64,000 bases of DNA from Adineta vaga (lineage: Eukaryota > Animalia > Rotifera): positions 14,508,001 to 14,572,000 of the forward strand of contig CP075496.1 in the NCBI GenBank assembly GCA_021613535.1. Direction: 5' to 3'. The notes under the pieces were generated by a model that ran no database searches, had not been told where the DNA came from, and was given only the letters and a program-made list of their open reading frames with translations. Position numbers and translations under genes: made by a program. Below are positions 1-64,000 of this stretch, in pieces; the first letter of the stretch is position 1, and the number at the start of each line of letters is the position of its first letter.

Positions 1-1274
1 AAAATCTTATTTTTACCATTGTTATGAAACTAAATAAACAAAATAAAGTTAAATATAATTTCCATTTATCTTTTAAATAAAAATGAAAATCTTTTTTCAT
101 TTCATTTTCATTGCTCGTATTTTTCACCATTTTTTCTCGAAATCAAATGAAAATTGACGTCAGATTTTAAAATAAAAGATAAGACTTCGCTTTTTATCTT
201 TCCTTTTTTTACTTTCAAAAAAAAATCTTATATAATCAAGAACAGAATTTCCTTCATTTAATTTTTATCTTATCTTTCTTTTTTTTTTACAAAATTTCTT
301 CAAAGTTAATCTTTCTTTTTTCTTTTGGAATGCAATGATTATATTCGATGAATTCGCTTATAGCTTTTTACTGAAATTGATATTTTCATATACTCGATGA
401 TCTTTTTTGGCCTTCAGGAGAATGAATATAACTCCACTGTAATACGAGATATGGCGAAGTTCAAGGTGACAATTTTTGTTTGAACAGAAGTTTTAAATTC
501 TGTATAAATATTTCATTAGATATATTTGAAAATCAGCACGAAAAACGGGGTGATCAATCAACAATAAATTCCACTTTTCTCAAACTAGGAATCAATTATA
601 AAACAACTGTTTTATCCTTATTGAGACCTTGAAAATAAAAATAAATATTGACTATATAGATCAAACTGGGAAAAAATGATTTCAATTTTCCTAACAAAAA
701 ACTATTTTGAGAAAATCCTGCTGCTAAAATCCAAGTTTTACTCAATAAATTTTGTTACATCAATCTGTTTCATGAAAAAGCTACATCTATTTTGGAAGAG
801 GAGACTTCGATGTATATTTTCTTTGTTAAAAAAATCAACTTTGTTTTTCTTTGAAAAAATTTGATTTTCTATAAGATGTGAACCCTAACCCTTAAAGTTC
901 GTTTGTTTGATCAAACCAATCAGATTGGAGGAAACTTTTATGATCAATAACTCGTTATATTTTAGGTGAGAAACAGAGTACTCTAGGGTTATTCAAATCA
1001 ATCATAACATCGCACGGCTGGTTAGTGAATAAGTTTGTTTGTTTGAGAAAATTGAAGAATTGAAATTAAACGATGATAATTTAATAAAAATCTCGAGATG
1101 TTATTTTGTTTTTCTTGAAAGACATGTGCGTTTCTTTCTTTTTCTTTTCTTCATCAAGAGTTTCATTTTGTATATTCGGAAGAAAAGAAGAAAAAAAAGA
1201 AGCGATTCTAATAGAATTTATTTTGTTAAAAAAAGAAACAAATATCGTTATTTTTTTCTCTCTTTCAGATAAAA

Positions 1275-3472
1275 ATGTCAATGAAAGATTTAAATAAAGA
1301 ATTTGAAAAACTTTTTCAAAATCGAATTAATGAAAATAAATTACAAAAAAAACTTGATCAATTAATTGATGAATATGGAATTAATCAAATAAATTTATGG
1401 AGAAATTTATCAAATCGAACAAAAAATACTTTATTACATGAACTTGTTGAACAAAATTATCCTGATACTGTTAAACATATGATACAAAAATATCAATTAA
1501 GAACATTTTTTAAACGTGATTCTGATCAATTAACACCTATTGAATTAGCTTTTAGTAATCAAAATTGGAAAATATTTGATCTTTTATTAGAATTTGGTGA
1601 TGAAAAAACTCGAGAACAAGTTTCAAAAGATATTTCTTTAAAAAAACAAAAAGAACAAATGATGAATATTGTTTGGATGGATTTAGAATTTACTTCATTT
1701 GATAATCCACAAATTTTAGAATGTGCTGTTATTATTACAAATAAAGATTTACAAGAAATTAAAAGAAGTATTGATTTATTTTCATTTATTTTCTATTTTT
1801 ATTTTTATTTATTAAAATAGAACAATGGATTATTCATTTTGATCAAGATTTTCTTAGTGGATTAAGTGATTGGCATCAAAATGCTTTTAAAGATATTGAT
1901 GAAGGAGGAAATGGTTTATTTAATGATGTTATTGATTCGAAAATACGAAAAGAACAAGTAGAAATTGAATTATTAGATTTATTAAAAGAATATTGTCCAG
2001 AAAAAGCTTGTCCTTTAGCTGGAAGTTCAATACATGTTGATAAACGTGTTTTGAAATTAGAAATGCCTTCTGTTGATAATTATCTTCATTATCGTGTTAT
2101 TGATGTTTCTTCTTTTACAGAAATAATGAAAAGATGGACACCAAAAACTGCTTCACAATTTTCGAAAGAAATTTCTTCTAATGGACGAGATATTGTTAAT
2201 CATCGAGCAATGGATGATATCGAATGGTCAATTGAAATGATGAAATTATTTCGACCTTTATTAACATCAAAACAGTTGGTTGAATTTGAAAAAGAAATTT
2301 CTTAAAAATTTCTTTTTTTTAGATTTTCTAAAGGATCATCAAGAATCAAAGATGAATCAATTTCAGAGAATTTACCATTAATTCCTTCGTCATTTGATCG
2401 AACAAAATTAAATTCTGAAGAAAAACATTTAATTAAACGAATTGAATTTGAACAAACATTTCATATTGATGAATTACATTTAAATACAGAAGAACAACGA
2501 ATTTATAATGAAAATCCTCATTTACGAGAAGTTTTTCTTAATCATGAACAAATTATTTTTCATCAAGAAGATTTTACATTAGAAAATCGTTTATTAAATC
2601 AATCAATAATTTCAAAAACTAAATTACGTCAAATTCAAACAACTGAAAATTGGACACAACGAAAACTTCTTTTAATTGAAATTGAATTTTTAACAAAATT
2701 TTATAATGAACATGACAAAATTTTAATTATTTATGCTGGTGCTGCACCTGGTTCACATATCAATTATCTTAGTTCATTATTTCCAAATGTCTTATTTAAT
2801 TTATATGATGATAAAACATTTTATTTAAATTATGAAAATAATAATCAAATTAAAATTTTTAAAGAAAATTTTACAAATGATTTAGCGATGAAATATCAAA
2901 ATAATAAAACTAATGAAAAGATTTTATTTATTTCGAATTATCGAACATTTACAAATTATGAAAATGTACAAAATGATATTGATTATGATATGAAAAATCA
3001 AATGAAATGGATTTCAATTCTTAAACCATTTGCTTCTTTAGTTAGATTTTCTCTTCCACGTTTAAATAATTCTTATGAATTTTATCAAGGAATTCTTTTT
3101 AATGATTTATGGTCTTCAACAAAATCAATGGAATGTCGAATTCTTATTGAAAATAATCCAAAATTAATTCTTTATAATTATAATCAATTTGAAAAATCAA
3201 TTCTTTATTTTCATCAATATCAAAGAACTTTGTTTTATCAACATGATTTAGATCATATTGAAACAGAAGGTCTTGATCATTGTTATGATTGTACAGCGGA
3301 AATTTTTATTTTAAAAAATTATTTTTTTACTATTCAACATATTAATGATGAAAAACAATTATATCAATCGATTGCACAATTATCTTATGAAATTTCAAAA
3401 AATATTTCCGATAAATATCGTTTACCTTTTCTTAAAGGAAAAAGATCTTTAAATATTATTCCGAAAAATTAA
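1275..3472 (+). CDS. Ankyrin-repeat / oligoribonuclease (Orn/REXO2, DEDDh) / VP39-type cap 2'-O-methyltransferase-like fusion, ~698 aa, 3 exons
   Basis: Exons 1275-1767, 1821-2274, 2323-3472 are joined by phase-compatible GT-AG introns of 53 and 48 bp. Ankyrin: NTLLHELV, LTPIELA. Orn: IVWMDLEFT, CPLAGSSIHVDKR, HYRVIDVSS, HRAMDDIEWS. VP39/PARP_regulatory-like: WTQRKLLLIEIEFL, IIYAGAAPGSHI, GLDHCYDCTAE. Confidence 0.85.
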
Positions 3473-4718
3473 CTTTTGTTTTTTTTTTTATTTTATTCGA
3501 CAAGTATTTAACAAGACAATTTATCATTAAATAAATTTTATCTCATAATCAAAATAAATCTTTATTTTATACTTCTCTACAGAGAATTTTTATAAGTCAT
3601 TTTATGTTCAATAATTTATTTATTCATCGAAAGAATAAGATGTAAATATTCTCTCGACTGTACGGAGGATCTTATGAAAAAAATAGTTTGTTTTGTAAAT
3701 GTATGGCAGGGTCAAGGGAAAAAAAATATCAGTGAAGGCTAGTTGGAAATCATCGTCTTAGAGGAGTAGAGAGCTGGATGTTGGATGAAATTGATTTCGC
3801 AAAAACAAATTTATATTTTGTTTTCGATGGTTAATACATATTTCAACAATAACATGTGAGCCCTTTTTCTCGTATATGAAGTTGCCAGATCAATTCGTCT
3901 CATTATTGGGACAAGCTAAGAATACTTATCCTCCACAGTCGAGGGTTAAGTGAGTCGGCACGACGACCGTTACTTGTTCAAGTTATATAAAATCAAATCT
4001 TTGTCGATCTATTTGCTAAATAAATTCTGGAGGGTGTGGATGATGAACTAGTTCTCACCCACACCCAGTTTACGCTTTTGTTTTGATTTGGCATTCTTTC
4101 ATATCTTTGTAAAATCTAATTCCAATGATTTTTCTTCCGATATACTATATCGAATTGATTTATTAGAAGGTGGTTAATTTATTTACGAATCATATATCGA
4201 AAGCTGATATATGTACTATATAAACCAAATGATTTGATGAGATAATAGTGAGTTCCATATCGAAAAATGTTTTATATTATTTTTTTTTGACACTTATTCC
4301 ATTGAAATATATAGAAACGAATATAACTTATATCTTTTATAAGAAAACAACATTTTTCTTTGATTTGAATAAATCAATTCGTGAAAGAATTGAAAATATT
4401 CTTCTTTTTTTTCTTTCGAAAGAAAAAAATGTGTTGACGACAAAAAGAATTGAAGGGTTTCGTTTGCATATTTAAGATATTTATTTTGTTCTGAATTTTT
4501 TGTTTTTTTTATATAAAATTTTCATATAAATGAATAGTCTTTGCCCTTTTTTCCTCTTTTCAAGATAAAAGAAAATGATGTTACATATATAAGTGTCTTA
4601 ATCTTTTCTTCTTTTCTTTTGAGAAAAGAAACGAGTATATATATATATATGAATGTCGATAGAGATTTTAACCTTGACGTGTACATCAGTTCCGTATAAC
4701 TCGATGATATTCTATACA

Positions 4719-4750
4719 AAAAGAAAGAAAGAAAGAAAGAAAGAAAAAGA
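4719..4750 (+). repeat. (AAAG)n microsatellite
   Basis: Direct reading of aaagaaagaaagaaag... upstream of the MFS gene. Confidence 0.8.
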
Positions 4751-4897
4751 AACAATGTGTAAGTATAGTTATCAATAATTAATTCAAAAGAGATGTTTGT
4801 TGAAAGTAAGATTGAATTTTGAGGGAAAAAAAACGTTTATTTTTATTATATTTGATAAAATTGTTAATTAATTAAATAAATTTTTAGATAAATAGAA

Positions 4898-6584
4898 ATG
4901 TCGAATGAAAAAGGATTGAAAGTGTATACATCTAAACCATGGGAAATGATCAAAACAAGTTTTTTAGTAATAACATGGATTGTTTTGGTTCGTTTTTGTT
5001 TTATAATATTAAAAGAATAGATTTTCAATAAAAGATATTATTAATAGGGAATGCATTTAGAGATCGTTGGACCAACATTACAAGTATTAGCTGTTCAAAC
5101 AGGTGTATCAACTACTGGTATAAGTGATATCTTAGTAGCACGTGGTGCTGGTTATATGTTTGGAAATCTTGGTGGAGCGTTAACACAAAAAGTTGTTAAA
5201 AAATATCCGGAAATGTTATTATCAATATCATTTTTAATTGCATCGATTAGTAAATTGTTGATTTTTTATTGAAATAATTTTCTTTTTTCTTTATTTAGCT
5301 ATTTTTATTACACCTTTTATAACAAATCTTCATCTTTTATCGGTTGTATTTTTCTTTCAAGGAATCTCTCAAGGAGTAACTGATCTTGGTTTGTTCTTTT
5401 CATTTGTTTTCTTTTTTCAAATACAATATTCATTTTCTTTTTCAGGTGGAACAAGTCTAATGTTAGCAATGTGGGCTGATAATGTTGCTGCTCCATTGAA
5501 TGTTGTCCATTTAGGTTTTGGTTTTGGTGCTGTTTTTACAAATTTTCTTGTTAGACCATATCTTGTTGAAAAATCTGATTCAATGATTAAAATTCCATAT
5601 TCAATTATTGGTTTTATTTGTTTATTAATAACAATTGGTCATTTTATCTTTGCAATACGTGAATATCAAATAAAACGAAAATCATTACAAAATCGTCCTG
5701 TTGATTATACAACTGTTTCAACAAAAGTTGATTCTAATGAAAATTCAAATGAAAAGAAAGAAAAAATCTCAGAATATTCTCCTCGTTCATGTGGAAATGG
5801 ATATTTTAATTATGGTTTATCAATGTCAATTATTTGGATACTTTATATGTTCTTTTTAAGTGGAAATGATCAAACATTTGGAAAATTCTTTTTTACATTT
5901 GTTCAAAAATCAAATTTCTCTTCGGGAATTAGTGCAACATGGTTTATGATTGTTTATTGGCTTTCATATTCAGTTAGTTTATTAAATTCGAATTCTAATT
6001 TCTTTTCTTTGTTTTTTTTCCTTGAAATTTCAGGTTGGTCGTTTAATTTGTGCAATTCTTTCGATGTTCGTATCAGTTCCTGTAGCATTAAGTGGTTTAT
6101 GGGTTTGTGGAATTATTTTAGCAATAACATGGTTTATTTTTGTTTGGGTTATCAAATTAACAAGTTTAAATTTATTAATTCTTGGTGCATTTACAGGTTT
6201 AGTCTTTTCTCCAACATTTCCATTATCATTTGCATTTATAAATCAAAGATTAAATGTTAATCCATTACTTGTTGGTCTTCTTCTTTCTGGTGCATCACTT
6301 GGTGCAATGACATTTCAAAAACTAGCTGGTAAAAAACAAATATTTTCTTTAAAAAGAAAACAAATACATTTTAAATTTACTTTTAAGGAATCATTTTGGA
6401 TGCACATCCCAAACAGTTTCCAACAATTTTGATTACATGTGTTATTCTTTCAATAATTTTCTTTATTATTGCAATGATTATTAGTTCAGTTCATCAAAAA
6501 AACTTACCTTCAAAACCCAAAGAAATTGTTTATCGAAATAATGAAGAAGAACAAATAGAAATTTATCTTAATCATAATCAATAA
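4898..6584 (+). CDS. MFS transporter, MFSD4/NaGLT1-like, multi-exon
   Basis: Hydrophobic exons with LEIVGPTL, ARGAGYMFG, DLGGTSLMLAMW, LNVVHLGFGFGA, GRLICA and FSPTFP, separated by short GT-AG introns. Confidence 0.85.
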
Positions 6585-7060
6585 TTTTTTCTCTCTTTTA
6601 CAAAGATTTTTAGTTTGTAGTTTGTTTCTCAGTTAGCTAATAAATTTGTTTTTCATGAAAATCTATTCATAGATCATTATTCCACCCAAAAAAAAGAAAC
6701 TCAACTTAGTAAACATGAAATAAAGAAAAGGTGAATGTGCACTTGAAAGTTTTAGTCTTCGGAGGACATGTTTATGCCATTAAAAACATTTCAAACAAAA
6801 ATAAGTTAAAAGCAAAAAGAAAAAAGAAAAAAAAAAGAAGTTTTTCTTTTTCAATCTATCATCACAATTCATTTTTAAAACGTTTAATAAAAGACATTTT
6901 CGTTCCAAAGATTTTATCAAGATAGTTGTCAAAAGTTAAAATCTTCTTCAAAATTATTGATTATGGTATGTAGATACTTTCATCTTTTTCTTTCTCCAAG
7001 AGAGAAGAGTTCATCAAATAGAATTTCCATGACAGCTGTTTTGTTTCCATGTGTCACGAT

Positions 7061-7421
7061 AATACAAATGCTAATCAGTATTTTTCGAATAACTGTTAAT
7101 AGAAAGGTGCGATTTCCATCATTGGGTAAAAGGAATGAAGATGCATCAAATTATGTATTATTAGTTTTTCTTTCGTGCTAAACGAAAAAAACACAAAAAC
7201 GAACATTTCTTACAGAAGACCGTAGTATTTATCTCGTCTTTCACAGTAAACATATTGCGAAATAGGTTTGTTCTTAAAAAGACCAATTGAAAACCTTCTA
7301 ACAAGTAGATCAGAAATATGTGTAATATGCGATTCGATGCATCTTAATCTCTTCTTTCGAATGGTGAAAACCACAGCTTTCTATCTTGTTTCTCTCAAAA
7401 ATACTGACTAGTATTCGTGTT
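7061..7421. mobile_element. Old, diverged foldback/MITE with ~100 bp imperfect inverted arms
   Basis: 7061-7160 aligns to the reverse complement of 7323-7421 (shared tcagtatttt, atagaaag, aagatgcatc blocks). Confidence 0.6.
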
Positions 7422-8709
7422 ACCTATCGAAGTTTTATTTTTATGATATTGGTTAAAGTATAATCAAATAGCATAGAAAAAAAAGAGCATTCTTTTCTCT
7501 ATCAAGCTTAATATGTGCTACTAAAATATCGTTGTCACTATTCTCGCATAACCCTCTATGTACCATCCAGGGCGCAAATGGTACCTGCTCTTTAAAAGCA
7601 AGAAAATGCTATAAAATCATAATCTTTGAATAACTCATATGGTTTAATCAGATACTTGTTGAAAAGAGAAAAGAAATCCTTCTCAAAATGCATTCGTTGT
7701 TTTATCGCTAAAAATAGACTTGAGTGTACTAGGGTTAAATAAATTCAAAAGAGAACAGTTTCTTGACACAAAATCTTGAAAAGAAAATCCAGTCTCATAA
7801 TGAAATGTATGAAAATTGTTTTTTTTGTTTAGGTGCAAAACATATATTCAAAATTTTTCTTTTTACTAAAAGTTTTTTCTCGGTTAACATTTCGATAGAA
7901 AATACTGAACGTTTATTTTTCTGAATTGTTTCACAAGATTTCCTTAATAAAATACTTTTTAAACTTTAATCGAGAATAAAAATATTTCTTTGTAGAAAAT
8001 GATGATTGTGATTGATCAAGACTTTTCTTTTTTCTTTTCCAAAGAAAATAACAAAAAAATAATTTCATTCGACATGCAATATCTGAAAAAGAAGGAGAAA
8101 AACAACATTTATTTTCTTAAGTAAAAATGTTTAAAAGGATCGATATTTAATCAATGATTAAATTGTAAAAGAAAAATTTCTTTTCAAATACTTGAAGATT
8201 TCATTTGTAAAATATTCATTTCTAATAAGTTATTCTTTATTTTAATTAGATTTTATTTTGACATTGGTTATCAATCATGGTATGTATTTATATTTATCTT
8301 TTATTGAAAAAAAGAAAAATCAACAAAAGTTTCATAGATTTAACAATCGTTTTTTTTCTATTCAGTTGACCACATTCGAGTTTTTACCTCGGAGAAAATC
8401 TATTCAGACGATTTAATTCACCTAAAAAGAAAAGAAATTGATTGAAAAAACACTTTTCATGTTAAAAACTATTGAATAGGCGTTTTCTTTTCATATTCTT
8501 TGATGACATTTAAGTTCGTATCGGATCAAAATTGAAAAATGTACGGAAAAGAAAGTTTGAAAAGTACAAAATATATAAATGAATAGATCGATGATTTATT
8601 ATAGAATTTTCTTAACAAAAGATTATTTCTTTTTTTCATTGACACAAAGAAAACAAATTTCTTTTATATTATTTTGAGATTTGAGAAAAAAATTATTTTC
8701 TTTTCAAAA

Positions 8710-11632
8710 ATGAAAGATTTTTATACAATTAAATTCAAAGTAAATTATTTATTTATTTTTTTATTTATTTTATTTTATTTTATTTTATTAGAATATTCCA
8801 ACAATTATCTATTTTATATATTTCTTTTCAATTAATCATTTTCTTATAAATGCCTTTTCAATTCAAAGTAATTTGCTTTTATTTATTCTTTTTTTTTATT
8901 TTTTATTTTTATTAGGAAATGATTATTTATCTTTCAATGATGATATTGATCATTCACGTTTCCAACGTGATGTTCAACTTCAACAGAACATAGGTAGAGC
9001 TGATGATTTAACTTGTATGTGTCCATGTGCATGTACAACAACGACAACGACCACAACTTGTAAGAATCTTTTTTTCTGTTCTATTATTTATAAGTAGAAT
9101 ATCAAATTAGAATTATATAAAGATAAGAAAAAAAGATTTATAATCATTATTAAATTTAAAAACAATTAAAAATAGTGAAGACAAAAAATATAGGAATAAT
9201 TATGTGACAAAAGACAAACCTGTCGTTTTCTACGAGTATTAGGGAAATTTCAATCGAGAAAGTCAAGATAAATCTAAATAAAAATCAATGATATCTTCTT
9301 ATTCTTACAATCATGTCGAAGATTGATTTATAGGGAAACAATTTTTGTTTAAATTTCAAAACTAAGCTTATTGAACACAAAACAGAGAATATCAAACTTC
9401 ACTACATAATTTTCACAAGAAACATAGAATAATATTTTATTTTATACAATTAATAGCAACTAGTTCAACATCATCCACTTCTACATCATCATCCACCTCA
9501 ACATCAACAACTTCATCAACATCATCTACTTCCACAACATCCACTTCGTCAACATCAGCTACAACATCGACATCATCGACATCCACAACGTCAACCACTT
9601 CGACAACAACAACAACTGGAACAACGTCCACATCCTCAACATCATCGACTTCATCGACATCCACCTCATCGACATCATCGACTTCGTCGACATCATCCAC
9701 CTCAACAACATCTGCAACTTCATCCACTTCTTCAACATCAACTACCTCAACGACATCAACCACTACAACAACTGGAACAACTTCCACCTCTACAACATCA
9801 TCGACTTCAACGACATCAACGACGTCAACGACAACAACTGGTACAACGTCCACTACGTCGACGACATCAACTACCACATCATCAACTTCTTCAACATCAT
9901 CTACCTCATCAACTTCGTCTACCTCATCAACAACATCAACCTCCACAACCTCCACGTCTACAACATCATCCACATCAACAACCACTGTCACAACATCCAC
10001 TACTTCAACATCAACTACCTCATCGACATCATCCACTTCTTCAACATCATCCACATCTTCAACTTCGTCCACATCCTCAACATCATCGACAACATCGACG
10101 ACAACGGAAACGACTGCAACATCTAGCACTACGTCGACAACATCAACTTCCACATCATCCACTTCTTCAACATCATCTACCTCGTCAACTTCATCTACCT
10201 CATCAACATCATCGAGCTCCACAACATCCACGTCTTCAACATCATCCACCTCATTAACCACTGACACAACATCCACTACCTCAACATCCACGTCTTCAAC
10301 ATCAACTACCTCATCAACATCTTCAACGTCATCCACATCTTCAACTTTGTCCACTTCCACAACATCCACAACATCCTCAACATCGACCACCACTACTGAG
10401 ACTACATCATCCACCTCAACTTCGACTACTTCAAGTACATCAACTACAAGTTCGTCAACATCAACTACTACTTCTACATCGACCTCGGCTACTGGAACAA
10501 CAATAACAGAAACATCAACAACGTCAACTACTTCTACTACAAGTACATCGACATCATCAACATCAAGTACTTCCACTACAAGTACATCGACATCATCAAC
10601 ATCAACTAGTACATCATCCTCGTCTACTTCTTCAACTTCAACTACATCCACATCCACTTCAACATCTTCTAGTTCAACTTCATCAACATCAACTTCATCA
10701 ACATCCTCATCATCATCGACAACATCGACAACAAGTACAGGCACCACATCAACTTCCTCCTCAACGTCATCTAGTTCAACTTCGTCTACATCAACGTCAT
10801 CAACATCCACGTCTACCTTTTCAACTTCAACCAGTTCAACTTCAACTTCGTCGACATCCACTTCGACGTCATCTAGTTCAACTTCATCGACGTCCACTTC
10901 TTCAACATCGACTTCAACATCGTCAACATCGACAACTAGTACTGGCACAACATCAACTTCATCCTCAACCTCATCCAGTTCGACTTCATCAACGTCTACC
11001 TCGTCAACGTCGACATCGACTTCGACAACATCGACAACTAGTACGACTACCACATCAACTTCATCCTCAACTTCATCCACTTCAACTTCGTCAACATCCA
11101 CGTCCACTTCTTCAACATCAACATCAACTTCTACTTCAACATCAACTTCGACCTCTACTTCAACATCAACTTCAACTTCTACTTCAACTTCTACTACAAG
11201 TACTAGTACCACGTCCACTTCAACAACCTCTACAACTTCAACTACCACTTCTACTACTACGACAACTTGTTTACCAATATGTTTACAATGGGATTGTTGG
11301 ATCAATGTCACTGCAACAATTCCATATTCTTCGACGGTGAGAGATCCAAATAGTCAAACATCAACAAGTACAACAACAGAATCACAATTGCAACGAGAAC
11401 TAGTAGCATATTCAAGTACTATCAAAGGACTTGAAGATGAAAATTATCGGTTGAAATTAGGATTAGGACTTGGTCTAGGTGTTGGTGTATCAGCAGCAAG
11501 TGCAGCGGCACTTGGTTCTGTTGTTTATTTCAAAAATCGGTAAGAGAATATATAATTTAAGAAATAATTCTATTAACTTGATTTTTTTTCTTCTTTTCTT
11601 TTAGTCTGTCAAGTCTACATAATGCTATTTAA
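8710..11632 (+). CDS. Ser/Thr-rich mucin-like type I membrane protein
   Basis: Phase-compatible exons 8710-8739, 8792-8867, 8916-9059, 9457-11539, 11605-11632. Hydrophobic N-terminus, CMCPCAC motif, ~600 aa S/T tract, CLPICLQWDCW, and a TM segment LGLGLGLGVGVSAASAAALGSVVYF. Confidence 0.8.
9457..11267 (+). repeat. Low-complexity coding repeat (TCN/ACN codons) of the mucin
   Basis: Degenerate Ser/Thr codon repeats with periodic GTT/ETT interruptions. Confidence 0.9.
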
Positions 11633-12565
11633 ATGGAAAAGAGACAAAGAAAAAAAGACAATCTTTTTAAAAAGACTTTTTGTTTAATTAGTGTGTTTCA
11701 TTTCTTTTATTTGTTTGTCGAATTGATTTTATTCATATAATCAAACTATCCAAGATATTATTGTGCTCAGATAGTGATAAGATCCTCATGATGATAAAAA
11801 CTTAAGAAGAATCAGAAGAAGCAAGATTTATCAGTGTTTAATATTTATTTCATAATCATTAGGAAAATCCATTGCGTTTCGGTTCTTTTTTCTCTTCAAA
11901 CTAAAATAGTCTCTCAATTGAAGATCTATATAACCAGATTTTGTACCACTCCTATGTTATAGTAACGAATATATTAATCGCATTGAAAGATAGAATGTTT
12001 ATTCGAAATCTTAACATCGAGTTAAAAGATCACTTCTTTGCTAATGAATTAGTATTGCATCTGTGACTATATTCATTTGTTATTCTATTGCAAACTTTTT
12101 TAATATTTTGAATAATTATATTGAAAGCACAAAATAAGCATATCTATTGAAGAAATTAAATCTCTATTCAAATCTGTATCGTTGTATTTGATTATGTTCC
12201 ATACTAATGTGTTTATTTCATTGTCATTTTATCAGGCATATAATATAGCTGATCTCTTTTGAAATAAATCATTCTTACTATATTCATCTTCATCTTCTCT
12301 TCGAGTTTTAGTCTCATATTTTATTGATTAATAAGGAAAGCGATGCAACAATTTTTTCTATTCATATTTTTATAGACACATATATAAATTTTCTTCGTCA
12401 TCATTATATCAGACAAATACTCTCTGTCGTTCGGTTGCTATAACAAACAAAAATAACGACATTATTTTCTTTCTTCTCAGTTTTTATAGAACAGAATAGA
12501 AAAAAAGAAAAGTATTTCACGTGTTTTTGTTTTTAGATTGAATATTTAATTGAAAATAAAGTACT

Positions 12566-13603
12566 ATGGCAATGAGTAAGACAAATTCAAGAATTTCATC
12601 AGATGTCTCAATGAAAAATGATTCTCCATTATCAAATAAACGTGTTATATGGTATTATAATAATAATACTGAAGATTCATCTAATTCTTCGTGGATTCCT
12701 TTTAATGATATTGATAATGAAATCGTTGAAAATGCATTTTCAAAACAATTTAGAAAAGTTGAACTTGATGATTATATTGTTGATCTTGATAAATTGATTC
12801 AAATTGATAAACAAGATATATCGATTAAAAGATCAATTAAACGTCATATTCATTCATCTAATGAAACAGCTCCACTCCGTTCAGAACGATTTTATACATC
12901 ACAAAAACTTGTTAAATCATTGCATGGTAATGATACCAATGATCGTCGTTTTCTCAATAAAGTACGAAAACGATTTGAAACTTTATCAACAAATGAAAAA
13001 TTAGACAAAGCTGCAGATGGAATTATTCAAGAAGGAATTGGTATTGGAAGAGAAATCGAAGCAAAATGGATCGCAGAACAACTACATTTAATTCAAGAAA
13101 AATCAGCAAATGAAATAGAAAAATGTCTTATCTTACTTTATACAACAGAAAGTTTTCTTTATCGTCTTATAAATATAACATTAAGAGAAAATGATCAATC
13201 AAAATTAGATACACTTGGACCATTTATTGAACTTCTTTTTCATACAGATTGTTCATCATCAATGTGTAAAATAGGTTATTCAGGTGAATTATATCGAGGT
13301 GCACAACTTGATGATGAAACTATTCAATCATATATAGATTCTATTGGTAAAAAGAAAACATGGGATGCATTTTCATCAACAAGTAAAAATAGAAAAAAAG
13401 CACAAAGTTTTGGTAATGTTCTTTTTATTATTAATCGTGATAAATCAACAAGATATAAATATTCAGGAATGGATGTATCATCAATTTCTCAATATCCTGA
13501 TGAAGAAGAAGTTTTAATACGAGCATCAAGAAATTTTCTTGTTGAAAATGTTGAAAAAGATAATAGAACAAATAAATATTTGATTTATCTATCACTTCTT
13601 TAA
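12566..13603 (+). CDS. WWE domain + R-S-E class ADP-ribosyltransferase, intronless
   Basis: WWE: VIWYY...WIPFNDIDNEIVENAF...YIVDL...Q...RSIKR. ART: LYRG, FSSTS, EEEVL, preceded by the LYTTESFLYRLIN helix. Confidence 0.88.
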   Translation: MAMSKTNSRISSDVSMKNDSPLSNKRVIWYYNNNTEDSSNSSWIPFNDIDNEIVENAFSKQFRKVELDDYIVDLDKLIQIDKQDISIKRSIKRHIHSSNETAPLRSERFYTSQKLVKSLHGNDTNDRRFLNKVRKRFETLSTNEKLDKAADGIIQEGIGIGREIEAKWIAEQLHLIQEKSANEIEKCLILLYTTESFLYRLINITLRENDQSKLDTLGPFIELLFHTDCSSSMCKIGYSGELYRGAQLDDETIQSYIDSIGKKKTWDAFSSTSKNRKKAQSFGNVLFIINRDKSTRYKYSGMDVSSISQYPDEEEVLIRASRNFLVENVEKDNRTNKYLIYLSLL

Positions 13604-13845
13604 TTCTTTTGTCAAATAAATCAGTAGTGTCAAACTTGAAACTTGAATTCAATTGAAAATTTCTCAATTCAACCTCTCCATACACACTATAAGTACAAAA
13701 AAAATAGTATGAAATAGGTGATAAAACTAAAAAAAATATTTTATTTGTCTATCACTTCTTTAACTGTTTTTTGTGAAATAAAATTAAATAATTAAAATTA
13801 AAAAAAAAGAAAGAAAGAACCTATAAAGAGAAGAAAAAAAAACTT

Positions 13846-16800
13846 TTATTTATTATTTGATTTAATTAATGTTTCAGTTTTATCTAATTCATCAATAATA
13901 TTTTGTATTCGTTGAATATCAACATGATTTTCAATTTTATCAATTTTCATAAATTTTAAAGCAATTTGATAATAATTTTTCGATTGTTTAAAATCATTAA
14001 CATTAAGAAAAACTTCTGCAATATTTTGAAAAATTTCTCCAATATTTTCTAAATCATCTTTATTATAAATAATTTGTCGACAAATTTCTAAAGCTTTCGA
14101 TGAATGTTCATTACATTTTTGATCTTGTTGAATTTGTTCTTGTGAATAAATTAATGCTAAAATACTATGTGATTCAGCTTTTTGTAAATCAATTAATGGT
14201 AAAAGTTCTTCACGAATTTCTAAAGATTTAATTGCATATTCTAAAGCTGAATCAAAATTATTTAATCTTAATAAACAAATTGAAATATCAAGAAAAATTG
14301 ATGCACCAATTTCATTAAATAAATCTAAAAGATGTGTTTCATAATTATTCATTGCTTTTAATAATGATGATAAAGCTTGTGTAAATTCAAATTTTTTTGA
14401 ATAACAATTTCCTAAAAGATTATATGATAAACCAATATTTAATGAATCTTCATTTAAACGAAATTCTAATGATTTATATAAATTTAAAATAGCTTCATCA
14501 TATTTGCCTTTTTTTGATAAAATAAACGCATATGTCCAATAACATTGTGCAATATTACTTTTTTGTTCAGGATAATGATTTTCATAAATATCAATAGCTT
14601 TTAAAATTGAATGAATCCCATTATCAAAAAGATGTTTAGCCATATTTGAATAACATGTACCTAAATGTGAAAAACATAAAGCATAATTTTCTTCATTAAA
14701 TGGTAAATGTTTTTCATAATGTTGAATTGCAATATTAAAATGTTGTACCGCAATTTCATATTGTTTTTGTTCCATATAACATAAACCAATGAAAAGATAA
14801 GAATTTGGAAGATCTTTATGATTTTCTGGTAAAATTTGAGAAATTTTTTCTAAATTTTTTAAAGCAATTTGATAATCTTTTTTATCAATATAAACACAAC
14901 TTAAATCAATAAGACATGAAACAATTTCTTTTTGATGATCACATTTGTTTGAGATTTTTAAATGTTTTAAAAGAAAATCTAAACATTTACTATAATATTC
15001 AATACTAAGATCATATTGAGATTTTCTATAATAATTTAATCCAATACCTTCATAACAATCGGAAAGAAAACAAAGTTTATCTAATGAAAAATGTTTTTCC
15101 ATAAATTGTATTGTTCGAAGAAAATAATCCGTTGATTTATCATAATAATTATCTTTTTGATAAATTCGTGCAATTTCACAATGACATTTTCCATAAAGTA
15201 ATTTTATATTTAATTCATGTTCTTCTTTATCATCTAAATGTTTTTCATAAATTAAAATTGATTTTAAATAATGTTCTAATGCTTTATCATAAAGATGTTT
15301 ATTAACAAATGTTGCACCGATATTTTGATGACAAATTCCAAGAATTAAATCATTAACTTTAAAATTACTTTCTTGTATTTCTAACGATTTTGTAAAATAT
15401 TCTAATGCTTTATCATAATCTGTATTCATTATTTTTTCAGCTAAATCAAAATAAGCTTGAGCTTCTTTTTCTTTTTCTTCTTTCAAATCTTTTTCTTTTT
15501 CTTCTTTTAAATCTTTTGTTTTATTTGCTTGAATATCATTTAAATATTGAAATATAGTTGAAATTAATTTCGTATTATCTGGTGTATAAATTTTACATAA
15601 TTGTAAAGATTTCCTTAAATGTTCAGAAGCCCAATTAAAATTTTGAATTTTTAAATAAATTAAACCAATATCAAAATGTAATTGAATCAATTTTGAATAA
15701 TTTATTTTCTCATTTTCTAATGTCGTTTTTAATGAATGAATTAAATCTTGTAAAGATTGATCATTATGAATATTTAATAAATAATTTCTTTTAAAAAAAA
15801 TAGCATCATCAAGAAAAGATTCTAATTCAGGTAAATATTGAATTGTTTGATGATTAATATATTGAAAGAAGAGTTGTTCATAATTAGACCAAATATTTGG
15901 ATTAATTTGTTGAGAAAATGTCCATAATTTCATTAATGTTTTTAATAAATAAATTTGTTCTTGAATTGTTGAAAGATATTTTTGTCTTAATTCAATTGTT
16001 TTAATTAAATATTTTAATGCATTATCAAATTGATTTTGATAAAAATATCTTTCAGATAAATATTCTGAAACTTGTGAAATATAATAATCATGATTATCTT
16101 TTTGTGAAGACTTTTCATAAATTTCTAAAGCTCTTAAAAAATATTCTTCAGCTAATTGATGATTTTCTTCTAAACAACCTAAACAACTATTTAATCGTGC
16201 AAATTCAACATTAGAATAAATTTCTTTTTGATTATTTAATGAATTCCATAATTGATTTGATTTATCAAAATAAATTTTTGCATTTATTTTATCATTTTTA
16301 TTAAAATAAATAATTCCAATATAATTAGTAATTCTAGCCATATCTTCATATTGATTTAAAAGTGAATAATAATCTGATGCTTTGATATAAAAATCAATAG
16401 CTGAATCATAATTATTTTCATATTCACAAATTTGTCCAAGAATATCACAAATTTCACTTAAATTTTTCCAATCATTATTATCACAAAGTTTTAATAAATT
16501 TTCAAAATAGTTTTTTGCTTTAGAAGGTTTTTCCATTAAGAAAAATAATTGACCTAAAAAGATTTCTCCATTTGTTTTCGAAGAATTTTCTTTTGAAAAA
16601 TTTTCAATCATTTTTTGAAATATTTCATTCGAAGAATTTTCTAATTTTATTATCCAATGATTTTCTTTTTTATCATAATCAACTGATTTAATTTGAAATG
16701 ATTGACCAAAATCAATTAATATATTATCTTCATCTTCATTTAATTCACTTAAATCAGCAAACATTGATGTTGAACATTTTGTTAAATCAAAATCAAATTC

Positions 16801-19800
16801 TATTAAGACTTTTTGTTGACTTGAATAAAATGATGATCTTTTAAATGAATTAAAAGCCGATTGTTTTGATTTATTAAGATATAAAAATGAATTTGTTGTA
16901 AAAGTTTGTTGAATATTTTTTTGAATAAAATCAATTTGATGATTTGTTAAAAACATAAATTTATAAAATTGAATTTGATTTAAATTAAAATTTGATTTAA
17001 ATGAATAAAATTTCTCTTGAATTTCATTTGATAAATGTTTAATAAAAAATCTTAATAAAAATAACATTTGATAATCTTCATAAAATAAAGCTTTATTTAT
17101 AAATTTATAAATAAAAAAATCTTGTTTAAACCAATGAAATGGATTAATTGAAAAATAATTTTCTTGAAATTTTTCAATTTGAATTAATTCTTTTTTATTA
17201 TTTTTATAATAATTTAATGACATTTGAATAAAAAGATTTTTTTCATTTAATTTATCAAATTGATTATTTAAAATTGCATATTTAAAAACTAAAATTGGTT
17301 TTAAATCATTTGTATAATCATTATTTAAAAATAAATGTATTATTTGTGATTGTTTATAATAAAAATTCATTTGATCTTTAATATTAATTAATAAAGATTG
17401 AATATCAGCATGAATACCAACAATTTTAAAAAATTTATTTGAATTAAAATTTATTTCGGATTTTATTGAATAAATAAATATGGAAAAGATTTGTTGATAA
17501 TCATGAATTAAATAAAGAATTTCTTCAAGATTTTCAATGGATAAAATTAAAAAGATTTTTTCATTTGAAATATTTTCAATAAATTTTAAAAGTTTTTGTC
17601 GACTTGAACAAATTAAAACATAATCATTTATTTGTTGAAATAATTCAATACTTTTATTGATTTGTTCATTTGATGTTAACATTTTTTCATACCAAATTAA
17701 TGTGATTTCTTCTTTATTAGAATTATCATTTGATAATATAAACGATTCAATTGCAAGTTTGGTATTGGAAGAATTTTTTCCATTTAATAAATTTTTATTT
17801 TCATTCATTAAAAATTGATCAATTGGAAGTTTTGATAAAGATGAAAATGAGGATTTTTTTGAAATATTTTCATTAATTGATATTGAATCAGCATCATTTA
17901 TTGTTGATGTATCTTTATAACTTTTAGGAAAATCTTTTTCATTATTTATTGTTGATTCAAATGGAATTTTAATTGTTCCTTTATTTTTATCGTAGATTTC
18001 AATTGAAGTTTTTGTATTTCCTATTTTCATTTGTTCTCCATTGGACATTTTAATTAAATCTTTATTAATTGTTTTTTTCGATTCTTTTCCATTAATTAAT
18101 AAAGTTTCATTTGGAACTTTTTCAAAATCTTTATTTTTTCCTTCTTTACCATTTAAATGGATTAATTCTGTTGATGTTCTTAATGTTTCTTTTGACGACA
18201 TTTTCGATTCTTCTTTTATAACAGGAAGAGTTGAAATTGAATTCTTTGGATATTTTGTTTCTTCACTTTTATTTATTAATAATGATTCATCATATAAAGC
18301 TAATAAAATGAATAAAATACATTTTTCATCTTATCGAGATTCAAAAACAGTTGATTTATGTCACATATCTCGTAGATCTTCAATGTTGGAGATGGGTGTG
18401 GGTGTACATGAGGCTATGTTCTTAACAGAGGCGTAGCGAGGAATTTTCCAAGGAGGGTGCCCGAGTGGTGAAGGGAGGTGCACACCAGTAGAAAAATGAA
18501 CTTTAGAATCTTGATAAAACTGTTTATCCGTATCCCCCTGTACACCTTTTTCGGCTAAGGGGGGTGCCCGTGCCCCGATGGCACCCCCCCTCCAGGCTAC
18601 GCCCCTGGTTCTTAACCCAAATTCACATCCTCACCCTCAAGATTGACTTACGGCATGAAATCGTCCTAAGTCGACGAGACATTGTTTAAAACTTTCTTAT
18701 TTAAATACGAGGAAATTTCCGAAATCGGAAGGGGACACCTCGCGATGTTCCCTCGTTAGACAAACAAATAAACCTTAAACTTTTGTAACCGATGATTTTA
18801 AACTTTTCTTTGAAAAAATGAAAATATTGATTTCTTTTTTTATCAATTGAAAAAATCTTAATTTATTTAGATAAATCTATCTTTGAATATGTATGTGATA
18901 AAAATAGATAAATAATTGAACTTACTTTTTAATCGTTTTGTTAAAGATAAATTTTGATAAAATATTTGATCAGTTTTATTATTAAGATAATCTCGAATTG
19001 TTTGATAAAAATAGCGATTATTTTCAAATGATTTATAAATTTGTTCATCATTCATTAAAGAAGATAAAATTAAATAAATATGATTTTCTTTTTCAATTAA
19101 TTGACGAAAGATTTGTTGACGTTGTTTTATATATTTATAAATAATTTCAAATTTATTTAATAATGTTAATAATAAACGAATTGTACTTTTTATTATTAAT
19201 CGTTGTTCATCAATTAAATTAGAATTTGTTAAAATTGTTAATAATGAATCACTTAATAAAATTAAATTTTGTTCATTTAATTTATTTAAATGACAATGAT
19301 TAAAACAACTATTTAATATATCAATTAAATAAGTAAAACCTTTTGAAGAATTTTTCCAAAAATGTCCTTTTATAATATTGATTGATGGAACTAATAATGA
19401 ACTTAACATTTTATCAGATAATTCATTTCGATTTGAACCTTTCACAAAAGAAAAATTTATTAAATAAATCTATTAGATGAGTATAAAATATTCAGAAACA
19501 AAGATATGATTTCATTCGTACTAATGTTATTCATTAGTTTGAACTAACTATTCTTCTCTGGATTTGACAAAAATTGCTTAGTATGATATGATTCATACCG
19601 TAATAATGAATTTCTCATACAAAAGAAGGTACATTCGTCTCATATGAAAACAAAAATTCAAGCTGAATGTAAGTAAATCTATCAACATATTTGCCTGTAA
19701 ACTTTGTACTGGTTTTCGGAATGGTTGTGTTGGATGCAGAATTCAATTCTCTATCTAACACAATTTTACAGACGAATGTACACAAGAAATATTCGAATAT

Positions 19801-20532
19801 GGTACTAAGTCTTTGAGTAAATATGTTCTTCATCAAAATACAGATGACCAAAATTCGACCATATGCATTTCCACGAAGAACATTAGATTTATTATTTTTG
19901 TAAATAAAAATGGTATTTGTAATCTTACCTGTATATTCAATCCAATAAGCTGGACAAGCAATTAAAAGAAAATTGAAATTTGATGTTTGATGAAATGATT
20001 GAATATAAAATTTTGACATTAAACATTTTGTAACTGATTCAATAACATCTTGTTGTTGAATATAAAGAGAAATTAAATTGGAAAAATCTTTCAAATAATT
20101 TTCATTTGAAAAATAATTTGGATTTTTTGAATAATAATTTAATGTTTTAGTTATTGGTCGAATTAATTTTTGTGCATTAAAATTAATTCGAATAAAATAT
20201 TTAATAATAAAATGAAATAAAATTAATTCTAAATCAACTAAAAAATGAATTTTATAATATTTTTTTAATAAATGATATAATTTATCAATTAAATATATTT
20301 GAAATGGATGATTGATTAATAATGGTTTTATTAAAAGTGTTTTATCAATATTTTCAATTAATTGTAAAATATTTAATAATGAATTATTTAATGTTATTGA
20401 TGATAATATTGATCGTTGATTAAGATGATAATCATAAACTTCTTTTAATTTTTCAATTGTTATTTTATCATTTGAAACTAAATTTAACATTACTTTATTA
20501 TGTTGATTATTCAATTCTTCAACTTGTGTCAT
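13846..20532 (-). CDS. Giant (~1856 aa) helical N-terminus + degenerate ART-like domain + long TPR array, 3 exons
   Basis: Exons 20532-19929, 19438-18926, 18299-13846 join in phase (5571 nt). The ART-like region reads FYKF, NSFLYLN, FADLSELNEDEDNILID and is followed by many TPR motifs (e.g. YDKALEHYLKSILIYEK). Confidence 0.75.
18381..18646. repeat. Short repeat with telomere-like arms, interrupted by the hAT MITE
   Basis: gatgggtgtgggtgt...cacatcctcaccctcaagat; its reverse complement resembles 43884-43931. Confidence 0.6.
18426..18607. mobile_element. hAT-type MITE, 182 bp, GC-rich, in an intron of the TPR gene
   Basis: TIRs CAGAGGCGTAGC / GCTACGCCCCTG (11 of 12 match) and a perfect 8-bp TSD GTTCTTAA at 18418-18425 and 18608-18615. 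Confidence 0.9.
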
Positions 20533-21182
20533 TTTTAACTTTATGCGTAATTATTTGTCTAGAAATATTTTATCGATGTCTAGTTTATTGATATGCATCA
20601 ATGATTTCTTTTTTTTTTATATATATTATATCAAATATAGAAAAATGTCTTGGTAATGATAAAAAAAAACAAACAAAAAAATACTTTAATATTTGTTTAC
20701 TCATCAAATATTTGTACCGTAAAGGTTTTTTTATTCATGAATTGTCATTTATCTATCGAAATGATTTTTATCAATAATATCTTTTTTTCCAAGGTTTATT
20801 TCTTTTTTATCTTTATTTAATCAAAATAATGATTTTGACTTTTCTTAAGATTTATCTTGAGACATCATCATCATCATCATTTACCTTGATAAGATCCCTC
20901 ATAAAAAGGTCTTTTATATCTTCTCAAAACTAATTTTCTATTTTTACCTTGAATCGACTTTTTTTCTTTTATAGAGAAATCGAATTCTTTCAAAAAGAAT
21001 TTTGTTCTTGATGTCTTAATATTCTAGACTATATAATAGACACGCTTATTTTTATCATTAATGAACAGACAAAAACCGTTATTAATCAAAGAAATCAACC
21101 GAATATTTTTCGTTCAAGAATAATTTCTTTTTTAATAAGAAAAATGAAATGAATATTTTTTAACTAACAAGGGAACATATTT

Positions 21183-21639
21183 GAGTGTATCCACTGAGAT
21201 TGAGTTTAAAAGTCTTTGGCCGTGAAGTGACCATGTTATATATCTTGAATATCGACATTTTAACTGTCCTCGCTAAGGTCGAAAACACAGTACTATTTTA
21301 CATTTTTATGATACGCTGAACCCTGTTGCATTGCATGAAATCACGTTTCATCATTGCGTTATTTTTAAATTTCAGGGAAATATAATTTTTCCAGTAAAGT
21401 AGGTACATAAAACGAATGAAAGTTTTTTTATGTATCTTGTATCGCTGAAAAAAACTATATTTCCCTGAAATTTTAGAGAAACGTGATTTCATGCAATAGG
21501 ATTCAGCGTATGATAAAAATCTAAAATAGCGCTATTTTTTCGACCTTACCGAGGACAGCTAAAATGTCCATATCCGAGATATATAACATGGTCACTTCAC
21601 GGTCAAATACTTTTAAACTCGATCTCAGTGAATACACTC
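21183..21639. mobile_element. Foldback MITE, Mutator (MULE)-like
   Basis: Almost fully palindromic 457 bp, ends GAGTG...CACTC, 9-bp flanks AACATATTT / AACATATTA. Confidence 0.85.
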
Positions 21640-21778
21640 AACATATTAAATTTTATAATTAAAACGATAGATGTCATTGAAAAATATTTTCCATTTGATA
21701 AATCTATTTGAACCAATCAAATAAGTTTTCCTTCAAAGAAGAAGAAGATACATTCATTCAATAAAAAATCATTAACAA

Positions 21779-22198
21779 ATGGAGAAATCTACGAAAAAGA
21801 AAACATTGAAACGTTGTCAAAAAGTGAATTCGAATGAAAAATTAAATAAAAATGCAATTCCAATTTTTACTGATGCATTTCTTGATTTATTTCGTAAACA
21901 AAAAAGTGAAATACGTTTATTAAAATTAAATTATTCGGAATTAACTGAAAAATTTAAATTTAAAGATGCTCAACAAGAACAAATTCGTTTAAATAACCAA
22001 AAAATGCGTTTAGATATTGAAGAAATTTCACAAAAAAATTATTTTATTAAAAATCAAATTGAAAAATTTGAAAAAGAATTTCAAAATACATTTCATCAGA
22101 ATATTAATCAACAATTCTTCAAATCTTTACAAGATAATCATCATCAACATGATTATCAAATTAATGTACAAAATTTATTTAAAACTCTTCAATTATAA
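21779..22198 (+). CDS. Small coiled-coil protein resembling the HMG20A/B C-terminal domain, without an HMG box
   Basis: IPIFTDAFLDLFRKQKSEIRLLK resembles HMG20 IPIFTEEFL...E.ELRQLRK and is followed by a coiled coil. Intronless, with AATAAA downstream. Confidence 0.6.
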   Translation: MEKSTKKKTLKRCQKVNSNEKLNKNAIPIFTDAFLDLFRKQKSEIRLLKLNYSELTEKFKFKDAQQEQIRLNNQKMRLDIEEISQKNYFIKNQIEKFEKEFQNTFHQNINQQFFKSLQDNHHQHDYQINVQNLFKTLQL

Positions 22199-22295
22199 AA
22201 CTTTTTTGTTTCAAAAATAAATCTTTCTGTCTTTTTTGTCGTCAATTTATTAAATATCTTTCTTGATTAAAAATAGAATTTCATAATAGAAATCT

Positions 22296-23165
22296 TTATG
22301 AATCTTTCTTTGAATCAAAAGATAAAATAATTTCTTTTAATCGAATAAAAGCATCATAAAATGTTTGAACATAATTTTCTAAATCTTCAATATCTTGGTA
22401 AGTCTGTTTTACTTCATTATTAGCAGAATTATATTGATTGAATTGAAGATCACCTTCCGTTTTAGCTTTACTCAAACGATTATCGGTATTTTCTAATTGA
22501 TCACGAATTTTCTCAAGATTTTCTTTCATAACTGATAAAGTTTGACGAACATTTTCAATATCATCTTTCCATTGTTCCTAATTTTTTGTTAATTTATAAC
22601 CAACTGTAGCAATACCAACATAAAACCCAAAAATACCTCCTACTGCAGTTTCAACCAGTAATGCCCATGGTAAAACAACCCCAACAATAGCTCCTAATAC
22701 CGTACCAATAAACGTTGTATAAATTAAATTCAATATAATATATTCTATTAAAAATAATGTTCCACCATATTTTTCTTTTAATTTTTTAATTAAATTGATT
22801 AAATCAATACATTGTATTAAATAAGATTTTAAAACTTGTTTATCAATATTATCTAATGTTGATTTAATAAAACGAGCTTTATTTAAATCATTATCTTGTT
22901 GATATTTTTTCGTAATAAAATTATCTTTGAGAACTTCAAGACGTGAAATTGAATCAAGTACATAACTGAGTAAAGCTTTTTTAAATTCATTAACTTTTTC
23001 GACAAGTTCATCGTATTCACAAAATCCTCGACGACCAATAATATTCATTTGATCAAGTGCATTTTGAAATCGGTCTAGGATATTCTTGATAAATTGACCA
23101 TCTTTTAATTTGTTCAAAATATCTTCTATATCAATTGATTCCGATTGGGACATTTTAATGGCCAA
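22296..23165 (-). pseudogene. Coiled-coil protein with Gly-rich hydrophobic hairpin and one in-frame TAG
   Basis: ORFs 23165-22578 and 22529-22296 share a frame and the sequence reads ...LTKN*EQWKDDIENVRQTLSVMKENL; the TAG is at 22580-22578. Confidence 0.65.
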
Positions 23166-23274
23166 GTTTCTGTAAGAAATATCGAATGTTGGTAAATGGT
23201 TTCATTGAATATATTATGCCTTTATATACTTGGACTTTTTCAGAGTTTTTTCTGCCTCTTTTATTTCTTTATGA

Positions 23275-23362
23275 CAGAGATGTCAACAGCCACGCGTTTG
23301 TCTTTTTTTAAAATCGGCGCGGCGCGGTAGCGGCACATTCTCAGCCGCGGTGGACATCTCTG
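23275..23362. mobile_element. hAT-type mini-MITE, 88 bp
   Basis: TIRs CAGAGATGTC / GACATCTCTG, 8-bp flanks CTTTATGA / GTTTATGA, GC-rich interior. Confidence 0.8.
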
Positions 23363-24560
23363 GTTTATGATTGTGAGATTGTGGAATAGTCCAATTTTTT
23401 TCCATATCTAAATATTTCTTATCTTAATCTTAACTGATCTGAGTAACGAGAAAAAGTTAACCTAGGGGTAATTGAGGTCAGGTAACTCGAATCTGTCATT
23501 GGTTTTATTTGATACTTGTTAATTAATTAGCTAATTAGCAAATGATCAATTCTAATATATCATATGAAGTTCGACAAAAGGATAATCGAGATCGAGAAAC
23601 TGGAATCCTCTATAATACAAAGTCAGTGTCTTTTGAAGAGACAATCACAGTGAATTCACTTATTCGTTTTAGAAATAAATCAAAAGTAGACGAAATAATG
23701 AAGGCGTTCATGTTAACGACTAGCCGTGATTGATACGTTAAGATATGGATTTGAATGACTCTCGCGTGATTTGGACGTTTTTTCCGTTATGAATTGATCT
23801 ATTATGATTAGCGAATCTCTCACATTACACTAATATTGTTACTCGATTATCGACAAAAGGAGGGAAAGAATGTCAGAATGTATGATCGAAGGAAACATAG
23901 ATGGCACTATAGAAATCAAGGAATATTATATATATGTATATATATATACATGCATACATGTCTAACTTTTTCATTTGTTTTAATCCTTTCGATCCTGCAT
24001 GGCATATCGTACATAGATGCCATCGAGAACAAGAAAGATATTTTCCCGCTTTATCGTCTACATAGAAGGCGAATATCATGTGTTGAAAAAAGTTCAATCT
24101 CTTTTCTTCTTTAGTTTTATTATAACAAAGCATTGTATTGTTTTCCAGATCTGCAATTATTTTAATTACGTTCATTCTAGTTTGATATAAAACTACAATT
24201 CAGTTAAAAAATGATTGGTAAGTTTGTTTACTTTGAATAAGGATAAGTTCAATTAGCAATTCGAAAACTGGATTGATGTTTTCGGTAGAACCATAGCCAT
24301 TTATAAATATTCTTTTGAAGAATTCAATTTCTCTCAGTCAAAAAGTAAAGTTAAAAACATATTATTATATAAATAGTAATATATAAATACAACTCTTTCA
24401 ATACTCTATATCTATATAACTATAATAATTTGATTACTTTCAACATTATTTTTCTATTTTGTTTATAATTTTTTATTTTGAAAATAAGTAAAAAATGAGG
24501 GATTGAGAAGGAATTAAAATTTCTAGCGCAAAAGTATATTTGCTAATTTGTAATAATTAA

Positions 24561-24705
24561 CCCTTGGAGTACCAGACGGGGTTATATTTGACCCCGATGA
24601 AAGTGAATGTATTTTTTAAAATAACGAAATCAGATCTAAAAATCTCATAATTTAAATTAGAAGAACAATTGCAGTCATATCGTAAAAAGACTGGTACTCC
24701 AAAGG
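24561..24705. mobile_element. piggyBac-type MITE, 145 bp
   Basis: TTAA|CCCTTGGAGTACCAG ... CTGGTACTCCAAAGG|TTAA: 14 of 15 TIR match with a TTAA TSD. Confidence 0.85.
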
Positions 24706-24843
24706 TTAATATACAAGAATAGAACAATTCTTTGTTCTTATTCAGAAAAAATAATAGAAATGTATTCATATAATAAATATTTCCATGATAAAGACTTTGA
24801 TAGAAGAATAAACTATATATTTATGATTTATTTTTCTATGTAG

Positions 24844-26508
24844 ATCAATATGAATATGGAACACAATTATCGGATTCAGTTCGATCACAGAATTCTGAAT
24901 CAAAATCCGACAAATCTATTATTCAACATATTTATTCAACAAAGATTGATTGTGAAACATTAGAAGAATTTCTTTGAATTCCAAATATGATTATTTGTGA
25001 TCCGAGTGAAGATTTTCAAAATACAATTAATACATTTGTTAAAGTATCAAAATCAGGATCAGAAAATGAAGCAAGTTTAGAATTTGATAATCATTTAAAA
25101 AAATTTAATACACAAATAACATTTACGGGAAGTCAAAAAGGTGGTGAATTTGGATTGGTATTTTGTGGTAAACAACCAGATTTTACATGGTCAATTACTA
25201 CACAATTTCATCCATGGAATATTATAACAATAATTGAAAAAAAGAAGAATATTTTAACAAGAAATGAAATTTCTCAAATGTTGGAATATTTAAGAATGAT
25301 TATACAAATATCTCCTGAACGAAATTATGCCATTGGATGTTTAACTAATTATAAAGAGATTGTTTTTGGTAAAGCATCAATAATAAATGATAAATTTAAT
25401 TATGAAGTGTTTAAATCGAAAAATGTTATTGAAGAATATTGGAAATTTCTTCATTGTAATCCATCTGATTTGGGTCAAGTCAAATTTTCTATTCCAGATA
25501 ATTTTTATATTAAATTATCATTAGGTAAATATTTGTTTAGTTTTTAATCATTTTAGAAGAAACTTTCCTGCAATAGGCTTTAGATTTAATGAAAATCAAA
25601 TGCATTTAAGAGCATATATTGATGTTGAAAATTGGATTTGTCGTTTAATAATCATGTAGAAATGAATCGACAAAAAAGCCTAGTTAAACTGATCATAAAA
25701 CTTGATCAATGCGTTGGAAAATTTTTAAATATATGTTGTAATGATCAATATTATTTTTGAAATTTATTTTTTTTTAGGAAGAGGTGCAAATGGTATGGTT
25801 TATCAAATTGAATATGAAAATATTCAATATGCCATGAAAATTTCAAATAAAACATCAACAAAAGAATATGAAATAGTTGGAAAAATGAAAAATTATATAA
25901 ATGAACATTCATTATCAGATATTAACATAATAAACATGTTTTATGTACTAGGTTTTATTCTTTCAAAACCAGTTGGAAAATTAATAAACAAAAATTCTTT
26001 ATACCAAAAGAAATATATTAATCAAATATTTAAACAATTATCTATTGGTCATAAACTTAGATTTGTTCATCGTGATATTCGAATATATAATTTCATATCA
26101 TCTAATGATGATATTTATTTGATCGACTGGGATTCGTCAACATATAATGGTTTTAAGGGTAGATATGAAGGAACATTTACAACAGCATCAAGATCTGCAT
26201 TGACTGAATATGAATTAACACATGGTAGAGAAGTTTCAGCTTATTACGCTGATGATTGTTTATCCATTATCTATATGTTATTATTATTAAAATGCACAAA
26301 TGAAGAACAAGTTAATTTAAAACAATATGCTTCTGTTAGTTCTGCTGGTGAATTAATCGTAGAACGTCAATACATTTTACGACAACATTATCCAAATATT
26401 ATCGATCGTCTAAATGAAATTGAAAAACAACGTGCTGATTTGCTAAATATAGATGAATTACATAATCGATGTCAACAAATAATTGAAGAATGTATAGACT
26501 TGGTTTAA
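24844..26508 (+). CDS. Crinkler/FunK1-type REase-fold + protein kinase; possibly a pseudogene (in-frame TGA at 24975-24977)
   Basis: Intron 25525-25777 yields LGRGANGMVY, YAMK, HRDIRIYNF and LIDWD. The N-terminal part has QPDF...IIEKK...QMLEY...R.YAIGCLTN. The open frame from the acceptor at 24843 is broken by one TGA before the ATG at 24987. Confidence 0.7.
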
Positions 26509-26963
26509 TTTCATAAACGTTTTTTGTCTTATTTTTCTACATATGTTTTCTTCCATCTATATTTTGTTGTTGATTTAAAAAAACGAAAGAAGATGAATAT
26601 GCTAAATATATTATGTACATTGAAAAAAAAACGATCCTCGTAGATTTCAGGATTCATATATAATCATTTCACTCGAAATTGTCTTTCGAATAAATAATTT
26701 AATTAACTACCGAGTTATGGATGATAAAAATTGAACCAATTCAATTAGATAAATTTAGAAAAAAAGAAAAGCAAATTTTCGAATTCTTATAGATAATCAT
26801 TGCTCGTAGGAACTTTGAAGATCTGTAGGGATCCACAAATTTTCTAGATAGACTCTTTTCTTTCTTGATTGAATAAATCATTTTTTACACTGTTACTATC
26901 AATAATTTGTTAGAAAATGAATTATATTTTCTTTGAAAATATAAGAATGAACTGCAATGGATT

Positions 26964-27887
26964 TTATTTAAATGTTTGTGTAAAAACATCTCTTTGATCT
27001 CCCTTAGCATCTAAAAGAGTATTTATTGAAGTTTTAATTGATGTTCCCCATGTTTGTATTAAATCAGCAACTAAACAATTCGCTTTATCATATGAATAAA
27101 GTGTTAAACTTGCTTGTTTTGATAAAATTTTAATTGATGAATTTGCTTTGAGAATAAATTCATTTGGAAATTGATAAATAAATTCTTGATATGAATCAAT
27201 TGATCTTTTTAAAGTCCATCCAACCATATCTTCATCTTTAGTTGTTGTTCTTCCAGTATGTTGAATAGTTATAAAATATCCATATGGATCAATGAATGAA
27301 ATAATTACAGAACCTTGTTGATTTGAATGAATTTCTTCTAAATTAAATAAAGGTTTTTCTATAATTGGAAGAGAAGGTGGTGGTGGTGGTGATTGTGTTG
27401 ATTCTTTTTCAATTTGAATAAAATTTGAATTATAAGATTTAATTAAACGAAATGAATTTATTTGTTTTTTTAAAGAATTAAATTGATTTATTAAATCTTT
27501 AAATTGTTTTTCATTAAAATCATCTGATTCTTTTAATAAATGAAGATTTATTTGAATTAATTTTGATTTATTTAATAAATCTTCATTTGATTTAAATAAT
27601 AAATCTTTTAAATCTTGTTTTGCTTGTTTAGCTATTTGTTTAATTTGTTCAATAGAAGATTTTCTCCATTGATCAATTTCCTGAAATAATTCTGATGTTT
27701 CATCAATTTTTGAAAGATTTAATTCAAACTGATTTTCTTCATGAATTAAATTTTCTAAATCTTTTTCAAGTTCATTTCGATGTTCATTCACATGTTTAAA
27801 ACATAAAGTTTGTTCACAACCATTACAATAAAGAATTCCGCCATTTTTACCACATTTAACACAACAACCATGGAGATTACCTGTCAT
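26964..27887 (-). CDS. B-box-type zinc finger + coiled coil + lamin tail domain (LTD), intronless
   Basis: Zn finger: CVKC...CNGCEQTLCFKHVNEH. LTD-like C-terminus: GSVIISFIDPYGYFITIQH, DMVGWTLKR, YQFP, TWG, LLDAKGDQR. Confidence 0.8.
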   Translation of the reverse strand: MTGNLHGCCVKCGKNGGILYCNGCEQTLCFKHVNEHRNELEKDLENLIHEENQFELNLSKIDETSELFQEIDQWRKSSIEQIKQIAKQAKQDLKDLLFKSNEDLLNKSKLIQINLHLLKESDDFNEKQFKDLINQFNSLKKQINSFRLIKSYNSNFIQIEKESTQSPPPPPSLPIIEKPLFNLEEIHSNQQGSVIISFIDPYGYFITIQHTGRTTTKDEDMVGWTLKRSIDSYQEFIYQFPNEFILKANSSIKILSKQASLTLYSYDKANCLVADLIQTWGTSIKTSINTLLDAKGDQRDVFTQTFK

Positions 27888-28156
27888 CACTATCGACAAA
27901 TACAACAATATGAAAGAATGAAGAAAAATTCTCACATTCTTTTCTTTCGTTCTTTCTATCGACAAAGAAAAAAGAGACGTCTTTTTTTTTCACTCTCTTA
28001 TGAAATGAACATGATATTCTTTATTGTAAAAGAAAAAAAAATCAAATTGATTGTCTTTCCATAGGATGAAAATTGGAATTATTTCCAAATAAATATTGAT
28101 AAGAATAATAATATTGATCTGAAGTCTCACTAAATTCATATTGATAATTATTCTGC

Positions 28157-28206
28157 CAATGTTCTTCTTGAACATCCCAACATTGACGAAATAGTTTATT
28201 TCCCAT
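28157..28206 (+). repeat. Dispersed repeat remnant, copy 1
   Basis: caatgttcttcttgaacatcccaacattgacgaaatagtttat closely matches 34581-34631. Confidence 0.6.
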
Positions 28207-28499
28207 GTGATTTTCTTTTTAACAGTTTTATCAAAGATTTTTTCGCTTTTAAATATATCGAATCTATTTTTACTAAAAAAAAGAAACATCTGGTTTTCTC
28301 TCTCATTAAAAAAAAATCAATTTGATCGTATAAACTAAGTACATTTCACCTTTTCTGTATATAAAGAAATGAATCATTTAGATTTCCAAATGAATCCATA
28401 GATAATCCTTTGTTCATTGTTTAAAATTTAATCCAATCGATGAATTCTATTTAAAAGAAAGAATAAAGAATTCATTTTTCACAAAGCAAAGATAAAAAA

Positions 28500-30758
28500 A
28501 TGAGTGTTGATATACGTTCAAGTACAGCTGCTGTTCCTGAAGTTTCGAATGACAATAGTCAAGTGAAATCAAAAGTTGGTCATGTAGCAAAATTTGCTGA
28601 AATTAATGATGATCAATTATCGAATGATGAAGAACTTTATCCAAAATCATCATCAGATATTTATAAAATTTCATTTGGAAATTCGAAAGAAATTCATGAA
28701 TATTTAAGTTTAAATAAAGAAGTAAAGAAAAATGAATGAAAAATTTGAAATGAATTTTTCTTTTTAGGAATTAAAATCTTTTATAAATAATTCTTATTGG
28801 AAAAAGATTCGTTATTTCATTGGATTATTTTATATTTTATTGATTTTATTTTTATTAATTGGATCGATTTTATTAATTGTATTTTCAACAAAATGTCCAA
28901 CAAAAACAAAATTAAATTGGTATGAAAAAGATTTTATTTATGAAATTGATTTACAAATGTTTTATGATTCAAATGATGATGGACAAGGAGATTTACAAGG
29001 TTTGATTAAGAAATTTGATTATTTACAAAAATATTCATTTAAAACAATTCTTTTTCAATCAACAATCTTTTCAAATCAACAAAATTTTGATTTAATTCAA
29101 TTAAATCAAAATATTCTTAATCAAACTTATTTCGATTCTTTTATTAAATTTATTCATCGAAAAGGTAATTATAGAACTTTCATTTCTATCTTTAGCGATT
29201 TTTCTTCTCTTCATTTTTATTAAGATATGCATTTAATTCTTGATTTACCTTTATCATCAACAAATCAACGAAATTCATCCTCTTGGTATGGAAATAATCA
29301 AACACAAATTCAAGTAAATCTTCTTCGTCGATAAGTAAATCTTAATGAAATATGAAAAATTTATAATATTTTTAGAATCAATGTAATGAAGATCAATCAA
29401 GTTTAGGTTGTCAATATTATCAATCATATGGAAGATTACCATTAGATTTTAATCAATTAGAAATCAATGAACAAGCTCAAGTAAGTTGATAATGAAGAAA
29501 AGAATGAAATAAGTTCCTTTTTTGTTTTAGAATCGAATCTTTTATTGGTTATTAGAGAAAAATATTGATGGAATTAGAATTGATTTACCATTAGAATTAA
29601 ATGAAGAAAAGAATTCTTATGAAATCTCTTATAAAACAATATCAAAATGGAATTTAATTAAAAATCAAATTGAACAAAAAACACATACAAAGTTTGATTT
29701 TCTTTCTTTTTAAATTCAATTCAAAATAATTTCATTGAAAATTTTAGATTAATTCTTTATGATATTCCATCTAATTTAATTCATTTATTAAATAACACTG
29801 ATTTACAAAATCAAATAATTTATCCAATATTTGATGAAAATTCTTCATTAATTACTTCGAAACAAATTAATGAACAAATAAATTCATTACCAAAGTTTTC
29901 AAAGGTTGATTTTTCTTTTCGTTTTCTTTCTCATTTTATTAATTTCTTTTCATTTTAAGTTTCAATCAAATAAACAAATCATTTCCAAAGAAATTCAATT
30001 AACAATGTTAATGTTATTTCGTGGAACACCAATTATTCTTTACGGGGAAGAATTTGGTCTTGAAAATGTTCGAATTATTAAATAAAATATTTTCAAAAAA
30101 AAATCAAACTGAATATTTGTTCTTTTTATTTAGAATAAAAATCGTTTAATGTTATGGACATCAGATAAACCATGTGGAGGATTTTCAAATTGTACAACAA
30201 CAAATTGTCTTCGATTATTTTCATTATTTAATATTAATTCATTTGAAACAAATGTTAAAGTTTGTTTTAGAAAATGAATTTTGAAAAAAAAATTGAATTC
30301 ATTTTTTTCGTTTGTTTTCTTAGCGTGAAGAAGCCATTGATGGAAATCCAAATGAATCTTTATTAAGATTATTTGAATATTTAACAAAATTACGTCGAGA
30401 AGATTCATTTCGTTATGGTTTATTTGAAAAAGGTTATTCGGAAGAATTAAATTTATTTTGGTTTATAAGAGAATTATCTGGTTCACGTGGTTATTTAATT
30501 TTAATTAATTTAAATAAAAAAGAAAAAGAATTTTCTCATTTATCATTATATAAATTAACAAATCATTTAATTCCACAATATATAACATATGAATATCAAT
30601 GGCCAAAGAAATTTAATACATTTTATTCAAATTCAACTTATATTAATGCAGATAATTTATTTCTTTCATCACAAAGTATTTCAATCTTTTCATGGAAAAC
30701 AAAACTTATTAAACCAAATATTTTATTGGAAAAAGCGAGAAAATTTTTAGTTGATTAA
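28500..30758 (+). CDS. SLC3A (rBAT/CD98hc)-type amino-acid transporter heavy chain with GH13-like ectodomain, multi-exon
   Basis: Cytosolic N-terminus, single TM segment, CP motif, then WYEKDFIYEI, FYDSNDDGQGDLQGL, IDGIRID and GTPIILYGEE across ~10 short exons. Confidence 0.85.
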
Positions 30759-31541
30759 AAACTTTTTATTTCTTTTTTTATTTTTTAAATAAAAACGTTC
30801 TTTTTTTGTTCTTCCTTCATTTCTTAACATGAATCTATCATTTGGAAAGAAAATTGATGGGATATTTCGATTAAAAAAAGGTTAGTGTAAAAATAGGCCG
30901 TCAGAAGTGAACAAAACTGCGCGCGGTCGAGATAAACTACATACAATCTTGAAACTTCAACGTCGCTGGCATCAACGTGAATCACGTTGACACGGGCGGT
31001 CCCTGACCGTTACCACTATGCGTGTGACAGACTTGAATGCATCCATCCATCGTCCTTATTTTCTTTCCATTCGTTGTATACAGATAAGATTTTCAATAGA
31101 TGTCCTATAGTGATTTTTATATCATTTATGAAATCTATCATTGTATTCTCTCGCAATTTGAATCGATTAATAGTATTTTCAAGGTGTCTTGAGTTGAGTT
31201 CATCTACTTTTGATGTAGTTTTAGTTACTTACAATATTTGAAAAAATTAAACCAAATTTACGAAGTCTTACCCGTATCGTTTTACACTTATTAAGCAAAA
31301 ACGGAAAAAACTTAATTATTCATCTTCAGTTCATAATTCATCATCATTCATTAAAATAGAATGACTTCAAAGATGTTTTTTCCTCGAAGAATCAATGTAC
31401 GTATTGCGTCAAAGGACGAGAAAAAAATGGAATAGAATAGATAGAAAAGTTTAAACGCATTTGATTGGTTCAAATTCTATATAAGAAGTGAACCAATTGC
31501 CTTTGGTTAGTGCGTTTGGCCTATTTCTATTAACCGTAAAA

Positions 31542-32126
31542 ATGATGTTACGTCGTAGAAGTGAATATAAAGAAACGATATGGAAAAATGGAAATGGAAT
31601 AACATTTGAAATTGATCGTTATCCGAATAATGAAAATGAAGATATTCAATGGCGTGTAAGTATGGCTATTATTAAATATCCTGGAGGACCTTTTTCTATT
31701 TATCCAAATATTGATAGAAGTTTAGGAATTTTTCAAGGAAATCGAATTTTATTAAAATTAGATAATAATGAATTGATTAATTTATATGATAATTCAAATC
31801 CTTATTCATTTCAAGGTGAAAAACAAATTAATTGTGAAATATTTCAAGATGAACTTATTGATTTTAATGTTATGACAAATAGAAATTATTTTCAACATAA
31901 AATTCAACGTTTGGTTTTAAATCAAAATGAAAATCCAATGAAAATTAATAATTTAAATAAAAATATTCTTTTTTTCATAACTATTCAAGGAAATTTGAAT
32001 ATTAATCAAATCAATTTAATTCAAGGTGATACAATTAAATTTCTAAATCATGATCAATCGATTGAAATTAATACTTTAGATCATATTTCAACTTTCTTTT
32101 TTATTGAAATTATTGCATTGAAATAA
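31542..32126 (+). CDS. hutD: HutD/Ves-family cupin-like protein, bacterial-type, intronless
   Basis: WKNGNGITFEI, WRVSMA, GPFSIYPNIDRSL, PYSFQGE and DFNVM match the HutD signature. Confidence 0.85.
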   Translation: MMLRRRSEYKETIWKNGNGITFEIDRYPNNENEDIQWRVSMAIIKYPGGPFSIYPNIDRSLGIFQGNRILLKLDNNELINLYDNSNPYSFQGEKQINCEIFQDELIDFNVMTNRNYFQHKIQRLVLNQNENPMKINNLNKNILFFITIQGNLNINQINLIQGDTIKFLNHDQSIEINTLDHISTFFFIEIIALK

Positions 32127-32953
32127 ATTTGCACTTTTTTCAAATCTTTCATCATTAAATTCTCAAAAAAGGAAACGTTAAATTTCTTTCAAATTAAAAA
32201 AAAAGACTATTCTAAAGATTTACAGTAGAACTATATGTATACCAAAGGGAGAACATGCAAAGAAGGTACCGCCAGCACCTATCGGAGTTCTTACATATGT
32301 TGAACGAATATAATTTCAATAGAATAATATATCATATCAAAATTAATGACGATTTTCTTTTCAAATAAAAACACTTCTCATGATGATCTATGAGGAAAGT
32401 ACTTATAAACTAACGTTTGTAATCGAATTGATAATTATACTTAAGATTGTTGAAATAAAATAATAATGATTAATTTATAATAAATTATATTTCTATGAAA
32501 AACTCAAATTTCAACCTGTTCTTTCATTCAAAATGATAACAAAATAAATAAATAATTCTATTTAAAAGTTGAAACATCTTATAGGGTCATATCTCAAGAG
32601 AATTGGTATTTTATGACTATAAGGAAAGCACCAAATTAATATTCAGATGAGTATGAGCTTTTTTGATAAGACAAAACTGTTCCAAGAATTTTCTTTCTAT
32701 ATTACTCATATTGCCTATTTGTTAACGAATGCATCGCAAATAGAAAACATGGGCACTCAGAATAATAACTTTATTGAGATATTGTAAAAGGAACATCGAA
32801 AATAACTTCTACTGAGATTTGTTTTTGTTGTCAAGTCGTAAAAAACATCTGAAAAGAAAAAGATGACGTCAATACTTTGAAGAAATGAAAAAGAATAAAT
32901 TCGAATGAATTTCATTTGAATATTTTGTTGAATAACAACAAACGAAAAAAGAA

Positions 32954-33816
32954 ATGACAGAAGAAAATGATTTAATATGTCCAATAACATTAGAAATCTT
33001 TCGTGATCCCGTTAAAGCAAAAGATGGTCATATTTATGAAAGAATAGCAATTGAAAAATGGATTTTAGAACATGGAACAAGTCCAATAACAAGAGAAAGA
33101 TTAAATATAAATGAATTGATTAGTGAAAATGAATTAAAAAAGATTTGTCTTGAAAAAAGAAAATTAAGTGTTTCATATAATGTAAATGATGATCAAATAA
33201 CATTTTCATCATTAAATAATTTCATTCCAAATACAAATCGTATTAATCCAATTAATAATGATCAAATATCACAATCGAATTTGAATTTAACAAATCGATC
33301 AAATACGTTTTGTATTTTAATTCTTTTAACTTCATTTATTTTACCAATTTCATTTCTTATTGGAATTTTTCAAGGTTTAAATAATTCATTTATACAAGGT
33401 TTGTTTTTCTTCTTAAAGAAATGAAATGATTTTGTTCTAATTTAGAAAAACAAATAACAACACGTTATTCTAATACATTACAAATAAATGATACAACATA
33501 TAATCAAAGTGGAATTTATTATTATAAATTAATTGAAATAATCATTTTAACAGATGGATTTTATGGTTTAGAAATTCAAAGTCAATCAATTATAAGTATT
33601 GATGGATTTATTTATAAAGATTCATTTAATTCAACTGATTTATCATTGAATTTAATTTCATTAATTTATAAAGATAAAAAATATTCTCGAACATATTTGG
33701 GAAATTATTTTTTTCAATCAAATAAATATCTTTTTATGATAACAACTTATTTTTGTTGTCAATATGGACCTTTTCAAATTTTAATTACTGGACCTAATTA
33801 TGTGGATTTTATTTGA
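32954..33816 (+). CDS. U-box E3 ligase + transmembrane helix + beta-rich C-terminal domain, 2 exons
   Basis: U-box LICPITLEIFRDPV...GHIYERIAIEKWI...TSPITRE; TM segment FCILILLTSFILPISFLIGIF; intron 33399-33445; exon 2 is open to TGA at 33814-33816. Confidence 0.82.
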
Positions 33817-33880
33817 AATTTTTTACAAATAAAATTATCTAAAAATCTAAATTGAAAAACAAAGGTTTCAATTTTTCTTC

Positions 33881-34081
33881 TCAATTAATTTGTTTTCCAT
33901 TAATTGCAGGTCCAATTGTTATTCCACCAGCTAATGATGAATCAATACGATCATTTGATTCAGATGTTGTTGGATAATTACTTTTCGAATCAGTTGTATG
34001 TCCAACAGCTGTTCCGACACCCATTTCACGTAATTTTTCATTAGCAACATCACTTCCTTTCGGTGGAATTGATGAACTCAT
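33881..34081 (-). CDS. Small hydrophilic 66-aa protein of unknown function
   Basis: ATG-to-stop ORF with codon usage like the genuine local genes (A/T-ending Gly, Ala, Pro, Thr codons), unlike the intergenic DNA. Confidence 0.6.
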   Translation of the reverse strand: MSSSIPPKGSDVANEKLREMGVGTAVGHTTDSKSNYPTTSESNDRIDSSLAGGITIGPAINGKQIN

Positions 34082-34580
34082 TTTGTCTTATTGCTATTCT
34101 CAAGGAAAAAGATAAATGCAATCCAATAGATATTTATGTATTTCCCTTTCCTTTCCTTTCTTATGATTGGATATTTCATCTTCAGATATTCAGGATTATC
34201 TATCTTTTTCTAATCCATTAGATGTCACATATCGAATATGAGAAAAATTTCCGTTGTTTTCTTTTCCCATCTATTGTTCATATAAATATTTAATGTATCG
34301 AATTAGTATTAGAAAAAGATTTCATTTTGTTTAAACTTAAAAAGCAAAGTTAGCTTTTATTTCGAAGATTTCTATAGAATAATAGTTGAAATAATGTATA
34401 TATTTTCGCAAGAGATATTTTATGAATTATCTTGCAAATAAATCAATGAAAAGATTGAACAGATTATCTTTGAATATTAGCATAAAAACTAAATTGATTT
34501 TCAAAAAAATGTTGGGAAGAATTTTATAATATCGATGAGAAGTTTCATTAAATTCCTACTGATTTGAATTTTTATGATAT

Positions 34581-34631
34581 CAATGTTTTTCTTGCACATC
34601 CCAACACTGACGAAATAATTTATTATCCATC
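34581..34631 (+). repeat. Dispersed repeat remnant, copy 2
   Basis: Matches 28157-28206. Confidence 0.6.
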
Positions 34632-35813
34632 GTTTTAGTTTTGTTTTTATCGTATTTTTCTTAAATTTCGATTTCATCTTTAAATATGTAAAATTAAAAC
34701 AACAGACAGATGTTTTTCTTTTCCACTACCAAAATAAAAAATCTGATACTGAGAAATTTAGATATTTTCTTTTATTTCAAATTAAAAAAAATGAACATTT
34801 TTTCATTTAGGATTCAAATGCTCGAGTAATGAAACTATTAGAAATTTTTCCAGTTGGTGTTAGATTATTAATCTAGATCGGACTGTCAATACTTGTCATA
34901 ATTTGATCAACTTTACGAGAGATGCTTTCTATTGTACATAATCTACCCCAAGTAAATCATGTATTACTTCATCAAGCAAATCAAAAATCTTATGTTCTAA
35001 AGTACAAATTATATTTTCGAATTCAATAACAATGTTTCCTGTTGGTTGGATACTTGCTGGAATCGTTTCTTTGATATTGGAAAAATCCACAGATGTCTTT
35101 CACATATATGTAGCACAATCATTTGGTCGTATGGTATATGATGTGGATTATTATGATATTCTATTTTACTCATCAAAAGATGCTAAACGAATAATGTTTA
35201 CTATCGGTAGTTCATTCTGTATCATAATAACTTTTTCTAATGGTACATTGTCAAAGAAACTTGGTATCTAAAAAGTAACGTTCGTAACTTTCATTTTATA
35301 TTATCAGGTTCATAAATCGATAACGGATGTAATGTTAGATTTATCGATCTAAGTTTATATATTAAACTAAATCTTTTTTTTTCTTGAATATAACCAATAC
35401 TTTCTACCAAACAACTCAGTGTGGGTCCATTTTTTTCTATTGAGGAAACCACCAAACCTCAAGAAAAAAAATAGTAGAAATACCATTTGAACAGAAAGAA
35501 AATTGAATGAATTGTTTTTCTCGATGCAGTTTTGCTTTCGTCCTTGTCGTTCCAGTTAAACAACGAGCATGTTGATTATCACTACCGACAGTCTATTTTT
35601 TTGACCGACTCTTCAACGAAAAAGAAGAAAAAACGTCTAAACAGACAAGTATTGAATAGAACAGACAGACTGTCTAAGAATATATTTAGAATGTATAGAA
35701 TCGTTTCTCTTACAAACAGACACGACTGATCATTAATTAAAAAGAGAATAGAAGGAAGAAAATGTTGAATATTTCATATATAAGTTCAGTTTATTTGAAC
35801 AAAACTTTGATAA

Positions 35814-36485
35814 ATGTTTTCAATGAACGAAGCGGTTGTATCATTAAACAATGGATTATCATCAGTCGACGACAAACAAATATCATGTTATGTTGATATG
35901 AAAATCTGGCTTCACATTTATTTAATGGTTGTAGTATCTATGGAATGTATTATCTCCCTTATCTATCTGACCTTATCGTGTATTTTCTTGTTCTCTTTTT
36001 TCGTTTATCCTCATTGGTATCGTTCAATTGGTTTAATATCTAGATCTCTCTTACTGTTACACGAGGAAGAAGCGGCAGCACAAAACTATGGAATATTTTT
36101 CTTAAGAAATGAAGTAATATTAATATTTATTTATGTATTTTTGGTCTTTATGTATACGTGGCTTGGGTTCCTCAATAACAAATATACTGTTACATATATG
36201 GATTTTTGTCAGTGGTTACTCGAAGCTTCATTTTTTCGAATCGTTTTCTTTGGTATATATTCAACTGGAGACGAATCTTTGATTCGTAATTATATATCAG
36301 GTTATGTTACAGCAATCATGATGCTTTATGCGGAGAGAAATGAAGATTTTTTCATTCATGATATGAAAGCGTTTGTTTTTCGTGTATATTGTTTAAAAAT
36401 GAAATATATAAATAGGATAAAATTATTAAATGAAAGAATTTCTTATCTGAATATTTTTCATATAGTTTGTTCGGAATTTAAATAG
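35814..36485 (+). CDS. Putative multi-pass membrane protein, unrecognised
   Basis: 223-aa ATG ORF with several hydrophobic segments but no recognisable motif. Confidence 0.35.
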   Translation: MFSMNEAVVSLNNGLSSVDDKQISCYVDMKIWLHIYLMVVVSMECIISLIYLTLSCIFLFSFFVYPHWYRSIGLISRSLLLLHEEEAAAQNYGIFFLRNEVILIFIYVFLVFMYTWLGFLNNKYTVTYMDFCQWLLEASFFRIVFFGIYSTGDESLIRNYISGYVTAIMMLYAERNEDFFIHDMKAFVFRVYCLKMKYINRIKLLNERISYLNIFHIVCSEFK

Positions 36486-37263
36486 ATTTAGTAGAAGAAA
36501 TCGTTTCACGGAACAATCGAATGACATGATTCATTTTTGAACATTTTCCGTTAGTTGTTGTAGACAATCCTTTTTCGTACGATAACTTCCTAGTGAACAG
36601 AAATATAAAAATAAGATGATTTCTTATATGTGAATATCTGAAGCAACATCAAAATAAAAATTGAGATATTATGTATAACTTATGTTAAAATTGATAGAGA
36701 GATTGTAAAACAAAAAGTAGCATTGTCTTTCGTAATACATATGTTTACAGTTTTGAAGTATTTTCTATCTTTATTTCTGATATTTTTTCAAGAATATTTC
36801 AAATCATATAAACATTGAAGATTCAACACAACGAATAATTAACAAAAACAGAAATTAATTTTCATGTATTTAATATTGAGAAAGCTAAGTGAAACACCAT
36901 TAGAAAATTATAAAAGAATATCATTATATCTTCGATAATTCACCTGATCAGATTCATCTTCGAACTCGAGTAAATGTGATAATGCTCTATAGAAAATTTC
37001 ATCATAATCGAATTAGTTTTTCAGAAATTATCAAGTAAACGAACGAATGGACGAACATATTCATTGAATCTAGTAGTGTGTACTCACTTTTTGAATAAAC
37101 TAAAAAATCTTCATAAAAATATCGTTGATGTGAAAGAAATACTTTAAAACAAATTTTATCTTGAGAAATAATAACATTTGAAGAAACACAATTATAGATA
37201 TTGATCATTCAATTCAGTCGAGATCTAAGATAATTTTAGTTATATCAAAGTTAATTTATTTGT

Positions 37264-38582
37264 TCATTGTCTATATAAATATTTAATCATTTGTTTAAAA
37301 TCTTCATCAAATGTTGAATTAAATATTGAATTAATTGTTGTAAATGGAAATTTATTTAAATAATCATTGATATTAATTGGAATATAATCATTTTCTTTAA
37401 TATTTAACCATTTTTCCCAACAATAAATTGAAATTAAATCAAAATCTTGATTAAATTTATTAAGAAATAATTTATGACTTTTTTCAATAAAATACAAATC
37501 TTTATAATTGAATTGACAAATTCCTTGAATATAATTTTCTGATTGACAATGTGTAAAAGGTTGTCCTTTCCAATTTTTATAATGAGATAAAAGTTCATAA
37601 TAAGGATAAAATTTTGTTTTTTTTCTTGATTTAAATGAAGATAAATGTTTGAAATGAATTAATGTTGAATAAAAATGTTCATCTGGTATTGATGTTTGAT
37701 TTAAATAAGAAAAGAATTCATTTGATAAATAATCATTATGAATTTCATTTAGAAATTTTCGTGTTAAAATTGTATGAAATTCACCTTTATAAATTGTAAA
37801 ATTCGAATATTTTGTTGATTGTGGAATTGAACTAATATCAACTTGATTTTTATCTTCAATTAATTGAAGAATTTCAACACGATTTCGATTTGTTTGAATA
37901 GGAAGTTCAGTACCAGCAATAGTCATATAATAAAACCATTTTGTTGATTTTTCAATTAAAATTTTTTGACAAATTCTTTCAGCTTGTAAAATTTGAAATG
38001 ATCCCCATGAAATATTAAATCTTTGATTTGATAAATAAATATTTTGAAAACATTTTGATAATTTCAAAGCATATTGATAAATTTGTTCAGATGCTTTAAG
38101 ATCAATATGAATACAATAGAAATTTGTTTGAATATATAATGTTCGAATTAAAATTTGAAATTGATAAAAATTTTTATAAATAAAAATTGTAAATCCCATT
38201 GGATTTTCTTTTTCAATTTTTGTAAAAGATTTTTTAAAAAAGAAATGTTTTTTAATAAATTCTTTACATGAAATATTTTCATTAAAATTTTGCCAAATTT
38301 TTACTTTTTCTTTTAAGAAATTATTTTTTCTTTTTATTTCATTTTCATCGATTGATTTTCCATTGATTAAATTTCCACAAAATGTTTTTTCAAGAAAATC
38401 TTTACGAGAAATTTGTTTCAATTGATTATTTCGATTTGAATAAATAAGAATTAAAAAGAGAATTAAAATTAATAAGAAAATATTCTATTTGAAACAATAA
38501 AAAACCATTTTTTTTTATGAAAAATTTCAAAAGAAAAGTTTTTTACCTTGAATTTCAAAAGAAATTTCTTTTGAAAAAACAT
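37264..38582 (-). CDS. Core-2/I-branching beta-1,6-GlcNAc transferase (GT14), type II membrane, 2 exons
   Basis: Exon 38582-38547, 62-bp intron, exon 38484-37264. Signal anchor followed by YCIHIDLK, SWGSF, ELPIQTN, IPDEHFY, GICQF and LFLNKF. Confidence 0.85.
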
Positions 38583-38720
38583 TTGAAAATATGTACAAAT
38601 AAAAACTTTCTTCTTGCAGCGTTAAATTCTTTTTTCGTTCTTTTCAAATGAATCATTTTCTTTCAAAACAAAAAAGTCTTTCTTTTTACATAAAGATAAC
38701 ATTTCATTAGAAAAAAGAAG

Positions 38721-39878
38721 ATGGTTCGATATCTTACGTTAATAATATTCTTTTTGTGTTTATTCAAATCCAATTCATTAAAAGACTCATCGAAACCACC
38801 AATAATATTTATTCCTGGTTTTCTTTGTAGTTTATTAGAAGTTCGTGTTAATACAACAATTCAAACATTATGTCCAAAATCTCTTGATAATCAATGGATT
38901 CTTCTTTGGTTAAATATTCGTTTTTTTGAACCTGAATATTTATTATGTTTTCATAAGATATTTTCATTAATTTATAATAAAACATCCAATGAATTTGAAA
39001 ATGATTTAGGTGTTGAAACACGTCTTGTAACAAATTCTTCATCAAGTTCATTTTTAAATGGTTTATTATGGGAATATATTGATTTAGATAAATTTCTTTA
39101 TCATTTTCTTTCTAAACATCAATATATTGATGGAATTAATTTATGATTTTCGACATGGAATAAATAAAAGTTTGAATTTATTTTCGAAAAGATTAAAAGA
39201 ATTAATTGAAATAACTTAATAAGTCATAGTTTAGGTGGATCAATGATATTAGATTTTTTAACAAAACAAACACAAATATGGAAAGATCAATATATAAATA
39301 GTTGGATTTCATTAAGTGCAAACATAGCGGGTGGAATTGATAATATTCAAAGTTTAATTCAAGGTTTTGTTTCTCCATTAATTCCACATCAAATTCTTCA
39401 GTCATGGGATTTTTATGCATGGCGTTTACCAAATTCATTTATTTATGGTTCGAAAAGAATTTTAATAAAAAGTCCATCAAAAAATTATACTTCCTATGAT
39501 TTATATTCTTTTTTAAATCAAATAAATGCAAATAATCTTGCTCAAGTTTATCTTAATTCATCATTAATTCTTTCATCACTTCCACCACCAAATGTTAATA
39601 CATTTTATTTTTTTGGTACAAATATTTCAACACCACTTCAATATATTTCTTCAACAGATAGTTTTAGTAAAAAAATTCAAATTCTTTATGGATCAGGTGA
39701 TGGAGAACTTGATGATACAAATCATTTGTCTTCTCATTTATGGAATAAAACAATGAATCCAAAATATAAACTTTTTATTAAATCTTTTCAACATGTTACT
39801 CATGTGGGTTTAATTTCAAATCAAAATCTTCTTCAACAAATTGATCAAATTATTTTCAATTCTTTGAATTTAAAATGA
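38721..39878 (+). pseudogene. LCAT / lysosomal phospholipase A2 (PLA2G15)-like, disrupted at ~39140-39220
   Basis: Signal peptide, PPIIFIPGFLCSLLE, YDFR, ISHSLGG nucleophile elbow, GDG and HVGL. The expected GAP before YDFR and the strand before SHS are missing and the frame is broken. Confidence 0.75.
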
Positions 39879-39916
39879 AAAGAATAAGATTATGTTTTAA
39901 TAACTATCTTGTATAT

Positions 39917-40005
39917 CCGAACTTAGCTCAGTTGGCAGAGCGGTAGGCTGTAATGGACATTTCATAGAAACCTATAGGTCCCCAGTTCAAATCTGGGAGT
40001 TCGGA
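39917..40005 (+). tRNA. tRNA-Tyr(GTA) with 16-nt intron, copy 1
   Basis: CCGAACT/AGTTCGG acceptor stem, D arm GCTC/GAGC, anticodon arm GTAGG-CTGTAA[intron]A-CCTAT, T arm CCCAG-TTCAAAT-CTGGG, oligo-T terminator. Confidence 0.95.
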
Positions 40006-40475
40006 TTTAACCTTTTTTCTTTTTTTTTTCTTTCTTTCCTTCTCTCTCTCTCGAAATATATTTATATGAAATACTATTAGTCTATCTTTTGATTTCTAAT
40101 AAGACAAATTTATAAAATCTTACACGATAGAACATTTTAAAAATCGCTCAATACAATAAATTGATATAAAATAATGGAATCTATCGGATATACTTCATCT
40201 GAACTCACAACGATTTGAATATAATATAAATACTTAGATTTTTATTCAGGATATTCACAAAGAAAAAAAATATCACTTATATCATTTTTAAATCCAAAAT
40301 GAAAGATCAATCGTATTCACGTAAAGATGACCAATTGAACGCTTGAATTCCATAAAATCCTCCTCGATTCAATGGATGTGGGTGTGTGCTCTTTACTTCA
40401 ATCTCACTCATCCCCAGAAAATTATCGTTTCAATGATCTGGTTTTTAAGGTAAATTTCGACACGTACAGATATAT

Positions 40476-40564
40476 CCGAACTTAGCTCAGTTGGCAGAGC
40501 GGTAGGCTGTAATGGAGTATTCATAGAAACCTATAGGTCCCCAGTTCAAATCTGGGAGTTCGGA
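40476..40564 (+). tRNA. tRNA-Tyr(GTA) with 16-nt intron, copy 2
   Basis: Exons identical to copy 1; intron TGGAGTATTCATAGAA. Confidence 0.95.
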
Positions 40565-41488
40565 TTTAACCTTTTTTTTTCTTTTTCTTTCTACTAAAAC
40601 AAATGTTATACAAAGATAGTTATTCTTTATTTATTATTGTAGAATTGTTATCTAAGATTATTAAATTCAATTGAAAAGATTCATCGTATTCGTTTGAATA
40701 TAAAATGTAAAATCGAATGTTTTCTTAGTTCAAATAGAACTAAATCGATTTTTCTATCACCATGAAAATAATCAATATATTAAGAAAAAAATACTAAAAG
40801 GAAAGAAAAGGTTCAAGTTATATTTGTAGTAAAACCATTCTGAAAATCGTTCTGGCAAATTTTTCAATTTCATGAATAAATATTTTGAAATGAATTCTCA
40901 TCATGGTAGAAAGTTCCTTTATCAACAATTGAAAATGATGGTAATGAAATAACAAAAATCTTATACTCGAATATTGACTCTGGAATATCGTTCATATCAT
41001 GAAACTTTGTGTCATATTGTGTATGATTGTTATCAAAATGAATTTTATAAAACTGATGGTATGTTTAATCAGACTGTAATTAAGAACAATGAAGATTCGT
41101 TGTAAGGGCTTTATCTTTTTATTATTGTAAAAAATAAAAATCATATCAAACTCAAGTTTTAAAAGATATGTAGCTGATTTTGAGAAAAAAATCCTCGTGT
41201 AAATTCTACACAATACGTTAATTAAAAGAAGCTCATATGAAAAGATTTTCTTTTTCCTACAATTAATTTCGAGTATTTTCTCAAAGACTTCGAAAAGATG
41301 AATTCTTAGAAAAAACCTATTCGAAAATAAATATTAAGATTTTCTTTTATTAATACGTAACAACATTTCATATCGAATGTTTTTCTCGAAAAAAATCAAT
41401 AGAAATTTCATTTTGTTTTCTATCAATTGAAAATCATCGTTTTGAATGATCTGGTTTTTAAGGTAAACTTCGACGCGTACAAACATAT

Positions 41489-41577
41489 CCGAACTTAGCT
41501 CAGTTGGCAGAGCGGTAGGCTGTAATGGACTATTCATAGAAACCTATAGGTCCCCAGTTCAAATCTGGGAGTTCGGA
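41489..41577 (+). tRNA. tRNA-Tyr(GTA) with 16-nt intron, copy 3
   Basis: Exons identical; intron TGGACTATTCATAGAA. Confidence 0.95.
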
Positions 41578-42221
41578 TTTAACCTTTTTCTTTTCTTTTT
41601 CTTTTTTTAAGAAAAAGGTATTCATTAGATATCTTTATAGAATCGAGAAGAAATTATTTTTATGTTTGTACTTTAAACAGAAAAGTTCCGAATATATGAA
41701 ATGGTACGTAAAATCGGTGTGAAGCTAGCACCACGAAAGCTTGCACGAAAAACAAAGATTTATATGAATATCTTTCTTTGTATTTTCTTAATGATTGATT
41801 TATTTGCTAAATATATGATATGAACGATTATTTTGAATAATGTCGAGTTTGTAAATGATTCATCTAGATGAATAACTTTATGTATAGGCAATTAAAGAAT
41901 ATTTGTTCAGACAGCTCCGATGAATCAACTCTTATAGTGCAAATTCAAAGTACAGAATAAGATTTCTTACTCATTCAGATGATTAATCATGAATTTGTTT
42001 TTCTAGAATCTATCAAATAATCGTTATATCAAAAAAAATGTGCGTATTTTTTCATCCATTTTGTTCTTTCTTAGCAATATATTATGAAATTGGTCTAAAT
42101 AATACATGATGTCATACTTTGATCGAATGAATAATAGAAAAATCGGAATTTTTCTTCTTTCTATAAGAGAAAATAGTCATTTCCTTATATTTGAAGATAC
42201 AGATATTGATCAAAATATATT

Positions 42222-43802
42222 ATGTTTGTAAAAATATTTATTTTCTCGTTAATAATTTATTATGGTGTCACTAGTTTTCAAGCAAAAGATTTCTATGTCA
42301 AAGACTTACCTCTTTTACCAAAATCTGAATCTTCTATTCAAATGCATGCAGGACATTTACCAGGTTAATTCAAAGATGATGGTTCTCTATTTTTTTGGCA
42401 TTTTGCGAAGAAATTCTCAAGTGATAAATCAAGAACAGTCATTTGGTTAAACGGAGGTCCTGGTCAAAGTAGTCTCATGGGAGCTTGGACAGAAATTGGT
42501 CCTTTTCGCTTTCTCAATAAAGATACAATAGTGACAAATAATGAATCATGGCATCTCTATGTGAATCTTTTATTCATTGATCAACCAATTGGCACTGGTT
42601 TTTCTTATGTTAATCGAGGTGAATTGATAAAAGAACTCGATACAATGACAGAACATTTTGTTGGTTTTCTTGATCGATATGTTGAAATTTTTCCTGAATT
42701 ACTTGAACAAGATCTTTATTTAGCTGGTGAATCATTTGCTGGTCAATATATTCCTTATATTGCACAAGCAATTCTTAAAAAACGATCCTTATTCAAATTA
42801 CGTGGACTTCTAATTGGAAGTGGATGGATTGATCCTGTTTCTCTTTATAATTCATATGTACCATATGCAATTTTAAACGATTTAGTACAAAACGATTCAG
42901 TACTGCATAGAAATATTACTCGACTAGTTACTATATGTCAAGATATATTGTCGAAACAAGTACATATTTTTGTTGATTTATGTTTAGCTCTTCTTTATGA
43001 GATAATAAATAATGGTACAAGACGTGGAAATAATGAAGAAGATTCATGTACCAATGTTTATGATATACGATTAAATGCGAAAAAACCTCTATGTGGAATG
43101 AATGGACCACCTGAACTTGAATATGTTTCTGCTTATTTAAATCGACGTGATGTTATGTCGAGTATTCATTTAAATGAAAAGAAATCTCAATGGAAAGATT
43201 TTACAGAATCAGTTTATAATGCATTGGAAGCAATAGATTCTAAACCATCGATTGATTTCTTGCCTGCATTACTTCAACAAATTCCAATCTTATTCTTTAA
43301 TGGTGAATATGATTTCATTTGTAATCATATTGCAACAGAAAATATGTTGAATAAAATGATATGGAACGGTGAAATTGGATTCAATTTAGGAAATGGAAAA
43401 GTGGCTCCAATCTATGAATGGATCGTAGATGATATATCTGCAGGTTACATACGATATGCACGTAATTTAACGTATATTCTTTTTTATAATGCTGGTCATA
43501 TGGTACCTTATGATCAGGCACATCGCTCGCGTATTATGTTACATCAATTTATACAATTAACTTTAAATTATTCTAACAATCAAACAAAAGATAATAATCA
43601 TACAAGAATTTATTATTCAATACCAATTATATTCACAGTGATCTTTAGTATAATTCTGCTTAGTATCATTCGATATTTTGTTCTCAAACAACAAAAATGT
43701 GTGAGAATCGCTTCTGTTCATCATTCTTATATATTTCAATCAGGACAACAATTAGAAACATATTCAGCTTTGAAGAATATCAAAGATGATGATTTCGTAT
43801 GA
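42222..43802 (+). CDS. Serine carboxypeptidase S10, Kex1-like with C-terminal TM, intronless; in-frame TAA at 42366-42368
   Basis: Signal peptide from ATG 42222, then DFYVKDLP, MHAGHL, WLNGGPG, DQPIGTGFS, GESFAG, GEYDFIC, AGHMVP and a TM segment near the C-terminus. Confidence 0.85.
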
Positions 43803-43883
43803 CACACATTGAATCTAACCAGAATATATTTATTTTCTTCTTTTATTTTTCTTTAGTCACGATAAATTTAGTAAAATAAGGAT

Positions 43884-43931
43884 ATCTTGAGGGTGTGAGG
43901 TGTAGGTGTTTTTTCAATTTAACCCACACCC
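43884..43931. repeat. Short repeat with telomere-like arms
   Basis: atcttgagggtgtgaggtgtaggtg...aacccacaccc. Confidence 0.6.
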
Positions 43932-44147
43932 ATTTTCTTATACTATCCAATCGTACATGATTTCTTATCTTTACTTTTGTACAAGATTGACTAGTCAATT
44001 CTATCGTATTCGTCTTTTATTTTCTAAATAAAACAAGTCAGTATATGTATATATCCATTGTATTGATCGATATTTTATTTCGACGACAACATTTTCATTA
44101 GTTCTGATCGATTAAATAACGTAAAATAATAGAATTCTATTCTTAGA

Positions 44148-44771
44148 ATGAATTTTTATATTAGTATTTTCATCATTACTATTATTGTCATCGTAAATTC
44201 ATCAAAATTAGAAGTTTCATTATCAAGAATTGAACATGATTCTCATGAAATAACAAAATTAATCCAAAAATCTTATACTCAAATCATGTCTTCAAATTAT
44301 CAAGACTTTCGAGATCTTCTTTGTCGTGCTGTTAATGATTGTTGTCTGCGCGAAGATGATAAACATCGTGCTATGTATAATGATGTGAATTTATTCAGAA
44401 GTTGTTCACCAAAAGAAATCAACATGAGAAATTTATTTGATCGATCAAAATGTGAATTATCATTTAATCGATATTCGACAGCTAAAGCTGTAGTACAAAA
44501 TGAACCAATATATTTTCTTTCTGAAACTGTTCGTAAAGATTCACATCGTCAAAAACGATTGCTCGAATGGTTTACAATAATGAGTGTATCTTGTATTGAT
44601 AATGAATATTATGTCTATTATTGTCAAAGAGATAATTATGAACAATTAAGATTATGTCAAATGGAAGTTTTAAAACAAGCAGCTGATTTAGGAAGTTATC
44701 CTAGAATAAATTATACACAATATCTCAATCAACTCAAAGAAGATCATACAAAAGGATTTTCCATTTATTAA
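44148..44771 (+). CDS. Secreted cysteine-containing helical protein of unknown function, intronless
   Basis: Signal-peptide-like N-terminus, 8 Cys including CC, 207-aa ORF. Confidence 0.7.
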   Translation: MNFYISIFIITIIVIVNSSKLEVSLSRIEHDSHEITKLIQKSYTQIMSSNYQDFRDLLCRAVNDCCLREDDKHRAMYNDVNLFRSCSPKEINMRNLFDRSKCELSFNRYSTAKAVVQNEPIYFLSETVRKDSHRQKRLLEWFTIMSVSCIDNEYYVYYCQRDNYEQLRLCQMEVLKQAADLGSYPRINYTQYLNQLKEDHTKGFSIY

Positions 44772-44993
44772 AATTTAATCAAATCTTCTTTTTTCTTCTC
44801 TAAAAAATTCATGTTTCACTTCTTTAATCATTCAAATATTAATAAAGACCAATATTCTCTTAAAGATCTTCGCTGTAGATTAATCAATAATTCGATTTAT
44901 TTAAAGAAAATATCACTTTTTAAATATAAATTCGAATAAAAATAGATTTTCTTTTATTTTCATGCAATTACCCAAGCAGACAAAGGTTTAGAA

Positions 44994-45263
44994 AAACGCA
45001 CAATCGGGAACCGCGATTGTAAGCCATTCACGCTGATTAATAAAACGTCGAAAACGCCGTTTTTTACGTTAAATTATCTCTTTTAGAGCGTTAAAACGTG
45101 CTATTGTTCTAGAATTTTAAAAACATGGGTTTAGACGCTAAAAATGGGAGTTTTTCATCGTTTTAACGCTCTAAAAGAGATAATTTAACGTAAAAAACGG
45201 CGTTTCCGACGTTTTATTAATCAGCGTGAATGGCCCACAATCGCGGTTCCCGATTGTGCGTTT
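44994..45263. mobile_element. Foldback element with ~110 bp near-perfect inverted arms
   Basis: aaacgcacaatcgggaaccgcgattgt...gagcgttaaaacg is mirrored at 45159-45263. Confidence 0.85.
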
Positions 45264-45389
45264 AAACGCGGCAATTATAGTTGACACAGAATTTTCTTTT
45301 TTCGTAGTATCTCAATTGGTTATGATCGATTCAAAATCATATTTGAATTGCCTAGTTTTTGAGGGAACTTTTCATACGAATAGATATAT

Positions 45390-45478
45390 CCGAACTTAGC
45401 TCAGTTGGCAGAGCGGTAGGCTGTAATGGATTATTCATAGAAACCTATAGGTCCCCAGTTCAAATCTGGGAGTTCGGA
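45390..45478 (+). tRNA. tRNA-Tyr(GTA) with 16-nt intron, copy 4
   Basis: Exons identical; intron TGGATTATTCATAGAA. Confidence 0.95.
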
Positions 45479-45868
45479 TTTAACCTTTTTTCTTTTTTTC
45501 CTACGTAAAACAATGTTGTCGAGAGAAATAGAAAAAAAGGTTTTTATCTTATTTTTCAAATATAACACGTGGAAATATGTTGGAAAATATCAAGTTAATT
45601 TTCTTAGGTTTTAAATATTGAATAGAAATTTCATTGTTTAGTTTCAAATTGATTTCTTTATCGGATAAAAATAAAATTTTTGCAAAAATAATCTATTCAA
45701 AAAATCTGTTGAAATTCAAATTGGAATAAAAATGAGTCATCAATGACGAATATTGTGTAAGATTTGTTGAATAAAAGGAGAATTTTTTCTTATTTTCAAC
45801 GAAGTCTTTTTTATGTCAATGTGAATCAACGTTTCTTTTCTTCTTTATTTAGATTTTTTGTGATAAAA

Positions 45869-46656
45869 ATGCATTCTGATTTAACAACTGATTTATCATT
45901 AATTCGTTCAAATTTATCGAAAAGAAAATTAGATCAAGAAAATGTTGTTTTATTATCAACAGGTTCATTAAATCCTGTTCATCGTTCACATCTTTCGAAT
46001 TTAATACGAACAAAAGAATATCTTGAAAAGAATTGTCATTTTAATGTTCTTGGAGGATTTCTTTCTCCATCACATAATGAATATGTTCGAAGTAAATTAA
46101 AAAATCAATTTCTCGATGGAAAATTACGAATTGAATTATGTCAAAATGCTATTGAAGAAGAAAATCAACAAGATTGGTTATCAGTTGATAAAGCTGAGTG
46201 TATGGGTAATAAATTTCAATGTTTTCTTTTCCTTTTTCAAAAGATTTCTTTTATTTTATTTTAGCATCTCGTTTTATTAGTTTAGATGGAGTTACATTAA
46301 GTTTAAAAATGTATTTAAATGAAAATATTCCATTAGAAAAATCGATTCGTGTTATTTATGTTGCTGGTTTAGATTTATTTAATCGTTGTCATGGAATGAA
46401 TCGTTTAAGAAAAAAACCATTAGATGGTCTTGCTGTTGTTTATCGACATGGAGAAGATCAATCATTCATTCAATCATTTCTTAATAAAACTGATCAAAAT
46501 ATAATATTTATTCCATTTGATGAAAAAGATTCCAAACAATTAATGAATATAAGTTCAACATTAATACGAGAAAAACTTCAATTAAATCAAGATTGTTCTC
46601 ATTTAACTTATCATTCTGTATTGAAATATTTTCAATATAAAACAATGGATGAATAA
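45869..46656 (+). CDS. NMNAT-like nucleotidyltransferase (cytidylyltransferase superfamily), 2 exons
   Basis: TGSLNPVHRSH (HxGH-like), GGFLSPSHNEYV, YVAGLDL and ISSTLIR; intron 46206-46264. Confidence 0.82.
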
Positions 46657-46685
46657 AATCTTATTTCAATAACTATCTTGTATAT

Positions 46686-46774
46686 CCGAACTTAGCTCAG
46701 TTGGCAGAGCGGTAGGCTGTAATGGATTATTCATAGAAACCTATAGGTCCCCAGTTCAAATCTGGGAGTTCGGA
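46686..46774 (+). tRNA. tRNA-Tyr(GTA) with 16-nt intron, copy 5
   Basis: Exons identical; intron identical to copy 4. Confidence 0.95.
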
Positions 46775-46928
46775 TTTAACCTTTTTTTTTCTTTTTCTTG
46801 TTATATTTTTTTATTTAAAAGATTAAAAAAAGAAGAACGAAAACTACAGATGAAAATAAAAAGACTTTTGTGAATTTTAGTTTTTTTTCAAAAAAAAAGA
46901 AAGTTAAATTGTAAAATGAATATTGTAT

Positions 46929-48020
46929 TTAAAGTAAAGCTTTACACTCTGTACTTTCTCTTTCATCACAAAGTGCAGCTGCATCTTTATCTTCATTATT
47001 TCGAATTGTTTTATCCGCATTAGCAGCAACTAATGATTTAACAATACTTGGTTTATTAAAGAAACAAGCAACCATTAATGGAGTATTTCCTCGTTGATCT
47101 TTAGCATTTACATCTAAACCAGCTTTAATTAAAATATCCACACAATTTGGACTATCGACCATTCCTAAATAAATTGAAATATATTTCAAAATATTGTTTC
47201 TTTCAAAGAAAACAAACCAGCAGCAGCAAAATGTAAAACAGTTCCACCAGTTTCATTTTTAACATCAAGTTGTGTTGTTTTATAATTAACTAATTTCTGT
47301 AAAATTTGATCACGATTTTGTCTTGCAGCAATACTAATTGCTCTTTCACCTAAGAAAACAGCATTAGGATCAACTTTTGCTTCAATCAATGCATCTAAAC
47401 ATTCTGGACGATCATTAATTGCAGCTCTAAATAAGAAATATTTAAATAAATAAAATAAAAATCAATTTAATTGAATTACTTATGAACTGGTGTTAATTGA
47501 TGTTTATCAGGATGATTAACATTAGCACCTTTAGCAATCATTTGTCTAATAAGATCTGCTCTTTGTGTTTCAGTTAATGTTTGTCCTTTATATGGTCCAT
47601 CAACAAGAATATGAATAGCTGTTAAATCATGTTCAGTTTCAGTTTGATCTGGTTTTGCACCATTCTTTTTTTTAAAATCAAAATTTTACTTCTTTAAATC
47701 ATTATTTCAATAAAACTTACATCAAGTAAAAATTTGATTGTATCATAATCTCCTTCAAAACAAGCGATGATTAGTGGTGGAACTTTCGCACGAGATTCTC
47801 CTGTTTTATCATCGTAAATATCAACTAAATCTGATGCCGAATGCTCTCCAAGTGCTGCTTTTAATTTAGATAATTTTGCATCGGCAGCTGCTGATCGATC
47901 AATACTCCAGATTTCTTGTAAAATTGCACTATGTTTATTATAAAATGGATGATCTTTACGACTTAAAAAGAAAAAGAAAAAGATATGAAGAAAATTGTTT
48001 TTCTTTGTTTTTTACCTCAT
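46929..48020 (-). CDS. Ankyrin-repeat protein, multi-exon
   Basis: PPLIIAC, GANVNHPDKHQLTPVH, GGTVLHFAA and GNTPLMVAC across short exons. Confidence 0.85.
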
Positions 48021-48626
48021 AATTTTGTTTTTCTTTGAATTAATGAGAAAGTTAAATGCGAGTACAAATCATAAAAAAAGGGTTTCTTCTATGTCTTTAT
48101 ATATATGAATATCTATTAAAGAAAATACGAATCGTCCTTGCGTGACGTTGACGTCGAGAAACAAATGTAGAGGTAAAACTACGTATTTCTTTCATGATTC
48201 AATCTTATTTTTCTTCTTCTTCGTCGTTATTAATCTGATTTATCTGAAGGTGTTGAATATTATTCATTTATGACTAGAATATTCATGGTCATTATATCGA
48301 TATATCATTTTCATTTCACCTTGAAATTACTTTTTTTTTCTTTTCCTTATTTATTATTGAAAAAAAAGGCGAAGAAGAGGAAGATATTTTCTTTTTTTAC
48401 TTAGTTACCTTTGTCGAACTTTTTAATTAGTTTATTCAGTAAAATATAGACGGAAGTTTCTTGAATGATTTCATTGAAGAGTTTATTTTTTTGAAAGAAA
48501 AAAAAATAATGACAAACTAATTATTTGAAAGAGGAAAAAAAAGAAGAAGAAAACGAAAAGAAAAGAAAAATGAAATTCATCTTTTGTTTTTGTTTTTTTG
48601 AAGTAGAATTTCAAAATTGAAATAAA

Positions 48627-50533
48627 TTAAGTTGATTTATTCGAAGATTTCGATCGCCATAATTCATCTGTTGTTGGTTGATTATAAAAATAACATTCAG
48701 ATCCTTTGAAAAAAACAAAATAAAACAAAATCGAATTTAGAATCATATTCAAATTTACTATTTAATGTTTCAAATGATGGTAATGGAGTAGAACTTATAA
48801 CAGGTGTTAAATCTGTATAAAGATTATTTCCTTGCTGCTGCTGCTGTTGTTGTTGCTGTTGCTGTTGAGGAGATTGTCGTTGAAAATGAATTGATTCTTG
48901 TCTTGAATTATCTAAATCAGTTGGACTTGATGACGTTGATGAAGAAAATAATTGTGGATAATTTAATAAAATCATTGATTTATTTGTTAAATTATTTTCT
49001 TTTATTATTATTGATGATTCTTCTTTTGGTAATCGTTCATCTAAATTTTCATTTAAGATTATTTAAAATAAAGTAAAAAGATATAAACCTCTTTGATTTT
49101 GTATAATTGACATTTGTTCAAAAGAAAGAATTGATTGTGGTGATAAAGATATTCGAGAATCTAAAAGAATTGGAGTCGGATTCGCACAAATTACATTGGG
49201 ATTTGATTCAATCGAATAAATTTCATGAGAATTTGAACAATAATATGAAGATTGATTTGGCCATTGATGATTTCTTACACTATCAAAATAATGCTAAAGA
49301 AATCAAATTTTTCTTTTCTTTTCTTAACAAATAGAAAAAATAAATGATTTTACTCGAATAATTTGTTCATCAAGTTGTGTTCTTTGTTGAATTTCATCCA
49401 TTTGTGAAAAATCAGCAAAAGGATTTTGTTGATAAAAATTTTCTAAAATCGATGCTTTTTCTTCTTCAACTGTTATTAAAATTGAATCAGCTAAAACAAA
49501 AAGAAAGAAAAGAAAAGAATAATAAGAAAAAACAAAAACTGAAAAATTTCTACGTGAATCTTTTTGATAAATATTCTCTTGATGATTCCAAGTTGTTTGA
49601 AATTGTTCTTGATAATTATTATCTAAATGAATTGAATCACTTGAATTTGTTGATGAATGACAATCAGTTATTCTTCCATTATTTTCACTACGATTATTTT
49701 CTTCAAGTTTATTTGAACAACATTTTTCTGCTTTTGTTCGAACAATTCTTTTTAAAAGAAAATGAAAAGAAAAAAATTCAAGAAAAAAAGAAGAAGAAGA
49801 TCTTTCTTACCTATTTATTGATGAAACTGATGGTGCTGTTTTTTCATCACAAATTCCATCATTAATTAATTTCGATTTTATTTCCCAAGCAAACATTGTT
49901 GGTTGAGCTTTTTTATAATTTGTAATTGCATTAATTACTTTTGGTGTTGCTACTTTTGGTTTCGATCCTCCAATAACACCTGGACGAATTGAACCTGTTT
50001 GAAGATATCTTTTAAAAAGAAAAGAAAATTCATATTTTTCTCTTAACCAAACGAAAAAGAAAAGATCAAACCTTCCAAGAATTTTTGAAACACAACCATG
50101 TGAAACTTTTAATTGTCTTGAAATATCACATGGTCGAATTCCTTGTTGATTTAAAGCAACAATTTGTTGTCGAACAACATCAGGTAATGGTCGACCATTG
50201 ACAAATAAACCACCCAATTGATTGATTCCACCATGACCTGTTGTTTTTTTTTAAATAAAAATAAAAGATTTTGTTAATAAATAAAAACATACCATCTTCA
50301 TTTGAAGTATCTTTTGATGGTTGTCTTGTTAAACCTTTTTTGGGGAATAGAAAATGAAATAAAAAGAAATTGAAAATGAAATTCTTACGTCTTCTTTGAT
50401 TGATATGATTTCTTGAATGAAATTGTATATCTGATGTATTTCGATTTGAATGACATGAATTATCCAATGAAAATCTTTTTGGATCATAATTAATCATTGA
50501 ATTATCATTTATGTATTCATCATTATCAACCAT
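48627..50533 (-). CDS. Pax2/5/8: Paired-box transcription factor, Pax2/5/8 class
   Basis: Paired domain [54 protein letters not shown] and PSVSSINR; polyQ near the C-terminus. Confidence 0.88.
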
Positions 50534-52999
50534 TCTAAATTTTATATTTAGATTTTCGTTTTTTCATTGGAAGTTTTTGAAATTTATTTTTTAAAAATAA
50601 ATTTTCATTTTCTCTTTTGTTTTTCTTTTTTCTAATTAAGTTCTTTTTTTTGTTTTAATGAAATAAATAAATAAATGAAACAAAAACGAAAAAGCGAAAT
50701 AACTGAAGAGAAAATGATGAATTTGTGCTCTACTGGTCATGCGAATCGAAGAAGATCGCCCACGGCTCAACGTGTAGAAGAATCGATTTCTTACCTATCG
50801 TCCCTTTATAGCTTCCTTTCCTCGTCGTCGTTGTTCGTTTTTCGTCCTCGTCGTTATTCTTCGTCACAGATCAATGCTTTTACTTTTTCATCAATATTCA
50901 AACGTATCTTTTTTCTCTCTATCAAAACATTTTCTACCAATGAAATCATTTCGTTTCTTTTTTTCTTTTCTCTCGAATGTTCTTTTATATTTATCATTCA
51001 TTTAAATTTTATTGGTAGATTCATTTCTCCGTCTTCGTCTTCTATCTATATGGACTTTTTTTTTGTTCTATATTCATCAGATAAAATATCTTTTCTTTAT
51101 TATTATATAACATTCTTATACAATACAATAATTCAATCTTGATCTTATTTAAGATAATCGATTATCTTTTAAGATGATATTAACACTTTTCAATATCTTC
51201 TTTTTAGTTTTATTTTCATAATTGATGATTTTTATCATTGAAGAAGATATTTTATCCTTTTTAAATATCTTTTATATCCATGGGCAAATATCTTTTCTCT
51301 TAAATTATCGTTGATTTACAAGAAATAACGAAAAATTCATTCTCATTTAATATCTTACTTAGATAAACAGAAGAAAAAATATTGAACATTTGGTAAATAA
51401 AAACAATCATAATGAGAATATAATAACATCATTTTCATTTAATCGTATTATTCGAGGAGACAAAAAGTTTGAAAAAAAAACACATTTTCACACACGATAC
51501 GATCAGAAATTATGATTATGACCTATATTCACGCTCAACAAACGGATGTCGTTTTTTTTAAAAGATAATTTCTAATCTTAGTGCGTGAAAATGTTAGTTT
51601 ATAATGTTCCTCTATTTTTGTGCATTTTTTTCCGATTGATAATGAAAAAGAAAAATTATATTTTATGTTTTATTTAGTAATAATTAATTCTACAAATGAG
51701 ATGATCTACTCTACGAATTTGCAAATCGACAATGAAGGTCTTAACTCTTCAGTTTTAGAAAATATTCATGATGAATTATTTATCCACGTAAGGATGTTGA
51801 ACAAGAATGAGGATATTAACTGGATACGAGTTTAACATACAACATTTCAAATGCTAAAATACGTAGCATGAAGATCTGTCAAGTAATCATCAAATCATAA
51901 GCCAACATGGCACTCTGTACATTGATAACGTGAAGGCATCTTTTCTTTTCGAACGTTTCATATAATATGCATTCGAGAACTACGCAAGAGTCAACTGTGT
52001 GAACGCATCATTACATGATTATCATGGTATTAAACCAGATACAGTATGACAATAATAACAGAGAAAATTTGACGACGATAGACTTGCTGATTTCTTACAT
52101 AAATGTTGGTATTATAATCAAGTATGATATGTAATACTCCTTTAACCACTCGATTGAATATTCAGTATTTGAATCTACAAATGTTAATGATTATCGAAAA
52201 ACTGATTTATCAACATTCTGTTATTTTATTTTAACAATGATGTGGAAGATCATCTATTTATTTTTTGGATAAATTTTGTATTCCAAATGGAAAACATCAG
52301 CAATGAAAAAAATTTCAATTGATCAGTATTCTGCGATCAATTATATGGTCGAATGTAAAAGAAATGGAATTTAAAAAAAAACAGTTTTGAAGTGATTTTA
52401 ATTGAAGATGAAATAAATATAATTGATAAGTTGATTTATGTCCCAATTGTTTGTAAAAAAACACGATTTATAGAATTTTCTAATTTTCGGTTAAATTTAT
52501 ATTTTTTCTTCTATAATAAAAGCTTAATAATTTGAAAACATTTTCCTAAAATCTGTTCCTACAAGACAAATAAAGGAGATTTCTTTTTCATATGGAATTG
52601 TTGATTTAATTGAAGGGGTAAAACTTGCCGCCATAATTCATCATCGTTTTCTTCACTATTTCTAATAATTATTTAACATTTTTCGAAATCAAAAAATAAA
52701 TCTTAGCATCGTGCAAATGTATCATTAGTTAAAATATACCCAAGAAATTCTTTCATATATCTATATATTACTAGATAAATTAAAAAAAACAAATAAATAA
52801 TAAGACAATTTGAACTTTTATCATATGAAAATTTCTATTGTACTAATCACATTTGATGAGATTGATTATTCTTGCTTTGAATTAGATAGAACAGATGTGT
52901 ACATTTTTTTCAGATCATTCTTTGTTCATAGATGAGCTTAACATCGTCATTGATACAGTCTATCGATTTCAATAAATCAAGGCTTATTTCACCTTATTA

Positions 53000-53235
53000 A
53001 ATCATAGACGAAAGAAAGATCGAGATCATAAGTGACTTGTGTCTATACTTGTTTGAATGTATGTAATGGATAGTGATACATCTAGATAGAAAATAGATAG
53101 ATTTTGCAGCACGAAAATAAAGTAGTCGTTTCTATGATTGCTCAATCGTTCTCTCATATTCTTTTCAGAAAGTCAATTGTAGTTGAGTAATGTGTCTCTT
53201 CCATTGTCATAACAAAAGTGGAGGAAAATATTGTT
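53000..53235 (+). repeat. Diverged dispersed repeat, copy A (internally deleted)
   Basis: Aligns to 58428-58595 and 58727-58797 but lacks ~130 bp present in copy B. Confidence 0.7.
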
Positions 53236-53964
53236 TAATCTTCAATTATTATATCAGTTCGTTCAAGTAAAGTGGTCGACAAAATATAGAGAAATGGCCA
53301 CACCGCGCAGACAAGAGTTGCCAAAGACGCATGAAAACACTACAACAATTCGGGAGATTTTTCGATGTCGATTGCAGTCCTCGACCGGCAACCAAGAACG
53401 TCTTAAATAGATATTCATAAAAACGTAAAAATTTTCTCAACATCCAGGATATTGGCATGATTTTATGAAGGTTTTAGGTGAATCATAGCGTTAACTCACA
53501 GAGAAACCTTCATGAGGCTTGGAAACTCCTAATAATGAGAAATTTCTACTTAAATTACGCAAATTAGGAAGAATCTGTGTTTACACGGTAATAAAATGAG
53601 TATTCTTTGCGTGTATGCAGTAGAAATATGTTGTAGACTAAGATTTTTCAGGTTGGCTTGCGAAAAAGTTTAAATTGTTGGTGTTTACACGACCATTTAT
53701 TTTTACACGCATGTGAACACCCATCAACAGGTCTTTTAAAAGAGAAGGGATCTTGTATGAACAGTTCCTCAGCTGGAATATCACCCAGTACATCAGCGTG
53801 TCTATCACTCGGGAGACAGTCTCTTTTGTGATATGTTTTTAACTGATTCATAATAATCTCACTGTAAACATATTGCACAAATGACAGAAATGTATAAATA
53901 TGTCTGGCAATTCGTTCCATATAATCTTTTTTATTTAAACGTTAGTCTAGCCAACAAAATATAG

Positions 53965-55525
<1,561 letters not shown>

Positions 55526-55659
55526 AATAAATATTTTATTCCAATACTATTTCTCTTATTATTCTCGATCAATTTCAACGAAAAATTATAGTTTTAATAA
55601 TACTCTCTTGTTTCAGATACGATATACATATTACGATCGGTTTATTTATTGATTTATTT

Positions 55660-56354
55660 ATGGGTAACGGCCCATCAAAAATAAGAATAGGGGTGAAGAT
55701 CAAATGTTATGTACACTTCATATCGAAGATCCAATGAAAGCCGGTTCTATATATCTTGTGATTCATGAACCGACAATTCAAACATGCGAAGATGATGTCG
55801 AGAAGAAAGACGTTATGCAAGTTGAGAAAACGTCGCACTTCGGTATCGCTGTTGACATAACTGGTAGATTTGAATTATTTTGTTTACTTTTCGTTGATTT
55901 CGTTTTCTGTAAAGGATCGTCCACTGCTGAAGAATTGATTGCAACACATTATGATCTGTATGTCAAAGGCGCAACAGATTTTACTACGTACATTGAAGCA
56001 AAACTGAAACGACGTCCTTGGGATTATTATCATTCAGTACGAAAAATCGGCCAATTTCCTTTGGGAGAAATTACAAGCTTTGTTATACCACATTCATTTG
56101 CACGCAATCTTGAAAATCGTTTATTACAATTCGTTTATTCTTCATTGTATCTACAAAATAATGGTGTTCGTTGGTCTTCAATATTGAATTGTCAAACTAT
56201 GACACGATCTGCCATTGAATACTTGGGTTATACATTTCCAGATGATATTCAATTGATTACTGACATTGTTCCCACCATGTTCGATCTTTATGTAAACGTT
56301 GATTTGGCGACTACACAGACATATAAAAAGTCGAAAGAGAAATTACCTCATTAA
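55660..56354 (+). CDS. Permuted papain-like (PPPDE/LRAT-type) peptidase-like protein; probable frameshift near the 5' end
   Basis: HFGIAV precedes NCQ (His-before-Cys order), with a 51-bp in-frame intron at 55864-55914. The upstream MGNGPSK start at 55660 is one base out of frame at an A-run. Confidence 0.55.
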
Positions 56355-57512
56355 GAGACAAATTTTTATTTGATTTATCTTGCTATTCAAAGCACACAAA
56401 GAAATTTGAATTTTTACTTTAAAAATATTTTCTGGGAATCATCAAAATAAATGGACCGACTGAGCTTTTAAAACTGATTCAGAATATAATGTTGTTTTTC
56501 AACTAAATCTTAAATTTCTAAGTAAAAGCGTTCTAAAAAGGTCTTGAGTATACGAAAACCATGTTCTAACACCAATGCAGCCAGATATCTCACAGATGAA
56601 AAAAAGGCTTTAAGATTTCCTATATGTTTAATTTTGTAGCTAGTAAAAAAATACTATCAGATAGTAAAAATCTGATTTGCATAGCTTTTGTTCTGAATGA
56701 GTTATTATCAGCTTGTAAATATTTGCGTCGGCGAGATGAACGATCAGTGTTTTAAGAGTCAAACCTATATTAAAATTAAAACGAATATATTGAATTATGT
56801 TTTTTAATTGCACTAAAAAGATATTTAGCTAAATCAAAATGAAAGGCTTTTCAGGTCATCTGAGTAGATTTATGTTAACGAAAATTAAATAAAAGACAAA
56901 CAACGCAAGTATCATTAAATAGAACTGATTATGTAAAGTATTATGAATATTTTAATCATTCCAAAATAACGTTTTTTTCATTTATTAACATTTATCGTAA
57001 TAAAGAAAATAGTATCTATTTCTGAAAAAAGATGAACAATCAACTAGAACAAGAAGAAAACAGCAAACATTATCTTCACTCAATTATTTATGTCATATTC
57101 ATATGGACAGTGTTTAACTATTTCTTCGACAAAGTCATCTTCCTTCTACAATTGAACTTGTCATTGACAAAGAGGTTTTACTCACAAGAATCGATTAAAA
57201 TCAACAACAGGCAATAAACAATTATTCTGGAATAGAAACAACAATAATAACAAAATCATCTGATGAATGTGTAGATATTATTCGAATATTTTTTTCCACA
57301 AACTGTCTCTATTGAATATAGAAGAGATTAATAAAATAAAACAATCAATTTTAATTAAAATTTCGTTTTTCGAATTTGTTCATCTGATTAAAAAGTGTTC
57401 ATGACTATTCTATTGCATAATTTACAAAAAAAAGGTAATCCCTTATCATTTAAATCAAAGCCAATTGTTTCTCAAAAGTTCTTTGAAATTTAATTAAATG
57501 TATTTATGAGAA

Positions 57513-58015
57513 AAAGGATGAATTTATTCAATTAATTAATCAATAACGATGAGAATTAAAATGAGACAGAAAAACACAATAAAGATGAGATGATGAATAT
57601 TCATTGAAATAAAAAAAACATGTTTGACACAAGGAAGATAATTAATTACCATGAACTCATTTTATTCAATGCCATAAAATAAATCTGACATGATGATCCA
57701 TTTCGAATTGATGAAAAAAAAACTTTTTCATTCTTTTCGCACAAATATCTTTAAGAAAAAATAAATTATATTTATTGAAAATATAAAAATAAAAATAACT
57801 TTAATTTTTGAGCTCTTTTATGCATAAAAACTCTATCCAATGTTGCTGAATCAACATTACGAATTTCAATTGCTTTATTTCCCCATCCCATAACTTTTCC
57901 ATTACTTATATATGCTAAACAAAAGATATTGAAAAAAGAAAACGAAGGTAAATAATAAAATAAACAAACCAACTGATGTTGATAATTCACCCCATTGTAA
58001 TAAAATATCTTTGGT
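57513..58015 (-). pseudogene. Partial duplicate of the MAP4K4 3' end (last CNH exons + 3'UTR)
   Basis: Matches 59616-60125, breaks off mid-exon at ~58015, and carries P>S and G>R changes. Confidence 0.88.
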
Positions 58016-58427
58016 GACTTGGCTTTTTTCTAGAAAAAAAGTGGATATTTTTTTTTCGAACCATATTTGATATTTTTCAAAATCAAAAGATAATTCTCGA
58101 CACACCATAAGTATAATATCACTTCGATCATATGCATAGAAGTATCGGACATAGTCCACATATCGTATGATACGATTCGTATCATCTAACACATGATGAA
58201 AAAAAATGACAAGAAAAATTGAACTTCTATCTTTTGAGAAATCTTTATGATCAAATAAAAGAAGATTTCTATTGTACTGATTAGATTCAGTAAGATCAAA
58301 ATTAGGGAGAATAGATGTATATTTTCTTCTCGACCATTCTTTCCAGGTGTCGATAGAATTGTTTCATATTATTATGATTCACAACTGTCTAACGATTTCG
58401 ATAAATCTAGGCATATCTTATGTGACT

Positions 58428-58797
58428 AAATCATAGACGAAAGAATGATTGCGATCATGAATGACTTGGTCCCTAGATTTGTTGGATGTGTGATCGATAA
58501 AGATGCATCGAAATAGAAAATAAAGGAAAACTTGCAGAACGAAAATAAAATAATCGTTTCTATCACTAATTCGATCATTCTCTCATATTCTTCTATCTCT
58601 CTATATAAACCGATGATCATAGCACGTTTCTCTTGCAGATAATCACAATCAAATGACGGTATGTACATATATTTCTAGATAGTCGTGAATAAAGATAGTT
58701 CCCACCTCCGCATATTGATGACCTCTTCAGGAAGTCAGTTGTAGTTGAACAATGTTTCTCTCCCTTTGTTGTAACAGAAAGGAAAAGAAACATTGTT
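58428..58797 (+). repeat. Diverged dispersed repeat, copy B
   Basis: Aligns to 53000-53235. Confidence 0.7.
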
Positions 58798-59748
58798 CTT
58801 CGCTCAATCAGCAATTAGTTCTTTGAGGAGAGAGGTCAGAAAAAAAGAAAAAATGGCCATTATAGATGTAATTTCTTAACTAAAAAGACTTAATGATTAT
58901 GTTCATGTTGTCTTTTCATATTCTAGTCGATCAATTTGCAACAAATCAAGGACCTGATTGAACATCATTTGTGGATAATACAAATACATCACGAGGTCAA
59001 ATTTCCTGGATGCAACTTTATTTGTCGACCAATGATTGAACAATTAATCAAGGAATTAAGCATCCGATACAATTTTCAATTAGTCAGTACTACGTGTATT
59101 AATGAAAATAAACATTCTTTTTTATAGAACGATTCGGACGAGACAATCACCCTTGTAAGTGGAACCGCTGGTGGCTCTAATGCTGAACCATTACAAAGAT
59201 CTAAACAAGATCTAATCAATTGTTGCGCTCGCGTATGAACTATATTTTCCAATAAATGAAATTTTTTCTTTTCTTTTTTTGCAGATGCCAGAAATTGCAA
59301 ATGGAATAAAAAATTTTATGAGTGGTGAGTTTTTCACTTTTAAAAATAAAAGTAACATCCCTTTTTTTAGGATAGGATCATCTGGTATTCTTGTTTGTGC
59401 AGCGATCTTACTCTGCTCTTCATGAACTATGCAATTTCTTCTTTGTTATTGTTTTTCGATGGTCTCCTTCTTTTTTGTGCTGATACTCTACCTTTTTTTG
59501 TTGTTGTTCTCTATGAAGATTTTTTCTCCATTAAGATGTTCTTAATATGAATAGGGATTTATTCAAATCTTTGTTTTATCGAAAGTTCTCCAAGATGTCA
59601 TTTAATGTGTATCAAAAAAGGATGAATTTATTCAATTAATTAATCAATAACGATGAGAATTAAAATGAGACAGAAAAACACAATAAAGATGAGATGATGA
59701 ATATTCATTGAAATAAAAAAACATATTTGACACAAGGAAGATGATTAA

Positions 59749-63363
<3,615 letters not shown>

Positions 63364-64000
63364 TTCATTGAAGTAACAAATGAGTATATGCTATTCTATT
63401 CTAGTCTATTCTATTCCTTTCTTTTTTTCTTTCAACATCTTGTTCTCTTCTTCTTCTTTTGATCAACCATTAACATTAACATTTGTTCAATGCCATCATA
63501 CAATATAGATGTCACACATCTACACTTATTCGAAGAATTGTACTTACCAGACATCACATATCATATTTATGACATCATGTTCATTCATTCTGTCAGTGAG
63601 AGATGAAGTTGATTTATAAGATTATTGTCGGAAGATTTCGTGTGTGCATCACTCACGCTCGAGGAATAAAAAAATCTAATCATGATAATATTATTTTATT
63701 TTCTTACAATGGACTCAAACGAACAACAGAGAGCTTCTGATGAATTCTTTATCTCTTCGACACATGTTCAAGAAGACAAAACTTTTCAGTTATTAGAAAA
63801 CCATTTTTGACCGAAGAAAAGAAATATTTCAATGAACTATTCTATTTTTGTTGTATCGGAATATAAATAATATATGCAGAATTCTTTGATTTGCCAAGAT
63901 CAATGAGAAGAAAAATTCTAATGTTTCTTACACTTGTCTAAATTAGCAAATGTATTAATACTTTTATGACTATTCATCTCAAATGGATCTTCTCATCGTA

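What the first reader, a model, noticed from the sequence alone, without database searches (positions are those of the whole stretch)
1275..3472. Ankyrin-oligoribonuclease-VP39-type cap methyltransferase fusion with an altered MTase site
Seen: three ORFs in the track form one gene via two short phase-compatible introns. The Orn DEDDh residues are intact (DLE, VDKR, HRAMDD). In the VP39-like domain the K-D-K-E tetrad appears as K (QRKL), N (ISNYR instead of ISD), R (SLVRF instead of SLLKF) and E (SMECR). Known: VP39-type domains bind m7G caps and occur in poxviruses, giant viruses and some protists, and Orn degrades 2-5 nt RNAs. Inference: this is a cap-binding pseudo-methyltransferase tethered to a nanoRNase, possibly clearing capped oligoribonucleotides or viral RNA ends. 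I do not know this architecture from animals.
Basis: partly seen in the sequence, partly recalled or inferred. Interest (0 to 1): 0.9.

Follow-up and report, generated by a model that had tools for sequence, protein, structure and literature searches.

The report
Rotifer nanoRNase fused to dead methyltransferase
This Adineta vaga gene joins a small-RNA-degrading enzyme (oligoribonuclease) to a poxvirus-type cap methyltransferase domain that has lost both its catalytic and its cap-gripping residues; the combination is found only in bdelloid rotifers, sits unnamed in public databases, and has no known function.

Summary
Window 1275-3472 (+) is one three-exon gene of Adineta vaga chromosome 4. 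It encodes about 698 aa: a two-repeat ankyrin-like N-terminus, an Orn/REXO2-type DEDDh exonuclease, a disordered linker, and a VP39/PF01358-fold domain.

The exon-3 frame has no start codon before 2888, which is mid-domain. The 2274/2323 junction recurs in about 20 full-length gene models from seven Adineta and Rotaria species, in the A. vaga chromosome-1 paralogue, and in a metagenomic Adineta-like locus.

In the trees and alignments built here, 53 of 55 members of the fusion clade lack the catalytic lysine, whereas 173 of 272 family members carry K-D-K-E.

The cap-binding inference is not supported. The two aromatic residues that stack on m7G in VP39 are gone, and the Orn 5'-phosphate cap is intact, which points to plain dinucleotide substrates. 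The SAM pocket is kept.

The likeliest reading is an active diribonucleotidase that carries a non-catalytic, methyltransferase-derived ligand-binding module.

No paper on the fusion was found. The scan also noted what is probably a paralogue elsewhere in this genome (s1-498413).

The parts
1275..1767 (+). Exon 1. The start ATG is at 1275; the MSMKDL N-terminus is shared with orthologues. It encodes a helical/ankyrin-like region and the first Orn motif (D-x-E).
1404..1610 (+). Ankyrin-like region of about two repeats (exon-1 residues about 44-112).
   Evidence: Ank_2 22.4 bits, below cut-off. Designed ankyrin proteins match at E 1e-6. Homologues carry PF12796/PF13857.
1768..1820 (+). Intron 1, 53 nt, GT..AG, phase 1.
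   Evidence: The junction residues K-Q-W-I match orthologues.
1821..2274 (+). Exon 2: the rest of the Orn/REXO2 DEDDh domain. Third Asp at 2039-2041, His at 2201-2203, last Asp at 2216-2218. Phosphate-cap Tyr/Arg at 2090-2095 and Ser at 2108-2110.
   Evidence: PF00929 46.5 bits. Human REXO2 is the best solved relative, E 6e-22. Coordinates.
2275..2322 (+). Intron 2, 48 nt, GT..AG, phase 2, a multiple of three. It holds the in-frame TAA at 2303-2305, so a retained intron would give an Ank-Orn-only product.
   Evidence: The same junction appears in NCBI model P0001, in orthologues, and in metagenomic locus L009 with a GTAAGT donor.
2323..3472 (+). Exon 3: linker, helical N-terminal extension, VP39-fold domain, and stop codon at 3470-3472. 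There is no ATG, GTG or TTG in this frame between 2306 and 2888.
2633..3385 (+). PF01358 (VP39-like) Rossmann core. SAM motif I is at 2732-2758 and the D95 equivalent at 2807-2809. Tetrad codons: K 2663-2665, N 2936-2938, R 3044-3046, E 3131-3133. R177 is replaced by S (3050-3052) and F180 by R (3059-3061). The R209 equivalent (3137-3139) and E233 equivalent (3191-3193) are kept.
   Evidence: AF2 pLDDT 94.3. VP39 is the top fold match, TM by target 0.78-0.83.

Best explanation
One gene encodes a protein of about 698 aa, found only in bdelloid rotifers. It consists of an ankyrin-like module, an Orn/REXO2-type 3'-5' diribonucleotidase that is probably active, a flexible linker of about 30 residues, and a VP39-derived Rossmann domain. 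That last domain keeps its SAM/SAH pocket but has lost the catalytic Asp/Lys pair, R177, and both m7G-stacking aromatic residues.

Shown: the gene structure, the domain identities, the residue states and the phylogenetic distribution.

Inferred: the Orn domain still hydrolyses 5'-phosphorylated dinucleotides or very short oligonucleotides. The C-terminal domain no longer methylates and no longer clamps m7G. Instead it acts as a tethered ligand- or partner-binding module (SAM/SAH, or an RNA 5'-proximal backbone) that localises or regulates the nuclease.

Origin: the fusion most likely arose when a stand-alone Ank-Orn gene was spliced onto a downstream stand-alone VP39-like methyltransferase gene, with the old stop codon left inside what became intron 2. 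Stand-alone Ank-Orn genes are still present in Didymodactylos and in protists. Stand-alone K-D-K-E methyltransferase genes are still present on A. vaga chromosome 3 and in Didymodactylos. The fusion predates the Adinetidae/Philodinidae split and later duplicated into at least three clades.
For: Gene structure. There is no start codon in the exon-3 frame before 2888. Both introns are GT..AG and preserve the frame. The junction residues match A. ricciae P0222 and A. steineri P0213. The same order and junction occur in the chromosome-1 paralogue, in L009, and in about 20 full-length models carrying PF00929 plus PF01358.

Orn domain. The DEDDh and phosphate-cap residues are kept in all aligned fusions. 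This domain shows the highest conservation of the protein, 65% mean pairwise identity.

Methyltransferase domain. The tetrad is K-N-R-E. Across 272 family members, 173 have K-D-K-E, but only two members of the fusion clade (P0002 and P0003) have a Lys at the K175 position. The aromatic pair is lost. Motif I, D95, R140 and R209 are kept. The core is 51% conserved across deep paralogues and folds confidently as VP39. In VP39, K175C and D138E are inactive, and K175 was reported to be fully conserved in PF01358 (PMC7736282).

Tether. In the full-length orthologue model, the domains are confident but pTM is 0.57 and residues 315-343 have pLDDT below 50.

Origin. Stand-alone Ank-Orn genes. Stand-alone K-D-K-E paralogues sit outside the fusion clade.
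Against: P0002, from a fusion-type locus, has a complete K-D-K-E, so some members may still be enzymes. Strong retention of the SAM pocket would also fit an altered catalytic activity. The A. ricciae orthologue has lost motif I, so SAM binding is not universal either. No ligand, partner or activity was measured, so the 'regulatory/targeting module' role is an inference by elimination.
Confidence: 0.65

Rival explanations
1. One reading: the dead methyltransferase domain still binds m7G caps and delivers capped oligonucleotides or viral RNA ends to the nanoRNase.
For: It has the VP39 fold. The equivalents of K41, R140, R209 and E233 are kept. The tethered architecture suits substrate delivery.
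Against: Both residues that sandwich m7G in VP39 are lost, here and throughout the fusion clade, while 66 of 67 canonical members keep an aromatic residue at the F180 position. The D182 and R177 equivalents are also changed. The intact Orn phosphate cap demands a plain 5' phosphate on a dinucleotide (10.1101/546648).
Confidence: 0.12
2. The C-terminal domain is still a methyltransferase with changed chemistry or target, for example a base or N-methylation that does not need the catalytic lysine.
For: Motif I and the D95 equivalent are kept in nearly all members. There is purifying selection on the core. P0002 has K-D-K-E.
Against: The K175 position varies freely (T, N, S, Y, R, K) among close relatives, and D138 is mostly N. 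That pattern fits a site released from constraint rather than a site re-tuned for new chemistry. The A. ricciae orthologue has lost motif I and K41. In VP39, D138E and K175C abolish activity (PMC7736282).
Confidence: 0.15
3. There are two separate products. Ank-Orn terminates at TAA 2303, and the methyltransferase part is expressed on its own or is an untranslated relic.
For: The in-frame stop inside intron 2 means that a retained intron would give a product like the stand-alone Didymodactylos gene, which ends at the homologous position. No RNA data were obtained.
Against: 194 codons of conserved open frame lie upstream of the first possible start codon. The junction is conserved across paralogues and species. 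The domain is intact and conserved in dozens of sequences. Only 17 nt separate the stop from the acceptor. SL trans-splicing would not supply an AUG; this last point is from memory of the bdelloid SL sequence and was not checked here.
Confidence: 0.05

Closest known systems
Oligoribonuclease Orn / human REXO2 (DEDDh, PF00929)
   Same: The catalytic D-E-D-H-D residues, the phosphate-cap Ser/Tyr/Arg/Ser and the stacking Trp are all present. REXO2 is the best solved relative (E 6e-22).
   Different: It carries an N-terminal ankyrin-like module, a five-residue insertion after the conserved Trp, and a C-terminal VP39-like domain. It belongs to an Ank-Orn subfamily shared with protists such as Chromera and Paulinella, not to the canonical REXO2-like gene on A. 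vaga chromosome 3.
Vaccinia/monkeypox VP39 cap-specific 2'-O-methyltransferase (PF01358)
   Same: The fold matches (TM by target about 0.8). Also shared are motif I, the D95, K41, E207 and R209 equivalents, and a family-profile match at E 2e-31.
   Different: D138 is N, K175 is R, R177 is S and F180 is R. There is no aromatic residue at the Y22 position. It has an extra helical N-terminal extension of about 100 residues. Methyl transfer and m7G stacking are therefore not expected.
Stand-alone eukaryotic VP39-like 'cap2 methyltransferases' (kinetoplastid MTr2/MTr3-type; Capsaspora, Naegleria, Arcella, Brachionus; A. vaga chromosome 3 copy)
   Same: They share the family, the N-terminal NPHLR-containing extension and the C-terminal GLDHCYDC motif.
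   Different: Those proteins keep K-D-K-E and the aromatic pair, and they are not fused to Orn.
Annotated bdelloid fusions (e.g. Rotaria CAF0976606.1, UniRef100_A0A816TWH4; A. vaga I4U23_001358)
   Same: Same three-part architecture and the same degenerate tetrad.
   Different: The window's own NCBI model (I4U23_021758, 438 aa) omits window 1821-2122 and 2771-3253, so it lacks the cores of both domains.

Membership tests
Orn/REXO2 oligoribonuclease (PF00929, DEDDh) | Family-level sequence match above the curated threshold | tested here: met
   RNase_T scores 46.5 bits on exon 2 (cut-off 24), with its N-terminal part on exon 1. REXO2 and Orn structures match at E 6e-22 to 4e-12.
Orn/REXO2 oligoribonuclease (PF00929, DEDDh) | DEDDh catalytic residues | tested here: met
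   D and E in the W-M-D-L-E motif, D in I-H-V-D, and H and D in H-R-A-M-D-D. All are aligned to REXO2 and conserved in every aligned fusion.
Orn/REXO2 oligoribonuclease (PF00929, DEDDh) | 5'-phosphate cap (Ser, Tyr, Arg, Ser) that restricts the site to dinucleotides | tested here: met
   G-S-S-I-H and L-H-Y-R-V-I-D-V-S-S align to the REXO2 cap residues. The residue roles come from 10.1101/546648.
Orn/REXO2 oligoribonuclease (PF00929, DEDDh) | Diribonucleotidase activity and homodimer | not testable with these tools
   Needs an enzyme assay and a measurement of oligomeric state.
VP39-type cap 2'-O-methyltransferase (PF01358) | Family-level sequence match and fold | tested here: met
   61.4 bits against a cut-off of 25.4. 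Family profile vs VP39 E 2e-31. Foldseek E 1.7e-17, TM by target 0.81.
VP39-type cap 2'-O-methyltransferase (PF01358) | SAM-binding motif I and the acidic residue that binds the ribose (D95) | tested here: met
   Y-A-G-A-A-P-G-S-H and the D95 equivalent are present.
VP39-type cap 2'-O-methyltransferase (PF01358) | Catalytic K-D-K-E, or D138-K175-E207-R209 | tested here: not met
   D138 is N and K175 is R. In VP39, K175C and D138E are inactive (PMC7736282).
VP39-type cap 2'-O-methyltransferase (PF01358) | Aromatic pair that stacks on m7G (VP39 Y22 and F180) | tested here: not met
   Arg stands at the F180 position, and there is no aromatic residue in the Y22 segment. Canonical members have Y/W/F in 66 of 67 sequences.
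Ankyrin repeat proteins | Repeat profile match above threshold | tested here: inconclusive
   Ank_2 scores 22.4 bits, below its cut-off of 27.3. Designed ankyrin proteins match at E 1e-6 over about two repeats. Homologues P0217, P0231 and P0292 carry Pfam Ank hits.

The most novel reading that the evidence does not exclude
The dead VP39-like domain is a sensor or adaptor for methylation-related ligands: SAM/SAH, or 2'-O-methylated, cap-proximal di- or oligonucleotides left over after mRNA decay. It would gate or feed the attached diribonucleotidase. That would make this a dedicated, bdelloid-specific pathway linking cap-proximal RNA remnants or methyl-donor status to the last step of RNA turnover. 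By Rosetta-stone logic, it would also point to an unrecognised functional link between stand-alone Ank-Orn and VP39-like enzymes in protists.
Probability: 0.12. Interest if true: 0.75.

Novelty: new variant of a known kind. Interest (0 to 1): 0.45.

Why it matters
K175 has been described as fully conserved in PF01358. Here a whole animal clade, with at least three paralogue lineages and dozens of sequences, keeps the VP39 fold and SAM pocket under selection while discarding both the catalytic pair and the m7G clamp, and ties the domain to an intact nanoRNase. That gives a natural pseudo-enzyme series for asking what a cap methyltransferase scaffold is used for once catalysis is gone. It also hints at a functional link between terminal RNA degradation and cap or methylation biology. 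On the practical side, the window's NCBI gene model is wrong: it gives 438 aa instead of about 698 aa and loses both domain cores.

Tried and rejected
RNA evidence. The look-up of sequencing runs listed 13 holders, none on record as RNA.

Joined protein. The 698-aa spliced product was never assembled for a search or a fold. Exons were searched separately by reference, and the full-length model used the A. steineri orthologue P0213 instead.

Trees. The mixture-model tree did not finish in two 300-s runs. The tree reported here is LG+G4 'quick', so deep branches, such as the placement of Didymodactylos P0020 inside clade B1, should be treated with caution.

Synteny. tblastx of the chromosome-1 locus against the window found nothing shared beyond the gene itself in the short flanks held, so ohnology is untested.

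Operon or SL trans-splicing reading. Rejected, because there is no start codon and only 17 nt lie between the stop and the acceptor.

Pseudogene reading. Rejected, because the frames are intact and conserved and the fold is confident.

Literature. Searches for bdelloid + oligoribonuclease, VP39 + rotifer, PF01358, and oligoribonuclease + ankyrin + fusion found nothing on this architecture.

Full report
**What is there.** The window is Adineta vaga chromosome-scale contig C4, 14,508,001-14,572,000. The top protein hit is A. vaga I4U23_021758.

They join through two short GT..AG introns:
- exon 1: 1275-1767
- intron 1: 1768-1820 (53 nt, phase 1, split codon gives Lys)
- exon 2: 1821-2274
- intron 2: 2275-2322 (48 nt, phase 2, split codon gives Gln; contains the in-frame TAA at 2303-2305)
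- exon 3: 2323-3472

The product is 164 + 1 + 150 + 1 + 382 = 698 aa.

The exons were handled separately by reference.

**Is it one gene?** The exon-3 frame is open from 2306, but it has no ATG, GTG or TTG before 2888. Position 2888 lies after the SAM-binding motif of the domain. The Pfam PF01358 match starts at residue 104 of the exon-3 translation. The methyltransferase-like domain therefore cannot be translated on its own.

The predicted junction residues fit the orthologues. Around junction 1 the window reads E-I-K-R-K-Q-W-I. Around junction 2 it reads L-L-T-S-K-Q-F-S-K. A. ricciae P0222 reads L-L-T-N-K-Q-F-L-K at junction 2, and A. steineri P0213 is similar.

The same order, Ank-Orn then the VP39-like domain, is found in four other settings:
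- On A. vaga chromosome 1 (L002; NCBI I4U23_001358, 759 aa).
- In about 20 full-length NCBI/UniRef models carrying PF00929 plus PF01358. These come from Rotaria sp. Silwood1 and Silwood2, R. sordida, R. magnacalcarata, A. steineri and A. ricciae.
- In Logan genomic contigs.
- In a JGI metagenome contig from an Adineta-like animal (L009). There the intron sits at the same phase-2 position, with a textbook GTAAGT donor that overlaps the stop codon.

NCBI's own model for this locus (P0001, 438 aa) also uses the 2274/2323 junction. However, it removes window 1821-2122 and 2771-3253, which are the cores of both domains. I regard that as a mis-model.

Direct RNA evidence is missing. No listed run is on record as RNA.

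**The nuclease.** Exons 1 and 2 together form an Orn/REXO2-type DEDDh domain. Human REXO2 is the best solved relative, at E 6e-22.

All five catalytic residues are present. So are the residues aligned with the REXO2/Orn '5'-phosphate cap' (Ser, Tyr-Arg, Ser) and the stacking Trp. In Orn and REXO2 this cap constricts the site to 5'-phosphorylated dinucleotides, and mutating the Arg abolishes activity (bioRxiv 10.1101/546648).

This domain is the best-conserved part of the fusion family, with 65% mean pairwise identity among 16 full-length proteins.

It belongs to an Ank-Orn subfamily that also exists as stand-alone genes of about 315-390 aa. These occur in Chromera, Paulinella, other EukProt transcriptomes and the bdelloid Didymodactylos. 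The Didymodactylos gene ends at the position homologous to the window's intron-2 donor, and nothing methyltransferase-like lies in the 2 kb downstream.

**The VP39-like domain.**
- Sequence: PF01358 scores 61.4 bits.
- Model: an AlphaFold2 model of exon 3 is very confident, with pLDDT 94.3 and pTM 0.93.
- Fold: its only strong fold matches are vaccinia and monkeypox VP39, at E about 1e-17 and TM by target 0.78-0.83.
- Residue mapping: a pairwise alignment and a 100-sequence family profile against VP39 (E 2e-31) give the same mapping. K41 is Lys, D138 is Asn, K175 is Arg and E207 is Glu. R209 is kept and R177 is Ser.

**The change is a property of the clade, not a quirk of this copy.** Among 272 family members collected here, 173 are K-D-K-E.

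In an ML tree (LG+G4, quick search), all bdelloid sequences form one clade with 100% support. Stand-alone K-D-K-E genes (the A. vaga chromosome-3 copy and Didymodactylos P0039) lie outside a 98%-supported clade of 55 sequences that contains every Orn fusion.

In that clade the K175 position is T, N, S, Y or R. The exceptions are two sister sequences, P0002 (K-D-K-E) and P0003 (K-N-K-E). The D138 position is mostly Asn.

VP39 K175C and D138E are inactive, and K175 was reported as fully conserved in PF01358 (PMC7736282).

**Cap binding.** In the profile-to-VP39 alignment, VP39 Y22 and F180, which sandwich m7G, align with a conserved Tyr and with a Y/W/F column. That column is aromatic in 66 of 67 K-D-K-E members.

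The window protein has Arg at the F180 position. It has no aromatic residue anywhere in the segment that aligns with Y22. The whole fusion clade, P0002 included, shows the same loss.

By contrast, the following are kept: motif I, the D95 equivalent, and the R140, R209 and E233 equivalents.

Taken together, the domain looks like a SAM/SAH-pocket-bearing scaffold that neither methylates nor clamps m7G.

The core is still 51% identical on average across deep paralogues, so it is maintained by selection.

**Architecture.** A full-length AlphaFold2 model of the A. steineri orthologue P0213 has confident domains (mean pLDDT 87.6). However, pTM is only 0.57, and the linker at residues 315-343 has pLDDT below 50. 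The C-terminal module therefore appears to be tethered rather than docked.

**Most likely function and origin.** The most likely reading is an active Orn-type diribonucleotidase or nanoRNase with two non-catalytic appendages. One is the ankyrin-like module. The other is a methyltransferase-derived ligand- or partner-binding module that localises or regulates the nuclease.

The fusion probably arose by splicing a stand-alone Ank-Orn gene onto a neighbouring stand-alone VP39-like gene, with the former stop codon now inside intron 2. This happened before Adineta and Rotaria diverged, and the fused gene then duplicated.

Steps that are shown: the gene model (comparatively, not by RNA), the domain identities, the residue states and the distribution. 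Steps that are inferred: the enzymatic activity, the loss of methyl transfer and cap binding, and the regulatory role.

**Rival explanations.**
1. This is weakened by the lost aromatic pair and by the intact Orn phosphate cap.
2. Altered but active methyltransferase. The conserved SAM pocket and P0002 keep this alive. The free variation at the K175 position, and the A. ricciae orthologue that has lost motif I and K41, argue against it.
3. Two separate products. This is unlikely as the sole outcome, but intron-2 retention would yield an Ank-Orn-only isoform and remains untested.

**Novelty.** No paper on this architecture was found. The proteins are nevertheless already in NCBI and UniRef as unnamed or auto-named models. 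The scan also noted what is probably a paralogue elsewhere in this genome (s1-498413).

I class it as a new variant of known kinds and score interest at 0.45. It is a clean, clade-wide pseudo-enzyme fused to an intact nanoRNase, but its biology is unknown and no expression data were obtained here.

Noticed in passing
L007 (G000:C1:4265448-4268885): An inverted partial copy of the Ank-Orn part of the chromosome-1 fusion lies about 25 kb from it. It is 94.9% identical over 1328 nt. The ankyrin frame is broken and no methyltransferase part follows, so it is probably a recent duplicate pseudogene.
   Followed up: partly
L008 (G000:C3:7740850-7744191): The canonical REXO2-like gene of A. vaga (33% identical to the window's Orn) is followed, in the same open frame, by a second, degenerate Orn-like repeat that keeps an H-Y-R motif but not the D-E-D-D residues.
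   Followed up: no
L002 / P0224 (A. vaga I4U23_001358): The NCBI model of the chromosome-1 paralogue reads through intron 1 in frame, adding about 30 residues that no orthologue has. The window's own model, I4U23_021758, instead drops window 1821-2122 and 2771-3253.
   Followed up: yes
L015 and L016 (Didymodactylos carnosus contigs): In Didymodactylos, an Ank-Orn gene and a degenerate (K-D-R-E) VP39-like gene sit on separate short contigs. No partner lies within 2 kb downstream of the first or within 0.8 kb upstream of the second. Yet the tree places the methyltransferase inside the fusion clade. This could mean a later fission, a long intron, or a tree artefact.
   Followed up: partly
P0222 (A. 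ricciae orthologue of the window gene): The closest full-length orthologue has also lost SAM motif I (it reads Y-L-E-N-S-S-N-S-H) and K41 (now Asn), and it no longer scores as PF01358. This Adineta lineage seems to be decaying further than the others.
   Followed up: partly
P0043 (Rotaria sp. Silwood1, 549 aa): This model joins TPR repeats to the C-terminal two-thirds of a fusion-clade VP39-like domain. It may be a chimeric annotation or a second architecture.
   Followed up: no
window 5051-6260 (+): A run of hydrophobic ORFs looks like a multi-exon membrane or transporter gene downstream of the finding.
   Followed up: no

Follow-up and report, generated by a model that had tools for sequence, protein, structure and literature searches.

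A locally duplicated, partly decayed tRNA-Tyr gene array in Adineta vaga and its single-copy counterpart in a related bdelloid

Do identical tRNA genes interspersed with protein genes serve as anchors that gather accessory genes, or are they a product of ordinary duplication? The question arises at a cluster of tRNA-Tyr(GTA) genes on chromosome 4 of the bdelloid rotifer Adineta vaga, within a stretch of 64,000 nucleotides (the window, to which positions refer) that lies ~650 kb short of the chromosome end. The initial annotation had read the cluster as a set of recombination anchors. Our analysis points instead to a locally duplicated array around an old tRNA-Tyr gene, since decayed, whose copies probably recombine passively as direct repeats. 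On the same reading it is likely to be A. vaga's principal array of tRNA-Tyr(GUA) genes, holding five of the seven copies detected genome-wide (the sixth lies 55 kb upstream and the seventh on C5). The five copies are as follows.

39917–40005, plus strand: tRNA-Tyr(GTA) Y1; ancestral-type 5' flank; 38 nt past the LCAT stop codon
40476–40564, plus strand: tRNA-Tyr(GTA) Y2; class-b 5' flank
41489–41577, plus strand: tRNA-Tyr(GTA) Y3; class-b 5' flank, with 88% identity to the Y2 flank over 60 nt
45390–45478, plus strand: tRNA-Tyr(GTA) Y4; class-b 5' flank, diverged
46686–46774, plus strand: tRNA-Tyr(GTA) Y5; 29 nt past the NMNAT stop codon, ~155 nt from the Ank 3' end

Each unit is 89 nt long and scored 58.2 bits against the Rfam tRNA model (cut-off, 29 bits). 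By direct reading, a 16-nt intron follows the anticodon, which is GTA; the names assigned by ARAGORN were wrong, as this intron misleads the program. Exons are identical across the copies, variation being confined to three adjacent intron positions, and the start-to-start spacing is 559, 1013, 3901 and 1296 nt. Co-orientation, exon identity and spacing had all been described in the initial annotation and were borne out by Rfam and direct reading. Each of the five is a complete tRNA gene, promoter and terminator included, rather than a partial, att-like 3' end. A 5' flank of ~38 nt and a 3' flank of ~25 nt are common to Y1 and Y5, and a second 5' flank type is common to Y2 and Y3; both groups had been recognized before, and Y4 joins the latter more weakly. 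This grouping had been thought to exceed what tandem duplication explains, but it has an ordinary account: Y1 and Y5 retain the ancestral flank, and the copies between them belong to tandem units. Y5 appears to be the ancestral copy of the array.

Between and beside the tRNA genes we found the following features.

37264–38421, minus strand: Core-2/I-branching glycosyltransferase (Branch) gene; Pfam PF02485, E 2e-20; left syntenic anchor
38721–39878, plus strand: LCAT-like (PLA2G15/lysophospholipase-3 family) pseudogene; Pfam PF02450
40375–40417: scar T1; G-strand telomere repeat, 16-nt spacer, decayed C-strand repeat (head-to-head)
40868–41264, plus strand: secreted-protein pseudogene; matches in collinear order at the DNA level, E 1e-16 to 1e-18, and by tblastn
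42222–43802, plus strand: Kex1-like serine carboxypeptidase (S10), broken; Pfam PF00450, E 3e-75
43888–43934: scar T2; head-to-head telomere-repeat pair, 12-nt spacer
44148–44771, plus strand: 207-aa Cys-rich secreted protein with hydrophobic N-terminus, intact ORF; orphan family
44994–45263: foldback (MITE-like) element; two 105-nt arms, 97% complementary, 60-nt loop
45869–46656, plus strand: NMNAT-like cytidylyltransferase gene, two exons, intron ~46216–46275; NCBI I4U23_021776, Adineta vaga
46929–47990, minus strand: ankyrin-repeat (Ank) gene; Pfam Ank; right syntenic anchor

The array had been credited with four genes of no or one intron on a single strand. All four do lie on the plus strand, but two are broken, which leaves the 207-aa ORF and the NMNAT-like gene, with its one intron, as the intact members. 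The LCAT-like sequence, rejected here as a gene with one intron, has lost 14 nt at ~39140 and 31 nt at ~39215 relative to an intact, 97% identical 400-aa copy 55 kb upstream (L009:4940–6139, minus strand); ~75 nt are out of frame, with stops. The Kex1-like sequence has an in-frame TAA at 42366–42368, created by a +1/−1 indel pair when compared with two intact paralogs. It is a dispersed copy of genes that remain intact on chromosome 3, and its nearest Atlas clusters are from rotifers and arthropods. The 207-aa protein had no Pfam match, a word search returned only the protein itself, and three weak relatives were found among 1.84 billion representatives; a paralog with 22% identity lies at C4:14319458. 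The genes had also been suspected of being often foreign. None of the four looks so: LCAT and S10 are of metazoan or rotifer types, NMNAT is eukaryotic in type, and the 207-aa protein is an orphan. The GC content of the array is the same as that of its surroundings.

Two kinds of duplication were evident. The Y2–Y3 and Y3–Y4 intervals are tandem units, each consisting of a tRNA and the orphan secreted-protein gene, and the Y2–Y3 spacer is a degenerate collinear copy of the Y3–Y4 spacer. Its secreted-protein copy is a pseudogene that retains aa 18–78 and 185–205, has lost the middle and contains one stop and one frameshift (local DNA score 56, against 15.8 ± 2.1 for shuffles). The foldback element, of which further copies lie on C3 and C2, was inserted after this duplication, which accounts for the extra length of Y3–Y4 over the Y2–Y3 spacer. 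Y1, on the other hand, sits in a 5.6-kb inverted segmental duplication (97–98% identity); the other copy, with Y1, Branch and an intact LCAT, lies 55 kb away, and its A/B order is permuted. Homology to this upstream duplicate stops at 40421, just past T1, and homology between the Kex1 3' flank and its chromosome-3 paralog ends at T2. The duplicated segments thus end at telomere-repeat scars, 416 nt and ~640 nt from the tRNAs.

Both the foldback and the telomere-like repeats had been noted inside the array, and both are present. The window contains five matches to TGTGGG telomere-like repeats, where 0.28 would be expected by chance. Genome-wide, the head-to-head order gave 771 + 691 pattern matches against 5 + 9 in the opposite order, with a regular layout of G-strand, 12–35-nt spacer and C-strand; this orientation bias is not described in the papers on A. 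vaga subtelomeric repeats that we read. Short telomeric stretches amid genes and transposons are known from A. vaga subtelomeres (PMC2861651, PMC7943196, PMC8494291), and those at the breakpoints of deletions in A. vaga have been interpreted as neotelomeres (PMC13564844). Breaks capped by neotelomeres would leave head-to-head scars such as those at the two junctions, which suggests a neotelomere origin.

We then compared the locus with those of other bdelloids. In A. ricciae the orthologous locus keeps the gene order of A. vaga (HutD, U-box, Branch, LCAT, tRNA-Tyr, Ank, kinase), with Branch adjoining LCAT (the A. vaga Branch gene is collinear with L026 8443–9860) and an LCAT ortholog of 72% identity, but it has one tRNA-Tyr gene and lacks the 6.8 kb found between Y1 and Y5. 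This single-copy structure is the same in two independent assemblies. The tRNA units bound the gap on both sides; the difference between the species therefore ends at tRNAs, as the initial annotation had proposed to check: LCAT and Ank are separated in A. ricciae by one tRNA-Tyr, and in A. vaga by Y1, the 6.8 kb and Y5. The 5' flank of the A. ricciae gene matches those of Y5 (z 5.8) and Y1 (z 3.4), and its 3' flank matches Y5 only (z 3.6). The presence of one copy at the same spot in A. ricciae suggests that the A. vaga copies recombine with each other.

Besides A. vaga and A. ricciae, three or four bdelloid lineages known from metagenomes (contigs L018, L034, L035 and L036) have Ank next to tRNA-Tyr, and the NMNAT–Ank adjacency recurs in A. 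steineri and in L018; the NMNAT-like gene is thus part of a conserved syntenic block with Ank and the kinase gene. A. steineri has lost only the tRNA from the NMNAT–tRNA-Tyr–Ank arrangement. No NMNAT ortholog of A. ricciae was among the matches listed. As A. vaga, A. ricciae and A. steineri are about equidistant (75–79% aa identity), the composite order of A. vaga would be ancestral under either tree. By parsimony over four lineages, unrooted, and given that NMNAT and Ank are also neighbours in A. steineri and in L018, the likeliest history of the 6.8-kb gap is that A. ricciae lost this segment through tRNA–tRNA recombination.

These comparisons are consistent with an array that grew around an old tRNA-Tyr gene directly upstream of the conserved ankyrin–kinase gene pair. 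Ordinary local segmental duplication made the copies, the unit being a tRNA with neighbouring DNA. Y2, Y3 and Y4 form tandem units, with a copy of the orphan secreted-protein gene in each, and Y1 with Branch and LCAT was copied again, inverted, 55 kb off. Decay and patching probably followed, in which two genes were broken, the foldback was inserted and the chromosome-3 Kex1-like copy was joined in. The tRNA units would then be passive direct repeats between which homologous recombination, by unequal exchange or by single-strand annealing, adds or removes intervening DNA. In A. ricciae, one such event most likely deleted everything between the outer copies, NMNAT included. One observation counts against this account: the left neighbour of the ancestral tRNA-Tyr is different in all four lineages examined, a turnover exceeding what passive homology alone predicts.

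That turnover speaks for dedicated anchors, a model in which the identical tRNAs take up, rearrange and discard accessory genes, often foreign ones, perhaps via circles carrying one tRNA and one gene. The tRNA units on both sides of the indel, the Kex1-like copy from another chromosome now between two tRNA copies and the permuted order of the upstream duplicate, as a circular intermediate could give, also speak for it. Yet no integrase or recombinase domain was found in nine scanned ORFs and exon pieces (array and left neighbours), the tRNA genes are whole, the cargo is not foreign, and scars away from the tRNAs mark the ends of both the Kex1 segment and the 5.6-kb duplicate. The NMNAT gene, as old syntenic content, counts against its capture by tRNAs, and cargo-free dense tRNA arrays are common in A. 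vaga, as are same-type arrays (Lys x8, Arg x4 and Phe x5 with ORFs between). We therefore consider gene capture improbable; what stands of the anchor proposal is a presence/absence difference that ends at the tRNAs and the changing left neighbour. There is a small but real chance that the locus is instead a fragile site, where heavy Pol III transcription stalls replication forks and causes breaks by the tRNAs. Telomerase would cap the broken ends, which would then be rejoined, at times to other capped fragments, and the surroundings of the tRNAs would collect insertions, deletions and scars at a higher rate than the rest of the subtelomeric DNA. Yeast tRNA genes act as barriers to forks and as hot spots of rearrangement. 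Two head-to-head scars within the 8-kb array, a tRNA-to-Ank distance that ranges from ~110 nt to ~1.9 kb among lineages, the variable 5' neighbour, the loss of the tRNA alone in A. steineri and the neotelomere scars at A. vaga breakpoints (PMC13564844) all agree with fragility. Against it, the array's two scars per 8 kb do not clearly exceed the density of its surroundings (about four in the 64-kb window; chromosome arms are scar-dense distally), and two other large indels in the same 30 kb, distinguishing A. vaga from both A. ricciae and A. steineri, sit away from tRNAs.

The indel might also run in the opposite direction, LCAT–tRNA–Ank being ancestral and the tRNA unit having been duplicated in A. 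vaga, with 6.8 kb (tRNA units, Kex1, the secreted-protein gene and NMNAT) inserted between the copies. The ancestral 38-nt 5' flank common to Y1 and Y5 resembles a long target-site duplication, and the inner part holds joined fragments with telomere scars. As NMNAT–Ank in A. steineri and NMNAT–tRNA-Tyr–Ank in L018 would require this adjacency to have formed two or three times, and an A. ricciae NMNAT ortholog is absent from the matches listed, we judge an insertion unlikely. We give almost no credence to repeat mis-assembly of the five A. vaga copies or of the single A. ricciae copy. Repeats of 90–180 nt can collapse in short-read assemblies such as those of A. ricciae, but every copy in A. 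vaga is marked by an intron variant and unique flanks of its own, the two A. ricciae assemblies agree, and a collapse would strand NMNAT on another contig, none of which was found among the matches.

The preferred reading, a duplicated array with passively recombining copies, places the locus among known systems. On Arabidopsis chromosome 1, the tRNA-Tyr/tRNA-Ser repeat forms a same-type tandem tRNA array. Like eukaryotic tandem arrays, that of A. vaga has several identical, co-oriented genes of one anticodon within kilobases, local duplication of units including flanking DNA, and a copy number that varies between related species. Unlike them, it is irregularly spaced, has genes or pseudogenes, a transposon and telomere scars between copies, and holds most genomic copies of tRNA-Tyr. 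In yeasts, repeat-mediated deletion and duplication (non-allelic homologous recombination and single-strand annealing) occur between dispersed tRNA genes at rearrangement breakpoints. The A. vaga case is similar in that ~150-nt direct repeats with identical cores flank a segment that a related species lacks, one repeat being left; here the event is deduced from species comparison. Published accounts describe tandem tRNA duplication in plants (PMC12652284) and Drosophila tRNA gene turnover traced by flanks (PMC2997554). Bacterial tRNA-anchored genomic islands and integrons share the tRNA-bounded presence or absence and a gene-sized variable segment beside a tRNA gene, but the A. vaga array has no integrase in the ORFs and exon pieces scanned, no partial tRNA att repeats and no foreign cargo; its tRNAs are whole and functional-looking, and its segment ends lie mostly away from them. 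Finally, as in published A. vaga subtelomeric scars (PMC13564844, PMC2861651, PMC7943196, PMC8494291), TGTGGG-type repeats stand exactly at the ends of duplicate homology, in a distal chromosome region rich in telomere-type repeats; their regular head-to-head order (G-strand, 12–35-nt spacer, C-strand) goes beyond those descriptions.

The five co-oriented tRNA-Tyr(GTA) genes described in the initial annotation (Y1 to Y5, numbered 5' to 3'), with identical exons and irregular spacing, were confirmed both by Rfam and by direct reading:

39917-40005, plus strand, tRNA-Tyr Y1 (Rfam)
40476-40564, plus strand, tRNA-Tyr Y2 (Rfam)
41489-41577, plus strand, tRNA-Tyr Y3 (Rfam)
45390-45478, plus strand, tRNA-Tyr Y4 (Rfam)
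46686-46774, plus strand, tRNA-Tyr Y5 (Rfam)

Each gene scored 58.2 bits against the Rfam tRNA cut-off of 29, as expected of a tRNA cloverleaf. The copies lie within 6.9 kb at spacings of 559, 1013, 3901 and 1296 bp, and T-runs of 5-9, candidate Pol III terminators, begin 7 nt past each of them. Direct reading of the anticodon loop gave CT-GTA-A, a 16-nt intron that starts one base 3' of the GTA anticodon, and A-CCTAT pairing with GTAGG. ARAGORN detected the same five tRNAs with a wrong anticodon, as the intron is not part of its model. Sequence variation among the copies is confined to three adjacent intron bases. The foldback (44994-45263) and telomere-like repeats (about 40375-40417 and 43888-43934, hereafter T1 and T2) that had been noted inside the array also proved to be real.

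A DNA search of the whole genome (six contigs, 100.8 Mb) returned seven tRNA-Tyr copies: the five in the array, one on the opposite strand at C4:14492810-14492898, and one on C5 with 93% identity. The array is therefore home to most detectable tRNA-Tyr genes in the genome. The C5 locus was discarded as related context, since it has only the tRNA in common with the window. The window (C4:14508001-14572000) lies ~650 kb from the end of chromosome 4 (C4; 15,224,634 bases), which is homeologous to chromosome 1 (PMC8494291). Its GC content is 0.22-0.30 throughout, and the array region forms no compositional island.

Four protein genes lie among or just before the tRNAs:

38721-39878, LCAT-like gene, broken relative to an intact copy 55 kb upstream
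42222-43802, Kex1-like S10 carboxypeptidase gene, broken (Pfam E 3e-75)
44148-44771, 207-aa ORF (secreted protein), intact, orphan
45869-46656, NMNAT-like gene, intact, one intron (NCBI I4U23_021776)

The broken genes were queried as separate pieces and the NMNAT exons one by one, with full-length comparisons made via the database proteins P0002 and P0012. The LCAT-like gene is not an intact gene with one intron; the intact upstream copy (400 aa, 97% identical to the window copy) is intronless. Relative to it, the window copy lacks 14 nt and 31 nt, and between these two deletions ~75 nt are read in the wrong frame and include stops. Every bdelloid searched has LCAT-like proteins of the same type, which in Atlas fall nearest to ordinary eukaryotic LCAT/PLA2G15 families. 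The Kex1-like gene has an in-frame TAA (42366-42368), which comparison with two intact chromosome 3 paralogs traces to the insertion of one base and the deletion of another at a distance of ten bases; among Atlas S10 clusters, those of rotifers and arthropods are nearest to its protein. For the 207-aa ORF, no Pfam family was found, a word search returned nothing besides its own sequence, and only three weak relatives appeared among 1.84 billion representatives. The NMNAT-like gene, whose product is a cytidylyltransferase, is related to eukaryotic NMNATs. The indels of both broken genes form frame-restoring pairs (14+31 nt at 39140-39215 and +1/-1 at 42364-42376), and the frame runs on uninterrupted for long stretches before and after each pair. 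Such pairs in both genes have a chance of about 1 in 9, so they may be meaningless; very recent decay may be the alternative.

We compared the array with A. ricciae, whose LCAT ortholog (72% identity) lies in a locus (L026) collinear with the window. The order there is HutD, U-box, Branch (-), LCAT (+), tRNA-Tyr, Ank (-) and a large kinase/CNH gene (-). Only a single tRNA-Tyr is present, 63 nt past the LCAT stop and ~110 nt from the 3' end of Ank, and this structure is the same in two independent A. ricciae assemblies. In A. vaga, the same outer genes surround Y1, 6.77 kb and Y5. The 5' flank of the A. ricciae tRNA aligns with those of Y5 (z 5.8) and Y1 (z 3.4), not with those of Y2-Y4, and its 3' flank aligns with that of Y5 alone (z 3.6). 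These flank matches, together with the collinearity, thus indicate that the interval absent from A. ricciae is bounded by tRNA units at both ends. The arrangement is that of a repeat-mediated indel, with direct repeats flanking the segment in A. vaga and a single repeat with matching outer flanks at the A. ricciae site. A presence/absence difference with breakpoints at the tRNAs, as sought in the initial annotation, therefore separates the two species.

Other differences were observed along the same loci. The 3.4 kb between the A. vaga U-box and Branch genes, absent from A. ricciae, includes a ~200-nt dispersed repeat (36901-37117). At least 35 copies of it occur at 70-80% identity, most of them towards chromosome ends, and it probably represents a small transposon fragment. 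At 50844-57618, ~6.8 kb containing plus-strand protein-kinase ORFs (53965-54790) breaks the collinearity of the large kinase/CNH gene relative to A. ricciae as well as A. steineri. In A. ricciae, a 229-aa gene and the U-box gene are duplicated on either side of HutD (L026 374-2193 and 5883-7704), a duplication not found in the A. vaga window.

The direction of the change was assessed using other lineages. In A. steineri, NMNAT directly adjoins the same Ank-kinase pair, separated from it by a 100-bp spacer that has no tRNA; on its left are unrelated genes (GH43 and a 329-aa protein). Contig L018, from a metagenomic bdelloid, has the order NMNAT, amino-acid permease, tRNA-Tyr, Ank, and an exact-pattern scan of metagenome contigs with the tRNA 5' exon yielded six contigs, including three (L034, L035 and L036) with tRNA-Tyr beside Ank. 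Because this adjacency recurs across lineages, the tRNA-Tyr-Ank pair is old, and Y5 is the ancestral copy. Loci in other settings were not treated as orthologous: the A. steineri LCAT loci (L028 and L038) have paralogous contexts and no tRNA, and six metagenomic NMNAT contigs (L016, L017 and L022-L025) have other contexts, also with no tRNA.

The NMNAT-Ank adjacency is common to three lineages and the LCAT adjacency to A. vaga and A. ricciae, and A. vaga, A. ricciae and A. steineri are about equidistant in these genes (75-79% amino acid identity). Under either tree, unrooted, the most parsimonious ancestor would have the composite A. vaga order (LCAT-tRNA ... NMNAT-tRNA-Ank), with the interior lost in A. 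ricciae. Homologous recombination between two direct tRNA units would remove this interior and leave a single intact tRNA whose outer flanks match. Among the database hits, in which A. steineri and A. vaga appeared, there was no NMNAT ortholog from A. ricciae, a weak indication of loss in that species. In A. steineri, the tRNA alone seems to have been lost. Within A. vaga, the kinase gene has no second genome copy, the secreted-protein gene and NMNAT have distant paralogs only, and chromosome 1, the partner of chromosome 4, has no tRNA-Tyr; therefore, no homeologous locus is left.

The interior of the array has its own history. The Y2-Y3 spacer is a degraded collinear copy of the Y3-Y4 spacer, the two having in common ~150 nt past the tRNA, the secreted-protein gene, and ~85 nt ahead of the next tRNA. 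In its Y2-Y3 version this gene is a pseudogene, reduced to residues 18-78 and 185-205 and carrying one stop and one frameshift; its DNA alignment score was 56, compared with 15.8 ± 2.1 for shuffles. Given the spacer collinearity and pseudogene homology, Y2-Y3-Y4 are tandem units, each comprising a tRNA and a secreted-protein gene. The Y3-Y4 unit has an additional 2.45 kb that includes the Kex1-like copy; its remaining excess length is due to the foldback. Thus the locus holds at least three co-oriented copies of the same anticodon within kilobases and with homologous spacers, that is, a same-type tandem array. The 5' flanks of Y1, Y5 and the upstream copy share 38 nt with AATAAA and a terminal TTGTATAT, whereas Y2-Y4 share a different 5' flank. 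This flank grouping had been considered beyond simple duplication, but it is accounted for by an ancestral flank kept by the outer copies and a later tandem family formed by the inner ones.

The ancestral-type 5' flank (window 39879-39916 and 46657-46685; A. ricciae L026 11183-11245) begins at or just past the stop of a co-oriented upstream gene, with stop-to-tRNA distances of 29-63 nt, and the Y5 flank provides the final codons and stop of NMNAT. The tRNA-Tyr unit may thus double as the 3'-end signal of the upstream gene. A 108-nt similarity between the LCAT and NMNAT 3' ends was rejected as shared coding DNA, as the 3' end of each gene is conserved in that gene's ortholog; what they genuinely have in common is the last ~38 nt, the tRNA 5' flank, which also occurs in A. 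ricciae.

The left part of the array extends into a larger duplication. A 5.6-kb segment of the window (34787-40421), comprising Branch, LCAT, Y1 and 416 nt beyond, has an inverted duplicate of 97-98% identity at C4:14489843-14496894, with its two parts in permuted order:

L009 (C4 stretch) 1843-3015 and 4392-8894, upstream duplicate with Branch, the intact LCAT-like gene and the sixth tRNA-Tyr

Between the two parts lie 1.4 kb of DNA that is richer in GC and includes a small foldback, and both outer junctions carry ATCCCCC beside a CCGGTCT(C/G)TGA-like sequence. Long terminal inverted repeats were looked for around the duplicate and were absent. The decayed LCAT copy is the syntenic one in the window.

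T1 and T2 are alike in structure: a G-strand repeat is followed by a spacer of 12-16 nt and then a C-strand repeat. T2 starts where the homology of the Kex1 3' flank to the chromosome-3 paralog ends, at a CTT(G)AGGG site ~105 nt past the stop codon. T1 is also present in the upstream duplicate, and the homology of the two copies stops just past it. At both sites, therefore, telomere units lie exactly where duplicate homology ends, as in a neotelomere scar. Genome-wide, this head-to-head pattern (GGGTGTG, 8-45 nt, CCCACACCCA) gave 771+691 matches, whereas the opposite order gave 5+9 and a reversed control 8+8; on C1, the sites are concentrated in distal chromosome parts. In A. vaga lines, telomeric repeats and Athena fragments at deletion breakpoints have been interpreted as neotelomeres (PMC13564844), and short telomeric stretches occur among subtelomeric genes (PMC2861651, PMC7943196, PMC8494291). 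Considering the genome-wide pattern and these published breakpoint repeats, we read T1 and T2 as putative joins of capped broken ends. The pairs across the genome may likewise be break-repair scars, or they may represent a tiny mobile element. By a rough count, scar density in the array was not clearly or significantly higher than in the local background. A candidate third scar at 41716-41740 (GGTGTG ... CACCAC) was rejected as too degenerate.

Examples of head-to-head pairs are as follows:

window 4032-4069, T1 and T2
L029 3730-3764 and 8375-8430; L041 3230-3280
A. steineri L015 3434-3520 and 19091-19133

The last two show that A. steineri has such pairs too. The spacers measure 12-35 nt, and motifs such as TAAGAGTATAGCCTGAC recur in some of them; palindromic sequence (CTTGAGGG ... 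CCCTCAAG) forms the outer ends of many pairs.

Further same-type tRNA arrays were found in the A. vaga genome:

C2:3791720-3794558, eight tRNA-Lys(TTT) in 2.8 kb
C4:877307-879953, four tRNA-Arg(TCG) in 2.6 kb, two divergent pairs
C5:10769192-10770101, four identically scoring copies of another tRNA type in 0.9 kb
C2:15669529-15689931, five tRNA-Phe(GAA) over 20 kb, interspersed with ORFs and one telomere scar

Such arrays are thus usual in this genome, and the Tyr array is one of a class, not a unique device.

Bdelloid rotifers are the classic example of animals that have long been asexual, repair DNA breaks to an extreme degree and have acquired genes on a massive scale, and this locus provides a clean, dated example of gene movement, copying and loss in their subtelomeres. 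Most tRNA-Tyr genes sit in one unstable place, from which 6.8 kb including a gene was likely lost in A. ricciae. As the five copies are distinguishable by their introns, the array is also an easy marker for unequal recombination after desiccation or irradiation. A broader idea, which we consider improbable, is that gene-sized segments of bdelloid subtelomeres are shuffled by a cycle of breakage, telomere capping and fusion, with tRNA arrays as preferred sites. Such a cycle would generate the hundreds of regular head-to-head telomere-repeat scars, and the preference for tRNA arrays would come from frequent breaks at Pol III genes, followed by recombination between the identical copies. If true, the array described here would make visible a general route that stitches new, possibly foreign, gene copies into chromosomes.

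The initial annotation had likened the array to bacterial tRNA-anchored islands, with identical tRNAs capturing, shuffling or deleting accessory, often foreign, genes. As a system for foreign-gene capture, this likeness fails on several counts. Bacterial islands and integrons have an integrase or recombinase at the locus, whereas a Pfam search of nine ORFs and exon pieces (35814-46653) detected no such domain, only Branch, LCAT and Peptidase_S10. The att-type repeats of islands are partial tRNA 3' ends; the repeats here are complete tRNA genes, each with a 5' flank and a putative terminator of its own. Island cargo is foreign, but the array cargo has a GC content of 0.27-0.29 like its surroundings, and its relatives are rotifer, metazoan, other eukaryotic or none, so that nothing in these comparisons points to a foreign origin. 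Segment ends at scars hundreds of bases from the tRNAs likewise contradict capture at the tRNAs. The weaker claim, that tRNA copies are places of segment gain and loss, is supported by the comparison of A. vaga with A. ricciae: tRNA copies probably serve as recombination substrates in these animals, and no special capture system is needed here. What the array does have in common with islands and integrons is presence/absence with ends at a tRNA, as found between A. vaga and A. ricciae.
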